Sequence record: NC_048048.2
Length of the DNA: 64,000 nt
Strand: one strand, 5' to 3'
Position numbers and translations under genes: made by a program. Shown one piece after another: positions 1 through 64,000 of the stretch (its first letter is position 1; each line of letters starts with the position of its first letter). The notes under the pieces were generated by a model that ran no database searches, was not told the DNA's origin, and was given only the letters and a program-made list of their open reading frames with translations.

Positions 1-1
1 C

Positions 2-121
2 GACGATGGCGCGCCGTTCTCGGCCGCGCGCATCCTCGAAGAACTGGCCAAGGACATTCGCGAGGCCGGCGAGGAGCGTAACCGCGCTCTGGAAGCGGCC
101 CTGGAGGGCAAGACCAAATGA
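2..121 (+). CDS. partial hypothetical protein (3' end)
   Basis: open frame from window start; TGA overlaps ATG at 118. Confidence 0.6.
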   Translation, partial: DDGAPFSAARILEELAKDIREAGEERNRALEAALEGKTK

Positions 122-471
122 TCCATCCTCCCGGCTTGATCCAGGCCGTGCGCGGCCTGAAGGGCACCTTCCTCGCCGAGGGCGGCGGCCGATTGGCGAC
201 CCCCGACGACACCGTCGCGGCGATCGACAGCGTCTGTCGCTACATCGAGGCGACGCTGCCGCTGGGCCTGTCCGCCGCGATCGGCTACCAGATCGTCCAG
301 AACGGTAAGACCATCCAGGTCAACGACGCCACCTGGGAGCAACTGGCCCAGGCCGTCGTCGAACTGCTCGACTTCCTGGAGCACGCCGACAATCTCACCG
401 AGCACCTGACCAGGGCCGTGAACGCCGCCCGCGATGGTAAGGAGCTTCCGATCCTGATCGAGGCTGGCTGA
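118..471 (+). CDS. hypothetical protein
   Basis: ORF, high-GC3 codons, coupled overlaps. Confidence 0.7.
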   Translation: MIHPPGLIQAVRGLKGTFLAEGGGRLATPDDTVAAIDSVCRYIEATLPLGLSAAIGYQIVQNGKTIQVNDATWEQLAQAVVELLDFLEHADNLTEHLTRAVNAARDGKELPILIEAG

Positions 472-686
472 TGGCCCTGCGTCTTCGCAAGACCAAGCCG
501 ACCCTCTGGAACGGCAACGGCTTTGGCACGTCCGCCGCCGAGTGGACGCTGGCCGACTATCCAGGCTGGTCGATCTATAAGAGCGCCGGCGACTGGTACG
601 CTCGGAAGGGCGACCTGGAGGTCTATGCCTTCCACCGCAAGGACCTCCTGGCCAAGCTCGAACCCATCGTCAAGGCAACCGCATGA
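471..686 (+). CDS. hypothetical protein
   Basis: ORF, coupled overlaps. Confidence 0.7.
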   Translation: MALRLRKTKPTLWNGNGFGTSAAEWTLADYPGWSIYKSAGDWYARKGDLEVYAFHRKDLLAKLEPIVKATA

Positions 687-976
687 ACTACCTCCAGCAC
701 CCAGTTCGCTTCATGGGCCAGCCGATCGGTAAGACCGCCACCTCCAAGCTCCAGGCCGCCCTGGCGGTCCTGACGTGGCTCAAGCCTGGGCAGGTCCCGG
801 CCGAATACTGCCCGGTCGAGCGTAAGGTCCGGTCCAAGGGTCTGGACGCCGGCAAGGTCAGCAACATCCACCTCTACCCCACCATCGGCAGGCTGGTGAA
901 GAACACCGCCTATGATGGCCAGGGCTTCAATGTCGGGATCGGCCTGCCGGATCGGCGCCTCAGTCGCAAATCCTAG
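683..976 (+). CDS. hypothetical protein
   Basis: ORF followed by terminator. Confidence 0.7.
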   Translation: MNYLQHPVRFMGQPIGKTATSKLQAALAVLTWLKPGQVPAEYCPVERKVRSKGLDAGKVSNIHLYPTIGRLVKNTAYDGQGFNVGIGLPDRRLSRKS

Positions 977-987
977 CTCGTGACGTG

Positions 988-1018
988 AAAAAGGCCCGGA
1001 GTCACCTCCGGGCCTTTT
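988..1018. terminator. bidirectional intrinsic terminator
   Basis: AAAAA-GGCCCGGAG-tcac-CTCCGGGCC-TTTT between convergent ORFs and tRNAs. Confidence 0.85.
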
Positions 1019-1072
1019 GCATGATGTATCAGTCATATTGGGCGAATGTGCATGATATGTCATGCAAAAAGG

Positions 1073-1150
1073 TGGCGGCCCCGGCGGGAATCGAACCCGC
1101 GACCTCTGCTTTCGGAAAACAGCGCTCTTGTTCCGCTGAGCTACGGGGCC
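1073..1150 (-). tRNA. tRNA-Arg(CCG)
   Basis: cloverleaf GGCCCCG...anticodon arm CTGTT-TTCCGAA-AGCAG, T-loop TTCGATT, encoded CCA. Confidence 0.92.
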
Positions 1151-1151
1151 A

Positions 1152-1226
1152 TGGCGTGCCCGGCCGGAATCAAACCGGCATCCGGCGCTTAGAAGGCGCT
1201 TGCTCTCTTCGTTGAGCTACGGGCAC
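1152..1226 (-). tRNA. tRNA-Arg(TCT), atypical elbow
   Basis: GTGCCCG acceptor stem, anticodon loop CTTCTAA, T-loop TTTGATT, encoded CCA. Confidence 0.85.
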
Positions 1227-1391
1227 GAGGGGTCAAGGGTCGGCTTAGCGCCGCCGCCTGGAGACCGTTCTGATCGTGACCGTGGAAATCATATCCAATC
1301 CCTAGCCCATATTTCCTGGGCTGTAAAGAAACGTGATTCGTGACACGATGACATCTTGCGCGTCACAGCGAACCCAGGGTATCAAAGACCC

Positions 1392-1577
1392 ATGTCCGAC
1401 GAGGCCTTCATCGACCTGCTGCTGAGCGACCCGCGCAATGCGGGCCTGACGCGCGGCTGGCTGGAATATGCCCTTGGACTCCTGGGACGCCACACGCTGA
1501 GCGCCATCCTCTCGCCGGGAAAACTGACCGCCGAGGAACTTCGGGCCGTTTCGGCACGCCCCCGCGAGGCCGCCTGA
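1392..1577 (+). CDS. hypothetical protein
   Basis: ORF, ATG start at 1392. Confidence 0.6.
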   Translation: MSDEAFIDLLLSDPRNAGLTRGWLEYALGLLGRHTLSAILSPGKLTAEELRAVSARPREAA

Positions 1578-1578
1578 C

Positions 1579-1776
1579 ATGCCCCAGAAGATGTTGAGCG
1601 TCTGCACCTGCCGCCAATGCAAGCGCGCCCGCCGGCGTGGACGCATCCTGGGCGCGCGGCTCCTCAAGCACCTGGGCAGCAAGGCCCATTTCCAATCCGG
1701 GATCGTGCCGTTCGCTCGATACGCCAAAGGCAAGCGCATCCGCCGCCCTCAAAACCAGAAGGACCTCGACGAGTGA
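1579..1776 (+). CDS. hypothetical basic protein with CxCxxC
   Basis: ORF. Confidence 0.6.
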   Translation: MPQKMLSVCTCRQCKRARRRGRILGARLLKHLGSKAHFQSGIVPFARYAKGKRIRRPQNQKDLDE

Positions 1777-2129
1777 ACCGAGCCCTGCCGCTCCTGGCGC
1801 TTTGCGCCCTGGGCCTGACCGCTTGCCTGGACCCCAAGACCAAGGCCGCCATCAAGGCCAATCAAGAGGCCCAGGCGCGCGAGTACGAGGCCCAGCAAGC
1901 CCGGTACCAGCGCGATGTCGACTACCTCTACCGCACCAAGGTCGTGCGCGTCTGCACCGCCAAGTCCACCTACATCGTCCAGGGCGCTGACGGCCGGCGT
2001 TGGGTCTCCAATGGACCCAACCCCGGTCAAAGCTGGATGGCCATCCGCGACACCGCCGGCCACACCAATCCCTGGGTCACGGTCGATCCGGTTTCCTCCG
2101 ACATCGCTCTGACGGACATCTGCCAGTGA
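1773..2129 (+). CDS. putative lipoprotein
   Basis: GTG start; MNRALPLLALCALGLTA|C lipobox. Confidence 0.7.
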   Translation: MNRALPLLALCALGLTACLDPKTKAAIKANQEAQAREYEAQQARYQRDVDYLYRTKVVRVCTAKSTYIVQGADGRRWVSNGPNPGQSWMAIRDTAGHTNPWVTVDPVSSDIALTDICQ

Positions 2130-2701
2130 CCTTCGATCGCTCGCGACCTCTCTACCGCTACTTCGCCCTGCCCGAGGACGGCGGCCCTGGCTGGTTCGAG
2201 GTGGGCGCCGACAACCGTCCCTTGCCTCGAAAAGTCCCTGAACTGACCGAATTCGCCCTGCGCCGGTTCCTGTCGGCGGCCGACTGGGGCGACGCCTTCC
2301 TGACCGCCTTGGGCGAGCACAAGAAGGCCACCATCTACTTTGGCCCCGACAGCGTCGAACTGGCCAGGGATGTCAGCGACGCCCACAAGCTGAACTTCCG
2401 TCGCGGCGATTTCGGTCGCTTCATGCCCTACTTCTACTACAACGACGGTTCGCGTCAGGCCGGTACCGGCGCGCCCAAGCGCTCGCCCGCCGAAGAGGCC
2501 GCGTTCGGCTACGAGATCGTTGGCGCCGACGGTGAGCACAAGCACGTCCTGGACGCCACCCGCGACGAACTGCTCTTGGCGATCGTCAACCTGACCGACT
2601 GCATGGAAGCCGTGCGCAGCGACGTGCTCGTGCGCCTCAAGCAGATCGATCGCAGCTACAACACCGGCGATCACATCGCCAACTGCCTGGAGGCCGGCTA
2701 G
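2126..2701 (+). CDS. hypothetical protein
   Basis: GTGA overlap start. Confidence 0.7.
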   Translation: MTFDRSRPLYRYFALPEDGGPGWFEVGADNRPLPRKVPELTEFALRRFLSAADWGDAFLTALGEHKKATIYFGPDSVELARDVSDAHKLNFRRGDFGRFMPYFYYNDGSRQAGTGAPKRSPAEEAAFGYEIVGADGEHKHVLDATRDELLLAIVNLTDCMEAVRSDVLVRLKQIDRSYNTGDHIANCLEAG

Positions 2702-3057
2702 TGACCGAGAACACGCCCAAGGAACGCGACATCGAAGGCCTGACCGCCATTCTTGGCGATTGCCTCGTCACCTTCGAGAGCAACATGGACGGCATGGCCT
2801 TCAATTACCACCAAGGCCACGGTCCACCTTCCATGCAGCCCCAGGCGCGCTACGCCGGTGAGTTCGACGCCATCATCCTGGGCTCCAACAGCGACAGTTT
2901 CTACGACATGGAAATCCATGCCGAGGCGCTGTACGATCGCCTGGAAGCGTTCTTCGCCGAGGCGCACGGCCGGCGCATCCATGCCCTGCTCGAACAGGTG
3001 ACCGACCACGAGAGACGCTATGTCGAGCACCTCTTTGGGCCGGACGGCGCCAAATGA
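2701..3057 (+). CDS. hypothetical protein
   Basis: ORF, coupled. Confidence 0.7.
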   Translation: MTENTPKERDIEGLTAILGDCLVTFESNMDGMAFNYHQGHGPPSMQPQARYAGEFDAIILGSNSDSFYDMEIHAEALYDRLEAFFAEAHGRRIHALLEQVTDHERRYVEHLFGPDGAK

Positions 3058-3368
3058 TCGACATCAAGAGCGCCGGGACCGAAGACCTCCTCAAGGTCGT
3101 CGACGTGGCGACCGAGTTCGAGCACGCCCGTCAGCAGGCCTACACCAAGGCCAAGACGCATGCCGAATTCCAGCCCTGGTTCGAGCGCGCCGAGGCCCTC
3201 TATCAGGACTTCTGCGCCGCCTATGGCCTCAAGCCCAAGCCGGTCTTCGATACCGAGGAGCACATCCGCCTGCGCATCGCCCAGGGGCACCCCGATTTCC
3301 TGCACTACGCCGAGAAGCCTCAGTTCGCCGACGTCGTGCCTTTCTCTTTGCCCCGAGAGGGCTGGTAA
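3054..3368 (+). CDS. hypothetical protein
   Basis: ORF, coupled. Confidence 0.7.
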   Translation: MIDIKSAGTEDLLKVVDVATEFEHARQQAYTKAKTHAEFQPWFERAEALYQDFCAAYGLKPKPVFDTEEHIRLRIAQGHPDFLHYAEKPQFADVVPFSLPREGW

Positions 3369-3976
3369 TGACCGCCAAGCCGTCTAAGCCCCTCAAGACC
3401 CTGGCCCAGAAGGACTCCCGGTACTGGGAGCAGACCCTGGCGTTCTTGAAGACGTTCAACGAGCGCTTCGACCACCTGCCAGCCGAGCCCTTTGCTGCGC
3501 CCCGATGGATGGGCGCCTGTCATCGCGACGCCGAGCCCTGGCAGGAGACGGCCCACGAAATCTACATCCAGGCGTACCGGATGTGGCGAAACTCGCTAGG
3601 GCCGCGCACCGACCCGCTGTTCCCTGGGTCGATGAAGTCGTTCATCCAGGATAAGCCATCGGTGGGTTCGATCGTGTTCGTCGGCAGCATCCGGCCGAGC
3701 ATGAACCTCTGGAAAGCCGTCGGCATGATCACCCTGATCGAGCCGTGCCATGAGGGCCTGAGCGGCGCGCCGCGCCTCTATGATAAGGATGGAGGGCCGT
3801 TTGGCTACTCGCCCATGTGGACCATCAAGCTGTTCGATGGCACAACCATGCGCTGGCACAACTGCGACCCCCACAACATCCTCACGCCGCGCCTCACCAA
3901 CCACCTTCATGATTGGTGCGCGCCAATGTCTCGTGAAGAGGCCAAGCGTCTCGCCCCTGGAGGGCCTCACTGGTGA
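3368..3976 (+). CDS. hypothetical protein
   Basis: TAATG overlap start. Confidence 0.7.
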   Translation: MTAKPSKPLKTLAQKDSRYWEQTLAFLKTFNERFDHLPAEPFAAPRWMGACHRDAEPWQETAHEIYIQAYRMWRNSLGPRTDPLFPGSMKSFIQDKPSVGSIVFVGSIRPSMNLWKAVGMITLIEPCHEGLSGAPRLYDKDGGPFGYSPMWTIKLFDGTTMRWHNCDPHNILTPRLTNHLHDWCAPMSREEAKRLAPGGPHW

Positions 3977-4716
3977 GCTACGGAACCGAAATCGCTCTCG
4001 ACTACGAGGCCCTGCGCGCCAGCGGCGCGGTCCCCCAGAACTTCGGACTGGGCTTTATCCAGTTGAAGCTCACCGAGCACAGCCGCGTCCATTTCTGGAC
4101 CGGCGAGCCCAACGTCCCCGAGGACGAAATCCACGATCACCGCTACGACTTCACGTCCGAGGTGATCAAGGGCTTCATCGAGCACGAGACCTTCGACTTC
4201 CGGCCGTTGTTCGCGGGCATCGAAAGATTGCGGCTGGGCGAGTCGCTCGACGGCTGGACGATCGAGAACGTCTCCTGCGATCCGAACAATCCCGCGCCCA
4301 TCGGCGAGCCGCGATACGGCCGCGTCGAGCGCACCGGCGCCTATACCCTTCAGCCCAACTCCACCTACTGGTTCCCCAAGGGCGCCTTCCATCGCTCGCG
4401 TGGTAGCCGAGGCGCGATCACCTTCCTGGTCCGTCACCTCGCCGAGCCCGCGCCGGAAGTACCCAAGGAGATCGACTGCCCCGAATGTGACGGAACCGGA
4501 CTGGCCGAGGCCTATGGCGAATGGCCCGTTCAGTTCGAGACCTGCGAGGTCTGCGGTGGCGGCAAGAAGGTTCGAAACCCTGACTACTATTCGCCGCTCG
4601 CGGGGCTCCACGCCCGCGTCATTCGCCGGGCCGGCGCGCCGAAGGTCTGTCCGTTCGCCGATCCCCGCCCGCCGGAGGTCCTGTGGGACCTGATCAAGGA
4701 ATTCATCGAGCGATGA
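3973..4716 (+). CDS. cupin-fold protein with DnaJ-type Zn-finger insert
   Basis: IHDHRYDFTSEVIKG and FH cupin motifs; CPECDGTG...CEVCGGG. Confidence 0.6.
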   Translation: MSYGTEIALDYEALRASGAVPQNFGLGFIQLKLTEHSRVHFWTGEPNVPEDEIHDHRYDFTSEVIKGFIEHETFDFRPLFAGIERLRLGESLDGWTIENVSCDPNNPAPIGEPRYGRVERTGAYTLQPNSTYWFPKGAFHRSRGSRGAITFLVRHLAEPAPEVPKEIDCPECDGTGLAEAYGEWPVQFETCEVCGGGKKVRNPDYYSPLAGLHARVIRRAGAPKVCPFADPRPPEVLWDLIKEFIER

Positions 4717-4916
4717 GCCAGCAGATGGTGGAGGCCCTAAGCCCGATCGAAAAGCCCGATGGCCTCTCCGACGAAAACTGGGAGGTCCTGAAGACCGCCA
4801 TTCGCTGGCCCGCGATCACGACCGTCGACGGGGGCCTGCATTTGACCTCCTGGGCCGTTCTCGACGGGATCATCAATATCTGCGTCAACCGCCGTAGCGG
4901 GCAGCCAAAGTCATGA
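4713..4916 (+). CDS. hypothetical protein
   Basis: ATGA overlap. Confidence 0.65.
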   Translation: MSQQMVEALSPIEKPDGLSDENWEVLKTAIRWPAITTVDGGLHLTSWAVLDGIINICVNRRSGQPKS

Positions 4917-5245
4917 TCTACCTCCTGATCGCCGACGATCGCTGGTACTCCGATGGGGACCGCCTGCCGATCCTGGCCTCGCCGGATAAGCCGCTGCTGG
5001 ACGCCTATGCGGCGCATCTCAACCGCTTCAAGGTCTTCCCCTATCCCGAACCCGGCGTCGCCGGCGAGTACGTGCGCAAGCCCGTCTATAGCCATCCCGA
5101 TCTGGCCGAACGCAAACGCCTGCTCCTGGCCGAAATCGCCAGGATCGCGCCTGATCTTCCGGCGAGCGCCATCAGCGACATCACCAGCGTCAGTTTCGAG
5201 GTGGAAGAAGTTCCCCTCGCCCGTCCAGGATTGCTCGATCAATGA
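4913..5245 (+). CDS. hypothetical protein
   Basis: ORF, coupled. Confidence 0.7.
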   Translation: MIYLLIADDRWYSDGDRLPILASPDKPLLDAYAAHLNRFKVFPYPEPGVAGEYVRKPVYSHPDLAERKRLLLAEIARIAPDLPASAISDITSVSFEVEEVPLARPGLLDQ

Positions 5246-5649
5246 CCAAGTACACCGACGGCCTGACCGCCGAGGGGCTTATCCGCTTCATCGCCACCGA
5301 GCCCCTGGAACTGAGCCACGACAAGGTCGAAATCCAGAACCGCGAAACCAAGCGCTTTTGCCTCGACTGGCTCAAGGCCCGCTACGAGGACGGACCCGGC
5401 GCAGATGCCGTCGGCAAACGCTGCCGCGCCCTGCTTAGCGCCTACCAACAAGACCCGCCGGTGATCCTGCAAGATACTGACCCTCAGGACGTCTCCTGGG
5501 TGCCTGAAGGCGCCGACCGGCGTGTGGTGCTGCATGCCCAGCGCATTGCCGTCCTGGAGGCTCGCTTGGGCCTCCTGGATGGTGAGGGCAATCTGCTGGA
5601 GCGGCCCAGGACGGCGCCGAAGTTCCTGGGCTTCAGGGACGACTTCTGA
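5242..5649 (+). CDS. hypothetical protein
   Basis: ORF, coupled. Confidence 0.7.
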   Translation: MTKYTDGLTAEGLIRFIATEPLELSHDKVEIQNRETKRFCLDWLKARYEDGPGADAVGKRCRALLSAYQQDPPVILQDTDPQDVSWVPEGADRRVVLHAQRIAVLEARLGLLDGEGNLLERPRTAPKFLGFRDDF

Positions 5650-5651
5650 TC

Positions 5652-5975
5652 ATGAGCGACGAAGCCGAAAGCAAACGCCTCGCCGAATGGGGCTTCTACG
5701 ACGCCCTACGCTACAAGGCGCCAAGTCAAGACCATCCAGCCTATCGCGCTGAGTACGAGCGCATGGCCGGCGACATGATCGATCGCCTTGATCCCTGCAA
5801 GTTCTGCGGCGCCAAGATGACCGTGATCGAGCCCAATGGCGAGGACTGGACTGGCATTACCTGTGCCAATCCCCAATGCACCGGCGACGTCAGGATCGGA
5901 TTGACAGACCCTGACAAGCATAGACGCTGGGTGATCCTGGCGGGCGCCTGGAACAATCGGGACATGATCGGATGA
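5652..5975 (+). CDS. Lar-like (restriction alleviation family) Zn-finger protein
   Basis: PCKFCG...CANPQC...AWNNR pattern. Confidence 0.55.
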   Translation: MSDEAESKRLAEWGFYDALRYKAPSQDHPAYRAEYERMAGDMIDRLDPCKFCGAKMTVIEPNGEDWTGITCANPQCTGDVRIGLTDPDKHRRWVILAGAWNNRDMIG

Positions 5976-6169
5976 CCGTCGACAGCTTCACACGGGATGC
6001 CTTACTCGATCTGATGTTCGCGCAGCCTTCATCCAGCATCCTGAGAGAGCGAGGCCTGCGGGACCAGCGTGCCGGGAAGCCTCGCCTCTCTGGGAACGAG
6101 CACTACTTGAGAGGCTACGAACTCGGGCAGGAGCTTGAACAGCGACTTCGTGAGGGAAACACGCCATGA
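5972..6169 (+). CDS. hypothetical protein
   Basis: ORF, coupled. Confidence 0.6.
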   Translation: MTVDSFTRDALLDLMFAQPSSSILRERGLRDQRAGKPRLSGNEHYLRGYELGQELEQRLREGNTP

Positions 6170-6531
6170 GCACTGAAGACCTCGGCGGCCCGGTCTATGG
6201 CGATGAGCGGCTCTACGCCCATGCCGCAGGCTATAAGAAGACGTTAGACCAGATCAAGAGTGAGAACCTCTTCTACAATCCCGAGAAGGCCAAGAACGAG
6301 CCGATTGACTACCTGAAGCTCACGGCCCACCGTCGCGCCAACCACATCGGCATGGCCATGACGGATTATGGTCGCATCTTCGTCGGGACCGAAGCTGAGA
6401 TGCGCAAGGCGGCAAGCGAGCGGAGCGAGACGCGCCGGCGCGGCGTGCCTATCGCCGAGGTCTTCATCTACGGGCTCTCGATCGCGGCCATGCTGATCCT
6501 GGCCTGGATCGCCTGGGGACCCCACGCGTAA
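6166..6531 (+). CDS. hypothetical protein, C-terminal TM helix
   Basis: hydrophobic C-terminus. Confidence 0.7.
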   Translation: MSTEDLGGPVYGDERLYAHAAGYKKTLDQIKSENLFYNPEKAKNEPIDYLKLTAHRRANHIGMAMTDYGRIFVGTEAEMRKAASERSETRRRGVPIAEVFIYGLSIAAMLILAWIAWGPHA

Positions 6532-6539
6532 GAACCCTG

Positions 6540-6568
6540 TTGACTTCCCACGTCATGGGGCCTATCAC
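6540..6568 (+). promoter_or_regulatory. sigma70-type promoter
   Basis: aagaaccctg-TTGACT-N17-TATCAC. Confidence 0.65.
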
Positions 6569-6599
6569 CGTGTCAACTGCAATTGCACGGAGACCCATC

Positions 6600-6881
6600 G
6601 TGAAGATGGTCATCAAGAAGACGACCGGCATCCACTTCCACTGGTTCGCCGTGCTGGTGATCGCCGCGCTGTTCTGCGGCGCCGGCTACGTCATCGGCGT
6701 GCAGGTCACGCCCCAGCAAGTCAGCCGACCCGTACTGCCGCCGGCCCAGCCGCTGAAGATCACCGTGCTTAAGGACGGCACGCTGATCGAGGACCCGCGC
6801 ACCGGCTGCGCCTGGATCGAGCGCGGCTGGATGGGCACCTCGACCCTGCGCGGCGACAACTGCGAGAAGGTGGTCCGTTGA
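6600..6881 (+). CDS. membrane-anchored protein (DPxTGCAW motif)
   Basis: GGAGA SD before GTG 6600; TM helix; paralog of 8914. Confidence 0.65.
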   Translation: MKMVIKKTTGIHFHWFAVLVIAALFCGAGYVIGVQVTPQQVSRPVLPPAQPLKITVLKDGTLIEDPRTGCAWIERGWMGTSTLRGDNCEKVVR

Positions 6882-7261
6882 GCATCGTCGGCTCCATCGT
6901 CCTCGCCCTGGCGGTCGCTGGCGTGATCATCTGGTGGGTGAAGACCACCAGCGACTACGAGGCCAAGTTCAAGATCGCGGTCGACGCCAAGGGCGTGCCC
7001 GAGGTCTACTCTCTGGCGTTCTTCATCAAGAACATGCGCCAGGAGTTCGTCACCGACCTCACGCGCCCCGAAGAAAGCCGGATCACCAATCCGACCGCCT
7101 ATCAGGCGCGCCTGGGACAAGCCGCTTCGATCCTCACCCTGTCGGCCGGCGCGGTCGATCGCGCCATTCGAGCCGACAATGGCGAGGTCCTGGCCGCCGC
7201 CCTGCTATTGGCCGACAGCCTCAAGGCCGTCGCCGAGGTCAAGAAGCACACCAACCCGTGA
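6878..7261 (+). CDS. hypothetical protein, N-terminal TM helix
   Basis: hydrophobic N-terminus. Confidence 0.7.
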   Translation: MSIVGSIVLALAVAGVIIWWVKTTSDYEAKFKIAVDAKGVPEVYSLAFFIKNMRQEFVTDLTRPEESRITNPTAYQARLGQAASILTLSAGAVDRAIRADNGEVLAAALLLADSLKAVAEVKKHTNP

Positions 7262-7536
7262 CAAGCTGCGCCTGCTCCGAGAAGAAGCGTCCGCTGCCGA
7301 CGGCCCTGCCGGAGGGCTCCAACGAGCGTCCCCGGCAGTGGTTTGTCCTGCGCCGCAACGAGAGCAGCAGCGCCTTCAACGGCTACCGCCGGCAGTGGTC
7401 GGACAAGTCCTATGTGCAGTGCCGTGTCTGCGGCTGCGCCTGGGACACCAAGGCCGCCTATGTCAGCGACCTCCCCAACTGCGAATACTATCCCGAGCGG
7501 GTCGCCCCCGCCGTCGAGCCCTGGACCGATCAATGA
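7258..7536 (+). CDS. hypothetical Cys-rich protein
   Basis: GTGA overlap; CAC and CRVC. Confidence 0.65.
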   Translation: MTSCACSEKKRPLPTALPEGSNERPRQWFVLRRNESSSAFNGYRRQWSDKSYVQCRVCGCAWDTKAAYVSDLPNCEYYPERVAPAVEPWTDQ

Positions 7537-7940
7537 TCACGCTGCCCGAACCCCTCAAGCCCTGCCCGTTCTGCGGCGGCCCTTTCGCGATCAGCCAGGA
7601 GCCGCACGACAATCACCCGATCGCGGGGATGTACTACATCTACCACACCGATCGGACGACGCCGGAGCGCTGGCACTGCCGGATCAACGTCGACAACCAC
7701 TTTGACTCGGTCGAGGCGGCCGTGTCGTTCTGGAACGATCGTCACGTCCCCGATGAGCGGATCATCCTGCCCAAGATCAGGGTCGCCGAACTTTGCTATA
7801 GCATGGGCTGGACCGCCGGCTACGGGCAAGCCCTGGTCGAGAAGGGCCTGTGCTTGGCCGACGCCTGGGACCTCGACAAGCCCGAAGCTATCGCTCGCCT
7901 CCAGGCCGGAGGCGAAGACCCCGGAGAGGAGACGCCATGA
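7533..7940 (+). CDS. Lar-like Zn-finger protein
   Basis: LKPCPFCGG...FWNDR. Confidence 0.6.
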   Translation: MITLPEPLKPCPFCGGPFAISQEPHDNHPIAGMYYIYHTDRTTPERWHCRINVDNHFDSVEAAVSFWNDRHVPDERIILPKIRVAELCYSMGWTAGYGQALVEKGLCLADAWDLDKPEAIARLQAGGEDPGEETP

Positions 7941-8143
7941 CCGCCGCTGAACAGATCGCCGAAGCCGGCAAGCGCTACCTCTACTTCAAGAACTGGCGCA
8001 CCAAGGAAGTCGCGGACAATCCGATCGACGTCACCAACCGCTCCGATCGCGAGATCGAGAAGATCAAGGCCGGCATGGCCATCAACATCGGCGGCGACTG
8101 GTACATCGGCGACACGTTATATGACCGCGAGGACGTGGCGTGA
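7937..8143 (+). CDS. hypothetical protein
   Basis: GGAG SD, ATGA overlap. Confidence 0.7.
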   Translation: MTAAEQIAEAGKRYLYFKNWRTKEVADNPIDVTNRSDREIEKIKAGMAINIGGDWYIGDTLYDREDVA

Positions 8144-8484
8144 AGAAGCCGACCAAGGCTCAACTGCGTATCTTTTCGCGCGCCTATCAGCACCCGCTGA
8201 AGCTCGCTGAGCCGCATTGGTCCTGGCAGGGCCTCAAGCGTGCCAACTGGCACGCCACCATGAGCCGGCTGGTCGCCCAGGGATGGTTCAGGACCTATCC
8301 TCACGGCGGCGGCTACGAACTCACGGAACTGGGCATTGAGGTGTCCGGCGTCGGCCGACCTGCGTTCCTGATCGTCAAAGGCCAGGAGGCGGATATCGAG
8401 CATATGCACCGGTCGCTCCAGGACCACATGAAAGAGACCTACATCATCCCACGAGACGAGGAGGACACCGATGGACCTGCATGA
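8140..8484 (+). CDS. hypothetical protein, possible winged helix
   Basis: LVAQGW...YELTELG wing motif. Confidence 0.6.
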   Translation: MKKPTKAQLRIFSRAYQHPLKLAEPHWSWQGLKRANWHATMSRLVAQGWFRTYPHGGGYELTELGIEVSGVGRPAFLIVKGQEADIEHMHRSLQDHMKETYIIPRDEEDTDGPA

Positions 8485-8908
8485 ACTGCGCGAAGAGATC
8501 GAGAGCGGCCGGCGCATGCTTTCGAGCGAGGCGGTCGATCATCTGCGCGAGATCGGTGAGCCCTATGTCAAGCTCCAGAACGAACTGGCCCAGGCCGGCG
8601 GCCCCGTACTGCCATCCGGTTACGAGTTCCCGATGAACGTCGAGGGCTACGAGACGTCGTTCCACAAGGGCGAGGCGTCGGTCTACATCTGGGGGTCCTG
8701 GACGCGGCGCGGCTGCACCGACCCGGAATCGTGTCATCTGCCGGTCGCCTACGTCTACGGCACGTTGTCGGAACAGGCCAACATCCTGGCCGGCATCAAG
8801 CAGCAGATCGCCGACCTCCAGGGCGCCAAGGCCGCTGCCGCCGAGAAGGCCCAGTACGCCGAATACCTGCGCCTGAAGCAAATCTACGAACCCGCCAGCG
8901 TCGGTTGA
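8471..8908 (+). CDS. hypothetical protein
   Basis: GGAGG SD. Confidence 0.7.
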   Translation: MDLHELREEIESGRRMLSSEAVDHLREIGEPYVKLQNELAQAGGPVLPSGYEFPMNVEGYETSFHKGEASVYIWGSWTRRGCTDPESCHLPVAYVYGTLSEQANILAGIKQQIADLQGAKAAAAEKAQYAEYLRLKQIYEPASVG

Positions 8909-8913
8909 CAGCG

Positions 8914-9204
8914 ATGCACACCTACAAGGAACCCAACCGCATGCGCCTGATGCAACAAATCTGCCTTGTCGTCGCCACGCCCTTGGCGATCTTCGCCCTG
9001 ATCATCAGTCTCGTGGCCATCAACGGCAAGGCTCCGCCCGTCGAGAGCCCGTCCATGTCGCCCAAGCTGCGGGTCGAGCGTCTGGACGGCGACGGGCGCA
9101 AGCAACTGATCCAGGACCCGCAGTCGGGCTGCGCCTGGGTCTCGTCGGTCGAGAACGTCTACAAGCTGCGCGGTGGCCCCGAGTGCGAGGTCAAACGCCT
9201 CTAG
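8914..9204 (+). CDS. membrane-anchored protein (DPQSGCAW motif)
   Basis: TM helix; paralog of 6600. Confidence 0.65.
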   Translation: MHTYKEPNRMRLMQQICLVVATPLAIFALIISLVAINGKAPPVESPSMSPKLRVERLDGDGRKQLIQDPQSGCAWVSSVENVYKLRGGPECEVKRL

Positions 9205-9213
9205 CCACTCCAC

Positions 9214-9253
9214 AAGAAATCGGTTGACAGTCTGATCAAAGCCTCGCTAGATG
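9214..9253 (+). promoter_or_regulatory. sigma70-type promoter
   Basis: AAGAAA-tcgg-TTGACA-N16-GCTAGATG. Confidence 0.7.
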
Positions 9254-9279
9254 GGGCCTCGAACCAAGGAGGTCCTTGC

Positions 9280-9705
9280 TTGCCAGATCAAAAACTCCTG
9301 AGCCTGCTCAACGAGCTTGAGTGCCTGGAGACCCCGTCGACCGCACTCGACCTGGAGCTATGGGGCCTGCTGTGCGCCAAGCCGGAGTCGCCCGATCCGC
9401 GCAAGGTCGGCGTCAAGCCGCCGGCCTTCACCGGGCGGTTCGAGGACGCCTGCTGGCTGGCCTGCTATCTGATCAAGCCCGAGGACCACAGACTGCGCGC
9501 GGCGGTGATCGAGGAAGCGGTCATCACCGCTACTCACCGGCTGGCCGAGGACGATTCCAAGTGCCAGGGCAAGTTCTTCCTGGAGCGCGCCGCCGTCCAC
9601 GTCTGCGAGAACGCGATCAAGGCGCTCATCGATCCCGAGGCCTTCCGGGCCTTCGCCTATCGCCGCAAGCGCGACCGCGCGCACACCGAACTGATGGTCG
9701 ACTGA
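9280..9705 (+). CDS. hypothetical protein
   Basis: AAGGAGG SD, TTG start. Confidence 0.7.
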   Translation: MPDQKLLSLLNELECLETPSTALDLELWGLLCAKPESPDPRKVGVKPPAFTGRFEDACWLACYLIKPEDHRLRAAVIEEAVITATHRLAEDDSKCQGKFFLERAAVHVCENAIKALIDPEAFRAFAYRRKRDRAHTELMVD

Positions 9706-9938
9706 TGAAGCGGCCCACCACCTACACCAGCACCGCCTACTTCGCCGAGGAGCTTCGACTGGAAAGCATCGACCTCGTCCAGGACGTGCTGAACAACCTC
9801 CAGCAGACCCGCGACGGCGAGGTCCGCACCAAGAACCGCAAAGGCCGGCTGCGCGAGATCGACTACGCGTCCAGCATCATCGAGGGCCAAATCCTCAAGG
9901 TCTTCCAGAACCTGACCGTGGAGGGCACGAACAAATGA
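9705..9938 (+). CDS. hypothetical protein
   Basis: TGATG overlap. Confidence 0.7.
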   Translation: MKRPTTYTSTAYFAEELRLESIDLVQDVLNNLQQTRDGEVRTKNRKGRLREIDYASSIIEGQILKVFQNLTVEGTNK

Positions 9939-10390
9939 GCGACTCCGCCATCGCTGAGATCGACGAGCTTCTTGATGTTCTCAACGGTCCCATCCACCTG
10001 GGCAATCGCCTGCTCTACAACGCGCGCATCGCCATAGCCATCGCCCCGCACCGGCATTGGACCTCGGGCGTCGTCGAGCAGAAGATCGCCAGGACCAATC
10101 CGCGCAAGATCGTCACGACCTATCGCCAATCCGACGGCTCGCTAAGCTATGGCACCGCGTGGGCGCCGGAATGGATCGAAGACGCCGACAAGGCCCTGAC
10201 CTTCATCCGCCAGTCGTTCCCGCACGCGCGCCTGACGATCCACACGCCCTGCGACCTGGATGAGGCGGTCGTCACCGCCGAGGCCGATATCGGGCATGCG
10301 CGCATGTCGACCTTCGGCCCGACCCTGGCCCAGGCCGTGATCGGCGCGGCGCTCATGCTCATCCGCAATCGCCTGACGGATCGCACATGA
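9935..10390 (+). CDS. hypothetical protein
   Basis: coupled ORF. Confidence 0.7.
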   Translation: MSDSAIAEIDELLDVLNGPIHLGNRLLYNARIAIAIAPHRHWTSGVVEQKIARTNPRKIVTTYRQSDGSLSYGTAWAPEWIEDADKALTFIRQSFPHARLTIHTPCDLDEAVVTAEADIGHARMSTFGPTLAQAVIGAALMLIRNRLTDRT

Positions 10391-10779
10391 CCCCCACCGA
10401 AAAGGTGCTCAAGAACGCGCGCCACATCACCCAGGCCGAGCGGCACGTCTACGCGATCGGCGACGAGTGCTGGCGCGCTGACTATGCCCGCATCGAACGC
10501 GGCGAGGTCGTGCGCCAGATGCCCTGCGACTTCGACAGCCAGGGCAACATCATCCGGCGGGGTGACGAAGGCGGAGCTTACACCCTGACGGTCGCCAAGT
10601 TCCCCTCGGGGTACCAGGAACAGACCTACGGCTGGAAGTTCTTTCCGACCAGGGAACTGGCGATCTACGAACTCCAGATGATCATCGAGCGCCGGATCAA
10701 CGACACCAAGCGAGACCTCCAGAAGCTGGAAGACTTGCGTGACGCGGCCCTGGCGATGGACGTGCAGGTTCGCGAATGA
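10387..10779 (+). CDS. hypothetical protein
   Basis: coupled ORF. Confidence 0.7.
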   Translation: MTPTEKVLKNARHITQAERHVYAIGDECWRADYARIERGEVVRQMPCDFDSQGNIIRRGDEGGAYTLTVAKFPSGYQEQTYGWKFFPTRELAIYELQMIIERRINDTKRDLQKLEDLRDAALAMDVQVRE

Positions 10780-11177
10780 CCGAAGACGCCGACAAAGGCC
10801 CTTGGAAGTGCTTCCACTGCGGCTACATCGCCAACACCGTGCGCGAGGGCCTGGATCACTTCGGCTACGACGAGACCGAGGCGCCCGCGTGCCTCCAGGT
10901 CCTGACCGAGACCGAGAAGGCCATCGTCGAGGACCGGCGTTTCTGGCGCCACCGGGCGCTCACCGCCGAAGACCATCTGGAGCAGGCCCACCACGAGCTT
11001 CACATGGCCCGCTACGACATCCACCACCACTTCCGCGTCCATACCCTGGCCGAGGCCGGGAACGCCTACGACAACCTCAAGGGCGAGGTCGAGGCGTTGA
11101 AGGAGCGCGTGCGCTGGGTTCCGGCCTGGATCAGGCGTCTCTTCCTGCCGAAGGGGTACTACGATGTGCAGCCGTAG
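10776..11177 (+). CDS. hypothetical protein (CFHC Zn ribbon plus coiled coil)
   Basis: WKCFHCG motif. Confidence 0.65.
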   Translation: MTEDADKGPWKCFHCGYIANTVREGLDHFGYDETEAPACLQVLTETEKAIVEDRRFWRHRALTAEDHLEQAHHELHMARYDIHHHFRVHTLAEAGNAYDNLKGEVEALKERVRWVPAWIRRLFLPKGYYDVQP

Positions 11178-11484
11178 GAACGAGTATCTGCCGACGATCT
11201 GGGAGCGCGTGACCAACACCCGGTGGCTCTACCACTTCGACGAGCGCTACCTGGGCATCCCCCTGCACCGTACCTTCGGCGGCGCGATGCCTTGTCGCGT
11301 CCGGGCTAAGGACATGTCGACCTCGATCGGCAACCGCACGCGCCTCATGGTCCGCGCCACCGGCGAGGTCAACCCCAACCGCCTGCCAACGCACCGCGTC
11401 TTTGGTGGCTATGTGCCAGCCAAGATTCGAGCGCGCCACCACGTCTGGACCATTTCCTGTCCTTCCACCGGCGCACGCCTCTAA
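11164..11484 (+). CDS. hypothetical protein
   Basis: ORF. Confidence 0.55.
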   Translation: MCSRRNEYLPTIWERVTNTRWLYHFDERYLGIPLHRTFGGAMPCRVRAKDMSTSIGNRTRLMVRATGEVNPNRLPTHRVFGGYVPAKIRARHHVWTISCPSTGARL

Positions 11485-11488
11485 CTTC

Positions 11489-11526
11489 GTGACACGGTTG
11501 ACGGCGCCGTGTCATCCTGAGATGAT
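11489..11526 (+). promoter_or_regulatory. promoter with straddling inverted repeat
   Basis: TTGACG-N17-GATGAT inside GTGACACGG-N9-CCGTGTCAT. Confidence 0.6.
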
Positions 11527-11546
11527 CGAAGCCTAGCCATTACCGA

Positions 11547-12317
11547 GTGACCATGACCGACTTCGACACCGCCGAGGCCAAGTTCAACAAGCTGATCAAG
11601 CGTCTCGCCATCAAGATCGGCCAATCCCAGACGCCCGTGCCGGGCTTTGCCGTGGGCCTGTCAGGCACCGACTCGGCCCTGGCCTTCCTGGCGCTGAACG
11701 CGGCGATCAAGATCGCCTGGGCCGACTACGGGCTCAAGCCGCGCCTGATGGGCATCCACTATGTCAACGCCAATCGGCTGCGCCAGGGCGCCTTCGAGAA
11801 GGTCGGCATCCCGTGGCTGCGTCGCGAGGTCCCCGAGGCCACCATCCAGGTGATCGCCCCGCCGGGCGGCAATCACGACCAATACCGCTGGGCCGACCTG
11901 CACGTGCGCGCCCTGAAGGCGATCGATCCGGTCAGCGGTGACCTCTCGCCCCTGCCGGTCGAGGAGAGCTTCTGGGTCTCGGGCACGATCAACGCCACCG
12001 AGCACGCCCTGGGCAAGTACAGTCTGTTCGCCAACGCCGTCTCGATCCAGCCGATCCGCTCGATGTGGAAGTCGGAGATCATGGCCCTGGCCAAGCAATG
12101 GATGCCCGAGGAGATCGTCGAGGCTGCCCGCATCCCCGACTGCCTATGCGGTCGTGACGAGGTGGCGGCCGAGAATATCGAACTGGTCGATGCGGTCCTG
12201 CGCAACGACTATGATCCGTCCAAGGTCAAGCCCAAGCTGCTCAAGACCATCGTCGACTATATCCGCGTGACCAGGGCCGAGCACGGCTTCCGTTCGCGCA
12301 TCCCCTACGTGGTGTGA
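11547..12317 (+). CDS. NadE-like PP-loop ATP pyrophosphatase (NAD synthetase-like)
   Basis: AVGLSGTDSA PP-loop, SGTINATE, QPIRSMWKSEI match NadE motif order. Confidence 0.65.
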   Translation: MTMTDFDTAEAKFNKLIKRLAIKIGQSQTPVPGFAVGLSGTDSALAFLALNAAIKIAWADYGLKPRLMGIHYVNANRLRQGAFEKVGIPWLRREVPEATIQVIAPPGGNHDQYRWADLHVRALKAIDPVSGDLSPLPVEESFWVSGTINATEHALGKYSLFANAVSIQPIRSMWKSEIMALAKQWMPEEIVEAARIPDCLCGRDEVAAENIELVDAVLRNDYDPSKVKPKLLKTIVDYIRVTRAEHGFRSRIPYVV

Positions 12318-12646
12318 TCATGCCGGGTTCCTATGACATCGAGACTTCGGGCCTGCATTGGCCGGGGACGCCGCGCAAGACGCTGTCCATGAAAGTGATC
12401 GGCGCCGACAAGACCATTAGCACCCTGCGACTGACCAGCAATCGCCTGGAAGGGCTCCAGTCCTTCGTGCGTGCGATCAAGGCTGAGCAGGAACGCTCGC
12501 GCAAGCAGTTCGCCGCGCGGCGTAAGCGCTACATCCAGACCGTGGGTCATCGCGATCGCGGCGCCGGCGGCCCGCTGCGCAAGGTCGAGCGCCTGACGCG
12601 GGAGGCCCACAAGCTGCGCCGCCAGTTCCGAGCCGCCCATGGCTGA
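12314..12646 (+). CDS. hypothetical basic protein
   Basis: coupled ORF. Confidence 0.6.
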   Translation: MIMPGSYDIETSGLHWPGTPRKTLSMKVIGADKTISTLRLTSNRLEGLQSFVRAIKAEQERSRKQFAARRKRYIQTVGHRDRGAGGPLRKVERLTREAHKLRRQFRAAHG

Positions 12647-12914
12647 TCACCGCTTCAACGTCCTGACGCCCATCGTCGAAAAGGTCCGAGAAAAGACGGA
12701 CCTCAAGGCCGTGCGCAAGGCCCTGTGGTTTGAGCAGATCGCCCGCTTGGAGGCCAGGGTGCGCGAGGCCCCTGATGCCGAAGAGACCCAAGACTGGCTA
12801 CTCGCTGAAATTGTCTGCGCCGCCTACTACACGCTCCGCTCGACCTTGGGCGGAAAGCAACTTCGGGCCGATGCGTTCCGCCGGCTCATCTATCTGAGGA
12901 GCCAATTCGCGTGA
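12639..12914 (+). CDS. hypothetical protein
   Basis: coupled ORF. Confidence 0.65.
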   Translation: MADHRFNVLTPIVEKVREKTDLKAVRKALWFEQIARLEARVREAPDAEETQDWLLAEIVCAAYYTLRSTLGGKQLRADAFRRLIYLRSQFA

Positions 12915-13348
12915 AGCTGACCGTCACCACCGTCGAAAGCGTCGAGGCCTGGGGCGACACGCTGTCCCTTGTCAAGGTCAAGGGCATCGACAAGACCGTC
13001 GTCGCCAACCGCAAGGAAGACGACTCGTTCCGCTGGACCGTTGGTGAGCCCGTGGTCTACGTGCCCGAGAACGCCATCCTGCCCGAAGAAGTCCTCAAGG
13101 CCCGAGGCTACTGGGACGAGGTCAAGAACAAGGGCCTCCTGGGCGGCTCCAAGGGCAACCGCGTCAAGAACCGCGTCTTCGGCCGCACCGAGGACAACCC
13201 CGGCGTGGAGTCCAGCGGCCTGCTGTTCAAGGTCGCGATCGAGCAGGGCTACGAGTGGTTCGTGATCGGCGGCGCTTTGGGTAACAAGCGCGTCTTCGAG
13301 GGCGACGATGTCGCCGAGTTCCTGGGCGTGACGGAGTATGTGGCATGA
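12911..13348 (+). CDS. stand-alone N-terminal domain of DRB0094-type RNA ligase family (OB-like)
   Basis: VESVEAW.D.LSLVKV...VGEPVVYVPENAILP...SSGLLF pattern; no ligase motifs. Confidence 0.5.
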   Translation: MKLTVTTVESVEAWGDTLSLVKVKGIDKTVVANRKEDDSFRWTVGEPVVYVPENAILPEEVLKARGYWDEVKNKGLLGGSKGNRVKNRVFGRTEDNPGVESSGLLFKVAIEQGYEWFVIGGALGNKRVFEGDDVAEFLGVTEYVA

Positions 13349-13788
13349 CCGAAGCTGCCGAACACGCCTATCTGCACGCCAAGATCAAGCACGCCATCCT
13401 CGACATTCATCTGGTCGGCAAGCGCATCATGGGTCTGGATGAAGTCGTCGACAACGTCATCAAGATCATGGAGGAGCAAGTCCTGATCAGCAATGACGCG
13501 CGTCGCTACGACTTGCCGCCCACGATCATCCGCGCTTTGTCCAAGTGCGGCTTCGTCATCCTGGGCGTCCACAAGGGCGAGCATCCTTCCATCTACCGGA
13601 TCGACTGCACAGGCCAGAAGACGGTGTCCCTGGTGCGGACCCGCCATCCCCAGGAGACCTGGATGGTCCTGGGCGCCAGCTTCCAGGTCGAGGAGGACGC
13701 GCTGTCCGCCCTGGCCACCACGATCGCCAAGGACTGGGCCGACCACATGACCCGCGTCAGGCAGACCGAAGGCAAGGTCGCCGCATGA
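13345..13788 (+). CDS. hypothetical protein
   Basis: coupled ORF. Confidence 0.7.
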   Translation: MTEAAEHAYLHAKIKHAILDIHLVGKRIMGLDEVVDNVIKIMEEQVLISNDARRYDLPPTIIRALSKCGFVILGVHKGEHPSIYRIDCTGQKTVSLVRTRHPQETWMVLGASFQVEEDALSALATTIAKDWADHMTRVRQTEGKVAA

Positions 13789-14198
13789 GCCTGCTCGATC
13801 TCGTCTCCCGCGCCGACATCGAGCGCGCCATCGCCAAGGCCACCGCTCCGAGGGGAACGGTCGCAGCCGCCGTCACGGCCATCCAGGACCTCATCATGAA
13901 GGCCGAGACGCGGCAGGAACTGGCCAGCCAATACGACCTTCCCGTGGCTGTCCTGGACGCCTTCACCAAGGCGGACCTGCCAATCACCGAGATCGCCAGG
14001 AACCCGACCTACGGGTTCATCTGGGAAATCAACGTGCGGGTGCTCTACAACGACGACCTCCGCGAGAGCGAGCCTTTGGTCTATCTGGTCCAGGGCGCGC
14101 ATGACGGCTGGCTCGTGGCCAACGAGCGCTATGACATCCCCAACAACAAGCTTGAGGCCCTGTCCCAGGCTCTCGGAAAGGTCAAGGACCATGGCTAA
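13785..14198 (+). CDS. hypothetical protein
   Basis: ATGA overlap. Confidence 0.7.
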   Translation: MSLLDLVSRADIERAIAKATAPRGTVAAAVTAIQDLIMKAETRQELASQYDLPVAVLDAFTKADLPITEIARNPTYGFIWEINVRVLYNDDLRESEPLVYLVQGAHDGWLVANERYDIPNNKLEALSQALGKVKDHG

Positions 14199-14502
14199 GA
14201 AGCTCGATCCGACCCTCAAGGCCGTCCTGATCGGCGCGACGATCGCCGTGGCGCCGTTCCTGGGCATGGCCTATTACGCCGGCGCGCAGGCTGCGGCCTT
14301 CACGCCCAAAGGCGCGATCGAACCGGGCGGCTTCCGCTGGCGTGGCCTCTCCGCGCCGGCCAAGGTGACCAAGGTCGCCGAGATGCCCGAAAGCGACTGC
14401 GTCGTCTATCGCGTCGATACCGAGGGCTCCAAGCTCTACATCGTGCGAGGCAACTACCAGAACTGCTCGATCACTTCGACAAACGCACAGGACGACAACT
14501 GA
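14191..14502 (+). CDS. membrane-anchored/exported protein
   Basis: N-terminal hydrophobic helix, two Cys. Confidence 0.7.
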   Translation: MAKKLDPTLKAVLIGATIAVAPFLGMAYYAGAQAAAFTPKGAIEPGGFRWRGLSAPAKVTKVAEMPESDCVVYRVDTEGSKLYIVRGNYQNCSITSTNAQDDN

Positions 14503-14504
14503 GC

Positions 14505-14900
14505 ATGCACGCCAAGATCACCGCCTATAAGGGTCTGCTCGTCATCGAGATGACGACCCTGGAATCGATCGTCGGCGAGGTTACCTGCTCGCTCGACACG
14601 CCCGGCACCTTTGGCCAAGTCATCAATGACACCGCCAAGCATCTGGGCATCTCCGAGGAGGGCATCGCCCTCATGAAGGCCTTCAAGACCAACCGCAGCA
14701 GCCTGGGCGATATTGACTGGTTCGCCACCGGCGAGGGCAAGCACGCCTTCGGTTGGATCGGCGGTCCCTTCGCCCTGAAGGACCCCACCACCGACGAGGG
14801 CTCGCGCGACTACCGTGTCTTCGACGGCGCCTATGTCTCGATCCCCAACGATGTGCCGCAGGGCGCCCGTGAGGCGATCGACGCCCAGGGTGAAGCCTGA
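14505..14900 (+). CDS. hypothetical protein
   Basis: ORF. Confidence 0.7.
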   Translation: MHAKITAYKGLLVIEMTTLESIVGEVTCSLDTPGTFGQVINDTAKHLGISEEGIALMKAFKTNRSSLGDIDWFATGEGKHAFGWIGGPFALKDPTTDEGSRDYRVFDGAYVSIPNDVPQGAREAIDAQGEA

Positions 14901-15256
14901 TGGACCGCAAGGACCTCGACGCCATCCTACATCTGGCCGGCATCAAGCCGCTGGGCATCTGGGAGACCGTCAACGGCTACTCCAAGACCCGCGAGGACCC
15001 CTGGTACCTCGTCCACACCGACTTCGGCATGATCCACATCGGCTGGCGCAAGCGGGTGATCAGCATCGACTGGGAGCAGACCAAGGTCCGTGTCATCGTC
15101 ACCGAAGACGACGTGACCAAGGACGAGACCCAGGTCCACGCCCACAGCATGGCTGACGCCGCCGTCTATCTGCGATACTGGCGTCTCTTCGCCGAGCACA
15201 CCGCCGCCGTGGCGCGGCGTGATGCAATCGACGGCGCGCCGGTGACGTCATGCTAG
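14900..15256 (+). CDS. hypothetical protein
   Basis: TGATG overlap. Confidence 0.7.
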   Translation: MDRKDLDAILHLAGIKPLGIWETVNGYSKTREDPWYLVHTDFGMIHIGWRKRVISIDWEQTKVRVIVTEDDVTKDETQVHAHSMADAAVYLRYWRLFAEHTAAVARRDAIDGAPVTSC

Positions 15257-15696
15257 ACCTCAATCTTTCCGTCGAAGAGATCACCGACATCCTCGAACGT
15301 GAACTGTCCTCCCACGAGGACATCATCTACGGCGAGAAGAACGCGGCCCAGAGCATCATCGACTATGTCCAGGCCAAGGCCCTGATCGCCTCGCAGCATG
15401 ACGCCTACGGCCTGCCGCTGTCGATCCTGGAGACCTTTCGCAAGCACAGCCTGAAGGTCGAGTATGTCAACCGCAAGGATGACCTGCCCGATGCCATGGA
15501 CGTCTACTTCGAAGGCGGTCGGGAAATCACCCTGTGCCATGTCGAGGTTCCAGTCGAGTCCTGGGTCGTCGTTTCCTGGAACGGCAAGCTCAAGCGCCCC
15601 GAAGTGGAGCTTTTGGCCACCGACATGGCCAAGGCCTGGGGCGCGGAACTGAAGGCCAAGGAAGCCGGCCAGCCCAAGGGCAAGAAGGTCCGCTAG
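15250..15696 (+). CDS. hypothetical protein
   Basis: ORF. Confidence 0.7.
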   Translation: MLDLNLSVEEITDILERELSSHEDIIYGEKNAAQSIIDYVQAKALIASQHDAYGLPLSILETFRKHSLKVEYVNRKDDLPDAMDVYFEGGREITLCHVEVPVESWVVVSWNGKLKRPEVELLATDMAKAWGAELKAKEAGQPKGKKVR

Positions 15697-15703
15697 GCAT
15701 CGT

Positions 15704-15745
15704 GCGAGAAAGTTGTTGACATCGGTCTCCGGGCTGGCCTAGATG
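15704..15745 (+). promoter_or_regulatory. sigma70-type promoter
   Basis: GCGAGAAA-gttg-TTGACA-N18-TAGATG. Confidence 0.65.
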
Positions 15746-15769
15746 GGGTCAACACCAACCGGAGGCCAG

Positions 15770-16072
15770 ATGCCCTCTCTCAGCGAAGCCACCGACCTGA
15801 TGCTACTCAAGCAAGGTCTCGTGTCCCTGGAGGACCTGGAGCGCAGCCCCGTGCTCCGGCCGCTGAATTGCTGGACCCTGTTCCTCGACACCTTCAATCT
15901 GGGCTTCAGCCACGACTGGTCGCTGCCCTTCCTGGAGAAGACCGACTGGGGTCACCTGGAGGTCCAGACCTGCCATGTCTGCGGCGCCGTGCGTCGCCCG
16001 CGCTTTGGCCCCTACTACGGCGTGGCCTCCGCGCCAATGACCCCGCTCCAGATCGAAGGACGTGCTGCATGA
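15770..16072 (+). CDS. hypothetical protein
   Basis: GGAGG SD. Confidence 0.65.
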   Translation: MPSLSEATDLMLLKQGLVSLEDLERSPVLRPLNCWTLFLDTFNLGFSHDWSLPFLEKTDWGHLEVQTCHVCGAVRRPRFGPYYGVASAPMTPLQIEGRAA

Positions 16073-16320
16073 TCCCCGCCATTCGTCGGTTCTTCGGCCT
16101 CTGCGAGCACGACTGGGAGCGCATGCCTCAGACCGTCTCCAAGACCCTGGTCCCGGCCAACCCCCGCGTCGACACCTGCCTGGGCTTCGACGTGGTGGTC
16201 GTCAAGACCTTCCACCAGCGCTGCTGCCTGCGGTGCGCCAAGGTCGAGGTCACCTGCATCGGTCACGAGACTTTCCCGCTCTCCACCTGGAAGGGCGACC
16301 GCTCGGAGCTTTCGATTTGA
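16069..16320 (+). CDS. hypothetical Cys-rich protein
   Basis: CEHDW...CLRC. Confidence 0.65.
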   Translation: MIPAIRRFFGLCEHDWERMPQTVSKTLVPANPRVDTCLGFDVVVVKTFHQRCCLRCAKVEVTCIGHETFPLSTWKGDRSELSI

Positions 16321-17069
16321 ACGCCCACATCACCCACTGTTTCCAGGGCGAGTACGAAGGCTCGTGCAAGTACGGCGACGAGGACTGCCCCGCGCGGTTC
16401 GTCGCGCCGGCTCTGGCACGCAAGGCCATGGCGGATTCACGCTACTTCTCCGACGACGAGGCGCCGTTCAGCGGTCAGGTCTTCGACGGCGACAACCGCC
16501 TGCTGCTGATCGTCGGCGAGAACGCGTCGGGTAAAAGCCTGATGTTCCGCGTCCTCAATGCCTACGCCAAGCGAGACCACGACCTGACCGGCATCACCAT
16601 CTCGATCCGAGAGCGCACCGATTCCTCCGTCCCGTTCCGCCGCATGTTCATGTTCGGCGACGAGGCCGAGCAATCGACCGGCGCGACCTCGTTTAGCACC
16701 ATCGAGATGGGCTTCAAGACGGCCAACGGCGAAAGCCAGGGCAAGAACCTGCTGATGATCGATGAGCCCGAGATGGGCCTGTCGGATGGCTATGCCCGCG
16801 CCCTGGGCGAGTACCTGGGCGAGCGCGCCCGCGACCTTCCCGACGCCTGCCACGGTCTTGTGGTGGTGACCCACAACCGTCCCCTGGTGAAGGGCATGCT
16901 GATGGGTCTGAGCGCCACGCCTGCCTTTGTCCACATGGGCGCGACGACGCCGCTGTTCGACTGGCTGGAACACCGCGAAACCCGGTCCGTGCGCGAACTG
17001 CGCGCGCTCAAGGAAACCGCCTCCGAGCGTCGCAAGCAAACCCAGAAACTGATGAACCGCAAGGACTGA
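16317..17069 (+). CDS. stand-alone ABC-type (AAA_21-like) ATPase
   Basis: Walker A GENASGKS, Walker B MIDEPE, H-loop VTHN; TTGA overlap start. Confidence 0.75.
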   Translation: MNAHITHCFQGEYEGSCKYGDEDCPARFVAPALARKAMADSRYFSDDEAPFSGQVFDGDNRLLLIVGENASGKSLMFRVLNAYAKRDHDLTGITISIRERTDSSVPFRRMFMFGDEAEQSTGATSFSTIEMGFKTANGESQGKNLLMIDEPEMGLSDGYARALGEYLGERARDLPDACHGLVVVTHNRPLVKGMLMGLSATPAFVHMGATTPLFDWLEHRETRSVRELRALKETASERRKQTQKLMNRKD

Positions 17070-17070
17070 C

Positions 17071-17430
17071 ATGACTGAGCAGACTGAAATCGCCAAGGCG
17101 AAGGCCTATCTGGAAACCCTCGCTTCCGACGGGACGCGCGTTGAGTTCGATGCGAACGGCTATCTCGCGCCCGAGGGCGTCGACGCTATCCGCACGGTCC
17201 TGGCCCACCTGGGCGCCCCCAAGGCTGGAGTCGCCAACCACGGCGTTTCGAAAGAGCACGCCTACGAGAACATCCGCTTTGCGGTGTTCGACGCCCTGAT
17301 CGCCAAGATGCCGCGCGGCTCGTACGACTACCTGGAGCAGGCCGCCGAGGTCGCTGCCGAGGCGCTGAAGAACCCGGCCTTCGCCTGGGTCTTCGACGTC
17401 CTGGCCGAGAAAGAGGACGCGCCGTCGTGA
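17071..17430 (+). CDS. hypothetical protein
   Basis: ORF. Confidence 0.7.
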   Translation: MTEQTEIAKAKAYLETLASDGTRVEFDANGYLAPEGVDAIRTVLAHLGAPKAGVANHGVSKEHAYENIRFAVFDALIAKMPRGSYDYLEQAAEVAAEALKNPAFAWVFDVLAEKEDAPS

Positions 17431-17981
17431 GCGACGATCGTCTCGACCCGCCGGTCCTCCAGAAGCTGATCTACAAGCACTTCTACAACGGACCCGTGGG
17501 CGGCGCCGCGCTGCGTCTGGCCAAGATCATCAACCGCCACGCCCAGGGCCTGCCGATCATGGCCTTCGAAGAGGTCCTGAACGAGTTCCTGGTCCAGCGC
17601 CTGGGGCTAAACGAGACGACCGATCCCAAGCTGGCGGCCGAGAACAAGGAGGCCCTGGCGGCCGAGCGGGCGAGCTTCTGGAAAGCCCTGAACGGCAAGG
17701 TGGATGGCGGCATCGTCCATGACCTGATCGCCTATGCCCGCGCCAAGGACCTCTATGAGTGCTTGACCGAGAAGGTTCAGCAGTTCGATCAGCCCGTCAT
17801 CAATGCCTTTGGCATGACCGTCGACCAGACGATCGCGCACTTGCAGAGCGTCATCGCCGATCGCACTGCCGATTTGGCTGCGGCGACCGACCCGAACAGG
17901 CGCGCTGACCTGGAGGCGGTGATCGCCGACGTCCGGGCGGCCCTGGCCAAATTGCAGCCCATAGAAGGAGTCCAATCGTGA
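17427..17981 (+). CDS. hypothetical protein
   Basis: GTGA overlap. Confidence 0.7.
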   Translation: MSDDRLDPPVLQKLIYKHFYNGPVGGAALRLAKIINRHAQGLPIMAFEEVLNEFLVQRLGLNETTDPKLAAENKEALAAERASFWKALNGKVDGGIVHDLIAYARAKDLYECLTEKVQQFDQPVINAFGMTVDQTIAHLQSVIADRTADLAAATDPNRRADLEAVIADVRAALAKLQPIEGVQS

Positions 17982-18394
17982 GCCAGGACATCGCCACCTC
18001 GACCCTGCCCTTCTTCCTGGGCGCGCTGGTCAAGTACGCCAAGGACGGTCCCAGTTCGTGGATGCTCTGCGAGCGGGCCGAGGACCAGGACTATCTACCT
18101 GAGTTGATCAAGGGGACCTGGACGACCGACGGTCATCCCAACTGCTCCCACTTCTCGCCGGAGTTCGTCTACGGCTTCTTCGCCACCAGGGAAGAGGCCG
18201 CCAGAGCCTGGGCGGTCGCCGGCGCCGCGTGGCGCACCAACGCGCTCCTGCTTCAAAGGCTGCGCAGCCAACTGGCGCTCGCCGAGACCGAGCAACGCCA
18301 ATCGGCGATCACCGTGGCCAGGGAACTGGCCACCATGATTGAAACCGTTCGCGGCGAGGACATCGTCGCGACCATCAAACTCGTGGACGTCTAA
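17978..18394 (+). CDS. hypothetical protein
   Basis: GTGA overlap. Confidence 0.7.
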   Translation: MSQDIATSTLPFFLGALVKYAKDGPSSWMLCERAEDQDYLPELIKGTWTTDGHPNCSHFSPEFVYGFFATREEAARAWAVAGAAWRTNALLLQRLRSQLALAETEQRQSAITVARELATMIETVRGEDIVATIKLVDV

Positions 18395-18395
18395 C

Positions 18396-18641
18396 ATGGG
18401 CCGCAAGCTGATCCTCACCCGTCTCAATCCAGAGCGTGAACTGTCCCGCGCCGACCAGCGCACCTTTGAGGACATCCAGGCCCTTCTGGGCAAGGCCGGG
18501 CAACTGGCCGATCGCCTCGGCCCAGACGTCTCGGTGGTCATGGAACTCTGGGACGCCGAGGAGACCGGCAACACCGTGCGTGGCCGGCTCCAATACGGCT
18601 GCTCGGGCGCCTCGATCTGCTCCTCGCGCATCGCCCCTTGA
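18396..18641 (+). CDS. hypothetical protein
   Basis: ORF. Confidence 0.6.
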   Translation: MGRKLILTRLNPERELSRADQRTFEDIQALLGKAGQLADRLGPDVSVVMELWDAEETGNTVRGRLQYGCSGASICSSRIAP

Positions 18642-18674
18642 CGCTATTCATGACGCCATGCTACGGCTGGCGTC

Positions 18675-19163
18675 ATGAAAGAGCTTTACCACCAGGACCT
18701 GCACGCGGTCGTCTCCGCCTCCGGTAAGAGCCGTCTCGTCTACGGCTCGGCAAAGGACGCCACGGCGCGCGCCGAGCAGCTATCGCGCCTGGAAGGTGGC
18801 TCCCTGGTCCAGACGTGGCCGGTCAGCGACGTCTACCACATCCTGCATGACACCGAGTTCAACGCCGCCGAGCGCCGGCGCGCGGTCAACACCGTCACGC
18901 TCCTGGGACAGGCGGCCAAGTCCTCGCCGCTCACCGTCTACAAGGCGCCCGGCGACGTGCGCCCGGTCGAGCCGGATGCCTCGCGTGAGGTGACCGAGGC
19001 CGGCCTGCGCATCGACGCCGGCATGATCATCCACAAGCTCCAGAACGGCCTCTCACCTGTGACCCTGTCCCAGGCGCAGATCGACACCCTGGTCGACGCC
19101 TGGGCGCTGATGCTCCGCGATGTCGGTCGCCTGCATGATCTGGAACTGATGCAGGACGCCTGA
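18675..19163 (+). CDS. hypothetical protein
   Basis: ORF. Confidence 0.7.
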   Translation: MKELYHQDLHAVVSASGKSRLVYGSAKDATARAEQLSRLEGGSLVQTWPVSDVYHILHDTEFNAAERRRAVNTVTLLGQAAKSSPLTVYKAPGDVRPVEPDASREVTEAGLRIDAGMIIHKLQNGLSPVTLSQAQIDTLVDAWALMLRDVGRLHDLELMQDA

Positions 19164-19206
19164 TCCGCGTTCCACCCTGGCATTAACCCTAACGACGAGA
19201 CGCCCC

Positions 19207-19488
19207 GTGACCGACAGCTACTACACCGAGGATGGCGATGAGTATGCCGAGCGCGCGGCCCACTGCGAGGGCATGCTGGGCTTCTTCCGCGAGGCCGAGC
19301 AGGAGATCGCCCGTCTGTACCCGCCGATCGATCGCGCGCTGAACGAGGCCAGCTACACCATGAGCGAGATCGGCCTGTGGATCGATCAGGAGGGCGGCAT
19401 CTCCATTCCGGCCATCATCCAGGCCTGGGCGCTGGTGGAGACGCTGCGCCGCAATGGCGGGCAGTTCCCCTCCAAGCTGCGGATGTAG
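19207..19488 (+). CDS. acidic hypothetical protein (QAWxLVE family)
   Basis: paralog of 19493 and 21823. Confidence 0.7.
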   Translation: MTDSYYTEDGDEYAERAAHCEGMLGFFREAEQEIARLYPPIDRALNEASYTMSEIGLWIDQEGGISIPAIIQAWALVETLRRNGGQFPSKLRM

Positions 19489-19492
19489 TCCC

Positions 19493-19768
19493 ATGAGCAA
19501 CGCCCTCACCAGCGGCTATGTCCAGGAGATCGAGGACGCCGATCGAAAGGTCCTGGCCGAGGACCGCGACCGCTTCAATGGTCCGCTGTTCGAAGAGGCC
19601 CTGCAAGACGACACCCTCAAGCGCGAGGTCGCCAAGGGTATCGACGCCATGATCCAGTCGGGCATCTGGTTCAGCGACGCCGATCTCCATGACGCCCTTC
19701 AGGCATGGTCGCTGGTCGAGGCCATCCGCCGCAACGGCAACACCTACCCGGCGGAGCTTGAGGCGTGA
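19493..19768 (+). CDS. acidic hypothetical protein (QAWxLVE family)
   Basis: QAWSLVEAIRRNG vs QAWALVETLRRNG. Confidence 0.7.
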   Translation: MSNALTSGYVQEIEDADRKVLAEDRDRFNGPLFEEALQDDTLKREVAKGIDAMIQSGIWFSDADLHDALQAWSLVEAIRRNGNTYPAELEA

Positions 19769-20202
19769 TCTCCTGGCCCGAGACCTACAGCTTCACCCGT
19801 GAGGAGATGCTGGCCTTCGTCAAGCAGCACGACGCCTATTCGGAGGCCTTCCGCTCGGCGTTCCTGGGGCTTGTGGCGGCCTCTTCGGGCGATCGCGCCA
19901 TCACCATCCTGGGCTTGACCCGCGAGGGCCAGCGCGATGATCGCTTCTGCTATCTGGGCCACATCACCGGCGCCGATGAGCGGCTGCTGATCCGCTGCTT
20001 CGAGAACGTGCGCTTTGGCGAGGCGCCGCCGGTCCTCACCGAAGAGGGCAGCAACGTGCTGCACTTCATCGCCCAGTTCTATCCCGACGAGATCAACGAC
20101 CACATCGGCCCCTTCAGCAAGGCCTATGCGCACCTGCGCGCCCCACCCAAGCCCAAGGCCGACAAGAAACCCAAGAAGGACAAGACCGATGTCGTGGTTT
20201 GA
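19765..20202 (+). CDS. hypothetical protein
   Basis: GTGA overlap. Confidence 0.7.
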   Translation: MISWPETYSFTREEMLAFVKQHDAYSEAFRSAFLGLVAASSGDRAITILGLTREGQRDDRFCYLGHITGADERLLIRCFENVRFGEAPPVLTEEGSNVLHFIAQFYPDEINDHIGPFSKAYAHLRAPPKPKADKKPKKDKTDVVV

Positions 20203-20584
20203 CGACTTCAAGGCGTGGCTGGGATACACCCGCCAGCACAAGAACCCCGAGGCCGGCGAGTTCCGCATCCACCAGTTCGCGCCCAACAGCTTCGTCGTGC
20301 AGATTTTCGATGGCGGCGATTGGAAGGGCCTTTCGCCGCTCGGCCGCATCGCCAACTTCCGGGCGCATGTCGAGTTCCACGAGAGCTTCGACCAAGCCGT
20401 CGAGAAGATGACCAACCTGCGCGCCCGCTGGTCAAGACTGTACGAGGGCGAGATCGAGCGTCTGCTGGGCAGCGAGATCAACTACTATCCCGAGAGCCTC
20501 CATCCGGTGCGCAAGCATGGCAAACGCTCGTGGAAGGTCGAGAACAAGGCCACCGAAGTCGCCCTGAAAGGGTTCGGCGGTTGA
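20189..20584 (+). CDS. hypothetical protein
   Basis: paralog of 20635. Confidence 0.7.
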   Translation: MSWFDDFKAWLGYTRQHKNPEAGEFRIHQFAPNSFVVQIFDGGDWKGLSPLGRIANFRAHVEFHESFDQAVEKMTNLRARWSRLYEGEIERLLGSEINYYPESLHPVRKHGKRSWKVENKATEVALKGFGG

Positions 20585-20609
20585 CGCCAATCGCGGCGCC
20601 ATGATAGCC
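20581..20609 (+). promoter_or_regulatory. putative promoter
   Basis: TTGACG overlapping upstream stop codon, ~N16 GATAGC. Confidence 0.5.
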
Positions 20610-20634
20610 AAGACGTCATAGAAAAGGAATCGAC

Positions 20635-21033
20635 ATGCCCTGGTGGTGGCCCTTCAAGCGCAAGGCCCAGGTCGAAGTGACCGAGCCCGTCCGCACGCTC
20701 CAGCCCTACGACGTCCGGGTCGTCCAGGTGGATGCCGACACCTTCTATGTCGAGGCCTACGTCGACAACGTCTGGCGTCGTATGCTCTCCATGCGCCACT
20801 CCGACTGGCGCCTGACCCTGGCCAGTGGTAAGGCCTGGAAAACCTTCGAGGAGGCCAAGGCCGCTGCCGAGGCTTTCACGGCCTACCGTGTCGACTGGAT
20901 CGCCAAGGAAGCCATCCGGCTGCGCGAGCATCGCAACAACTTCTATCCGACCGAGTACGTGCGCGAGCCAGTCAACGTGGGCATGAACCACGAGGCCAAG
21001 GCGGCTTCGAACTTCCGCCTGAGCTTCGGATGA
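20635..21033 (+). CDS. hypothetical protein
   Basis: AAGGA SD; paralog of 20189. Confidence 0.7.
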   Translation: MPWWWPFKRKAQVEVTEPVRTLQPYDVRVVQVDADTFYVEAYVDNVWRRMLSMRHSDWRLTLASGKAWKTFEEAKAAAEAFTAYRVDWIAKEAIRLREHRNNFYPTEYVREPVNVGMNHEAKAASNFRLSFG

Positions 21034-21341
21034 GAAACCGCGCTCACCAAGTCCTGGCCCTGCTCGCCGAAGCCTCCGACGAAGGCTTCGATGATATCCT
21101 GTGCGATGGCGCCTGCTATGTCGGGCACGTTCGCATCAGCCGGGGCACGGTGACCGAGCTTCTGATCCACATGGCCATCTCGCGCGCCGATGAGGATACC
21201 GAGCGCTACACGATCAACGCCACCGGTCTGGCCATCCACCGACGGCCGGCGCTGGCGTGCGACATCCTCAAGGCAATCGGCCAGGGCATCGCGTTCACGG
21301 TGGACGAGAACGACCAGATCGAGGTCCTGGACTATCCTTGA
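21030..21341 (+). CDS. hypothetical protein
   Basis: coupled ORF. Confidence 0.65.
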   Translation: MRNRAHQVLALLAEASDEGFDDILCDGACYVGHVRISRGTVTELLIHMAISRADEDTERYTINATGLAIHRRPALACDILKAIGQGIAFTVDENDQIEVLDYP

Positions 21342-21826
21342 TGGCCAAGACCCTGATCCTCGAACAGGCGATCGAACGCTTCCCGGTCCTGCTCCTCCTG
21401 GCGCAGGGCGTGGGCCGCTGGACGCGTCTGCGCGACACCAGCATCGACGAGTCTACCCTATCGGTCCTGGTCGCCGAGGGCGTTGTCGAAGTCGGCCGCT
21501 ACAAGCCCGATCAGCGGGTGCGCGGACGCGTGCGGACCTTCCGGGCTCTGGCCCTGACCGCCAAGGGCGAACTGCTGTCGGCCATGCTGCGCGACGCCTT
21601 TCGCGAGCGCAATCTGGCCTGGAGCTACGGCCCAGACGATGGCATCGGGCGCGTGGCCATGCGCGCCGACTGGGGCCAGCCCAAGATCGAGTACGTCGCT
21701 GACGGATACCTGGGCCGGCGCCGTAAGGTGATCACCGCCCGGCCAGATAACCACAAGACCAAGATGAAGAAAGCCGCCCAGCAGGCCCTGGCCAAGTGGC
21801 GGCTTTGGCAGAAAGCACCGACATGA
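21341..21826 (+). CDS. hypothetical protein, possible winged helix
   Basis: LVAEGVV...ALTAKG. Confidence 0.65.
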   Translation: MAKTLILEQAIERFPVLLLLAQGVGRWTRLRDTSIDESTLSVLVAEGVVEVGRYKPDQRVRGRVRTFRALALTAKGELLSAMLRDAFRERNLAWSYGPDDGIGRVAMRADWGQPKIEYVADGYLGRRRKVITARPDNHKTKMKKAAQQALAKWRLWQKAPT

Positions 21827-22101
21827 GCGATTACGAGCGTCAATTCGAGGAACGGTTCGACGACCTGGAGGTCGATCGTCGCCGCGCGCGCAGCCTGATC
21901 GACGACTTCGCCACGCATGCCGTGCCCGAGGACAAGAAGGACGCGGTCGACAAGCTGATCGGGCTGGCCAACTACTTCGATCACCTGGAGATCAAGCTGG
22001 ACGTGGAGACGGCGATCGCCGCCTGGGCGTTGGTCGAGGAGGCGCTGCTGTGCGCCCCCGAGGAGATCGACGACCTGATCGCCGACATCGAACGAGGCTG
22101 A
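21823..22101 (+). CDS. acidic hypothetical protein (AWxLVE family)
   Basis: AIAAWALVEE. Confidence 0.7.
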   Translation: MSDYERQFEERFDDLEVDRRRARSLIDDFATHAVPEDKKDAVDKLIGLANYFDHLEIKLDVETAIAAWALVEEALLCAPEEIDDLIADIERG

Positions 22102-22103
22102 AG

Positions 22104-22778
22104 ATGCAGACCGGCATCGTCGATCGCACCTTCGAGACGCGCAAGGAATACTGGGTCGCACGGGGCTTCTCAAAGAAGCTCAACTGCTACGTCTATCCCC
22201 ACCACGGTTGGTCCTGGATTTCCTGGACGCGGCAGATCGGGGACACCCACGACACCCTGGAACAGGCTCGGAACAACATCCGGGGCGGCTATATCGAGGA
22301 CATGATCGAGACCCAAGAGGTCGTCGACATCGAGTTCCTGCACTACAAGCGCACCCGCCAAATCGCCGAGCATGTCGAGGTCGTGGCCTATAATCACGAT
22401 GGCGAGCCCTCGACCTTGGCGGAGCCGACCGTGGTGGTCGAGAACTGGACACTACGCCCGGACGACTACATCGGCATCGGCAGTGACGACGGCCGCGACA
22501 TTTCCATCTATGGTCGCATCACCGCCCTGCGCGATGGCAAGGCTTATATCGACGTCCTCAATGGCGGCTGGACCTTGGTCGTGCGTATGGACGGCGACAA
22601 AACCATCGTCGACGCCGAATCCGACTGCTGCCAAGGCGGCGACGAGGACGAAGAGTCCAGGGCTGGCCGGCCCGTGCGCGTCCTCTTCCAGGGCGTTCCA
22701 AATCCGAACGAGGACCCTGGCTGCTACACCACCCAGATGAACGCGTGGCGCGATCAGCAGGAGGGCGTGGCGGCATGA
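22104..22778 (+). CDS. hypothetical protein
   Basis: ORF. Confidence 0.7.
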   Translation: MQTGIVDRTFETRKEYWVARGFSKKLNCYVYPHHGWSWISWTRQIGDTHDTLEQARNNIRGGYIEDMIETQEVVDIEFLHYKRTRQIAEHVEVVAYNHDGEPSTLAEPTVVVENWTLRPDDYIGIGSDDGRDISIYGRITALRDGKAYIDVLNGGWTLVVRMDGDKTIVDAESDCCQGGDEDEESRAGRPVRVLFQGVPNPNEDPGCYTTQMNAWRDQQEGVAA

Positions 22779-23107
22779 CCGAGATCGCACACTATCGGCA
22801 TCCAGCCCAAAGCACGCGTTGGGAAACGGATTTCTATGTCTTCGCCAAGGTCGAGTTTCCTTCGAGCCAGGGTAAACCGATGTTCGAGGAAGTCGTCTGG
22901 GGCTCCGACTTCGCCAGGACCGGATGGCGCAAGGTCAATGCCGAAGGTGTCAGTCCGGTCGGTTTCGCGCGCCGCGAGGATGCCGACAAGGATGTGATGT
23001 CCGATCGCGCGCGCTGGTTCAACGGCCAGGAACTCACCGCCGTCCACGATTTGCGCTTCCTCAAGCGCACCGTCGTCACCGCGACCTATTACGAGGACGT
23101 TCCGTGA
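22775..23107 (+). CDS. hypothetical protein
   Basis: shares DxxxxHDL/IEFLxxxxT tail with N-half of 22104. Confidence 0.65.
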   Translation: MTEIAHYRHPAQSTRWETDFYVFAKVEFPSSQGKPMFEEVVWGSDFARTGWRKVNAEGVSPVGFARREDADKDVMSDRARWFNGQELTAVHDLRFLKRTVVTATYYEDVP

Positions 23108-23406
23108 CCGCCGACCTCGAAGTGATTCTGCGCACCTACCACAAGTCCGGCCGCAACGGCGACCGGGCCATGCGCGACACGCCCTACCGCGACTACGAGG
23201 TCGTCCTGCGCCGCGTCGCCGATCGCGTCGAGGTCCCCGTCCGCCTCTTCGATGGATATGACAGTTTCAACGTTTCGATCCGCTCTGATCAGCACCGCCT
23301 CGCCGATGCCCTGGCAAACCAGTTGGCCGACTTCTTCCACACGTCCGTCATCCGCGAAGACTATGAGCCCCAGGTCACCACGACCTGGGTCAAACGAGAA
23401 CAGTAA
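23104..23406 (+). CDS. hypothetical protein
   Basis: GTGA overlap. Confidence 0.7.
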   Translation: MTADLEVILRTYHKSGRNGDRAMRDTPYRDYEVVLRRVADRVEVPVRLFDGYDSFNVSIRSDQHRLADALANQLADFFHTSVIREDYEPQVTTTWVKREQ

Positions 23407-23416
23407 GGGGGAACCC

Positions 23417-24022
23417 ATGGACCGCCGTTCATTCTTGGCCGCAGGCCTCGCTACCGCCCTGGCGCCGGCCATCGCCCAGGCCTATCCGCTCACCGATCCG
23501 ACCAAGCTGATCGATAGCTTCCTGATCGACCGTGTCACCAGCGGTGATCTGGCCTTCCAGCCCAAGACGCCGGCCATGCTCTCCCTGGCCCGCAATATGA
23601 CCAGTCGCCTCTTCATGGAGCCGGTGGACACCACCTCCTATCGCCTGTCCGACTGGGGCGTGCAGCGCGGTCACTTCCTGCTGGTCGACCGTCTGTTCGA
23701 TCCCTCCAAGGGTGGCGCCAAGAAGCTGATCCGTGACGTCTACGCGCTGAGCAAGGAACACCACCGTGATCCTGCGGGGCGGCGCTTCGTGCCCGTCACC
23801 GGCGGCCGTGATCGTGATCTGATCGCCCGCATGCAGTCGCGCGATCGCGCGCCCGGCGGCATCGTCACCACCACCCTGACCCGCGCCCAGGCCCAGCAGA
23901 ACGACTGGCGCATGGCCTTTCTGCGCGCCGGCCGCCTGCGTCCGTCGGGCTACCTGCACACCAGCGACATCCTGCTGCTGGAGCCGACAGCGGCCTTCCC
24001 CAAGCTGACGCGTGTGGCATGA
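23417..24022 (+). CDS. Tat-signal protein, paralog family A
   Basis: MDRRSFLAAGLATALAPAIAQA| signal; GGGGGA SD. Confidence 0.75.
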   Translation: MDRRSFLAAGLATALAPAIAQAYPLTDPTKLIDSFLIDRVTSGDLAFQPKTPAMLSLARNMTSRLFMEPVDTTSYRLSDWGVQRGHFLLVDRLFDPSKGGAKKLIRDVYALSKEHHRDPAGRRFVPVTGGRDRDLIARMQSRDRAPGGIVTTTLTRAQAQQNDWRMAFLRAGRLRPSGYLHTSDILLLEPTAAFPKLTRVA

Positions 24023-24336
24023 TCCCGCCTCCGATCGTCCAGGACCAGCATAAGGTCGAGACCTACTTCGTCGTCCACGCCCAGGCGCGGTCGACCAAGA
24101 ACGGCAGCGTCTGGCCGATCTACCTCGCAGGTGACCGGGTCCTGAAGGGCTGGGCGCAGTATCCCTACCACATGACCGGCGACCCGCCGTTTCGGTTCCA
24201 GGCCATAGAGGCGGCTAGGGCCGCCGCCGCCAAGGACACCGTCGGCTACAAGGTCGAGAACATCGTGGTCACCGAGCACGTTGTCGATACCCGCACCACC
24301 ATCAGGACGATCGATCACCGATGCACTACGACCTGA
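24019..24336 (+). CDS. hypothetical protein
   Basis: ATGA overlap. Confidence 0.7.
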   Translation: MIPPPIVQDQHKVETYFVVHAQARSTKNGSVWPIYLAGDRVLKGWAQYPYHMTGDPPFRFQAIEAARAAAAKDTVGYKVENIVVTEHVVDTRTTIRTIDHRCTTT

Positions 24337-24575
24337 AGCAAGAACTGTGCATCATGGGCGAGGACGTGGAACGCGACCTCGACGTCCATGGCGGCTTCGA
24401 TTGGATGGTGCTGTCCTATTCTGCGACCATCTTCTCCCATCCTGTCCTTGTCGAGCGCTTCGAATCCGAGGAGATAGCGATCCTCGCGGGACGCCAGCGG
24501 ATCGAAGATGGCTATCGCCATGTCGACGTCGTCAAGCAAGTCGCCTATTCCTGTGTCCCCTGGATCGAGGACTGA
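24321..24575 (+). CDS. hypothetical protein
   Basis: ORF. Confidence 0.6.
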   Translation: MHYDLKQELCIMGEDVERDLDVHGGFDWMVLSYSATIFSHPVLVERFESEEIAILAGRQRIEDGYRHVDVVKQVAYSCVPWIED

Positions 24576-24578
24576 CCC

Positions 24579-25328
24579 ATGAGCATCACCCGCCGCGCCA
24601 TCCTGGCCTCCGCCGGCCTTGCCGGAGCCCTCTTCGCCGTGCCGGCGATCGCCAAGGCGCCGGTGAGCGAGCGCATCGAAAAGTGGCTGGCCCAGATGGT
24701 CCACGACGGCAACTACTCGGTCCATGTCCAGGCGGTCGATCCCGAGGTGCTGGAAGCCTTGCGCGCCGGCGCGCTCGCTGAGCAGCATGACGCCTGGGTC
24801 CCTGACAGTCCCTCCAACGTCGTCACCATCTCCCGCCGCGACATGGTTCGCCTGACGCCGCGCGGCGTCGAGATGGGACAGGTCTTCCTGGCCGCCCGCC
24901 TGGGCCTGCACGCGCGCTACCTGATGGCCCAGGCGATCGACACCAAGCCCGCCAAGCCGGGCTATGCCTACAAGGTTTTGCGCGGCAGCGAGGCCGAGAA
25001 CGCCAACTTCAAGCGGTTGTTCGGCAAGGCCTATTCCAACGGCGCCTTGCCGCGCACGGTCTTGACGCCCGAGCAGGCGGCCAAGGGTGACTGGCGCATG
25101 GTCCTGCTGCGCGAGGCCTATCTTCGCTCCGTCGCCGCTGGCTCGACTCTCATCGCCCTGGAGCGCACACCCGCCGGGCAGGACTGGTATCAGGCCTGCC
25201 TGATCGACCAGCAGTACGATCGCGTCGAGGCGCGCCTCAAGAAGATGGGCATCAAACCTGTCTTCGACATGAACCGGGCCGAGGCCTTCATGGTCGACTT
25301 TGGTCGCGGCAAGATCGTGGGCGCCTGA
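24579..25328 (+). CDS. Tat-signal protein, paralog family A
   Basis: MSITRRAILASAGLAGALFAVPAIAKA| signal. Confidence 0.75.
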   Translation: MSITRRAILASAGLAGALFAVPAIAKAPVSERIEKWLAQMVHDGNYSVHVQAVDPEVLEALRAGALAEQHDAWVPDSPSNVVTISRRDMVRLTPRGVEMGQVFLAARLGLHARYLMAQAIDTKPAKPGYAYKVLRGSEAENANFKRLFGKAYSNGALPRTVLTPEQAAKGDWRMVLLREAYLRSVAAGSTLIALERTPAGQDWYQACLIDQQYDRVEARLKKMGIKPVFDMNRAEAFMVDFGRGKIVGA

Positions 25329-25654
25329 TGATCGATCGTCGCGCCCTCCTGGCGGGCCTCTTCACCGCACCCGTGACCCTGCCGGCCATCGCCCAGGCCC
25401 TGCCCGTCGATCCCGATCCGGGGCCGGGCAAGATGTACCTTGGCGTTGATCCAGGCGCCCGCGACTTCGGCACCGCGATCTGGATGGTGCAAGACACGAA
25501 CGGCGCCTACAGGATCACCTGCCACAAGAGCCAAGGTGGGACCTGGGACGACGCCGTCTACCTCTCGACCGACGGTGTCAACCAAACCAAGCTGATGCCC
25601 GGTCAGAGCCTGATCCTGCGCGGTAACGGCGTCATGGAGCACCTGCGTCGATGA
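25328..25654 (+). CDS. Tat-signal protein
   Basis: MIDRRALLAGLFTAPVTLPAIAQA| signal. Confidence 0.7.
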   Translation: MIDRRALLAGLFTAPVTLPAIAQALPVDPDPGPGKMYLGVDPGARDFGTAIWMVQDTNGAYRITCHKSQGGTWDDAVYLSTDGVNQTKLMPGQSLILRGNGVMEHLRR

Positions 25655-26037
25655 CCGAGCAATTCACCGTCGAGGAGATCGACCGCTTCCGCCAGTGGTA
25701 CAACCACATGGAGGACAGCAATTTCGACTACATCGAGGCCGAGGACGCGCAGTTGGCGATCAAGGTCCACGACCTCGTGGGCCGGCGCGTCAGCAGCCGC
25801 ACGCGCGACCTTGCCTTCCCGCCCAAGCACTTCCTGCTCTCCTTCGACGAGGAGGACATGCGCGCCCAGGACTCGGTGTCGGTGACCCTGACCCTGATCA
25901 CCATCCTCAAGCACCGAGGCATCGCCTTCGACATCACTTCGGAGTCGACGATCACCCTGGCCTGCGCCGCCGAGACGCTCGACGAGATCATGCCCGATCT
26001 CCCCGGCTGGCGTCACGCGCCTCTCTACCAGTTCTGA
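25651..26037 (+). CDS. hypothetical protein
   Basis: coupled ORF. Confidence 0.7.
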   Translation: MTEQFTVEEIDRFRQWYNHMEDSNFDYIEAEDAQLAIKVHDLVGRRVSSRTRDLAFPPKHFLLSFDEEDMRAQDSVSVTLTLITILKHRGIAFDITSESTITLACAAETLDEIMPDLPGWRHAPLYQF

Positions 26038-26049
26038 GCGGACCTGCCC

Positions 26050-26268
26050 GTGACCATCTTCATCGATCAAGTCATCCCGGCCGCTGCGCGCACGCCCCTT
26101 TTCGTGGTCTGCCTGACGCCGCTGAACGAAACCGCGCCGCTCGTCTATGAAACGCGTCCCACCCGCAAGGAGGCCGAGGACTTCGCCTATGCCAGCCTGA
26201 GCCGAGGCTACCGCCGCGCCGATGTCTTCGAACAGGTTCCCGTCGCTTCCTATAGGATCGAGCGATGA
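26050..26268 (+). CDS. hypothetical protein
   Basis: ORF. Confidence 0.65.
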   Translation: MTIFIDQVIPAAARTPLFVVCLTPLNETAPLVYETRPTRKEAEDFAYASLSRGYRRADVFEQVPVASYRIER

Positions 26269-26603
26269 GCGCGCCCGCACCGCCCGGCGATCTCGTCGGC
26301 AATGGCGACGCCGTCTGGGGATGGGCCGATCGCCTGTCCAGACATACCCACGACCTGCACAAGAGCCGCGAGCTTTGGCAGCAGATCGTCCAGGGCGACA
26401 TGTTCTGCGGCTCGTGTCGGCTGTGGATGACCAAGTCCTGTCCCCGTGAGCACAATGACGGTCTCTCCGGCTACAGCCGAGGTCCGTCCAGCGGAGCCTT
26501 GAAGTGCAGTCAGTACCAGATCAGCCCGTCGGCGGCGAAGCTCCTGGAGGAGCGCAAGGCGCAGTACCAGGAAGTGAGCCTGCGCCTCAAGGCTGGTGGG
26601 TAG
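26265..26603 (+). CDS. hypothetical Cys-containing protein
   Basis: CGSCxxWxxxxC...C. Confidence 0.65.
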   Translation: MSAPAPPGDLVGNGDAVWGWADRLSRHTHDLHKSRELWQQIVQGDMFCGSCRLWMTKSCPREHNDGLSGYSRGPSSGALKCSQYQISPSAAKLLEERKAQYQEVSLRLKAGG

Positions 26604-26977
26604 ACTGGTCCTATGAGGACGGTCTTCGCCAGCAGGAGGCTCGCCGCGAGAAGTGGTTCCAGAACCTGCTGATCAACGCCTCCTGGGACGCCTTGGCCAA
26701 GATCGCCTGCCCCGACGAAGGGCTGCGCGGCATCGCCCATGATGGTCAACTCTTCTGGTGGAACCCCTGGCTGGCCACCCACGGCGACGCCATGCGTTGG
26801 CTGGACAAGCGCGGTTTCGAGGGCCGCGACGCCTGCATCGAGATGCACTTCGACGAGGACGGCAGGCTCTATCTGACGGCCTGGGACCAGACGACCTATG
26901 ACGAGGCCCTGGCCCACCCGTCGCTGAATGGCAAGACCTGCAAGCCCTACCGGGCGCGGCGAGGCCTGCCGCGCTAG
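26504..26977 (+). CDS. hypothetical protein (start uncertain)
   Basis: coding-like from ~26600; only in-frame standard start overlaps upstream gene. Confidence 0.55.
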   Translation: MQSVPDQPVGGEAPGGAQGAVPGSEPAPQGWWVDWSYEDGLRQQEARREKWFQNLLINASWDALAKIACPDEGLRGIAHDGQLFWWNPWLATHGDAMRWLDKRGFEGRDACIEMHFDEDGRLYLTAWDQTTYDEALAHPSLNGKTCKPYRARRGLPR

Positions 26978-26992
26978 TCTGGCACGAGCCGC

Positions 26993-27031
26993 TTGACAGC
27001 CCTCCGGCACTGTGCGAGAAAGCTGTTGACG
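26993..27031 (+). promoter_or_regulatory. promoter, same class as cassette promoters
   Basis: TTGACA-N15-GCGAGAAA then gctg-TTGACG. Confidence 0.6.
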
Positions 27032-27051
27032 CAGCCGCCCGGAGGACCTCG

Positions 27052-27558
27052 ATGATCACCGCACTTCAGCTTCAGAACGCCCTGGGCGCCAACGGCTTCG
27101 TGCATGTTCGCACGTCCAAGCCCGGCCAGATCGTCAAGCTGATGCGCACCGTCGAGGGTCTGGCGGTCAAGACGCCCCAGGGCGAGTTCAAGGAATTTTC
27201 CGCCAACGCCTGGAAGCGCGTCGCCGCCTTCGTCAACAAGCAGTTTGGCCTGCGGCGCCCGCCGGCTCCGCGCCTGGACGCGGACGAGCGCTTCGAGCGC
27301 GATCGCCGACTGGCCGACCAAGCCGATGATCGGCTGCGCGAGTTCGACTACACCCTGATGTGGCGTAATCAATACGCCAGCGGCTCCGATCATCGTTCGT
27401 TCGGGGCATGCCACGCCGTCGATCGCAGGGGGCTCAATACCCTCTGTGGCCGCAAGGTCCCCCAGCACCTGACCACCTACGAGGTCGACAATCTCGACTG
27501 CCGTCAGTGCATCAAGATCGAGCGCAAGCTGAAATCCCTGGTCTCCAAGGTCTACTAA
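27052..27558 (+). CDS. hypothetical protein, C-terminal Zn-binding motif
   Basis: CH...LCG...CRQC. Confidence 0.7.
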   Translation: MITALQLQNALGANGFVHVRTSKPGQIVKLMRTVEGLAVKTPQGEFKEFSANAWKRVAAFVNKQFGLRRPPAPRLDADERFERDRRLADQADDRLREFDYTLMWRNQYASGSDHRSFGACHAVDRRGLNTLCGRKVPQHLTTYEVDNLDCRQCIKIERKLKSLVSKVY

Positions 27559-28638
27559 GTGCTGCCTGTCGACACCCACGCCAAACTCCTCACCCGCGAC
27601 CAGTTCCGCGAGGGCGTCTTCGCGCGCGATGGATACGCCTGCGTCTTCTGCAAGCGCACCGCCGAGGAGACCAAGGAAGGCAAGCTCGACGCCCACCACA
27701 TCCTGGAGCGCCGGCTGTTCCAGGCCCCGCACGAGAAGGGCGGCTATTTCCTCAACAACGGCGCCACGGTCTGCGAGCACCATCATCGCCTGTGCGAAGC
27801 GACGCAAATCTCCACCGACGAGGTCTATGCCGCCTGCGGCATCACGCGGCGCGTCCTGCCCGATCACCTCTACAGCGACTTCGACTACGACAAGTGGGGC
27901 AACATCGTTCTGCCGACCGGCGAGCGCCTGAAGGGCGAACTCTTCAGCGACGAGTCGGTCCAGAAGGTCATGGCCGAGGCCTCGCCGCTGCCGGTCTTCA
28001 AGCACTACGTCAAGTACCCCCGCACCAATCACCTGCCCTGGTCGCCCGGCCTCAACGACGATGACCGGGTGCTCAAGGACATGGGCGCCTTCATAGGCGA
28101 GCGGGTGATCGTCACCACCAAGATGGACGGCGAGCAGACCAACATGTACCGGGACCACTTCCACGCCCGGTCGGTCGAGAGCGCCCACCACGAAAGCCAG
28201 GGCTGGGCCAAGAACTTCTGGTCGCAGATTTGCGGTGACATTCCCGAGGCATGGCGCGTCTGCGGCGAGAACCTCTACGCCAAGCACTCGATCGCCTACG
28301 ACAACCTGCCCACCTACTTCATGGGCTTTGGCGTCTGGACCGATCTCAACGTCTGCCTCTCCTGGGACGACACCCTGGAATGGTTCGAGCTTCTGGGCGT
28401 CACGCCCGTGCCGGTGATCTATGACGGCGTCTATGACGAGAAGCTGATCCGGGGGCTCTACGACGAGAAGACCTGGGACACCTGCGAGGGCTATGTCATG
28501 CGCGTGGCGCGGTCCTTCTCCTATGGCGAGTTCCGTTCCTGCGTGGGCAAGTTCGTCCGCGCCGGCCACGTCCAGACCACCAAGCACTGGAAGCACGGGC
28601 AGCGGGTCGAGAAGAACGGCCTGCTGGTCAGCCCTTGA
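27559..28638 (+). CDS. HNH endonuclease-RNA ligase fusion
   Basis: N-term RDGYACVFC...DAHH...NGATVCEHHH; C-term KYPRTxHLPWS, KMDGE (motif I), GEN, FxGF, EGYVMR. Confidence 0.8.
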   Translation: MLPVDTHAKLLTRDQFREGVFARDGYACVFCKRTAEETKEGKLDAHHILERRLFQAPHEKGGYFLNNGATVCEHHHRLCEATQISTDEVYAACGITRRVLPDHLYSDFDYDKWGNIVLPTGERLKGELFSDESVQKVMAEASPLPVFKHYVKYPRTNHLPWSPGLNDDDRVLKDMGAFIGERVIVTTKMDGEQTNMYRDHFHARSVESAHHESQGWAKNFWSQICGDIPEAWRVCGENLYAKHSIAYDNLPTYFMGFGVWTDLNVCLSWDDTLEWFELLGVTPVPVIYDGVYDEKLIRGLYDEKTWDTCEGYVMRVARSFSYGEFRSCVGKFVRAGHVQTTKHWKHGQRVEKNGLLVSP

Positions 28639-29102
28639 CGCAGGACCTCCTGGCCCTGGCGCGCCAACGGCGCGAGGAGATGTACGCGCGCATCGCCGCG
28701 CGGATGAACGTCGACTACGCCGTTCAGGCGCCGCCCCCGGAGGCTGGTGACCAAGGCCACTGGCGTCGGCGCCCCGGCGACAAGACGCGCCTCTCCCTGG
28801 TCCGCGAGGTCCAGAAGAACCGCTGCTATCTGTGCGGCAATCCGATGTCGCCAAAGGCCCGTCGCAAAGCCTCCGCCAGTCGCGACCATGTCGTGGCCAA
28901 GGCGCGCGGCGGCAAGAACGCCGAAAACATCCTCCTGGCCCACACCCGTTGCAACAGCGAGCGAGGCTCCCGCCGCGCCTATCCGTGCGAACTGATCTAT
29001 CTCCAGGCCGTCAATCTCGTGCTCGACGCGAGGATGAGGCGCAACAAGCCGCGCGGACATCGCTTCGCCGCCAAGCTGCGCGCCTTGATGGAGGGCTCGT
29101 GA
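28635..29102 (+). CDS. HNH endonuclease
   Basis: CYLCG...RDHVVAKARGG...N...HTRCN. Confidence 0.8.
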   Translation: MTQDLLALARQRREEMYARIAARMNVDYAVQAPPPEAGDQGHWRRRPGDKTRLSLVREVQKNRCYLCGNPMSPKARRKASASRDHVVAKARGGKNAENILLAHTRCNSERGSRRAYPCELIYLQAVNLVLDARMRRNKPRGHRFAAKLRALMEGS

Positions 29103-30214
29103 AGACCTTTAGGACCAATCGCATCCGTCTAGGCCAGTTTCGCATCCGCGATCGTAGCAACCAGCGCGCCAAGACCGCGATCATGGGCGCGGTGATCGAA
29201 GCCCAGGGTAAGCCGCGCAAGCGCGCCGCCATGCTGGAGGCGGAAAACCACGCCAAGCGCTATCGAGCCCCGCGCGACCTGGGCGAGGTCCTGCCCAAGC
29301 ACGGGCCGCCGGCCCCAGAGCCGCCTCCCCCGGAAAAGAACTGGCGCTCCAAGCCTCGGCCTCGATACGACATCGACCATCTGGTGTCGGTCTATCTTGA
29401 TCACCGCCGATCGCTGGCCAGAGCCGCGCGCGCCCTGGAGATGCACCCCTCGACCCTGCAAGCCAACCTCAAGCGCCATAGGCCCGAGGTCCTCCTGCCG
29501 AAGGGTCAGCGCTACGATCACGACGCCGCGCTCGAATGGCTCCAGGCCGGCGGGCAGATCGAGGACGTCGCCGCCGCCTTCGCCGTCACGCCGACCATGA
29601 TCGAGGCGATGCTGAAGGCCCGCGCGCCTGACCTCCTGCCGACCAAGCGTGAAGTCGACGAAGACGCCGTCCGCGCCGCCTATCTCGTCTCGGACCTGGA
29701 CTTTGGCGACTTCGCCAAGCAGCAGGGCTTGACTCCGCACCGCGCGCGTCGGATCACCAAAGGCCTGAAGCGGCCCTATCGGCGCCACAAAGCCTACACG
29801 ATCTCCGCGCGCGACGTGGCGATCCTGGCCAAGTTCGATCAGGAAGGCCTGTCGACACGCACCCTGGCCAAGGTCTTCGGAGTAAGCGCCCAGCGCATTT
29901 CTCAAATCCTGCTCAAGCACGGTCGCAGCCCCAGCCACCATAAACAGCAGAATCAATTCGCCGAACGTCACGCCCGCAAGGAAGCCAAGGCCAAGGCGCG
30001 CGCCGCCCAGAAGGCGGCCTTCAAGGCCAAGCGCGACGCCGACGGGTTCAGGCGCTACGACATCGCCAAGGCCCGCGCCCTCTATCTGGAGGGGCTGTCC
30101 CAGACCGAGGTCGCCCGCCGCGTCGGCGTCCATCCCGTGACCATTCACCTCATGGTCCATCGCGACTTTCCCGAGATCGTCGCCGAACGCGCCCGTCTGC
30201 GAAAGAAGGCTTGA
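29099..30214 (+). CDS. multi-HTH DNA-binding protein
   Basis: several HTH-like repeats (SLARAARALEMHPSTL; STRTLAKVFGVSAQRISQIL; SQTEVARRVGVHPVTI). Confidence 0.7.
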   Translation: MKTFRTNRIRLGQFRIRDRSNQRAKTAIMGAVIEAQGKPRKRAAMLEAENHAKRYRAPRDLGEVLPKHGPPAPEPPPPEKNWRSKPRPRYDIDHLVSVYLDHRRSLARAARALEMHPSTLQANLKRHRPEVLLPKGQRYDHDAALEWLQAGGQIEDVAAAFAVTPTMIEAMLKARAPDLLPTKREVDEDAVRAAYLVSDLDFGDFAKQQGLTPHRARRITKGLKRPYRRHKAYTISARDVAILAKFDQEGLSTRTLAKVFGVSAQRISQILLKHGRSPSHHKQQNQFAERHARKEAKAKARAAQKAAFKAKRDADGFRRYDIAKARALYLEGLSQTEVARRVGVHPVTIHLMVHRDFPEIVAERARLRKKA

Positions 30215-30249
30215 CCTTGCTCCGGCATCGTGCGAGAACCCTGTTGACA
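30211..30249 (+). promoter_or_regulatory. promoter, cassette class
   Basis: TTGACC-N15-GCGAGAAC then cctg-TTGACA. Confidence 0.55.
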
Positions 30250-30287
30250 CGCCGACAGGCGCCAACCGCGAACGGAGGGCCAAGACC

Positions 30288-30461
30288 ATGAAGACCGCTG
30301 ACCTGGGCCAGGGCTGGTACGCCAACGCCAACGACGATGGCAGCTTCACGATCCGCAATCCCGACAAGGGCCAGCGCATCAACATGACCGGCGAGGAGGC
30401 CAAGCGCTTCGTCGCCCTCTATCGCGAAGCCGAGGCGGAAGTCGCGGGTAAGGCCGACTAA
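30288..30461 (+). CDS. hypothetical protein (57 aa)
   Basis: GGAGG SD; not in ORF track. Confidence 0.7.
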   Translation: MKTADLGQGWYANANDDGSFTIRNPDKGQRINMTGEEAKRFVALYREAEAEVAGKAD

Positions 30462-30463
30462 TC

Positions 30464-30916
30464 ATGAAGCTTGGCCCCAACGACATGTTCGTCGTCCGTG
30501 ATGTCATGGGCGGCGTCGCCGTGGCCTTCCGCTCGGAGAGCGTCAGCGGCAACCAGAGCCACTCTCTGGACATCGCCCGCTTCGCCTTCGCGACCTATCC
30601 GACGATCGGGGCGGCCCAGGACGCCGCCCTGGCCCTGCGCAACAAGCTCAACGAGGCCCTGGTCAGCGAACGTCTGGCCAGTCTCGTCCTGACCTCGCCC
30701 GAGTGGGACCCCTTGCAGGTCTACATCACGGGCGATCAGGTCGCCTACAACGGCGAGGTCTTCGAGTATTGCGAGGCCGAGCCGACCCGGCTGGGGAGCG
30801 CTCGCCCCGACTACTCGCCCCGCTGGGAGAACGTCAAGAACATCGGCCGGCTCAACCATCGCCGCGCCGAACTGATCCGCCAAAACGCCACGCCAGAAGA
30901 GGAGTCTGCGTCGTGA
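30464..30916 (+). CDS. protein with CBM5/12 (ChtBD3)-like module
   Basis: WDPLQVYITGDQVAYNGEVFE...P...W. Confidence 0.55.
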   Translation: MKLGPNDMFVVRDVMGGVAVAFRSESVSGNQSHSLDIARFAFATYPTIGAAQDAALALRNKLNEALVSERLASLVLTSPEWDPLQVYITGDQVAYNGEVFEYCEAEPTRLGSARPDYSPRWENVKNIGRLNHRRAELIRQNATPEEESAS

Positions 30917-31431
30917 ACCACAACGAAATGGCCGTCCTCTACGTCACCGACCGCTGCGATGACGACGGCGACACCTACATCTTCCTGACCTTCGACAACG
31001 AAGACGAGGCCAATGCCCTGGAGCGCCGGCTGTCGTCGGCCCTGTCGCGCACCCACAGCAACGACGGCCTCTCGTACGAGGCCTATCGCCGCCGGCGCCT
31101 TGCCGCGCTCGTCGAGGTCGAACCGGCCCTGGACAGCTTCTCGCCTTTCCACGAGATGAACCACCAGCGCATGTCGTTCCACGTCGACGTGGTCCCGCTG
31201 CGGCAGGCGCCGCGCACTCGCATGCAGGTCAGCCAGCACCAGCCCTCGGCGATCGCCCAGGACATCGGCCGCCAGGAGATCGACTCGCTGCGCCTCGCCG
31301 GCATGAACGTCGAGCGCGCCCTGCTGGAGCACGCCTATCACATCCTGCTGGCGGACATGCCTCGGCATGAGATCAACGACAGCGCCACCATGGCCGCCAT
31401 CCGCGCGGTCGTCATCGACAAGGTTGCCTGA
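30913..31431 (+). CDS. hypothetical protein
   Basis: GTGA overlap. Confidence 0.7.
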   Translation: MNHNEMAVLYVTDRCDDDGDTYIFLTFDNEDEANALERRLSSALSRTHSNDGLSYEAYRRRRLAALVEVEPALDSFSPFHEMNHQRMSFHVDVVPLRQAPRTRMQVSQHQPSAIAQDIGRQEIDSLRLAGMNVERALLEHAYHILLADMPRHEINDSATMAAIRAVVIDKVA

Positions 31432-31432
31432 C

Positions 31433-31750
31433 ATGGACATGTTCGAAAACGCCACCAACATCGCCTGCGCCGTGATGGCCGTATGGTTCGCCGGCGCCGT
31501 CTGCTATCTGGTCGTCATGATCGCCCTGGCGTTGATTTCCAATGCGATCAGCGCGACGTTCAAGTGCGAGAGCGCCCTGACCGCCGCGATCGGCGTGCAG
31601 ATGGACCGCTTCGGCTACGACGCCAACGCCCTGACGGTCGCGGCCGTCTGGTTCATCGCTGTCCCGTTCCACATCCTGTGGACGATCACCGACACGATCA
31701 AGGCCCTGCGCGCCAAGAAGCCCTCGGAGCCCTACCAGGGCTGCGTCTGA
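31433..31750 (+). CDS. membrane protein
   Basis: 2 TM segments. Confidence 0.7.
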   Translation: MDMFENATNIACAVMAVWFAGAVCYLVVMIALALISNAISATFKCESALTAAIGVQMDRFGYDANALTVAAVWFIAVPFHILWTITDTIKALRAKKPSEPYQGCV

Positions 31751-31753
31751 CCC

Positions 31754-31933
31754 ATGATCACCGCGCAGGAAGAACGCGACGCCCGCGAGGAGGGCTGGCA
31801 GGCGGCCAAGGCCGGCAAGCGCAAGTCCTCCAATCCCCACTTCGGGACGCGCGGGCGCGCCTGGGCGCAAGGCTGGATCGCCGGCAAGGATGACAGCGAG
31901 ACGCCGCAGCGGCCTGACCTCGACGAGGCGTGA
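31754..31933 (+). CDS. Rmf/CrpP-fold-like small protein
   Basis: EGWQAAKAGK...NPH...AWAQGW; not in ORF track. Confidence 0.55.
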   Translation: MITAQEERDAREEGWQAAKAGKRKSSNPHFGTRGRAWAQGWIAGKDDSETPQRPDLDEA

Positions 31934-32030
31934 GATCGTGATGGCCTGAGGCCGTGACGAAGTGAGAGTTTGAAGTCGCGAGCGGGTCGCCGAAGGCGGC
32001 GCGTGATGCGTCCATAAGCAAGGAACCCAG

Positions 32031-32945
32031 ATGACAGACGCTGTGACGGGCAAGGACCTCTACGAGCAGGAGGTCAACAACGCCAACATCCACTCCAACC
32101 GCATGTACGCCTGGGACGAACTGACGCCCCTGCTCAAGGCGGAGTGGAACCACAAGGCCGCCCAGATGGCAGCCAACAAGGCCCCGCCCGTCGAGCCGCC
32201 AATCACCCCGCTCGACCGCGACATCCTCGACCTCTTCCAGGAAGAGGGCGCCGAGACGATCCTGGAGCTTATCCCGCTCCTGCTGCAACTGATCCGCGCC
32301 ATCGCCCAGGTCCAGAAGACCGCCTCCAAGGTCCAGCGCTTCGGCAACGTCAAGAACCCGTTCGCCGGCGACGGCGTCAAGCCCAACTTCGAACTGCTGG
32401 AGGACGAGCTTGGCGACATGCTGACCCTGGCCGGCATCCTCGGTTCGCGCGGCATCATCAACAAGGAGCGCGTCGACGCCCGCATCGCCTGGAAGACCGG
32501 CATGCTCAAGACCCACGGCTCGATCGACTGGACCAAGCTCGACCTGCCCGAGAACCAGCCGCGCACCTTGAAGGACGCCACCGACGAGGACTTGGCCGGC
32601 CCGAACTTCGGCGGCTATGTCAACAAGGCGCCCTACCAGGAAATGCGGCTGCGCCAAGCCATGACCGGCAACAACGCGCCGGCCGAGAAGGACTGGGTCG
32701 AGGCCCTGAAGGTCCTCAACGCCTTCCTGCGCCTGACGCCCGAGGAACTGGGCCACCGCCAGGAAATGGCGATCGTGCGCAAGGGCAGCGGCTTCCCGGC
32801 CAGGGACTTCAACGACTACCCACTCGAACACCAGAACGAGATCAAGCGCCGAGGCGCGGCGATCCTGGACATGCTGTTCGACCGCAACATCGCCGATGCG
32901 CTGGGCCTGTCCGCCGACGACTTCACGTCGCAAGAAAACGGTTGA
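32031..32945 (+). CDS. MazG-like NTP pyrophosphohydrolase domain protein
   Basis: QEEGAE...SKVQRFG...EDELGD. Confidence 0.6.
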   Translation: MTDAVTGKDLYEQEVNNANIHSNRMYAWDELTPLLKAEWNHKAAQMAANKAPPVEPPITPLDRDILDLFQEEGAETILELIPLLLQLIRAIAQVQKTASKVQRFGNVKNPFAGDGVKPNFELLEDELGDMLTLAGILGSRGIINKERVDARIAWKTGMLKTHGSIDWTKLDLPENQPRTLKDATDEDLAGPNFGGYVNKAPYQEMRLRQAMTGNNAPAEKDWVEALKVLNAFLRLTPEELGHRQEMAIVRKGSGFPARDFNDYPLEHQNEIKRRGAAILDMLFDRNIADALGLSADDFTSQENG

Positions 32946-32970
32946 CACCCTCCGCCTAGCGTGGGACAAG
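32933..32970 (+). promoter_or_regulatory. promoter, cassette class
   Basis: AAGAAAacggTTGACA-N15-GGGACAAG; contains upstream stop codon. Confidence 0.6.
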
Positions 32971-33001
32971 GGCGCATCGCTGAACAACCAAGGAGACGCC
33001 C

Positions 33002-33373
33002 GTGCTGCAAATGGTGAAACTGGACCCACGCATCGGCGTGCTTCAGACCGAACGCGGCACGGCCTTCTACGCCTATCCCGGCGGCTATGACGCCCCGCCC
33101 GTGCGCGGCAGCCGCGAGAAGGTCGAGTACGCCCTGGGCCTGCGCCGGCGCTTCAATGCGCTGGGCGACGTCCCCTTCGGTCCCTACCTGACCGTCTATG
33201 ACGTCGAGGTCACGGTGCGCTACCGCCATCGGCGCGTCAGCCGCGCGCCCTTCCGGTTCGAAGGTATCCGCGCCCCGTCCAAGTCGGCCGCCAACCAGGA
33301 AGCCCGTCGCCTGCTAAAGCACGGTCACGGCGGCCTGCCGTTGTGCAAGGCCACCCTGCGCGTGGAGCACTAA
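33002..33373 (+). CDS. hypothetical protein
   Basis: AAGGAG SD, GTG start. Confidence 0.7.
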   Translation: MLQMVKLDPRIGVLQTERGTAFYAYPGGYDAPPVRGSREKVEYALGLRRRFNALGDVPFGPYLTVYDVEVTVRYRHRRVSRAPFRFEGIRAPSKSAANQEARRLLKHGHGGLPLCKATLRVEH

Positions 33374-33376
33374 GCC

Positions 33377-33745
33377 ATGAAGACGACCCACAAGCTCACC
33401 CAGGAAGAAGCCAACCTGATCCGCACCACCGCCTGCAAGAAGGTCGGGCGCGGGCGCGTCAAGCTGGAAGTCAACGTCCGCGCCGACGACTTCGGCGGCG
33501 AGGGCTTCAACATGCTGGCCATGAACGGCCAACACGAGATGATCGACACCGTGCCCTGGAGCCGGTTCCGCAGCCGTGTCTTCCCGCTGGTCGACGGCGC
33601 CGCCATGCTCGACGTGGCGATCCAGTCCTCGCACAACGATGGCGACGGCCCCGAACTGCTCGACCATGTCAAGCCGGTCTGGGAGAACGGCGTGCTGGTG
33701 CGGATCGAAGGCTATCAGCGCATCCTGTGGCAGCGCGCCGCGTGA
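33377..33745 (+). CDS. hypothetical protein
   Basis: ORF. Confidence 0.7.
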   Translation: MKTTHKLTQEEANLIRTTACKKVGRGRVKLEVNVRADDFGGEGFNMLAMNGQHEMIDTVPWSRFRSRVFPLVDGAAMLDVAIQSSHNDGDGPELLDHVKPVWENGVLVRIEGYQRILWQRAA

Positions 33746-33972
33746 GTCGCCTGGACCCCAAGGACCGGTTCTGGGCCGGCGGCAGCGGCGAAGGCTGGTT
33801 CGTCAAGTTCCACCGCGAGCCGTCCTGGCATCCGGGCGCGCCCGAGGAAAGCACGATCGCCGTCTTCGCCGCGCGCGACTACGTCGATGGCGAAACGGGC
33901 GCCGCCAAGGCCGCCAGCGCCCTGGCCGCCGATCTGAATCAAGCCCTGGACAAGGTGCGTACGAGCGCATGA
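33742..33972 (+). CDS. hypothetical protein
   Basis: GTGA overlap. Confidence 0.65.
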   Translation: MSRLDPKDRFWAGGSGEGWFVKFHREPSWHPGAPEESTIAVFAARDYVDGETGAAKAASALAADLNQALDKVRTSA

Positions 33973-34442
33973 CCGAGCCCGTCATTCCTTCCCTGACGCT
34001 TCTGGCCCTGCTGCGCGAGGCCCAGTCGAGCGTGATCCTGTCCTGCGGGACCGAGATCAACTACATCGACGCCGACGTGCTGGTGGCCAACGTGGCCGAG
34101 TACATCAGCGATCACACCGTCTCCTGGCTGGAGCACCTGCTGGTCGGCGTCCACGTCACCGAGGCCGAGCAAGAACTGTCGATCGGGCAGAACGACCCGG
34201 AGTTCCCGACCTATGTGGGCCTGCGCATCTGGGCGCACCGCGTCGAGGGCAAATGGAACCGTGACTTTCTCACCATGCTGCGCGCCCGGCCGGTCCAGCA
34301 GTCTCCCGCCATCAAGGATGCCCTGGCCGACCCCGACCCCGCCGACTGGGCGGTCAAGCGCTACCTGAACAAGGGAGACGTCATCGTCCGCCTCAACAAG
34401 GACGGCGTGATCGTCGACGTCGAGGCCGTCAAGCTGGTCTGA
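33969..34442 (+). CDS. hypothetical protein
   Basis: ATGA overlap. Confidence 0.7.
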   Translation: MTEPVIPSLTLLALLREAQSSVILSCGTEINYIDADVLVANVAEYISDHTVSWLEHLLVGVHVTEAEQELSIGQNDPEFPTYVGLRIWAHRVEGKWNRDFLTMLRARPVQQSPAIKDALADPDPADWAVKRYLNKGDVIVRLNKDGVIVDVEAVKLV

Positions 34443-34444
34443 CG

Positions 34445-34678
34445 ATGAACCGCAAGCCCCGTCCCGTCAGCGTGCGCGGCAAGGCCGAACTGGTCGAGGG
34501 CACCAAGGTGCGCTTCATCTGTCCGCTGGGCCACACCCAGGTCGAGGACCTGGGCCGCAAATCCTTGCCGCTGCCCAGGCGCTACTCGGCCGAGGCGGTC
34601 AAGCGGCTGGCCCACTGGTGGCGCCAGGGCGTCACCTTCGACTGCAAGCGCTGCACCAGGGACAACCACAAGACTTAG
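34445..34678 (+). CDS. hypothetical Zn-ribbon protein
   Basis: CPLGH...CKRC. Confidence 0.65.
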   Translation: MNRKPRPVSVRGKAELVEGTKVRFICPLGHTQVEDLGRKSLPLPRRYSAEAVKRLAHWWRQGVTFDCKRCTRDNHKT

Positions 34679-34740
34679 GTCGATTAAATAGACTCGATAC
34701 TGTCAATCACGTCACGGTGTCATTTCGGCTTGCATAGTCG

Positions 34741-34755
34741 TTAATCATGCCTTAA
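34741..34755. promoter_or_regulatory. CtrA box
   Basis: TTAA-tcatgcc-TTAA upstream of Tat gene 34786. Confidence 0.6.
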
Positions 34756-34785
34756 AAGGGACCCTAAATCCAGAGGGACCTTCAC

Positions 34786-35568
34786 ATGACCACCCGCCGC
34801 GCTCTCCTCTCCGCTGGTATGGCCCTGGCCGCCACGTCGGCCATACCGGGTATGGCTGCCGCCAAGACCCTGAAAAACAAGGACGATTTCGATAAACGCG
34901 TCCTCGACGTCCTGGCCAACGGCGCCAAGACGGGCGGCGGGTTCCAGGAAAATCTCGACCGCGATGTCGCCGACTATCTGGTCAAGCATACCCTGGCCTA
35001 CGGCATCACCCTCAAGAGCTTCGGCGACTACCACGTCGCCAACACCACCAAGCCCACGACCGTCGACATCTACGGCCTGACCAAGGAAGGCCTCCAGGCC
35101 GGCAACATCGTCCTGGCCGATCGCCTCTCGCCTGACGCCGGCGCCATGCTGCGCAAAGCCTTCGCCCACCGGGTCCCCGCCGGCGCGAGCCCTTGGGGCA
35201 CGCGGGCCGACGTCGTGCGCAACCTCTACGCCCACTTGACCGGTCCCACCCACGAGGGCCGCTTGCCGGTCGCGCCTCTGGTCCTGAACGAGACCACCTA
35301 CCGCAAGGACTACATCCTCGAAAATCTGGAGAAGGGCGCCCTGCGGCCGGCCAAGTGGTCGGGGGATTCCTACGCCGAAGGCGGCATCCTCTGGGTCGAG
35401 CGCACCCCCACCTTCCTGATCGGCCGGGACTTCCACGACGGCATACACTGGGAGATCGACTCCGTCGCCCTCAACAAGGACATCGTCCAGTTCCAATCCC
35501 TGCCGGCCCACGAGCGCGACACCTACCGCCGCCTGATCACCGCGTACGCGCCCGGCCTGTTCGGCTAG
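34786..35568 (+). CDS. Tat-signal protein, paralog family A
   Basis: MTTRRALLSAGMALAATSAIPGMAAA| signal. Confidence 0.75.
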   Translation: MTTRRALLSAGMALAATSAIPGMAAAKTLKNKDDFDKRVLDVLANGAKTGGGFQENLDRDVADYLVKHTLAYGITLKSFGDYHVANTTKPTTVDIYGLTKEGLQAGNIVLADRLSPDAGAMLRKAFAHRVPAGASPWGTRADVVRNLYAHLTGPTHEGRLPVAPLVLNETTYRKDYILENLEKGALRPAKWSGDSYAEGGILWVERTPTFLIGRDFHDGIHWEIDSVALNKDIVQFQSLPAHERDTYRRLITAYAPGLFG

Positions 35569-35764
35569 CAGCGCATCCCGCGACGCGGTTCGCCCACCTC
35601 AGGGTCGAAGTGTGCCGCGCGAAGCGCTCGCGTTATGGTATTTCAAAGTTGCCTAACGGTTGCCGTATCAACAGGTTTTCTCAATTTCTGAGAGTCATCG
35701 CCCGGCGGCCGTCTTGGCACGCCCCCGCGAGGCGATCTCTCATGACCCGAGCCCAGGAGGTCCC

Positions 35765-36031
35765 ATGCCACGCGGCGGCGTCCATCGCTATGTGATCGGC
35801 CAGCGCTGGTACTCCAGCCAGGAAGTCCAGAGCCTGATCGTCGAGACCCTGCCCAAGCTGCCGGCCGGCGGGCGCACAGCCGCCAAGCTCGATCTGGCGT
35901 TCGGCTCGGTCGATCTGGCCCAGACCACCATCTCGGCCATGCTCAAGAAGCTCGCCGCCCAGGGCCGCGTGCGCAAGGTGCGGCACGGTCACTACGAACT
36001 CCCCTCCCGAACCAGGGCCTCCCATGACTGA
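35765..36031 (+). CDS. winged-helix DNA-binding protein
   Basis: GGAGG SD; ISAMLKKLAAQGRVRKVRHGHYEL. Confidence 0.65.
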   Translation: MPRGGVHRYVIGQRWYSSQEVQSLIVETLPKLPAGGRTAAKLDLAFGSVDLAQTTISAMLKKLAAQGRVRKVRHGHYELPSRTRASHD

Positions 36032-37196
36032 ACCCAAGAAGCGCGGCCGACCTCCCGGCGAAGCCAACCTCAAGCGCCGCGTCGCCGGCAAGGCCTACGG
36101 CACCCGCGAGTTCAAGAACCTCGTGCTGGAGACGATCAAGCAGGTCCCGACCGGCGAGCAGACCATCGACGGCATCCTGAAAATCTGGGGCGACCCGCTC
36201 TGGCACGAGGCCGAAGCCAAGCTCGACCTGCGCCGGGTGATCAGCCGCTTCCACGACCAGGGCAACCTGATCCGCATCGATCGCGGCGTCTACGAGGTCG
36301 CCGAAATCCTCAAGCTGACCGCCAGCCACGACATCCAGCTTCTCGCCGAGCAGGCCCTGCGCGAGGCCGGCGGCTTCATGAAGGCCAAGGCCCTGCGCAA
36401 GGCGCTCGGCTATAGCTCCCAGGACGCGGTCAACGCCAATCTGTTCACCGCCCTGCGCATGGAAGGCTCGCGCATCCGCCGCGACTGCCACGAGCGCTAC
36501 ACCTACAACCTGCCCGAACCGGACCTCAAGCGCCTGATCCTGCCGCCGATCTGGGCCAGCGCCTACTATCGCGGCGTCTATCTCGGCGCGGCCCCCTCCC
36601 CCGAGCCGGGCGCGACGCCGTGGATGGAGTTCTTCGACAGCCACATCGCCAAGGTCGGCGAAGCCCTCTACCTGTCGCGCAAGGCCGCCGGCGCCGAACT
36701 GGAAGACGTCCTCGACTATCCGGCCATCACCAAGGCCCTGGACGCCGCGCGCATCCGCAACCCCGCGCGCCTGACCAATCGCGAGATCATCCGCCAGATC
36801 GAGGAGATGCCCGACAACATCATCGTCGTGGGTCACCGCGAGACGCGGGCCGGCAAGCTGGTCGAGATCAGGGCCACCACGCCGCGCGACGAAAGTGATC
36901 CGCGCCTCGTCGACATCCGCAACGTCCGCCTCGACATCCTGGCCAACCTGGAAAGCCCGCGCCCCGACCAGCTTCATCCTGAGCACTTCGACCGCTTCGA
37001 CTACGAGAGCCTGGGCCGCGACTTCTTCGAAGCCTGGGGCAGCGTGTTCCATATCGACCCCGTCGCCCTGTCGTGGGGGAACCTTGGCCTGCGCGAAGAC
37101 GGCGGCTGGCACAGCGTCAAGGGCAGCAAGCTGACCACCAACGTCACGGCGCTGGACGGCGGCTGGGAAGAGGAGCCCGACGCCGAAGGCGATTAA
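36024..37196 (+). CDS. tandem winged-helix protein, N-terminal AT-hook-like
   Basis: KRGRP; ISRFHDQGNLIRIDRGVYEV; second wHTH-like unit. Confidence 0.7.
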   Translation: MTEPKKRGRPPGEANLKRRVAGKAYGTREFKNLVLETIKQVPTGEQTIDGILKIWGDPLWHEAEAKLDLRRVISRFHDQGNLIRIDRGVYEVAEILKLTASHDIQLLAEQALREAGGFMKAKALRKALGYSSQDAVNANLFTALRMEGSRIRRDCHERYTYNLPEPDLKRLILPPIWASAYYRGVYLGAAPSPEPGATPWMEFFDSHIAKVGEALYLSRKAAGAELEDVLDYPAITKALDAARIRNPARLTNREIIRQIEEMPDNIIVVGHRETRAGKLVEIRATTPRDESDPRLVDIRNVRLDILANLESPRPDQLHPEHFDRFDYESLGRDFFEAWGSVFHIDPVALSWGNLGLREDGGWHSVKGSKLTTNVTALDGGWEEEPDAEGD

Positions 37197-37339
37197 GGGC
37201 GCGCCTCACCAGCAAAAATCAGCAGTTCAATCCAGTTGTTGACTATAAGCATAGAATAAAGACTAGGCTCCGAGCCCCAGCAAACACTGGGCCGGGGCCT
37301 ATTTGCTGCGCCCAGGGCTGCGCGCCGCACACCACCTTC

Positions 37340-37628
37340 CCCCAGAAAGCTAGACGCATATATTGTAGATTAAAAGACGAGCATAAAGGCTAGGGCAGGA
37401 GGGCTGAACACCACCTTCCCCCAGAAAGCTAGACACACATATTGTCGATTAAACGTAGAACATAAAGGCTAATGGGATGCAGGCCCATCTGTGGGACACA
37501 GGGCTTGCCCCAGAAAGCTAGACACACATATTGTCATCTAAACGTATAGCATAAAGGCTAATGCACCTCACACCATACAGGGCATAGGCTGTGCCTTTCA
37601 ATGAACCACACTACCATTTAGCCTTTAT
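37340..37628. repeat. three 53-bp direct repeats plus inverted half-copy (iteron-like)
   Basis: CCCCAGAAAGCTAGACRCAYATATTGT...CATAAAGGCTA at 37340, 37419, 37508; inverted ATAAAGGCTA 37619-37628. Confidence 0.9.
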
Positions 37629-38004
37629 CTTCTACTTATAAATAACAATATTCTCACTCTATGGGGTAAGGAAAATAGGAATCTAGTATAGAAGAGAGTA
37701 GTAGGGATTGTGCAGCGTATGGTTGTATGGTTGCCAGATCGAATGGGCGTCAGGGAGACACGGAAGAGGCCCGCTCCGCGTAGGACGACACTGAGGGGTC
37801 GGTTTGAACTTCCGCTGAAATGCGCACTCAGACTGCTCAAATTCGGTAATCCCTAAACCGGGGACGGTCGACACCAGAAGACGCGACCGGCGAAGGAGGG
37901 CGCAGCCCGAGTGAGGTGGGAGGCGTAGCAAACCTATGGACCTCTGCTTCCCAACCATAGGACCTCCTGGTTCAAACCTCTGGACCTCCTGGCGTAGCGA
38001 CGCT

Positions 38005-38050
38005 CGAAGATGGAGGCCCTGAAGATGGCGGCCCTGAAGATGGAGGCCCG
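38005..38050. repeat. 3x 15-bp tandem repeat
   Basis: GAAGATGG(A/C)GGCCC(T/G) x3. Confidence 0.8.
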
Positions 38051-38191
38051 ACCGGCGATCGAGGCGCAGCCGAGGAGACGGGATGGGATGGGAAAGGATT
38101 CATGACCCGATGTCGCGTTTCTTGACGTGTGTCACGTGACGTGTCATGAAGGTTACCGAAGATGGTTAATGCGCCATCCAAGGACCACCCG

Positions 38192-38917
38192 ATGTTCACC
38201 TCCATCCGCGCCGCCGATCCGCAAGACCCGCGTCCCCAACTGACGGACGAGGCCACCCTGCGCGCGGCGATCGCCACCACCCTGCCGCTCTACGTGGCCC
38301 TGGCCAAGACGCGCGGCGCCGATCTCGTCGGCGACCAGATCAGCTTCGCCCTCGAAGTGGCCTTGAAGAAGGCGCGCACCTCTGACGGCGACTGGGCCTG
38401 GAACGCCGCGCGGCTGATGGAGGACGCCTTCGGTCTGCCGGGCGATGGCAAGCTGCTCGCCCTGGTCGAGACGACCATCGCCCGGCTGAAGATCGAGTGG
38501 GAGAGCCTGACCCGCGCCTGGGTCATGCGCACCGGCTACCGCATCCCCGCCGCGCTCGACGAGAAGGTCGAGGCCGTGGTCAATGGGGTTCCGGTGGTGG
38601 GCAAGATCGTCGGCGTCTCTCGCGCGCTCGGCGTGGCCTACATGGACAACGAGGCCCACACCGAGACCTACCGCATCGACGGCGAGGACATCATCGCCAA
38701 CTACACCCAGGGCCGCTTCTCGCCCGAGACCCCGGTCCTGGGCTCGCGCTACGAGGACGCCCCCGCGCTCGCCGCTGCGGCCGAAGCCGCCCGAGGCAAG
38801 ACCCGCAAGCTGCCGGCCGCGCCGTCCGATGATGCGGCCTCGCGTCAGCAGCGCATCGCCGACGCCTATCGCAATGGCTCGTTCGGCGCTGATCTCGACG
38901 GACCCGGAGCGGCCTGA
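38192..38917 (+). CDS. hypothetical protein
   Basis: AAGGA SD before ATG 38192. Confidence 0.75.
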   Translation: MFTSIRAADPQDPRPQLTDEATLRAAIATTLPLYVALAKTRGADLVGDQISFALEVALKKARTSDGDWAWNAARLMEDAFGLPGDGKLLALVETTIARLKIEWESLTRAWVMRTGYRIPAALDEKVEAVVNGVPVVGKIVGVSRALGVAYMDNEAHTETYRIDGEDIIANYTQGRFSPETPVLGSRYEDAPALAAAAEAARGKTRKLPAAPSDDAASRQQRIADAYRNGSFGADLDGPGAA

Positions 38918-39036
38918 TGATCGACACCAACACCTTCCTGTTCAGCATGGGCATGATGGCCGCCGTGGTCATCGCCCTGACCCTGCTGATCCGCGTCGCC
39001 GACGCCCGCTACGACTATGAGCGGGGTGTCAAGTGA
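38917..39036 (+). CDS. small TM peptide (39 aa)
   Basis: MIDTNTFLFSMGMMAAVVIALTLLIRV; coupled. Confidence 0.6.
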   Translation: MIDTNTFLFSMGMMAAVVIALTLLIRVADARYDYERGVK

Positions 39037-39131
39037 TCGGCCTGACCTTCCTGGCCGTGCTGGCCTTCGGGGCCTTCTTCCTGTGGCTGCTGGGCTTCGA
39101 CTTCGAGTTCACCGGACCGGACGCCGCCTGA
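39033..39131 (+). CDS. small TM peptide (32 aa)
   Basis: GTGA overlap; hydrophobic. Confidence 0.6.
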   Translation: MIGLTFLAVLAFGAFFLWLLGFDFEFTGPDAA

Positions 39132-39289
39132 TGGACACCCTTGGCCTCATCCTGCTGCTGATCGTCGCGGTGCTGATCCTCGCCATCGCGCTCGGCTTCT
39201 GGGCCACCATCGCCCTGGTCAACATCCTGGCCAAGGAGGTGCGCGTGGTCATCGCCGACCAGCGCCATCTTCCCAAGGAGGCCTCGTGA
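39131..39289 (+). CDS. small TM peptide (52 aa)
   Basis: TGATG overlap; hydrophobic. Confidence 0.65.
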   Translation: MDTLGLILLLIVAVLILAIALGFWATIALVNILAKEVRVVIADQRHLPKEAS

Positions 39290-39435
39290 TCAACGCCCTC
39301 CTGATCCTGGCCATCCTGTGCCTGGGGCCGTTCGCCCTCCTGGCGGCGATCCTGCTGTTTTCGGCCCTGTTCTCCTGGGCGGCCTTCCGCCACGCCGACG
39401 TGCAGAAGACCCTGACCGTCAAGGTGGGGCCGTAA
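39286..39435 (+). CDS. small TM peptide (49 aa)
   Basis: AAGGAGG SD, GTGA overlap. Confidence 0.65.
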   Translation: MINALLILAILCLGPFALLAAILLFSALFSWAAFRHADVQKTLTVKVGP

Positions 39436-39436
39436 G

Positions 39437-39625
39437 ATGGAAGTCCTGGCCCTGATGGGCGCGATCCTTGGCGTGGCCTTCGCCCTGCTGTTTGGCGCGG
39501 CGGCCGTCTATCTGGCCCTGCTGCTGGGCGCGATCGTGCTGGGCTTCCTGGCCCTGTTCATTTCCGGGTTCGCCATGATGGTCGACGAGATCGTCGACAT
39601 GGTGCGCGACCACTACCGCCGGTGA
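39437..39625 (+). CDS. small membrane protein (62 aa)
   Basis: very hydrophobic. Confidence 0.65.
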   Translation: MEVLALMGAILGVAFALLFGAAAVYLALLLGAIVLGFLALFISGFAMMVDEIVDMVRDHYRR

Positions 39626-39699
39626 GCATCGTCACGGCCCTGATGGCCGCGTCGCTGATCGCCATCCTCTACCACCTCAAGCCGGGCGCGCACCGATGA
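39622..39699 (+). CDS. small TM peptide (25 aa)
   Basis: GTGA and ATGA overlaps at both ends. Confidence 0.55.
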   Translation: MSIVTALMAASLIAILYHLKPGAHR

Positions 39700-39866
39700 G
39701 CACCTTCCTGCAAGTCTCCCTGGTCCTGGCCGGCGTCCTGATGGTCATCGGCCTGTCCTGGGCCATGGGCCATTTCGAGGAGTTCATGCGCGGCTCCCTG
39801 GGCGCCCCGGAGCTTCCGGCCCACGACCTGCCCGATGAACCCGAGTTCGGATCGGAGCGTCCGTGA
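39696..39866 (+). CDS. small TM peptide (56 aa)
   Basis: ATGA overlap. Confidence 0.6.
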   Translation: MSTFLQVSLVLAGVLMVIGLSWAMGHFEEFMRGSLGAPELPAHDLPDEPEFGSERP

Positions 39867-39949
39867 CGGAGATCATCTTCCCCGCCTGCGTGGCGCTGGC
39901 CCTGGTCATCGCGATCTTCCGCCTGATCGACCACTACGACGGGACCTGA
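39863..39949 (+). CDS. small TM peptide (28 aa)
   Basis: GGAG SD, GTGA overlap. Confidence 0.55.
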   Translation: MTEIIFPACVALALVIAIFRLIDHYDGT

Positions 39950-39954
39950 CGTCC

Positions 39955-40026
39955 GTGAGCCTGCTTCTCGTCGCCGCCTTCATCGTCTGGCTGGCCTACG
40001 CCGCCGCCCGCAATCTTCGAGTCTGA
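39955..40026 (+). CDS. small TM peptide (23 aa)
   Basis: MSLLLVAAFIVWLAYAAARNLRV. Confidence 0.5.
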   Translation: MSLLLVAAFIVWLAYAAARNLRV

Positions 40027-40030
40027 TCCG

Positions 40031-40189
40031 ATGACCTATTTCGCTCTCGTCCTGGCCCTGTCGCTGGTCAACACCGGCGCCCAGATCACCACCGCCTATC
40101 GCAACTGCGAGGAAGGTCAGGTCGCCTGGGGCGTTATCCTGGCCCTGGCCCAGGCCATCGCCCTGGCCGTCTACAAGGCGCCCGCATGA
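40031..40189 (+). CDS. small membrane protein (52 aa)
   Basis: two hydrophobic segments. Confidence 0.6.
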   Translation: MTYFALVLALSLVNTGAQITTAYRNCEEGQVAWGVILALAQAIALAVYKAPA

Positions 40190-40365
40190 CCGGCTTTGTC
40201 GTCACCCTGCTGATCACCGCGATCGTCTATCACGCCCTGATCCTGCGCGATGTCTTCTGCGAGTTCTCGCGCGACGAGGGCCAGCAGCTTTTCCACGGCG
40301 TCGCCGCCGGCCTGCTGCTGATGTTCGAGATCGTCGCCGTCGGTAGCCTCTGGATGGGCAAGTAA
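40186..40365 (+). CDS. small membrane protein (59 aa)
   Basis: ATGA overlap; two hydrophobic segments. Confidence 0.6.
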   Translation: MTGFVVTLLITAIVYHALILRDVFCEFSRDEGQQLFHGVAAGLLLMFEIVAVGSLWMGK

Positions 40366-40368
40366 GCC

Positions 40369-40578
40369 ATGGCGCTCGCCTACGTCCTCGCCGACATTCT
40401 GGCCATCGCCGCCGGCGTCTATGGTGCGATCACCGGCGCCGTCTGCACCATGGACGATACGCTCAATCGTGAGCACAGCCTGCTGGTCGGCCTGTGGGTC
40501 CTGATCTGCCTGGGTTCGGCGACCATCGCCGCCCTGGGCGTGGTCGATCTGGTCATGAGGCTGCCGCCCGCGTCATGA
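40369..40578 (+). CDS. small membrane protein (69 aa)
   Basis: two hydrophobic segments. Confidence 0.6.
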   Translation: MALAYVLADILAIAAGVYGAITGAVCTMDDTLNREHSLLVGLWVLICLGSATIAALGVVDLVMRLPPAS

Positions 40579-40600
40579 CCCGTATCTCGGCCGCTTTGTC

Positions 40601-40792
40601 GTGGAGCCTTCCGTCGTGAGTGTGGCGGCAGCAGGCGCGGTGGGGGCTTACGCCGCCCAGCGTATGCGTGAGGGAGGCTACCCGCCTCTCGCGCCCATGA
40701 CCCGCGCCGAGAAGTGGGGTCTCGTAGGGGAGGCTGTGGTCATCGTCATGATCTTCGCCGCCCTGGCCTGGGTCTACAGTCTGGGGTCCTGA
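40601..40792 (+). CDS. small membrane protein (start uncertain)
   Basis: C-terminal TM helix; stop overlaps ruvC-like start. Confidence 0.5.
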   Translation: MEPSVVSVAAAGAVGAYAAQRMREGGYPPLAPMTRAEKWGLVGEAVVIVMIFAALAWVYSLGS

Positions 40793-41310
40793 TGTCTAGA
40801 ATTCTCGGCGTCGACCCCGGCGTCAAGGGCGCCCTGGCCCTGCTCGACACCACCAACTGGACCATCGCCATCCGCGACATGCCCCTGGAGATCGGCACCA
40901 AGGGCAAGGAGAAGGTCTCCGCGCGCGGTCTGCTCGATGCGATCGCCGCCGCCAAGCCCGACGCGGCTTTCCTCGAAGAGGTCTACGCCTCGCCGCAGAT
41001 GGGCGTGACCTCGGCCTTCTCGTTCGGCGACGGCTTTGGCTGCACCCGCACCGCGATCCTGGCCTATGGCTGCGTCCTTTGGCCGATCCGTCCCCAGGTG
41101 TGGAAGGCGGCCATGAAGGTCCCCAAGGACAAGAAGCAGGCCACCACCCGCGCCAGCCAGCTTGTCCCGGCCGCCCACGGCCTGTTCTTCGGCCCGCGCG
41201 GCGGCGCCTTCGATGGCCGAGCCGAAGCTGCGCTCCTGGCCCTCTATGGCTGCTTCCACCTGAAATCCACGCCCCCCAGGCCTCTCAAGGTCGTCGAGTT
41301 CCCCGAGTAG
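40792..41310 (+). CDS. RuvC-like Holliday junction resolvase
   Basis: ILGVDPG, FLEE, SAFSFG, PQVWK, DGRAEAALLA. Confidence 0.85.
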   Translation: MSRILGVDPGVKGALALLDTTNWTIAIRDMPLEIGTKGKEKVSARGLLDAIAAAKPDAAFLEEVYASPQMGVTSAFSFGDGFGCTRTAILAYGCVLWPIRPQVWKAAMKVPKDKKQATTRASQLVPAAHGLFFGPRGGAFDGRAEAALLALYGCFHLKSTPPRPLKVVEFPE

Positions 41311-41318
41311 TACCCAGT

Positions 41319-41828
41319 ATGACCTTTTTCACCGTCCAGCCCTACCGGGTCCGCCAGCGCAAGACGCGGCTGAAGATCAAGAGCGCCCTGGAGCGCATCG
41401 ACCTGATGCCGCGCCCGCAGGCCACAGTCCACCCGTTCGCGCCCAAGAAAAAGCGCGCCCGACTGACCGGGCCATACCAACCGGTGACCGGCCATACCCG
41501 GCCCTACCAAGTGATCGGCGGCGTCCATCCGGTCTATGACGAGTGCTTCGCCACCGCCGACCACGTCTACGAGGAACCGCGCAGCCCCCAGATCGTCCCG
41601 ACCGGCATCCTCGACGAGCGCGGGATCATGCTCTGCCGCGTCTCCATGCCGATCAAGCAGCAGATGGGCTTTTGCACCGGCGGCAACGCCTGGACCGGTG
41701 ACTTCGACGAGGAGGTCGAGGCCCTGATGCCGGCCGACATGCTGCGCATCTCCACCGGCGGCGGCGGGGTCAGCGAGATCGACGCCTCCGAGTTCGACGA
41801 GGACTTCGACGACGAGGACGAGGACTGA
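41319..41828 (+). CDS. hypothetical protein with acidic tail
   Basis: basic N-terminus, C-terminal EFDEDFDDEDED. Confidence 0.7.
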   Translation: MTFFTVQPYRVRQRKTRLKIKSALERIDLMPRPQATVHPFAPKKKRARLTGPYQPVTGHTRPYQVIGGVHPVYDECFATADHVYEEPRSPQIVPTGILDERGIMLCRVSMPIKQQMGFCTGGNAWTGDFDEEVEALMPADMLRISTGGGGVSEIDASEFDEDFDDEDED

Positions 41829-42055
41829 TGGCCTATTTCAACGACCGCGATTGGCAGATGGCCGGCCTGATGCTCGCCCTGGGCATGGTCACCCTGTTCG
41901 CCATCATCGGCGCGGCTATCGGCGCCGTCGTCGCCCTGCCGTTCATGCTCTGGTACCACGACTTTTTGCCGCTGCCGGCCTTTCTGGCCGTTGGCGCCGG
42001 GGCGGGCGTGGTCTTCACCGGCGTGGCCATGCGCCCCTGGGACATCCTGGCATGA
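41828..42055 (+). CDS. small membrane protein
   Basis: two hydrophobic segments. Confidence 0.65.
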   Translation: MAYFNDRDWQMAGLMLALGMVTLFAIIGAAIGAVVALPFMLWYHDFLPLPAFLAVGAGAGVVFTGVAMRPWDILA

Positions 42056-42375
42056 CCCGCGCCACCGATGCGATGCTCAAGCTCGCCGCCGAGATCGAGG
42101 AGGCCGAAAGCCGCCTGTCGGCCGCCACCGACTACTGGGCCGATCGCCAGAAGGACTACCTCAACGCCACCGAGGAGACCGACGACGCCAAGGTCCTGGC
42201 CGCCATTCAACTCAAAGCCCTGGTCGCCTATGAGCAGGTGGTCGACGCCATCGCCTTCAAGGGCGTGATGGTCGTCCAGCTTCGACGCCTCCAGAAGGCC
42301 CGCAGCGACGAGATCGCCCGCCGGGGCCAAGCCCGCAAGCGCCTGGGCGGCGCCGACGATCGCGAGGCGGCCTGA
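42052..42375 (+). CDS. coiled-coil hypothetical protein
   Basis: ATGA overlap. Confidence 0.7.
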   Translation: MTRATDAMLKLAAEIEEAESRLSAATDYWADRQKDYLNATEETDDAKVLAAIQLKALVAYEQVVDAIAFKGVMVVQLRRLQKARSDEIARRGQARKRLGGADDREAA

Positions 42376-42376
42376 C

Positions 42377-43099
42377 ATGCCCGTGCTCGCCAACGCCAAG
42401 CAGGAGCTTTACTGCAAGCACCGCGCCAACGGCTTCGTGCCCAAGAAGGCCGCCCAGGCCGCCGGCTACGCCACCGGCAGCGCCGTCTACCAGGGCCTGG
42501 AGGAAGACGCCGATGTCGTCGCCCGCATCCATGAACTGATCGACGAGCGCAATGAGGCGAAAGCCGCGCGCATGGCCGCCGCCCAGGCCAAGGCGCTCGC
42601 CGAGGGCCACACCGTCGGCACCATGACCGGCGTCTCCCACGCCTGGGTCATCGAGCAATTGAAGATGAACGCCGAGGACGCGCGCGAGAGCGGCGACTTC
42701 AAGGAAAGCAACGCGTCCCTGAAGCTGATCGGCGAAGCCTTGGGCATGTGGGGCGGAGGCCTTGCCGGCAAGGACGGCGCCGGCCCTGGCCTGCTCAATG
42801 GACCGGGCGAAGGCCCGACCCTGATCGACATCGACTCGATCGAGAAGCTGATCGGCGTCACCGACCAGTTCCACCAAGCCGCCTTGGCCGCGCCCGCCGA
42901 ACTCAGTGTCGAGGACCGCGACATCGCCATGAACCTGATCGCGGGCCAGGGCTCGAAGAATCTGGCTGGCGATCGCCAGCTTTCCACCGGCAGCGAGACC
43001 GACGTCGCCCTGCAACTGCTCGACGCCCTTGACGAGGGCGAGAGCGAAATCGCCGCGCGCGAGATCATCCCGCCGCCGCCCTATCAAGACGAGGACTAG
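42377..43099 (+). CDS. terS: terminase small subunit
   Basis: LANAKQELYC...AAQAAGY N-terminal HTH typical of TerS; upstream of terL. Confidence 0.75.
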   Translation: MPVLANAKQELYCKHRANGFVPKKAAQAAGYATGSAVYQGLEEDADVVARIHELIDERNEAKAARMAAAQAKALAEGHTVGTMTGVSHAWVIEQLKMNAEDARESGDFKESNASLKLIGEALGMWGGGLAGKDGAGPGLLNGPGEGPTLIDIDSIEKLIGVTDQFHQAALAAPAELSVEDRDIAMNLIAGQGSKNLAGDRQLSTGSETDVALQLLDALDEGESEIAAREIIPPPPYQDED

Positions 43100-43104
43100 A
43101 GATC

Positions 43105-43254
43105 ATGGGCCAGCCCAACTTCGCTCCCAATTCGCCGCTGGTCGGCTTCAAGAAGTTCCTGCTCGGCGGCACGGCCGTCTATCGCCTCGCCATGACCGAG
43201 ACCACCGTCAAGTCGGCCTATGGCGAGATCAAGGCCTGGGGCGTGCGGGGCTGA
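43105..43254 (+). CDS. hypothetical protein (49 aa)
   Basis: GAGG SD; TGATG overlap downstream. Confidence 0.55.
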   Translation: MGQPNFAPNSPLVGFKKFLLGGTAVYRLAMTETTVKSAYGEIKAWGVRG

Positions 43255-43403
43255 TGCGCGCGCGTCTGGCCCTCCTCCTGGCCGGGATCACCGGCGCTCT
43301 GGTCTTGTCGCTCACCCGCCCGGTCAGCGCCAGGACCAAGCTGATCTCCCTGGCCGCGCGTCCGCCCTGGGTGGGCAGAAAGCTCCCCGCCCACACCGCC
43401 TGA
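43254..43403 (+). CDS. hypothetical hydrophobic peptide (49 aa)
   Basis: coupled; N-terminal hydrophobic stretch. Confidence 0.45.
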   Translation: MRARLALLLAGITGALVLSLTRPVSARTKLISLAARPPWVGRKLPAHTA

Positions 43404-43490
43404 AACCTTTCAAGGCCCGCCCGATCAACGAGGCGGGCCAAACCCATTTTCGATGACGAGTAGCCCTCACCAACCTGGACTGCTCATCCT

Positions 43491-46307
43491 GTGACCCTTA
43501 GTACCCTTAAGCCCCCCGTTTCGCCCTATCCCCACGAGGAGCGCGCCAAGCGTCGCGCCGGCGTGCGCCGCATGCGCAAGCTCGCCGAGGACATCCGCGA
43601 CGATCACGTCCGGGGCCGGGACCAGGACCCCCAGCGCGCCACCGCCGCCACCGCCATCACCGGCGTGTCCGAGCCCCGGCACCAAGTCGCCGTGCTGGAG
43701 CAGATCGCCGACAAAATCCAGACCGAGCACCTGGACAAGCTCTATCCGCTGGCGCGCGACGACTTCTCGGCCTTCTGCGAGGTCATCAGCCCCGAGGAGC
43801 CGCCCGAAAGCCCCTGGCACATCTGGCTGACAAATTTCCTGCAAGAGGTCGAGCTTTCGCCCGATCTCAACAAGGTCGTGCTCAACGTGCCGCCCGGCCA
43901 CGCCAAGCCCCTGCACGAGGACACCCTGGTGCTGATGGGCGATGGCGCCTATCGGCCGCTCAAGGACATCGCCGTCGGCGATACGGTCTGGACCCATGCC
44001 GGCCGCGCCCGCCCCGTCACCGCCGTCCACGAGCAGGGCAAGCTTTCCACCGTCGAGATCGTCACCGAGGCCGGCCGTATCGTGCGCGCCGCCCCCGACC
44101 ACCCGTTCCTGGTCAAGCTGGGGACCAGGGACGATGGGACCCCGATCGCCGAGTGGATCAACGCCGGCGACCTGCGGCCGGGCATGCCCGTGGTGCTCTC
44201 GGCCCACAAGCCGCCGAGCATTGAGCGCCTGCGCTATGACGGCGACCACACCACGCCCGAGACCTACGACAAGCACCTGCGCCGGGCCGAGGCGCTGGGC
44301 TACATGGCGCTGGGCGGCGCCCTGCACTGGCAGAAGTCCAAGACCCAGGTCACCCCCTCGCCGGACTTTAGGCTGTCGACCCACAAGCGCGCGCTGATGA
44401 AGCACATCGTCAAGCTGGTCAAGACCGGCCTTGGCCATCACATCAGCGTCTGCAAGGTCGCCTCCCAGAACACCTTCGTCGCGCGCCTGGGCGTCAAGGG
44501 CTTTCGCGATCTCAACGCCGGCGACTGGTTCACCTACGAGCCCGAAAAGCGCCGCGTCCCGCCGGTCATCTTCACGTCGAGCAAGGACGAGATCGCCGCC
44601 TTTCTGGGCGCGGCCTTCTCCCTGCGCGGCGAGGTCATCCGCCGGCTGCGCGGCAAGAACCTGCGCCTCTACCATCGCTCGATGGACCTGCTGCTGGACG
44701 TGCAGAAGTTGTGTGCGACGCTGGGGGCCACAGGAAGCCTCGACAGGGGCGATCCTGATTTTGGCGGCCGACCCTGCCTGAACCTCGACTTCGCCGCTGT
44801 GGAGGCCCTCCAGGCGGCCGGAGTGACCTTCGACGGCGAGACCGACATCGACCTCGTCAACCAGCCGCCCTTCACCATGCTGATCCCGCGTCCGAGCGAC
44901 ACCGACGCGGTCGTCTCGGTGCTGCCGGCCAAGAAGGCCCGCTGCCTGTGCCTGACCGTCGAGGAGGACCACAGCTTCACGGCCGAGACCCTGGTGGTCA
45001 AGAACTCCACCTACGCCTCGCGCCTGTTCGTGGCGTGGCGCCTGGGCCGCGATCCCAACCAGCGCATCATCGGCGGCGGCCACAGCCAGAACTTCGTCGA
45101 AAACGAGTTCTCGGCCAAAATCCGCAACATCGTCGAGAGCCCCGAGTTCCAGCGCGTCTTCCCCGGCATCACCGTCGACCACAAGACCAACGCCAAGCAG
45201 CAGTGGGCGATCGCCGGCTACAAGGGCCAGTACGTGGCGCGCGGCGTGGGCCAGGGCATCCACGGTTTCCGCGCCACCTTCATCTGCGTCGACGACCCCT
45301 ACTCCAAGATCGAGGACGCCAACAGCCCCGTCCACCGCCGCAAGGTCGAGCAGTGGTTCGACGCCGATATCGGCTCTCGCGCCCTGCCCAACTGCAAGAC
45401 CTTCCTCATCATGACCCGCTTCCATGGCGAGGATTTGACTAATCACCTGGAGGAGATGAATAAGGTCCTCCCCGACAATGCAAAGTGGAAGATCGTTACT
45501 GTTCCGGCGATCTGTTTTGATGAAGAGACTGATCTTCTAGGCCGCAAGATCGGGGAATTTTTGTGGGATTACTATCCGTTGTCCTACTTTGTTGACAAGA
45601 AGATTCAGTTTGGATTTTTGGGTTTCGCCCTCACCTACCAACAGGTGTCGTCTGCCGCAAATCCCGACAACATCGCCAGCAAGTTCAACTTCTACGATTT
45701 TCTGCCCCACGAGTCGCCTGAAGCCAAGGCCCGCGCGCCGCTCGACCAGTTCGGTCGGCCGCAGATTAACGAGAGTGATTTTTACCGGCGCACCATCGTC
45801 TCGGTCGACACCGCCTCCAAGACCACCGAACGGGCCGACTACACCGTCGTCCAGGTCTGGCGCGAGGATTTCAAGGGCAAGCACTATCTCGTCCATCAGG
45901 ATCGCCGGAAGGTTGAGTTCAACGATCTGATCTCGATGATCGAGGCGCCGGCCATCAAGTACCGGGCCGATCAAATCCTTGTCGAGGACAAGGGCTCGGG
46001 CACCCAGTACCTCCAGAACCGGGGCTCGACCGACAACCAGAAGCGTCAGGCCCCCTGCCCGCTGGTGGCGGTCAATCCGGGCGTGGCCGGCAAGAGCTTC
46101 CGCTTCGATGGGGTCACGCCGATGATCGAGGCCGGCGATGTCTGGCTGCCCAAGGACGCCCCCTGGATCGAGCAGCTTCTGGTCGAGGTGGGCCAGTTCC
46201 CCGACAGCGCCCACGATGACCAAGTCGACGCCATGAGCCAGTACCTCAACCACGCCAAGAAGAACCGCACCCGTTACGGCAGCCGCAAGATCACCAAGCA
46301 CACCTGA
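43491..46307 (+). CDS. terL: terminase large subunit with intein
   Basis: Walker A PPGHAK|STYAS split by intein; Walker B ICVDDP; IMTRFH; nuclease SVDTA, VEDKGSG, HDDQVDA. Confidence 0.92.
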   Translation: MTLSTLKPPVSPYPHEERAKRRAGVRRMRKLAEDIRDDHVRGRDQDPQRATAATAITGVSEPRHQVAVLEQIADKIQTEHLDKLYPLARDDFSAFCEVISPEEPPESPWHIWLTNFLQEVELSPDLNKVVLNVPPGHAKPLHEDTLVLMGDGAYRPLKDIAVGDTVWTHAGRARPVTAVHEQGKLSTVEIVTEAGRIVRAAPDHPFLVKLGTRDDGTPIAEWINAGDLRPGMPVVLSAHKPPSIERLRYDGDHTTPETYDKHLRRAEALGYMALGGALHWQKSKTQVTPSPDFRLSTHKRALMKHIVKLVKTGLGHHISVCKVASQNTFVARLGVKGFRDLNAGDWFTYEPEKRRVPPVIFTSSKDEIAAFLGAAFSLRGEVIRRLRGKNLRLYHRSMDLLLDVQKLCATLGATGSLDRGDPDFGGRPCLNLDFAAVEALQAAGVTFDGETDIDLVNQPPFTMLIPRPSDTDAVVSVLPAKKARCLCLTVEEDHSFTAETLVVKNSTYASRLFVAWRLGRDPNQRIIGGGHSQNFVENEFSAKIRNIVESPEFQRVFPGITVDHKTNAKQQWAIAGYKGQYVARGVGQGIHGFRATFICVDDPYSKIEDANSPVHRRKVEQWFDADIGSRALPNCKTFLIMTRFHGEDLTNHLEEMNKVLPDNAKWKIVTVPAICFDEETDLLGRKIGEFLWDYYPLSYFVDKKIQFGFLGFALTYQQVSSAANPDNIASKFNFYDFLPHESPEAKARAPLDQFGRPQINESDFYRRTIVSVDTASKTTERADYTVVQVWREDFKGKHYLVHQDRRKVEFNDLISMIEAPAIKYRADQILVEDKGSGTQYLQNRGSTDNQKRQAPCPLVAVNPGVAGKSFRFDGVTPMIEAGDVWLPKDAPWIEQLLVEVGQFPDSAHDDQVDAMSQYLNHAKKNRTRYGSRKITKHT
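43908..45005 (+). mobile_element. intein (366 aa) with degenerate LAGLIDADG domain, class 3-like
   Basis: PLHEDTLV (block A), AAPDHPF (B), RCLCLTVEEDHSF (F), LVVKN|S (G). Confidence 0.88.
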
Positions 46308-46747
46308 TGACCACCCTGGCTTACAAGGACGGCGTCCTGGCCGCCGACACCCGCATCTGCGACGGCACCCTGATGCTGGGCGTCTTCACCAAGATCAGGC
46401 GCATCGGCCCGGTCTTGACGGCCGGCTGCGGCAACGCCCAGGACGTGGCCAAGTTCAACGCCTGGGTCAGCAGCGGGATGGAGGGCGAGTTCAGTATGGG
46501 CGAAAGCGAGTGCTGGCTGATCGCCCCCGGCCAGCCTGTCCTGATCTACGAGAACGACACCTTCCTGCGCATCGACGCGCCGTTCTACGCCAGCGGCACG
46601 GGCGGCGAGATCGCCCGAGGCGCCATGGCGATGGGGGCCGACGCGGTCACGGCCGTGCGCCAAGCCATCCTCCACGACAGCGCCACAGGCCCGCCGATCG
46701 ACGTCCTCTACCTGGACGGCCGCCCCGGCGAGCGGCTGGCGGCCTGA
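46307..46747 (+). CDS. Ntn-hydrolase, proteasome beta/HslV-like peptidase
   Basis: M-TT...LAADTR, TKI, AGCG, ASGTGG. Confidence 0.75.
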   Translation: MTTLAYKDGVLAADTRICDGTLMLGVFTKIRRIGPVLTAGCGNAQDVAKFNAWVSSGMEGEFSMGESECWLIAPGQPVLIYENDTFLRIDAPFYASGTGGEIARGAMAMGADAVTAVRQAILHDSATGPPIDVLYLDGRPGERLAA

Positions 46748-46923
46748 TCCGCCCAAGACCACGATCGGCGACATCTTCAGACAGTCGCCGATCGTCGACT
46801 TTGCCCCCTGTGGGGCGCGTTAACCATGTTTGTTTACCCTCTTTGGCCCGTTAACCTTAATAAAATCCCTGGTAGTACCAAGTAGGACCGGCACTACCAG
46901 CGGTAATACCGGAGAAAACGCCC

Positions 46924-47487
46924 GTGTTTCGCTACATCGCTGCCCTTTTCGACCACATCGTCCACTACAAGCTCGCCCCCGCCCACCTGAAGGTGGAGAA
47001 CCAGGGCGCCCTGGAGCGGCTCCAGGCGGCCGATCGCCAGATCGAGGCCGGCGTCTATGCCGGCAGCGACGTGCGCGGCACCCGCGCCTACGCCTTCCAC
47101 CACATCCCGCCGCGCGAGCGCCTGATCGCCGCCAACAAGGGCCGCGACGTCACCAGCCTCACCCCGCGCCGCGAGCGTCGCCTGTCGGTGGCCGGCAAGA
47201 AGCCCTGGGAGCCGCTGCTGGTCACCGAGCCGCCGCGTGATCCCGAGGAACTGGCGCGCGAGCGCGAGGATGAGGCCCGTGCCCTGCGCGACAGCGCCGA
47301 GCATCTGGCCAAGCGCGCGGCCACGCGTCTGGCGCGCCAGCGGATGCGCGAACGCTACGCGCCTTATCGCAGCGCGGGTCAGGAGGTGCTGAGCAACGTC
47401 GGCCTGGACGCCACCTGGGTGCGGGCTGGCTATCAGCAGGCCATCGACGACGCCCATCCGATCGCCGAGACCCCGGACGAAGTCTAG
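46924..47487 (+). CDS. hypothetical protein
   Basis: GGAGA SD, GTG start. Confidence 0.7.
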   Translation: MFRYIAALFDHIVHYKLAPAHLKVENQGALERLQAADRQIEAGVYAGSDVRGTRAYAFHHIPPRERLIAANKGRDVTSLTPRRERRLSVAGKKPWEPLLVTEPPRDPEELAREREDEARALRDSAEHLAKRAATRLARQRMRERYAPYRSAGQEVLSNVGLDATWVRAGYQQAIDDAHPIAETPDEV

Positions 47488-47587
47488 GGACCCTCGTCCC
47501 AACCGCTCGGGGACCCGGCCGGAAAAAGGCCAGGGACCCTGGCGGAAAAACCTCCAGGGACCCTGCGCCAGACGAGCCAGGGACCCT
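47486..47587. repeat. five GGGACCC quasi-palindromes at 23-24 bp period
   Basis: centres at 47490, 47513, 47536, 47560, 47583. Confidence 0.85.
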
Positions 47588-47627
47588 GGCCAAAATCGCT
47601 TCCAACCCAGACGGAAATTCGTAAGCC

Positions 47628-47774
47628 ATGCCCCACGACCTCCTCGCCCTCGTCTATTTCACCCTGGCCAGCCTCCTGGCGCTCGCCATCCTCTTTGGCG
47701 AACTCGACTGGGATATCGACGGCCGCCGGGGCAGCCTCAAAGGCCCGCTCGCCCCGCCCGGTCCTAGTTCATAG
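47628..47774 (+). CDS. small TM peptide (48 aa)
   Basis: MPHDLLALVYFTLASLLALAILF. Confidence 0.5.
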   Translation: MPHDLLALVYFTLASLLALAILFGELDWDIDGRRGSLKGPLAPPGPSS

Positions 47775-48359
47775 TTTTCGTGACAACATTTGATTTCATT
47801 GGGCTTTTTGGCCTGCTGTCACGATTCAAAAGGTTTCACGCGTGCCCCGAGCCCTGCAAATCCACCCAAAATGGGCGATTTTGATCGATCTCGGGCTCTG
47901 GCTGATCGTCAGGATCATCGCATTGGTCCACAATGCGAGGCCGGAGGCCGGTGCGCCACCCACCAAAGCGTGAGACATGTCAAGCCCCCTGGCTTGGCGT
48001 GTCATAGTTTGTCCGAAAGGTGACAGGGCGGGCGCAAAAGAAATCCGGTTGACTCCGCAAACCCAGGCCAGACTTGACGTTGCGCCATTCTCCGCAGGTC
48101 TTGCGGCGATTGCCCAGGCTATTCTCCGCACGTGTCCGCAAAACCGCCTATGTGACGCCCTGCTTGACACGGCGGGGGCGCTGTGACACACAAAAGGCTC
48201 GGGCGTGCGCTCGGATGGAAAGCCCCGCTGTCGGCTTCACGCCAAGGCCTGGGTGGACCACCAGCGCTAGACCTGCCCGCCGGCGCCCTCGACCCCATGC
48301 GATCGCCGGCGGGACCCCACCGCCTTGGCCTGCCACACCCGGCGAGGACCCAGGGCGAG

Positions 48360-48397
48360 AAACGCCCACCAGAGCCCGCCGCCCTGGTGGGCGTTTT
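48360..48397 (+). terminator. intrinsic terminator
   Basis: AAACGCCCACCAG-N11-CTGGTGGGCGTTTT. Confidence 0.7.
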
Positions 48398-48411
48398 GGT
48401 GTCCGGGCCTG

Positions 48412-48602
48412 GACTTGACGTCGGCCCATTTCGCCGCCGACTTGACGCCGGATCATTTGCCCGGCCGACTTGACGCCAGCGCATTTCCCCCAGACTTGAC
48501 GCGAACGCATTTCGAATTTGACGCGAGCGCGTTTCCTTCCCAAATTTGACGCGAGTCCATTTCAAACTTGACTTGACGTCATTTCATTTCCTTGACCTGA
48601 CG
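48412..48602. repeat. ~8 tandem degenerate TTGACG-N6/7-CATTT units
   Basis: TTGACG at 48415, 48442, 48470, 48496, 48518, 48546, 48573; TTGACC 48592. Confidence 0.85.
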
Positions 48603-48622
48603 CCGTTCCGTTCCGCCGGGCC

Positions 48623-48848
48623 TTAAGGTTAACGGCGGATTAACCATACGGCGAGTAAGGTTAATTTTCAAGGTTAACGGGTAGGATGAACGAACGTGGT
48701 TAACGGGCCTTAAGGTTAAATCTTAAGGTTAACAGGCGTTAAGGTTAACGCTTAGGGTGAAAAATTAAGGTTAACGCGCCCGGCCGGACCGCCCAGGCCC
48801 TACCGGCGCCGTTAAGGTTAACGCCAGGGGTCGAATCGTTAAGGTTAA
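48623..48848. promoter_or_regulatory. dense CtrA-type site cluster
   Basis: 7 exact TTAAGGTTAA plus TTAA-cggcgga-TTAACCAT at 48629. Confidence 0.8.
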
Positions 48849-48853
48849 CACCC

Positions 48854-48970
48854 AAAAACAGCGAAAATCAGCAAAAATCGTCCAAAAACAGTGAAAATCA
48901 GCGAAAAATAGCGCTTTTCAGCCTGAAAATCGCAAAAAATCCGTGTTTTGGCCCATTTTTGGGTCATTTT
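48854..48970. other. phased A/T tracts (predicted intrinsic curvature)
   Basis: 12 A4-6/T4-5 tracts at ~10-bp spacing. Confidence 0.75.
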
Positions 48971-49039
48971 CGCGCTCTGACCCGCTTCTGGGCCAGCCCG
49001 AACGGGCGCCGGCCGGGTCGTGATCCCCCGGCCGGTGGG

Positions 49040-49102
49040 TCAGTGGAGAATCCAGAGCAACAGCGCCAGAGCCGCCAGTGACCAGCCGTTCAGCAATTTC
49101 AG
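49040..49102 (-). CDS. 20-aa hydrophobic peptide, copy 1 (CTG start)
   Basis: (L/M)KLLNGWSLAALALLLWILH; GAGAGG 7 nt upstream; homologous to 59365 and 63104. Confidence 0.55.
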   Translation of the reverse strand: MKLLNGWSLAALALLLWILH

Positions 49103-49188
49103 GTGTGCGCCTCTCTCGTCTGCCGTGGCCGCTCGCCACGCTTCCTTCATCGCATACAAGAAAACTGTTGCCAAGCCCCAAAGATCGC

Positions 49189-49216
49189 TTGACAGCATAA
49201 AAGCCCAATGCGACAA
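49189..49216 (+). promoter_or_regulatory. cassette promoter P1
   Basis: TTGACA-GCAT-N9-ATGC-GACAA. Confidence 0.8.
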
Positions 49217-49245
49217 GGGGACATCCAAACGGGAGACACCCCCCA

Positions 49246-49818
49246 ATGACCACCGAAACCCTCGACCTCCTCTATCCGGTCCTGATGCTGGAGCAGAAGA
49301 TTCCCCACCGCGAAGGCATGTTGCGGCTGGCCATCGTCCTGCGCGACTTCGGCCCCAAGGCGCCCCATCGCTACGTCACCCACCTGCGGGCTGAAAACCC
49401 CGTGCCGGGCTCTGACCACGCCTTCACCTACAGCTATGAGCATGGCACCTATTCGGCCGACCTGCGCCGCGCCCTGGCCGTCTATTTCGAGCGCGTCACC
49501 GAGCGGGTCATGACCGCCATGGTCGTGCTCCACGACCTGCCCGAGGTCGCGCCGCCGGCGCCGACCGTCACCGTGCCGCTCGAACTGGCCCAGACCGCCT
49601 ATGGCCTGATCGATGACAACGAACTGGACCTCTCCAAGGCCTGCGGCAACGTCACCTTGGTCGAGGCCGCCATTACCGGTCTGGCCGCCGTCCTGGGACC
49701 GCGCCGCTACTTCCGCGATGTCGAGGAAGGCAACGCCAAGCTTCTGGAGGCCTTCGAAGCCCAGCAAGCCGCGCGTGACGCGGCCCTAGAAGCCGAATCC
49801 GAAGAGGAAGAGGCCTAA
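49246..49818 (+). CDS. hypothetical protein
   Basis: GGGAGACACCCC leader. Confidence 0.75.
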   Translation: MTTETLDLLYPVLMLEQKIPHREGMLRLAIVLRDFGPKAPHRYVTHLRAENPVPGSDHAFTYSYEHGTYSADLRRALAVYFERVTERVMTAMVVLHDLPEVAPPAPTVTVPLELAQTAYGLIDDNELDLSKACGNVTLVEAAITGLAAVLGPRRYFRDVEEGNAKLLEAFEAQQAARDAALEAESEEEEA

Positions 49819-49850
49819 AAAGCCCGCCCAGGCCTCCCCGGCCTGGGCGT
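49817..49850. terminator. hairpin/terminator
   Basis: GCCCAGGCC-tcccc-GGCCTGGGC. Confidence 0.6.
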
Positions 49851-49867
49851 GAGCCCTCCAGGGGCCG

Positions 49868-49904
49868 TTAAGGTTAACGCCAGGGGCCGGGACGTTAAGG
49901 TTAA
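49868..49904. promoter_or_regulatory. two CtrA-type half-palindromes
   Basis: TTAAGGTTAA at 49868 and 49895. Confidence 0.65.
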
Positions 49905-49929
49905 GGCCGAAAATAGTGCGAGAAACCTG

Positions 49930-49958
49930 TTGACACGCATTGCGGCCCTATGCGAGAA
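49930..49958 (+). promoter_or_regulatory. cassette promoter P2
   Basis: TTGACA-CGCAT-N9-ATGCG-AGAA. Confidence 0.8.
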
Positions 49959-49988
49959 CAAGGCTCCACTTCATGAGGAGCGCCAAGC

Positions 49989-50615
49989 ATGGCCCTGCCC
50001 GATCACTTCCTGGTTTCCGTCGACGGCTCGCTCTATGACACGCGGGTGCAAGGCTGGAACCAAGCCGCGCCGCTGCGGATCAATTACCGGATCGTCAATC
50101 GCGACATCCACGGCATGAGCGAGGTCAAGGCCGCCTTGCGCTGCGGCGCCTTTACCGACATCGGCGGCTATCCGCTGTATTTCGTCACGCAGGACGGCCG
50201 CGCCCTGTCCTTCGACAGCGCCCGCAAGATGCTCTATCAGATCGCCGACGATTTCCAGCATGGCGCCTCGACCGGCTGGCGGATCACCGGCGCCCTCATC
50301 AACTACGAGGATCACGACCTCGTCTGCGATCACAGCGGCGAGAAGATTCCGGCCGCCTATGATCCGGTGCAATGGGCCGCAGGCTGCAATGTCTCGGGCT
50401 TCATGCCCGACAGCGAGCCTTCCCACCATGCGACCTGGGAAGAGGCCAAGGAAGACTTGCGCGCCCAGGTCGAACTGGCGCGCGAGCCCTACGAGATCGG
50501 TTCGGACGAGGACGACGCCCTAGCCCGCGTCGCCCGCGCCCTGGAGGCCCTTAAGGAAGGCCAAGAGCTTAACATGGGCGCCATCGGCTATCGCTGGTGG
50601 GTCGAACGCCTGTAA
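49989..50615 (+). CDS. hypothetical protein
   Basis: GAGGAG SD; GGYPLYF motif. Confidence 0.75.
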   Translation: MALPDHFLVSVDGSLYDTRVQGWNQAAPLRINYRIVNRDIHGMSEVKAALRCGAFTDIGGYPLYFVTQDGRALSFDSARKMLYQIADDFQHGASTGWRITGALINYEDHDLVCDHSGEKIPAAYDPVQWAAGCNVSGFMPDSEPSHHATWEEAKEDLRAQVELAREPYEIGSDEDDALARVARALEALKEGQELNMGAIGYRWWVERL

Positions 50616-50636
50616 ACCAAGGAAAGGACCCCTTCC

Positions 50637-50783
50637 ATGTTCATTCTCATCGTCGGCAATCCCAGCGACGGCTTCACTTATTACGGCCCCTTCGACGAGC
50701 ATGACGACGCCGTCACCTATGCCGAGGCGACCGGCACCGAGGGCAACCCCTGGTGGGTCGCGCCCCTGGAAGCGGCGGACTAG
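50637..50783 (+). CDS. hypothetical acidic protein (48 aa)
   Basis: AAGGA SD; not in ORF track. Confidence 0.7.
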   Translation: MFILIVGNPSDGFTYYGPFDEHDDAVTYAEATGTEGNPWWVAPLEAAD

Positions 50784-50789
50784 CCCGTC

Positions 50790-50924
50790 ATGACCGCTCT
50801 CGAAAAGCGCGGCTACAAGGCCGCCCAGGCGGGCGTCAAGTGGTGGAACAACCCCCACCCCAGCGGCTCCCCGGCCGCCTATCAGTGGGACAAGGGCCAC
50901 ACCCGCCACCGCCTCGGACGCTAG
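50790..50924 (+). CDS. Rmf/CrpP-fold-like small protein (44 aa)
   Basis: LEKRGYKAAQAG...NPH...QWDKGH. Confidence 0.55.
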   Translation: MTALEKRGYKAAQAGVKWWNNPHPSGSPAAYQWDKGHTRHRLGR

Positions 50925-50927
50925 CCG

Positions 50928-50953
50928 AGCCCAGGCCTTCGCGCCTGGGCTTT
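50928..50953 (+). terminator. intrinsic terminator
   Basis: AGCCCAGGC-N6-GCCTGGGCT-TT. Confidence 0.65.
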
Positions 50954-51004
50954 GCCCGCCCCCTGGGCGTTAAGGTTAAGGCCGAAAATAGTTCAAGAAA
51001 CCTG

Positions 51005-51033
51005 TTGACACGCATCAGGCTCCCATGCGAGAA
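51005..51033 (+). promoter_or_regulatory. cassette promoter P3
   Basis: consensus match; TTAAGGTTAA at 50970. Confidence 0.8.
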
Positions 51034-51103
51034 CAGGATCAGACGAAACGACAAGACCACAAAGGAGGCCGCCATGAAGTAGCGACAATCTGGAGCACAA
51101 CTC

Positions 51104-51490
51104 ATGGAATTCTTCGTCCGCACCACGCTGGTCAGCATCGCCCGCCACTGGGAGGACGGCGCCGACGTGATCGCCACCTGCTATTGCGTCTGTGTCGAGT
51201 ACCCGGACGGCGCCCGCTATGTCCACGACTATCAGCCGGTCGACCGCTATGTCAGCGCCGACGACGAAGGCGAGCCCATCTATCCCTGGCGGGACGGCGA
51301 GGCCATCAAGGCCAAGCTGGACGCCTTGCGCGATGAGATCGCCGCCCACGTCGCCGCTGGCGGGAGCCTCGATCCTGGCCACTGGTTCGAGGTCGATCCG
51401 CGCTACGGCTCCCCGGCCTATATGGGCCTGGACGCCTTCGGGTTCTTCCGGGCGCGCGAAAAGCAAGAGGCCGCCGAGCGCGGCGACTGA
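51104..51490 (+). CDS. hypothetical protein
   Basis: GGAG SD. Confidence 0.75.
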   Translation: MEFFVRTTLVSIARHWEDGADVIATCYCVCVEYPDGARYVHDYQPVDRYVSADDEGEPIYPWRDGEAIKAKLDALRDEIAAHVAAGGSLDPGHWFEVDPRYGSPAYMGLDAFGFFRAREKQEAAERGD

Positions 51491-51495
51491 CACCC

Positions 51496-51525
51496 AAAAG
51501 GCCCGCCCATCCGGCGGGCCTTTTT
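51496..51525 (+). terminator. intrinsic terminator
   Basis: AAAAGGCCCGCC-N5-GGCGGGCCTTTTT. Confidence 0.85.
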
Positions 51526-51544
51526 CCTTGACCACCGCCTGGGG

Positions 51545-51571
51545 TTAACCTTAAGGCCGCGTTAAGGTTAA
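51545..51571. promoter_or_regulatory. extended CtrA palindrome
   Basis: TTAACCTTAA-N7-TTAAGGTTAA. Confidence 0.8.
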
Positions 51572-51607
51572 GCCCGCCCAGGCCCGTAAAAAGATGCAAG
51601 AAACCTG

Positions 51608-51636
51608 TTGACACGCATGGAAGGCCTATGCGAGAA
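51608..51636 (+). promoter_or_regulatory. cassette promoter P4
   Basis: consensus match. Confidence 0.8.
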
Positions 51637-51672
51637 CAGGGCTCAACACCAACGCCAGCCGGGAGACACCCC

Positions 51673-52263
51673 ATGGCCCTCGTCACCGAATCCTTTGTCG
51701 TCGATCTGGCCTGCGGGCGCGCCCTGACCAACGGCGAGCGCCGCATGGTCGCCGCCGTGATCGACTCGCTTCTCGACCCGCATTTCAAGTCGACCGCCTG
51801 GGTCAAGGGCGGCGACCATCGCGAGGCCGTCCACTACTGCGACCGCGTGACGCCCTACAGCCTGCACGGCGAGAACGCCAACGCCGCGCGCGTGCGCACC
51901 GAGGCCCTGACCACCCGCGACCATGACGCCCCCGTCCTGCTGTCGCTGTCGGTCGGCGACACCATCGGCGAAATCGCCCGCTTCTACACCATCGCCGCCG
52001 CTGTCGAATATCTCGACGGCAACCCCGATATCGATCCGACCTCGCTGCACATGGGCGCCTACACCATTGACGCCCCGTTCGGCGTGGCCAATGACATCGA
52101 GGCTGACAAGCTCCTCTATGACCTGGGCTATCGCCTGCACGCCATGGCCGGCGGGTCCTGGACCTACAGCGATCCGCAGGGCCGCCTGTGGGACGGCGGC
52201 GGCAAGCGCGAAGCCGTGGTCATGATCGCTCTGAAGCAAGCCGCCGACGCTGAAGAGGCCTAA
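51673..52263 (+). CDS. hypothetical protein
   Basis: GGGAGACACCCC-ATG. Confidence 0.75.
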   Translation: MALVTESFVVDLACGRALTNGERRMVAAVIDSLLDPHFKSTAWVKGGDHREAVHYCDRVTPYSLHGENANAARVRTEALTTRDHDAPVLLSLSVGDTIGEIARFYTIAAAVEYLDGNPDIDPTSLHMGAYTIDAPFGVANDIEADKLLYDLGYRLHAMAGGSWTYSDPQGRLWDGGGKREAVVMIALKQAADAEEA

Positions 52264-52268
52264 GGCCC

Positions 52269-52592
52269 GTGAAGCGCCGTCACGCCCTCTTCCTGTCGGT
52301 GATCGCTTCGGCGCCCGACGTGGTGATCCTGCAAGCTCCGGCGCACTTCCTGCGCTGGAGCGACCACCGCAAGGCCATCCTGGCGTTCATGCGCCAGACC
52401 TACGGCGTCAAGGCCGCCGACGTTCACGCCGTCGAAGGCGTCGCCGGCTATGCCGAACCCGACCCGACCGACGACCCCGCCGTCCTGGCGCGCTTTCAAG
52501 CCGCCTTCGCCGGGTCTGACAACTTCCCCAAGGTCGCCCTGGCGGCCTGGGACGGGCAGGCCTATCGGCTGGTCCGCCGGCCTCTGGCGTGA
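52269..52592 (+). CDS. hypothetical protein
   Basis: ORF. Confidence 0.6.
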   Translation: MKRRHALFLSVIASAPDVVILQAPAHFLRWSDHRKAILAFMRQTYGVKAADVHAVEGVAGYAEPDPTDDPAVLARFQAAFAGSDNFPKVALAAWDGQAYRLVRRPLA

Positions 52593-52610
52593 GGCCGCCA
52601 CCGCCCAGGC

Positions 52611-52637
52611 TTAACCTTAACGTGGCGTTAAGGTTAA
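52611..52637. promoter_or_regulatory. extended CtrA palindrome
   Basis: exact 27-bp architecture. Confidence 0.8.
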
Positions 52638-52662
52638 GGCCGAAAATAGTTCAAGAAAGCTG

Positions 52663-52690
52663 TTGACAGCATAGGAGGCTTATGCGAGAA
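52663..52690 (+). promoter_or_regulatory. cassette promoter P5
   Basis: consensus match. Confidence 0.8.
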
Positions 52691-52716
52691 AGGCTCATCG
52701 AAACGGGAGACACCCC

Positions 52717-53232
52717 ATGGACGACACCTATCCGCCCCTGACCCCCGGCCAGCAAGCCGCCCTGGTCGCCTTCGCCGACCAGCATGGCGGCCTGGGCGAG
52801 GCCTGGAAAGAGGCCCTGAGCGACGCCTGGAGGACGTGCAGCGAGCCCGATGCGCTCAAGGCCGACCTGCGGACCATCCGCAACACCTATGGCCCCTCCT
52901 GGCTCTATGACGAATACGCCTGGGGCTGGCGCCCGACCCTTCCCGACTGGGAGCGCGCCGGCCGCTGGACCGACACCCCGCCGCAGCCGACGCCGGGCAA
53001 GGCTCGCTGGAGCGCCGCCTTCGACCCGCCGGCCATCGGCGACCGGGTGCGCGTGACCACCAACGGCCTGGGCTGGGCGCGGGTCACCGGCTACTTCGTC
53101 GAAGCCGACTGGCTGGGCGTGATTGTCAAGCTGGAGGCCCCGGCCGACTGGTATGTCAAACAGAACGGCGGCAACGTCCCCGGCCACAGCTTCGGGACCG
53201 AGATCGCCCTGACCGACCCCGCGACCGACTGA
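52717..53232 (+). CDS. hypothetical protein
   Basis: GGGAGACACCCC-ATG. Confidence 0.75.
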   Translation: MDDTYPPLTPGQQAALVAFADQHGGLGEAWKEALSDAWRTCSEPDALKADLRTIRNTYGPSWLYDEYAWGWRPTLPDWERAGRWTDTPPQPTPGKARWSAAFDPPAIGDRVRVTTNGLGWARVTGYFVEADWLGVIVKLEAPADWYVKQNGGNVPGHSFGTEIALTDPATD

Positions 53233-53241
53233 CCTGGACGG

Positions 53242-53265
53242 CCCTGGCTGGGAGACCAGCCGGGG
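53242..53265. terminator. GC hairpin
   Basis: CCCTGGCTGG-gaga-CCAGCCGGGG; no U tract. Confidence 0.45.
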
Positions 53266-53285
53266 CGAGGCCTAACCCGGCGCGG

Positions 53286-53312
53286 TTAACCTTAACCGCC
53301 CATTAAGGTTAA
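53286..53312. promoter_or_regulatory. extended CtrA palindrome
   Basis: exact 27-bp architecture. Confidence 0.8.
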
Positions 53313-53356
53313 CCGCCGGCGCCCTGGGGCGGGCGAAAGAAAATGCAAGAAAACTG

Positions 53357-53385
53357 TTGACACGCATCTGAGGGCTATGCGAGAA
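53357..53385 (+). promoter_or_regulatory. cassette promoter P6
   Basis: consensus match. Confidence 0.8.
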
Positions 53386-53412
53386 AGGGCCATCGAACAA
53401 CGGAGGCCCCTC

Positions 53413-54255
53413 ATGGCCAAGCTATTCAGCGACCTTCAGGACCTTGCCAACTCGACCTATGTCGTGCGCATCGTCGACAATGGCGGCCAGAGCGCCGACC
53501 GCTACACGATCGTCACCGCCGATGGCGACTATTACGCCTACAGCGCCAATCCCGCCCATCCCCAAGGCGTGGGCCTGAGCGGCGAGGGCATCGACCCGCA
53601 AGTGCTGGTCGACTGGGTGGAGCGCGGCGAAGCCGTCGACCTGACCATCGGCGAGCTACCCGAGGCCGCCGCCCGCTGTCTGCTGGCGTCGATCAACGCC
53701 AGCGTCGAGGACTTCCTGTCGGCTGTCGAGGACCCGACCAGCAACGCCGTGGCCCCGACCCGCGAAAAGGCGGAGATCAATGACGGCGTGATGGATTGCT
53801 TCGGCAAGGGCATCTATCGCGTGGGCGAGGGTTTCGCCGTGCGCATGGATGGCCTGGACGCGGGCGATGATCGCGGCCCCTTCATGAGCGCTGTCGAGGC
53901 GGTCAAGGCCACCCTCCCCGATGAATACGCCTGGGCTGGCGAGGAATACCTGTCGCCGCGCGACATGACCAAGATCACGCCCGAAGCCAAGCCGCTCGTT
54001 CTGGTCCACGCCCTGGAGGCCATTCGCGACTATGAATATCAGCGCGACAACCCCGGCTCGTTCTTCGACGGGCTGAACGAGGACGACACTGACGCGGGCC
54101 TGGGCATCGTGCGCCGCACGCGCTACCTGTCCAAGGTCACCGATGATGCGACCATCGTCGGGCTGATCGGCGAGGCGCCGGCCTTCGCCCTGGCCCATGA
54201 ATGTCTCGACCAACTGTGGACCCTGGCGCAAGAGCGGTGGGAGGCGGGCCAGTGA
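53413..54255 (+). CDS. hypothetical acidic protein (DNGGxxxDRYT motif)
   Basis: GGAGG SD. Confidence 0.75.
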   Translation: MAKLFSDLQDLANSTYVVRIVDNGGQSADRYTIVTADGDYYAYSANPAHPQGVGLSGEGIDPQVLVDWVERGEAVDLTIGELPEAAARCLLASINASVEDFLSAVEDPTSNAVAPTREKAEINDGVMDCFGKGIYRVGEGFAVRMDGLDAGDDRGPFMSAVEAVKATLPDEYAWAGEEYLSPRDMTKITPEAKPLVLVHALEAIRDYEYQRDNPGSFFDGLNEDDTDAGLGIVRRTRYLSKVTDDATIVGLIGEAPAFALAHECLDQLWTLAQERWEAGQ

Positions 54256-54455
54256 GCGCCCGCGAACGCCGCGCCCTCTCCGAACTGCTGGCCCTGTTCC
54301 ACGCGGTCAACAGCGGCCACGTCAAGGGCCGCAACCCCTACGCCTTCCCGGCCGTCAAGCTCGCCAACGAGGTATTGACGGGCGACCCGCTGGACGGGGT
54401 TTCCACGTCGCCGAAGCCCTGGACCGGCATCGCGAGGCGGACGGCAAGGCCTTGA
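54252..54455 (+). CDS. hypothetical protein
   Basis: GGAGG SD, GTGA overlap. Confidence 0.65.
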   Translation: MSARERRALSELLALFHAVNSGHVKGRNPYAFPAVKLANEVLTGDPLDGVSTSPKPWTGIARRTARP

Positions 54456-54559
54456 TTTTCGAGGTCGGCGGTTGCCCGGACGGCTGCTTGCTGTCCTACA
54501 GCGGCGCGGTTCCGCGCTGCGTCAACTGCGACACCGAATATCCCGAAGAAAACGGTTGA
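54452..54559 (+). CDS. 35-aa Zn-finger-like peptide
   Basis: TTGA overlap; CPDGC...CVNC; stop inside P7 -35. Confidence 0.5.
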   Translation: MIFEVGGCPDGCLLSYSGAVPRCVNCDTEYPEENG

Positions 54560-54583
54560 CAGCATAAGGGAGCTATGCGAGAA
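54556..54583 (+). promoter_or_regulatory. cassette promoter P7
   Basis: consensus match. Confidence 0.8.
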
Positions 54584-54610
54584 AGGGTCATCAACGGAGA
54601 CACCCCGCCC

Positions 54611-54751
54611 ATGTGGACCGAAAAGACCTTCAAGACCCGCGCCGCCAAGGAGGCCTGGATCGCCCGCAATGAAGACCGCTATCAGATCGTCGAGATCGTG
54701 GTCTGCAACGCCTACGGCGTGACCTACAAGCCCCTCCGACGCGTCTACTAG
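54611..54751 (+). CDS. hypothetical protein (46 aa)
   Basis: GGAGACACCCC leader; not in ORF track. Confidence 0.7.
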   Translation: MWTEKTFKTRAAKEAWIARNEDRYQIVEIVVCNAYGVTYKPLRRVY

Positions 54752-54761
54752 GAGACCTCGC

Positions 54762-54953
54762 ATGATCCCCGACTCGGTCCGTAACCCGCAAGATCATTGG
54801 ACCCCCATCGCCACCCGCGCCAAGGCTGACGCCCTGGCCTATCGCTACAACCAAGATGACGCCGGCCCCGGCCTCTACGAGGTCCACGAAAAGGGCGAAA
54901 GCTTCGCCATCGCCTACTATGACGAAGACGGCGCCTTCTGCGGCTACGTCTAA
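54762..54953 (+). CDS. hypothetical protein
   Basis: AGGAG SD. Confidence 0.7.
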   Translation: MIPDSVRNPQDHWTPIATRAKADALAYRYNQDDAGPGLYEVHEKGESFAIAYYDEDGAFCGYV

Positions 54954-54971
54954 CCCGCTCCTGTCAACTTG

Positions 54972-55009
54972 AAGGCCGGCGCCGCTCTCCTGGCGCCGGC
55001 CTTTTTCTT
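54972..55009 (+). terminator. intrinsic terminator
   Basis: AAGGCCGGCGCC-N8-GGCGCCGGCCTTTTT. Confidence 0.85.
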
Positions 55010-55025
55010 GCCCGCCGCCTGGGTC

Positions 55026-55069
55026 TTAACCTTAAGGCGAGATTAAGGTTAACGCCGCCTTAAGGTTAA
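55026..55069. promoter_or_regulatory. extended CtrA palindrome plus second N7 box
   Basis: TTAACCTTAA-N7-TTAAGGTTAA-N7-TTAAGGTTAA. Confidence 0.8.
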
Positions 55070-55106
55070 CCGGTGCCCCGCATCCCGCCCGGATGCAAAA
55101 AACCTG

Positions 55107-55135
55107 TTGACACGCATTTCGACCCTATGCGAGAA
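55107..55135 (+). promoter_or_regulatory. cassette promoter P8
   Basis: consensus match; 37 bp identical to P10. Confidence 0.8.
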
Positions 55136-55162
55136 AGGCGACGAACACGGGAGACACCCCTT

Positions 55163-56161
55163 ATGACCACGACCATTCCCGGCGCCGAGCATACGATGAT
55201 CGGACAAGCCGCCTATCGCTCGACCAAGCGCCCCGACCAAGTGCGCGAGATGGCCTATGGCGCGTTCCCGGCCGCGACGTCGGACTCGCCCTTCGCCGTC
55301 AAGCCGGCCTGTGGCAAGGTCCCGAGCGCGCGCGTGCTGGAGGACTTCGACCCCGCCGACGTCTTCACGACCAGAGCCAATGATCGCGGCGGCTTCTATG
55401 CCTCCGCCAACTTCGGCGGCTCTGAGGTGTCGTGGATCAGCATCGCCGGCTATGGCGACACCGAGGAGGCCGCCCGCGCCGATCTCATGGCCCGGTTCAT
55501 CGCCGACCGCGACGGCAAGGGCAAATTTGGCCCTCACCATCCCCTGGTCGGCTATGACTGGGGCTATAAGCTCGCCCCGTTCTGGGACATGCTGGAGCGC
55601 GAGGCCGCCATTCGCCAGCCCTTCAAGCGCCAGCTTTACCTGGGCAAGCTGAAGTCCGGCCGCCCTAATCCCAAGGGCTTTGACGTGTTCGTCGATGTCG
55701 AATGGACCGGCGTGCGCCTGTCGCTGTCGGGCGTCATCGGCCCCAAGGCCAATGGCAACGCCTGGGACGGCGCAGGCCAGATCGTCGGCAGTCTCAAGCG
55801 CAAGGACTTTCTGGAGTTCGCCCCGTCCTGGCATTATGGATCGGCCCTTGACGGTCTGGTCCAGGCCTGGACCCGCTGGCACCTGAACGACCTGCGCGCC
55901 GGCACGCTTCGGCAGGAAGACCACCTGCGCGGCTATGAGGCCAAGCGCAACATTGAGCAGGCCAAGGCCGCCGGCGCCCATTCTCTCGACGCCACCCGCG
56001 CCGAACTGGCGCGCGTCCATATGGAGCCCGACACCTGGGAGCGCCACAACGGCCGGCCCTATAGCTACGGCTCCGCATGGCTTCGCGAGGAGGTCCCCAC
56101 CTACGTTCTCGACTTCCTGCGCAATCTCCCCGCCCCCACCAAAATCAGCCCCTGGAGGTAA
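55163..56161 (+). CDS. hypothetical protein
   Basis: GGGAGACACCCC leader. Confidence 0.75.
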   Translation: MTTTIPGAEHTMIGQAAYRSTKRPDQVREMAYGAFPAATSDSPFAVKPACGKVPSARVLEDFDPADVFTTRANDRGGFYASANFGGSEVSWISIAGYGDTEEAARADLMARFIADRDGKGKFGPHHPLVGYDWGYKLAPFWDMLEREAAIRQPFKRQLYLGKLKSGRPNPKGFDVFVDVEWTGVRLSLSGVIGPKANGNAWDGAGQIVGSLKRKDFLEFAPSWHYGSALDGLVQAWTRWHLNDLRAGTLRQEDHLRGYEAKRNIEQAKAAGAHSLDATRAELARVHMEPDTWERHNGRPYSYGSAWLREEVPTYVLDFLRNLPAPTKISPWR

Positions 56162-56168
56162 CCCGCCC

Positions 56169-56603
56169 ATGGCCATCAACACCGCCGGCCTCGTCGGCAA
56201 GCTCAAGGAAGCCCTCGCCGCCGCCCCCAACCTGACCCTATGGGCCAAGGAACGCGGCCTCTTCCATCAGAACGTTTCGGCCGCCGCGCGCGGCGACACC
56301 GTGCCGCAAGAAAGCATCGCCAAGGCCCTGGGCTTCCGACGCGTCCACGTCCAGGCCTATCTGGCGCCGGGCGAAGCCCTGCCGCTCCTGCCGCCCGGCT
56401 GGGAGGAGGTGCTTCCCGGTTCGGCGACCCCGGTCGACTGGAAGCCCCGCGACAAGGCCGCCGCCCCCGCCCCGCGCCGGGTCGGTTCGCCCGACCAGAT
56501 GGCCAAGGCCCGCGACGCGCGCCGGCCGCGTTCCGCGCCGGTCCAGCCCCCGGCCCAAACCGCCGGCAAGCCTCGCCGCAAGAAAGTGCAAGAAACCGGT
56601 TGA
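56169..56603 (+). CDS. XRE/Cro-like HTH protein
   Basis: LTLWAKERGLFHQNVSAAARGDTVPQESIAKALG; basic Pro/Ala tail. Confidence 0.65.
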   Translation: MAINTAGLVGKLKEALAAAPNLTLWAKERGLFHQNVSAAARGDTVPQESIAKALGFRRVHVQAYLAPGEALPLLPPGWEEVLPGSATPVDWKPRDKAAAPAPRRVGSPDQMAKARDARRPRSAPVQPPAQTAGKPRRKKVQETG

Positions 56604-56627
56604 CAGCATAAGGCGGCTATGCGAGAA
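56600..56627 (+). promoter_or_regulatory. cassette promoter P9
   Basis: consensus match; contains HTH stop codon. Confidence 0.8.
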
Positions 56628-56653
56628 AGGCTCATCACTTCTGGAGCAAGCCC

Positions 56654-56863
56654 ATGGCCGCCTTCATCTGCACCGCCGATCTCAACGCCCTGGTCGAGGA
56701 CATCGCCTATGACGTGGAGATGGAAGACCGCGCCGCCGAGGAACTCGACGGCCTGGACTTTGGCGACCGCTGTTACTACGGCGACCGCGCTTACCATGGC
56801 CAGCTTGAGCTTGCCCGGATCATCGAGACGGCCGTCGCCGCTCATCCCATCCTGTACGCCTAG
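56654..56863 (+). CDS. hypothetical acidic protein
   Basis: GGAG SD. Confidence 0.7.
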   Translation: MAAFICTADLNALVEDIAYDVEMEDRAAEELDGLDFGDRCYYGDRAYHGQLELARIIETAVAAHPILYA

Positions 56864-56879
56864 CAGAGGAGGCGCCGCT

Positions 56880-57092
56880 TTGCCACGCTACCGCACCGAC
56901 TACAGCGAAGACGACGGAAAAACCGTCATCATCGAGGAAGGCCTGACGAGGACGCAGGCCATGCAAAAGGCCGCGATCCTGTCGCGCAAGCACGGGACCG
57001 CCTACGCCGTCGCCTCCGACGACAAGGGCCGCGACACCGGCCAAAGGGTCTATGCTGACGGCCGGTTCAGCTACCAAGACGACAAGTTCTAA
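56880..57092 (+). CDS. hypothetical protein
   Basis: GAGGAGG SD, TTG start. Confidence 0.65.
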   Translation: MPRYRTDYSEDDGKTVIIEEGLTRTQAMQKAAILSRKHGTAYAVASDDKGRDTGQRVYADGRFSYQDDKF

Positions 57093-57098
57093 GGCAAG

Positions 57099-57123
57099 AG
57101 GCCCGGAGCGATCCGGGCCTTTT
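57099..57123 (+). terminator. intrinsic terminator
   Basis: AGGCCCGGA-gcga-TCCGGGCCT-TTT. Confidence 0.85.
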
Positions 57124-57142
57124 GTCTGTCCCCCGCCCGGCG

Positions 57143-57169
57143 ATAACCTTAACGCCGCGTTAAGGTTAA
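57143..57169. promoter_or_regulatory. extended CtrA palindrome (1 mismatch)
   Basis: ATAACCTTAA-N7-TTAAGGTTAA. Confidence 0.75.
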
Positions 57170-57214
57170 CCCCCTGGGACGGGGGGCGCCGCCGCAAAAA
57201 CTGCAAGAAAACTG

Positions 57215-57243
57215 TTGACACGCATTTCGACCCTATGCGAGAA
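57215..57243 (+). promoter_or_regulatory. cassette promoter P10
   Basis: consensus match. Confidence 0.8.
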
Positions 57244-57268
57244 AGGCGCATCAACCACGGAGGACAAC

Positions 57269-58000
57269 ATGTCCACGCACCCGCTGATCGCCGCCGCCCT
57301 GGCCAATCTTCGCGAAGGCCCGGCCATGGTCGCCGGCCCCGACCACGTCACCAAGGTCACGTCCTACGAACTGACCCGCGCGGTCATGTTCAAGGCCGCC
57401 GACCAGATCGAACGGGCTCTGAGCGATTTCCCCGCCCCGCCCGCCTGCCTGGGCGCCTTCCTGATGACCGAGTTCGACCGCCTGGGCGACAACTGGGGCG
57501 CCCTGGGCGACGCCATCACCGAAGGCGAGGCCCTGGCCAATGCTGAAACCGTCCTGGCGTGGTACTTCAACGCCACCCGTGACGACGGCGACCCGGACGG
57601 CTACACGCTCAAACTCGCTGGCGCCCTGCCCAACGACGCCGAGGCCGCCCGCATCCGCCGCGACTACGCCGCCGCCCTGGAGGCGCAAGAGCAGGCCAAG
57701 GCCGCCGAGGCTCGCGCCTTCGCCGACCGTCACGCCGCCCTAGGTTCGGCCGAAGCCGTCGCCGACCTCCTGGGCTCGCTGTTCGACACGCCGCGCACCG
57801 CCGCCGAGGCCCTGGGCTACAGCTTCCATTTCGTCCCGGTGATCGGCGGCGAGATCGAGGGCGAACGCGCCTGGATCGGCGAGGACAAGGCCGGCGAGCG
57901 CGTCCATGGCGACTACGCCAGCGCCGACCAAGCCGCCCGCGCCGCCCTCATCTACCACGTGCGCGCCAACCAAGCCGCCCAAATCGTCAAGGACGCCTGA
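57269..58000 (+). CDS. hypothetical protein
   Basis: GGAGG SD. Confidence 0.75.
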
Positions 58001-58002
58001 CC

Positions 58003-58629
58003 ATGACCGCCGCCGCATCCCTCTTCGAACAAGCCCAGATCGAGGCCGCTCAAGCCGCCATCGACGCCAACACCGCGCGCGTTGGGCTGGAGACCGAGGA
58101 CGCCACGCCCGGAACCGACCTTTTCCACCTGCTGGGCTCGCTGCTGACCTGGGCCGACGCCTGGGCCGTGGACTTCGACGACATCCTGTCTCAGGTCCGC
58201 GAACCGGTGAACCTCTCCAAGACCGTGACCCGCTTTGATCCGGCCACCTATGGCCAAGACCAGCGGCTTGCGGCCATCCGCGCCAATCTCGACCAGCGCA
58301 ACACCCCTTCCGTTCCGGTCCTGACCCGCGACGAGGCCGAAACCGAGGCCATGCGCGATCTCGCCGCCGTGGTCGGCAAGGTGATCAAGGTCCACGATAT
58401 CACCGGCTATTTCGGCGAGACGGGCCAAGAGGACTTGCGCCCCCACGACGGCGCGCCGGCCTTTTCGGTGATCGTCCTGCCGTCCGACCGGGACGACGTG
58501 ATCTACTGGAATGACGAGCATCTGGACGTTCGGTGGAACGTCACCCCCGCGCCGGGCGAAACCCGCCTCTACGAACTGCGCTCGCTCTGGGTGTTCGGGC
58601 GCGGCTATGTCATCGAAGGCGAGGGCTGA
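58003..58629 (+). CDS. hypothetical protein
   Basis: ORF. Confidence 0.7.
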   Translation: MTAAASLFEQAQIEAAQAAIDANTARVGLETEDATPGTDLFHLLGSLLTWADAWAVDFDDILSQVREPVNLSKTVTRFDPATYGQDQRLAAIRANLDQRNTPSVPVLTRDEAETEAMRDLAAVVGKVIKVHDITGYFGETGQEDLRPHDGAPAFSVIVLPSDRDDVIYWNDEHLDVRWNVTPAPGETRLYELRSLWVFGRGYVIEGEG

Positions 58630-58631
58630 TC

Positions 58632-58940
58632 ATGGCCATGCCCCTGGGCTTGCGGACCACCGCCACCAGCTACGCCATTGACGTGGACGATGACCAGTTT
58701 CTGGCCATGATCCAGGCCGAAGGCTACAAGGGCGGTGATTTCGAGCCGTCCCTGTTCGACAAGCTGCAAAAGACCCCCGCCCGCGACATCGAATATAACG
58801 GCCACTTCGGCGCGTCGGTCTATTTCACCCTCACCGAGGAAGACGACACCCCCGCCCTACGCGCCGAGCTTGGCCGGATGATCGCCGAACACCTAACCCT
58901 CTGCGTCGCCCACATGGCGACCTACGACAAGGACGCCTGA
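58632..58940 (+). CDS. hypothetical protein
   Basis: ORF. Confidence 0.7.
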   Translation: MAMPLGLRTTATSYAIDVDDDQFLAMIQAEGYKGGDFEPSLFDKLQKTPARDIEYNGHFGASVYFTLTEEDDTPALRAELGRMIAEHLTLCVAHMATYDKDA

Positions 58941-58942
58941 CC

Positions 58943-59248
58943 ATGCTGAATATCGAGGACCAGACGATTCGCCTTCGCGAGGAAGGCAAGAACAAGACCA
59001 CCACCGTCATTGGCGGGGTGCTGCTGTTCTTCTCCTATTCGACCCTGGTCGGCTTTCGCTGTCCGCGCCTGGGGATGGTGATCAACCCGGCCGCCAAGAG
59101 CTACGGCGTCACCACCGCCCGCCACGTCGGCGAATTTGGCCTAGGCGCGCCGGGCGTGGGTAAAACCGCCACCGAAGAAGACTTTCAGCGCCTCGCCATG
59201 GGCGCGGTCATGGGTTCGTCCGGGCCTGACTACCTACTGTTGAATTAA
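58943..59248 (+). CDS. hypothetical protein
   Basis: ORF. Confidence 0.7.
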   Translation: MLNIEDQTIRLREEGKNKTTTVIGGVLLFFSYSTLVGFRCPRLGMVINPAAKSYGVTTARHVGEFGLGAPGVGKTATEEDFQRLAMGAVMGSSGPDYLLLN

Positions 59249-59364
59249 GCCCCGAGACGAGCACTAGGGCTGTCACGAATCCCCTCATCTATGACAGCTT
59301 AAGAGCCCGTTTAGTCTTCCCTGTACTCTGTTGCGCCAGTATCGGCGCGGAAAGTGATGCGCCT

Positions 59365-59427
59365 ATGAAGCTCCTCGAAGGTGGCGGACTGCTGGCCCTG
59401 TGCTTCCTTTTCTGGCTCCTCCACTGA
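59365..59427 (+). CDS. 20-aa hydrophobic peptide, copy 2
   Basis: MKLLEGGGLLALCFLFWLLH. Confidence 0.7.
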   Translation: MKLLEGGGLLALCFLFWLLH

Positions 59428-59435
59428 CAAGGCTG

Positions 59436-59463
59436 TTGACAGCATCAAGGCCCTATGCGAGAA
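59436..59463 (+). promoter_or_regulatory. cassette promoter P11
   Basis: consensus match. Confidence 0.8.
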
Positions 59464-59491
59464 AGGCTCATCGCCACCGGAGACACCCGCG

Positions 59492-59758
59492 ATGACCGAT
59501 TACGACGATTGGGGCCAAGAGGCCTATATGGACCACCTCCATGATCAGGCCGTTGACGAGGCTTTCGAGCGCCACGCCGACGACGCCTATGAGGACGACC
59601 TGGGCGCCGAAGACCCGGACCTCGAATTCCCCGATGAGGCGGACGACGAGGAAGACCTTCGCCGGGCCGAAGGGCTCATGCCCTGGGCGACCCCCGAGGG
59701 CGTCGAGCCTGGGCAGTTCCCCCGCCGGGCCTATGACGACGACGAAATCCCGTTCTGA
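59492..59758 (+). CDS. acidic 88-aa protein ending in SSB-like tail DDDEIPF
   Basis: 32 of 88 residues D/E, no Lys, no OB fold. Confidence 0.75.
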   Translation: MTDYDDWGQEAYMDHLHDQAVDEAFERHADDAYEDDLGAEDPDLEFPDEADDEEDLRRAEGLMPWATPEGVEPGQFPRRAYDDDEIPF

Positions 59759-59771
59759 CCTCCTCCCTTCG

Positions 59772-59798
59772 AAAGGCCCCGCGCGGGCCTTTCTTTTT
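59772..59798 (+). terminator. intrinsic terminator
   Basis: AAAGGCCC-N5-GGGCCTTT-CTTTTT. Confidence 0.8.
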
Positions 59799-59813
59799 GC
59801 CCCGCGCCTGGGG

Positions 59814-59840
59814 TTAACCTTAACGCCGCCTTAAGGTTAA
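59814..59840. promoter_or_regulatory. extended CtrA palindrome
   Basis: exact 27-bp architecture. Confidence 0.8.
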
Positions 59841-59912
59841 CCCGGCCGGATCGTTTTTCGTCTTTTGTGTCGGGCCGTCTTTCGTTTTCCGTGTCGAGGT
59901 GCAAGAAAGCTG

Positions 59913-59940
59913 TTGACAGCATAAAAGCCCTATGCGAGAA
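59913..59940 (+). promoter_or_regulatory. cassette promoter P12
   Basis: consensus match. Confidence 0.8.
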
Positions 59941-59968
59941 AGGCTCATCGCAACCAAGGAGCCCGACC

Positions 59969-60160
59969 ATGGGACTCAAGATCGAAATCGACACCGGCAA
60001 CGAGGCCTTCCAAGGCGTGGCCGGCGAGCATTGCGCCACCCTCCTGCATGAGGTCGCCCGCAAGCTCGATCAAGGCGCCCGCGCCGGCAATATCTACGAC
60101 GGCAACGGCAACAAGGTCGGGACCTACGAACTCGACCACACCGACGCCCCGGAGTCGTGA
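59969..60160 (+). CDS. hypothetical protein (NxAF...DxNGNxVG motif)
   Basis: AAGGAG SD. Confidence 0.75.
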   Translation: MGLKIEIDTGNEAFQGVAGEHCATLLHEVARKLDQGARAGNIYDGNGNKVGTYELDHTDAPES

Positions 60161-60163
60161 GCC

Positions 60164-60490
60164 GTGGCCAGCTACGTCATCCAGATCAGCGTGAACGTGG
60201 AGGTCGATGACCTCCCCGTTCTGTTGGCCGCCGCCATGGCCAAGGCCACGGGCGACGACGGCCTGACCGAAGATCAAGCCCGCGATATCCTGACCAACTC
60301 CGACCCTCTGGGCCGGCCGGATGTCAAGGCCTGTCTGACCATGCTGTTTGATCCGGGCGTCAGCCCGGACGGCACGTCGATCAATGACAGCATCGTCACC
60401 CGCGAGGACTACGACCAAGACGAGGCCATGGACGCCTATGAGGCCGCCCACGGCGAGGACGAGGAAGGGGAAGGCGATGACGAGGACTAG
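60164..60490 (+). CDS. hypothetical acidic protein
   Basis: GGAG SD, GTG start. Confidence 0.7.
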   Translation: MASYVIQISVNVEVDDLPVLLAAAMAKATGDDGLTEDQARDILTNSDPLGRPDVKACLTMLFDPGVSPDGTSINDSIVTREDYDQDEAMDAYEAAHGEDEEGEGDDED

Positions 60491-60827
60491 GAGCAAGAAG
60501 CGCGTCCCGCAACGCCTGCTTCTGGCCAATCGCGCGCCCCTGGTCGCCGGGCCTGACCCCGCCACCCGCCGCCACTGGTGGGAGCTTCTGGAGAGCGTCG
60601 GCGAGCCGCGCGACCTTGAGGCCCTGCTGGTCGTGGCGATTGACCAAGACGCGGCCGAAACCGTCGCCGGGGTCTTTCCGCTCGCCGGCGCCGACTATGA
60701 AGCCCAGAGCCGCAAGGCCGACGCCCTGGCCGCCGCCACCACCCGCCCCCGCAGCCCTGGCCAGCGCGACGCGCTCAACGCCTATGTGCTGCACGTCAAT
60801 GACCCGAACGCCGAGCATCATCCATGA
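60477..60827 (+). CDS. hypothetical protein
   Basis: ORF overlapping neighbours. Confidence 0.6.
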   Translation: MTRTRSKKRVPQRLLLANRAPLVAGPDPATRRHWWELLESVGEPRDLEALLVVAIDQDAAETVAGVFPLAGADYEAQSRKADALAAATTRPRSPGQRDALNAYVLHVNDPNAEHHP

Positions 60828-61075
60828 GCTATTCCGGCCCGATCACCATCGCCCAAGGCCAGCGCTTCCAACTAGACAGCTACGGCAACGGCGCGGCCTA
60901 TGCCTTCTATGACCGCACCGCCGGCGCCAGCGTCTGGCTGGACGGCGACGACGCCACCCAGTTTCGCGCCGACTTCGACAACGCCGAAGACCGCCGCCCC
61001 CATGACGGGCCTGACCAGATCATGGCCCATCTGTGGGACGAACACGACTACGGCGCCGCCGCCACGCCGCTCTAA
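60824..61075 (+). CDS. hypothetical protein
   Basis: ATGA overlap. Confidence 0.7.
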   Translation: MSYSGPITIAQGQRFQLDSYGNGAAYAFYDRTAGASVWLDGDDATQFRADFDNAEDRRPHDGPDQIMAHLWDEHDYGAAATPL

Positions 61076-61078
61076 GTC

Positions 61079-61110
61079 AAGGCCCGCCCATCCCCCTGGG
61101 CGGGCCTTGT
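61079..61110. terminator. hairpin/terminator
   Basis: AAGGCCCGCCCA-N-TGGGCGGGCCTT. Confidence 0.7.
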
Positions 61111-61150
61111 CCTGGGCGATCGGCGTTAACCTTAACGCGCAAGAAAACTG

Positions 61151-61179
61151 TTGACACGCATTGCAGCCCTATGCGAGAA
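61151..61179 (+). promoter_or_regulatory. cassette promoter P13
   Basis: consensus match; left-half TTAACCTTAA at 61126. Confidence 0.8.
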
Positions 61180-61218
61180 AGAGCGCCTAGGCCGCTTTGG
61201 CCCCTGGAGACTTGCGTC

Positions 61219-61800
61219 ATGGAACACCGCGACTTCGTTCCCCACATCATCACCGCCCGCACCGTGGATGGAACCGTCTACTACGAGTCCAGCCACTGCA
61301 CCGCCTTCCATCTGGGCTATGCCCGCGCCATGGACAAGGCCGACGCCGAGCGCCGGGCCGCCGCCTGGAAGCGCGCGGAAAAGGACGGCGCCCCGCAAGC
61401 CACCATCGACGAGGGAACCTATGGGATCACCGTCGTGGCCACCACCTGGGAGGCCCTGGACAAGGCCCGCGCCCATCGCGCCGAGCTTGAGCGCCTGGAG
61501 GCCAATTTCCTCGCCGAGGAGGCCCATGACGACCAGTTCGACGACTATGAAGAACCGGTCATGAGCCCCGAGGATATCGCTGCCGAGGAAGAGGCCGCCC
61601 GCGACTATCTGGCCACCATCCAGCCCCATAAGGCCGGCGACGTGGTGCGGATCACCGACGAGGGCCATCCCCATTTCGGGGCGCTGGCCACCGTCGCCGA
61701 GGCCGAATGGAGCGGCTATCTCGTCCTTGACCTGGGCGCGGGCCTGACCTGGGGCTGGGCGACGGGCGTGCAATCGACGGCCGATTTCCCCCAGCCTTGA
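61219..61800 (+). CDS. hypothetical protein with C-terminal KOW/SH3-like motif
   Basis: AGDVVRITDEGHPHFGALATV. Confidence 0.7.
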   Translation: MEHRDFVPHIITARTVDGTVYYESSHCTAFHLGYARAMDKADAERRAAAWKRAEKDGAPQATIDEGTYGITVVATTWEALDKARAHRAELERLEANFLAEEAHDDQFDDYEEPVMSPEDIAAEEEAARDYLATIQPHKAGDVVRITDEGHPHFGALATVAEAEWSGYLVLDLGAGLTWGWATGVQSTADFPQP

Positions 61801-61819
61801 AAGCTGGCCTCGCGCCAGC

Positions 61820-61853
61820 AAAAAGGCCCGTCCCCTGGCGGGGCGGGCCTTGT
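61820..61853. terminator. bidirectional terminator
   Basis: AAAAAGGCCCG...CGGGCCTTGT between convergent genes. Confidence 0.7.
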
Positions 61854-61868
61854 CCGGTCCGATCGGGA

Positions 61869-61912
61869 TTAACCTTAACGAGAGATTAAGGTTAACGCGC
61901 CCTTAAGGTTAA
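61869..61912. promoter_or_regulatory. extended CtrA palindrome plus second N7 box
   Basis: same architecture as 55026. Confidence 0.8.
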
Positions 61913-62154
61913 CTGGTGGCGTTCTTGCGCGTCGTGGCCTGGGGATTGGCCTTGAGCCATGCGTCGGCTTCCGTGCGGGTCGAGAACGGCGCCCCGCCAA
62001 TGCCCTGCGTGCCGTCATCCCATTGAATGGTCCAACCCACGTCCTTGATTTCCCAATCCTCCGCCACGCCATGGGGAATCGGCGTATGAAGCGCGATGCG
62101 GGTAAAGGGCGCGCGCTTGAGTTGACGGATGCGCGCCGGAATGACTTGCGGCAT
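61909..62154 (-). CDS. hypothetical protein (minus strand)
   Basis: AAGGA SD, own promoter; stop lies in CtrA box. Confidence 0.6.
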   Translation of the reverse strand: MPQVIPARIRQLKRAPFTRIALHTPIPHGVAEDWEIKDVGWTIQWDDGTQGIGGAPFSTRTEADAWLKANPQATTRKNATS

Positions 62155-62205
62155 GTGTGGAATTTCCTTGACAAAGGCCTTGCCCCATGGGCGGCCCGAA
62201 AGGCG

Positions 62206-62233
62206 AATGTAGCAAGCGGCGCTTTCGTGTCAA
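62206..62233 (-). promoter_or_regulatory. canonical sigma70 promoter (minus)
   Basis: TTGACA-N14-GCTACATT. Confidence 0.7.
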
Positions 62234-62259
62234 GAAATGCGACATGGGCTAGAATCCTG

Positions 62260-62288
62260 TTGACACGCATTGCGGTCCTATGCGAGAA
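62260..62288 (+). promoter_or_regulatory. cassette promoter P14
   Basis: consensus match. Confidence 0.8.
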
Positions 62289-62332
62289 AGATCGGGCAAA
62301 GGCGCATCCCGCGCCGCTGGGAGACACCCCGC

Positions 62333-63103
62333 ATGGACCTGACCACCTTTACGGCCAAGGCTGATTTCGTGCTCTGCAATGAGCCGGTGACCATCACCGT
62401 CAAGCCCGCCGGCCGCCCGCTCTACCTGTCGTTTTCCATCGACCAGATCGGCATGATCGGCGGCGCCGAGGAGCTTTACGCCAAGGCCGAACAACACGGC
62501 GTCGAGGACCTGATAACGGTTCTCAACATTTCCAACGTCCTGTCGCTGAAGTCCATCGAGACCTATGACGACGAAGACCGCGAGGCCGTCGAAAGCCTGC
62601 GCTACGCCCTGCTCATGCTCGACGGCGAGCGCTACGCTTCGGATGTCCAGTTCGAGGACGTGGACGAGGCCGAGTTTTCCAACCGCGACGACACCATTGA
62701 CAGCCGGCAAATCGTCGAGCGGGTCGAGGTGCTTCGGAGCGCCCTGGAAACCGCCGGCTTCGACACCGCCGACCTGTCCGCCCTGGAAGACCTCGACGCC
62801 GACGAAGCCGTCAAGGACGCCGACCAGCGCGACGCCTTCAACGCCATCCGCGAGGAATTCCTGATCCTGGCGCGCATGGTCGAGGAGGGCGGCAACTACG
62901 GCGAGGATTGGCGGTTCGGCGCGACTCTGGTCCGCGAATCCTACTTCACCGAGTTCGCGCAAGAAGAGTGCGAAAGCCTGGGCTTCATCTCCAAGGACTT
63001 CCCGTCCTGGATCGCCATCGACTGGGAAAAGACCGCCGAAACGATGCTACACGACTACACCGAAATCGACTTCGACGGCGTGAGCTACTACGTCCGCGCC
63101 TAG
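62333..63103 (+). CDS. acidic ArdA-like antirestriction protein
   Basis: very acidic; C-terminal PSWIAIDWEKTAETMLHDY..IDFDGVSYYVR. Confidence 0.5.
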   Translation: MDLTTFTAKADFVLCNEPVTITVKPAGRPLYLSFSIDQIGMIGGAEELYAKAEQHGVEDLITVLNISNVLSLKSIETYDDEDREAVESLRYALLMLDGERYASDVQFEDVDEAEFSNRDDTIDSRQIVERVEVLRSALETAGFDTADLSALEDLDADEAVKDADQRDAFNAIREEFLILARMVEEGGNYGEDWRFGATLVRESYFTEFAQEECESLGFISKDFPSWIAIDWEKTAETMLHDYTEIDFDGVSYYVRA

Positions 63104-63166
63104 GTGAAGCTCCTCGAAGGCGGCGGCCTGCTCGCGCTCTGCTTCCTCCTCTGGTTGCTTCACTAA
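63104..63166 (+). CDS. 20-aa hydrophobic peptide, copy 3
   Basis: GTG start; MKLLEGGGLLALCFLLWLLH. Confidence 0.7.
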   Translation: MKLLEGGGLLALCFLLWLLH

Positions 63167-63170
63167 ACCC

Positions 63171-63206
63171 GGCCGGCGTCCATGACCTGGGCGCCGGCCT
63201 TTTCTT
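63171..63206 (+). terminator. intrinsic terminator
   Basis: GGCCGGCG...CGCCGGCC-TTTTCTT. Confidence 0.75.
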
Positions 63207-63222
63207 ACCGCGCCGATCGGGG

Positions 63223-63249
63223 TTAACCTTAACGCCGTCTTAAGGTTAA
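63223..63249. promoter_or_regulatory. extended CtrA palindrome
   Basis: exact 27-bp architecture. Confidence 0.8.
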
Positions 63250-63263
63250 CGGCGGGCCTGGAG

Positions 63264-63363
63264 GCGAGGGCGTCAAGGCCGCGAGCTAGGATTACACGCG
63301 ATGGCTTAGCCGGCGTCCAGCCGGCGGCGCCTTCGACCACCGCGAGGCGGCCTTGACCCTCGC
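63264..63363 (-). ncRNA. candidate structured small RNA
   Basis: nested stems (10-17, 8 and 6 bp); minus-strand promoter TTGACA(63387-92)-N17-GAGATT. Confidence 0.45.
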
Positions 63364-63417
63364 AATCTCGCCGATCCGCGACCAAGTGTCAACCGTTTTC
63401 TTTTTCCAAGAAACCTG

Positions 63418-63446
63418 TTGACACGCATCGAACGCCTATGCGAGAA
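63418..63446 (+). promoter_or_regulatory. cassette promoter P15
   Basis: consensus match. Confidence 0.8.
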
Positions 63447-63477
63447 AGACTCAACGTCAACGCCTGGAACCCTATCC

Positions 63478-64000
63478 ATGCCCCGCACCGTCACCAAACA
63501 GGTCTACACCTTCAAGGAACTGAATCCCAAGGCCAAGCAAAAGGCCATCGAGTGGTATCGTGGCCTGAACGATCAAGACTCCGGTTGGTGGGATTTCGTC
63601 TATGACGAAGCCGACCGCATCGCCGAAGCCTTCGGGATCACCCTGCGCCGCAAGGAAGCCGGCAAGCCCAATAGCGGCCCGGACATCATGTTCACCGGCT
63701 TCTGGAGTCAAGGCGACGGCGCCTGTTTCCAAGGCCGCTACGAGTCGCCCCAAACCCCGGCCGTCGAAGCCTTCGCCGCCCTGGGGATCGAAGACGCCAC
63801 GCTCAAGGCTCTGGCCGCCCGCCTCGACGCCCTGAGCGCCAAGGTGCGCTTGATCAGCACGGTCAAGCACTCCGGTCACTACTATCACGAGTATTGCACC
63901 GACTTCGAAACCGAGCGCATGGTTCCCGACGACGCCGGCGACGACTTCGATATCTACGATTTCGACCACGAGGACGAAAAGGAACTGATCGACATTCTTC
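63478..64000 (+). CDS. hypothetical protein, truncated by window end (FxELxxxAK...GFWSQGDGA family)
   Basis: ATG 63478 after P15; frame open to window end. Confidence 0.7.
   Translation, partial: MPRTVTKQVYTFKELNPKAKQKAIEWYRGLNDQDSGWWDFVYDEADRIAEAFGITLRRKEAGKPNSGPDIMFTGFWSQGDGACFQGRYESPQTPAVEAFAALGIEDATLKALAARLDALSAKVRLISTVKHSGHYYHEYCTDFETERMVPDDAGDDFDIYDFDHEDEKELIDIL

Follow-up and report, generated by a model that had tools for sequence, protein, structure and literature searches.

A diverged protein family of the giant Caulobacter phage CcrSC with predicted twin-arginine signals

We describe a genuine, narrowly distributed and previously undescribed family of three proteins, gp229, gp226 and gp205, in the giant Caulobacter phage CcrSC. 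On sequence evidence, to which we attach a probability of roughly 55%, its members would be exported by the twin-arginine (Tat) pathway into the host periplasm. The stretch of DNA analysed, hereafter the window, comprises 64,000 nucleotides (bases 248001-312000 of record NC_048048.2) of the 317-kb genome. The initial annotation had reported Tat-type N-termini on four genes, at 23417, 24579, 25328 and 34786 (all on the + strand). All four are present as quoted and each belongs to a real annotated gene, namely gp229, gp226, gp225 and gp205: an arginine pair (RR) is followed by a weakly hydrophobic stretch and then by an AxA-type cleavage site. The family members and their predicted parts are as follows.

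23417..24022, + strand: gp229 (HOU03_gp229), 201 aa, minimal-length family member
23417-23482, + strand: predicted signal of gp229, 22 aa
23483-24019, + strand: mature domain of gp229, 179 aa, pI 10.5, no Cys
24579..25328, + strand: gp226, 249 aa, family member with a C-terminal extension
24579-24659, + strand: predicted signal of gp226, 27 aa
24660-25325, + strand: mature part of gp226, pI 9.3
34786..35568, + strand: gp205, 260 aa, family member with a C-terminal extension
34786-34863, + strand: predicted signal of gp205, 26 aa
34864-35565, + strand: mature part of gp205, pI 7.3

Relatedness of the three proteins

The three proteins are 22-28% identical to one another. Pairwise BLASTP links them at E values of 1e-6, 4e-6 and 5e-3 and profile searches recover all three, in agreement with the earlier proposal that they are diverged paralogues that have kept the signal. 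The suggestion that such a family had not been described also stands: its members are all named 'hypothetical protein' and match no curated family, and we found no mention of them in the two publications searched for one, a 2026 Tat review and the phiCbK genomics paper.

Conservation of the Tat-type signal

We scanned the window in six frames, considering all ATG, GTG and TTG starts and ORFs of at least 60 aa, with a Tat-like rule. The scan returned gp229, gp226, gp225 and gp205, together with one out-of-frame ORF that has no cleavage site and is an artefact; applied to the whole 317-kb genome in separate chunks, it added one further convincing annotated gene, gp318, whose AxA site is not clear. 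Each of the four window proteins, and each of the 13 full-length family members, has its arginine pair within residues 3-5. Both arginines are invariant in these 13 sequences, which come from three lineages and are non-independent samples, although identity averages only 35% over the columns; they account for two of only eight invariant columns in the 13-member alignment. A lack of conservation in homologues had been named beforehand as a point that would speak against the signal, and it fails to do so, every homologue surveyed having kept the pair. The default pattern of TatP for the extended motif, RR.[FGAVML][LITMVF] (PMC1182353), is fitted by 11 of the 13 members, among them gp229 and gp205, and also by the non-member gp225; gp226 and its BL9 orthologue fall outside it, with Ile at the first hydrophobic position.

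These N-termini could instead direct the proteins to the periplasm through Sec, the arginine pair simply forming the positive n-region of an ordinary signal, written with arginine owing to a GC-rich genome. We regard this route as possible but unlikely. On the one hand, a call made on the RR motif alone is wrong for about 7% of Gram-negative Sec signals, and the motif also occurs in 13 Bacillus proteins that are Sec substrates (PMC1182353). The CcrSC genome is 64% GC (GC content 0.61-0.68), a composition that favours arginine pairs in n-regions and arginine over lysine. The curated models of Tat signals are not passed either: gp229 matches Pfam TAT_signal (PF10518, a model of only 21 positions) below threshold, at 17.5 bits and E 0.004 for a cut-off of 22.7, gp226, gp225 and gp205 were not reported in that scan, and an NCBIfam scan of the four window proteins gave no match to a Tat-signal model. 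On the other hand, neither arginine of the signal is substituted even once, although 28% of the basic residues of the mature parts are lysines. Hydrophobic residues also persist at the positions that follow RR, and the uncharged stretches are rich in Ala, Gly and Thr and of low hydrophobicity. In addition, PF10518 is the only family to recur among the members, 6/13 of which match it at E up to 10 (best 2e-4).

The same stretches bear on whether the signal is cleaved. They are 19-31 residues long, and their peak 11-residue Kyte-Doolittle mean is 1.7-2.4, compared with 2.5-2.7 in two membrane proteins that this genome encodes and that also bear RR. An uncleaved segment, inserted by Tat or Sec, would act as an anchor and tether the domain at the periplasmic face of the inner membrane. 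Uncleaved Tat signals are known, for example in Rieske proteins (PMC1182353), the uncharged stretch reaches 31 residues in some members, and gp318 has no clear AxA site. We nevertheless consider an anchor improbable: a small-x-small site of the AxA type closes the stretch in 13/13 members, often with Pro within three residues after it, and the peak hydrophobicity is lower than in true membrane segments encoded by this genome. The first 40 residues of every member contain no Cys; the proteins were thus rejected as lipoproteins, since there is no lipobox Cys.

Start codons of gp229 and gp205

RefSeq and GenBank place the gp229 start on the TTG at position 23435 and that of gp205 on the ATG at position 34819, which leaves out both arginines. 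If these were the true starts, the proteins would be cytoplasmic and the 'signals' would be upstream read-through, an objection that had been anticipated when the signals were first noticed. The sequence favours the upstream ATGs, for four reasons. Firstly, Shine-Dalgarno-like runs lie 5-7 nt upstream of the ATGs: a G-rich run at 23407-23411 for gp229 and GAGGGA at 34773-34778, 7 nt 5' of the ATG, for gp205, comparable with GAGGA at 24567-24571, 7 nt 5' of the gp226 ATG. By contrast, inspection of the RefSeq starts of gp229 and gp205 for ribosome-binding sites revealed none. Secondly, the annotation of the CcrBL9 orthologues begins at the ATG that retains RR, including that of BL9 gp207, the orthologue of gp205 (73% identical). 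Thirdly, the N-terminus is conserved across all homologues. Fourthly, the first difference between gp205 and BL9 in the disputed stretch is synonymous. Moreover, gp226 and the remaining members have no comparable alternative start downstream, and the RefSeq versions would open with an uncharged hydrophobic stretch, unlike a cytoplasmic protein or a signal. A downstream start is hence very improbable despite its place in both databases. In practical terms, RefSeq seems to have misplaced the starts of these two genes.

gp225 is not a family member

The fourth Tat-type N-terminus had been counted as belonging to the same set of export substrates. We did not retain it as an independent fourth member.

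25328..25654, + strand: gp225, 108 aa, non-member; its start overlaps the gp226 stop
25328-25399, + strand: Tat-like signal of gp225, followed by a Pro-rich linker and a small domain

Behind its Tat-like signal, gp225 carries a fragment, residues 63-84, that resembles the phage's own Dda-like helicase: BLASTP against gp494 gives E 2e-5, and Pfam UvrD_C_2 and a PHROG Dda-like helicase both match, weakly. The RB23 homologue of gp225 is 64 aa long and lacks the signal. The helicase-like fragment and this signal-less homologue rule gp225 out.

Predicted export in the host

Under the preferred reading, export by Tat, gp229, gp226 and gp205 would be synthesised with a cleavable twin-arginine signal peptide and would fold in the cytoplasm. 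Each would then be transported to the periplasm through the host TatABC translocase and trimmed by signal peptidase I at the AxA-type site. Such a route fits the host: Tat carries many proteins without cofactors in Caulobacter, which is placed among the heaviest Tat users for ordinary secreted proteins of this kind (Dilks et al. 2003, as cited in PMC13673990 and PMC12911857). Tat signals in a Caulobacter phage are therefore less surprising than initially held, both because the host is a heavy Tat user and because arginine is favoured by GC content. TatABC is essential in Caulobacter, and depletion strains for TatA, TatB and TatC have been published (PMC12911857); the tatC deletion first put forward as a check is thus not an option in this host.

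The mature domain

The mature domain could not be credibly placed in any family by scans against Pfam, PHROG, NCBIfam and PADLOC, and a search of PDB sequences with the paralogue profile returned nothing under E 0.1. The AF2 model of gp229 (pLDDT 80.8, pTM 0.79) shows two helix/beta-hairpin modules. In the gp205 model the elements follow the same order, and its fold search was used as a negative result only, because its pLDDT is only 60. Foldseek runs against PDB, with the two models, and against BFVD produced no significant relative, all E values lying above 0.1. A resemblance to a winged-helix wing had been remarked on from a sequence motif. There is a weak structural likeness to support it, in the helix/hairpin modules and in the top Foldseek matches, most of which are winged-helix domains, weakly matched; as an assignment to that fold it finds no significant match.

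The mature part contains 0-1 Cys and no invariant Asp, Glu, His, Cys or Ser, from which we infer a binding protein, not an enzyme; in two of the three clades its pI is strongly basic.

The domain also bears on a further possibility, raised at the outset, that the signals serve as decoys, keeping TatC occupied so that host Tat export is blocked, while delivering no cargo. Nothing direct favours this, apart from the consideration that Tat is essential in Caulobacter, so that a blockage would harm the host. A confidently folded domain of ~180 aa, with invariant positions of its own, is kept in all members, which counts against a decoy because a decoy would not need it, and the cleavage sites are conserved too. 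We find the decoy scarcely credible.

Distribution

An exhaustive profile search of 1.84 billion protein representatives gave ten matches, nine of which come from giant Caulobacter phages or phage-like contigs. The tenth, a 1960-aa HYR/SprB repeat protein of Bacteroidota in which a 40-residue stretch was matched ten times, is a repeat artefact, and no cellular homologue was accepted among these representatives. Word-indexed homologue searches, whose candidate list was flooded by signal-peptide words, yielded only CcrSC, CcrBL9, C1-type phages and one Logan protein, and IMG/VR scans recovered the isolates themselves and nothing else. The orthologues of gp226 are 90% identical in BL9, 39% in RB23, C1, J4 and BL47, 31% in PW and 34% in Colossus. 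To judge from these searches, in which it was found only there, the family appears confined to giant Caulobacter phages.

The surroundings of gp205

The gene gp205 is flanked by two short elements.

34741..34755, no strand assigned: TTAA-N7-TTAA box (CtrA-binding consensus), 31 nt 5' of the gp205 ATG, in a 107-nt intergenic gap
35617..35633, + strand: terminator-like hairpin with a T-rich tail, 49 nt past the gp205 stop; one site compared with 1.1 expected in shuffles, that is, at chance level

The CtrA box noted directly upstream of gp205 is real by sequence and had already been predicted, the site being listed for HOU03_gp205 in supplementary file 21 of PMC9437464. The window contains 12 such boxes against 0.01 expected, and all but the one at 34741-34755 lie within the terminal repeat. 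Its BL9 counterpart has one exact half-site and another with a single-base change. Through this predicted site, gp205 might additionally be coupled to the host cell cycle. Promoter and terminator scans stayed at chance level, and the hairpin, itself at that level, is possibly the end of a single-gene unit.

A possible role in infection

The family genes are situated in the non-structural arm, far from the lysis cassette (record 123-125 kb), and a Pfam search of ten neighbouring genes gave no useful context. A lysis role was rejected because the endolysin/spanin cassette lies ~150 kb away. A place in the virion was rejected as well, since a protein exported by Tat could not take part in assembly in the cytoplasm and since the genes are located in the non-structural arm. 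By analogy with known phage proteins, we tentatively suggest that the family may bind an envelope component and so shield the infected cell, by superinfection exclusion or by masking a pilus or flagellum entry route. No match to a characterised exclusion protein was found in PDB sequences, in the PDB and BFVD fold libraries, in PHROGs or in PADLOC. The initial annotation went further and proposed a system delivering effectors with a specific function (exclusion, receptor interference, DNA binding or jamming of TatC), which overstates the case. Bolder still, and in our view improbable, is that a pre-folded, basic, winged-helix-like set delivered by Tat, with one member timed by CtrA, binds incoming nucleic acid or the pilus or flagellar apparatus and closes the cell. 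Were this so, phage exclusion would for the first time be seen to depend on Tat, and a winged-helix-type fold to be used in the periplasm.

If Tat export itself is true, phages would be seen to take over the export habits of the host. Caulobacter, where Tat substrates are largely unstudied, would gain a compact natural set of them, and a further envelope activity of giant Caulobacter phages would be indicated.

Comparison with known systems

The few phage proteins known to act in the periplasm take part in exclusion, time lysis or mask receptors; to our knowledge, these examples use Sec-type or lipoprotein signals. In the 2026 Tat review and the phiCbK paper we found no prior report of a phage family that keeps a twin-arginine signal through deep divergence.

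The closest parallel to the signal lies in the cofactor-less Tat substrates that have been predicted in large numbers for Caulobacter crescentus, which likewise have an N-terminal RR with hydrophobic positions, a weakly hydrophobic uncharged stretch and an AxA-type site, carry no metal or cofactor motif, and use the same host machinery (export being predicted for the family). Unlike them, the phage family is encoded by a lytic phage, has no cellular homologue among the 1.84 billion representatives searched and falls below the curated Tat-signal models.

For the mature domain, the comparison is with winged-helix domains (MarR/IclR, the MCM8 WH and the tandem 'kite' of MukE/JetB/Nse). Each predicted module similarly consists of helices followed by a beta-hairpin, two modules stand in tandem as in the 'kite', and two family clades have a basic pI. 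However, there is no match at E 1e-3, the whole-model TM is 0.2-0.3, and only pieces of ~65 residues superpose, with target-based TM values of at most 0.5-0.7. Moreover, the family is predicted to reside in the periplasm, where a DNA-binding winged-helix protein is not expected.

With respect to the proposed role, T4 Spackle (PMC7677548), the T4 antiholin RI (PMC8385771) and the T5 lipoprotein Llp (PMC9586334) are, like the family members, small non-structural phage proteins. They serve lytic phages in the periplasm, in superinfection exclusion or lysis control. They are directed to the envelope by an N-terminal signal and act by binding, not catalysis, as is proposed here. The family shares no sequence or fold similarity with them, and differs further in having three paralogues per genome.

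Gene family and distribution

Bases 23000–36000 of the window match Caulobacter phage CcrSC at 100% identity (MH588547.2 / NC_048048.2; 317,489 bp). CcrSC is a Bertelyvirus of the Dolichocephalovirinae, and its host is C. vibrioides CB15; window positions are record positions minus 248,000. The four N-termini that the initial annotation had read as twin-arginine (Tat) signals were all recovered, each on an annotated gene. They lie within a long plus-strand array of small 'hypothetical protein' genes, in which an RNA ligase and an adjacent HNH endonuclease are the only named neighbours, and are distant from both the lysis cassette (endolysin, spanin; record 123–125 kb) and the structural genes (35–120 kb).

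Features and compared loci (window positions unless stated)
from 23417, plus strand: gp229, paralogue
from 24579, plus strand: gp226, paralogue
25328–25654, plus strand: gp225, Tat-like signal, not a family member
27559–29102: RNA ligase gp219 (359 aa), then HNH endonuclease gp218
from 34786, plus strand: gp205, paralogue
from 45544: right terminal repeat
record 234269–234523 (L011:34269–34523), outside the window: gp318, 84 aa, Tat-like N-terminus from the genome scan
L002:4165–4359 (piece of phage RB23): RB23 gp453, compared with gp225
L009:36399–37721 (piece outside the window): gp494, Dda-like helicase of CcrSC

Firstly, the proposed paralogy of gp229, gp226 and gp205 holds, with pairwise BLASTP E-values of 1e-6, 4e-6 and 5e-3 and 24–28% identity over about 200 residues. 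Secondly, the distribution is narrow. In a tblastn search of 50,697 phage records, all relatives came from Caulobacter phages belonging to two genera, with three paralogues per genome in the bertelyviruses (CcrSC, CcrBL9, C1, J4, RB23, BL47) and one in the colossusviruses (CcrPW, CcrColossus); phiCbK-type phages and CcrBL10 were not among the matches of any tblastn search. A profile built from the mature domains of the three paralogues, scored against all 1.84 billion representatives, matched ten proteins, nine of them from Bertelyvirus or Colossusvirus Caulobacter phages or three Logan contigs; the tenth was discarded as a repeat-protein artefact. In IMG/VR, the family was found in the isolates themselves and in no others. 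The one Logan contig examined (L006) is phage-like and has the same 359-aa RNA ligase as CcrSC downstream of its family member; the arm is thus syntenic across relatives.

Other features of the arm were noted. The small acidic proteins gp227 (24321–24575) and RB23 gp451 (L002:3690–3980) both adjoin family members and look alike by eye, which suggests that small orphan families are repeated here. A pair of tRNA-Arg genes (anticodons CCG and TCT; 1073–1226) lies side by side on the minus strand, opposite to the surrounding genes. About 1 kb (37197–38191) has no annotated gene, and neither an Rfam family nor a tRNA was found in it; it falls in the 36001–38000 block, whose GC fraction of 0.61 is among the window's lowest.

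Gene starts and other Tat-like N-termini

RefSeq and GenBank start gp229 at a TTG (23435) and gp205 at an ATG (34819), both just downstream of the arginine pair. Purine-rich ribosome-binding runs stand 5–7 nt before the upstream ATGs at 23417 and 34786 and none stands before the RefSeq starts, while the orthologues in the related phage CcrBL9 are annotated from the upstream ATG; hence both gene starts are probably mis-annotated. The N-terminus is kept in every relative. Read from the RefSeq starts, the two proteins would open with uncharged hydrophobic residues, as expected of neither a signal nor a cytoplasmic protein.

We scanned all six frames, from all candidate starts, for an arginine pair followed by two hydrophobic positions and at least 13 uncharged residues. 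The window gave the four known genes, an out-of-frame ORF lacking a cleavage site and nothing else. The rest of the genome, scanned likewise in separate chunks that were never joined, singled out one further annotated gene as convincing, gp318, and also flagged two membrane proteins whose arginine-bearing segments are far more hydrophobic, as well as out-of-frame noise. This fifth Tat-like N-terminus has a stretch rich in Gly and lacks a clear cleavage site; gp318, found in CcrSC and CcrBL9 alone, may be a small membrane-anchored protein.

The signal of gp225 resembles those of its neighbours, with 19 nt identical to gp229 across the cleavage region. Its residues 63–84 match residues 395–416 of gp494 (E 2e-5), a stretch like the conserved C-terminal motif of that helicase, and it matches Pfam UvrD_C_2 and the PHROG Dda-like helicase weakly. 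In RB23-type phages this piece stands alone as a signal-less protein of 64 aa (gp453 in RB23), so gp225 looks like a signal-coding 5' end fused to an unrelated small gene. Its export is more doubtful.

Conservation of the signal, and the proposed export route

Conservation of the arginine pair in homologues had been named beforehand as a point on which the Tat proposal could fail, and the family withstands this test: both arginines are invariant in an alignment of 13 sequences whose mean column identity is 35%, and account for two of only eight invariant columns. The pair lies at residues 3–5, preceded by Asp, Thr, Ser or Asn, and is followed by an uncharged stretch of 19–31 residues rich in Ala, Gly and Thr, which ends in a small-x-small site in every member; no member has a lipobox Cys. 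Peak hydrophobicity is 1.7–2.4, against 2.5–2.7 in the genome's two arginine-bearing membrane segments. Mean conservation is 41% in signal columns against 31% in mature columns, and lysine, 28% of the basic residues in the mature parts, replaces neither signal arginine in any member. The default TatP pattern (PMC1182353) fits 11 of the 13, the gp226 pair having Ile at one position. Pfam TAT_signal is the sole family to recur across members (6/13, best E 2e-4).

With this signal-like architecture, export by Tat appears somewhat better than an even bet (roughly 0.55). Leaving through Sec instead is improbable but carries real weight, since no window protein reaches the TAT_signal cut-off or has an NCBIfam Tat-signal match, the motif, used by itself, wrongly flags about 7% of Sec signals from Gram-negative bacteria (PMC1182353), a genome of 64% GC favours arginine by composition and the 13 aligned members share ancestry. 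Readings other than these two have little probability. A Tat route is plausible and in keeping with the host: a 2026 review names Caulobacter as one of the organisms in which up to one fifth of the secretome is predicted to leave via Tat, the cargo being mostly enzymes without redox cofactors. The host Tat genes are essential, so the tatC deletion initially proposed is not feasible as stated.

Mature domain

No credible match to the mature domain of gp229, gp226 or gp205 was found in Pfam, PHROG, NCBIfam, PADLOC or PDB sequences. The AlphaFold2 model of the gp229 mature domain, built on a seven-sequence alignment, is confident (pLDDT 80.8, pTM 0.79) and has two modules, each of helices then a beta-hairpin; for gp205 the model is poor (pLDDT 60) but repeats that order of elements, with further helices at the C-terminus. 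The fold is an orphan: Foldseek returned no PDB match at E 1e-3 or better and, in BFVD, only the query protein and a paralogue. The weak matches are mostly winged-helix domains (MarR, IclR, MCM8 WH, MukE, JetB, Nse, TFIIE; about 65 residues superposed), so the suggested winged-helix likeness is plausible but unproven. The segment quoted in the initial annotation forms the second hairpin strand and the next helix of the first module in the gp229 model. Outside the signal's arginine pair, invariance is limited to Leu, Gly, Arg and a single Thr, a pattern that points to a binding protein rather than an enzyme. The mature domains have at most one Cys; their pI is basic in the clades of gp229 and gp226 (9.1–10.5) and neutral in that of gp205 (6.2–7.3).

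CtrA box upstream of gp205

The CtrA box proposed before gp205 is present, as TTAA-N7-TTAA 31 nt upstream of its ATG, and was already listed as a predicted site for HOU03_gp205 (PMC9437464 supplement). The window holds 12 such boxes against 0.01 expected; the terminal repeat contains 11 of them, and the other is the one before gp205. The 11 exact boxes span 48629–63243, two as adjacent pairs, and agree with the clusters of CtrA sites already published for these phages' terminal repeats; CtrA binding to such sites was shown in related phages (PMC9437464). In the CcrBL9 counterpart, one half-site is off by one base. A hairpin downstream of gp205 is not above chance.

Discussion

The three paralogues form a real, phage-restricted family with a conserved Tat-type signal. 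It is previously undescribed, as first supposed: a full-text literature search found no phage-encoded Tat substrates, and neither the 2026 Tat review nor the phiCbK genomics paper mentions any. We infer that a family protein would fold in the cytoplasm, be exported Tat-dependently, have its signal cleaved and act by binding in the periplasm. As a guess, it might protect the infected cell against further infection or mask the pilus or flagellum route, and gp205 might be coupled to the cell-cycle stage when CtrA drives pilus and flagellum genes. The family would then belong to a known class, the phage periplasmic accessory proteins; our guess at its role is modelled on Spackle and RI of T4 and Llp of T5.
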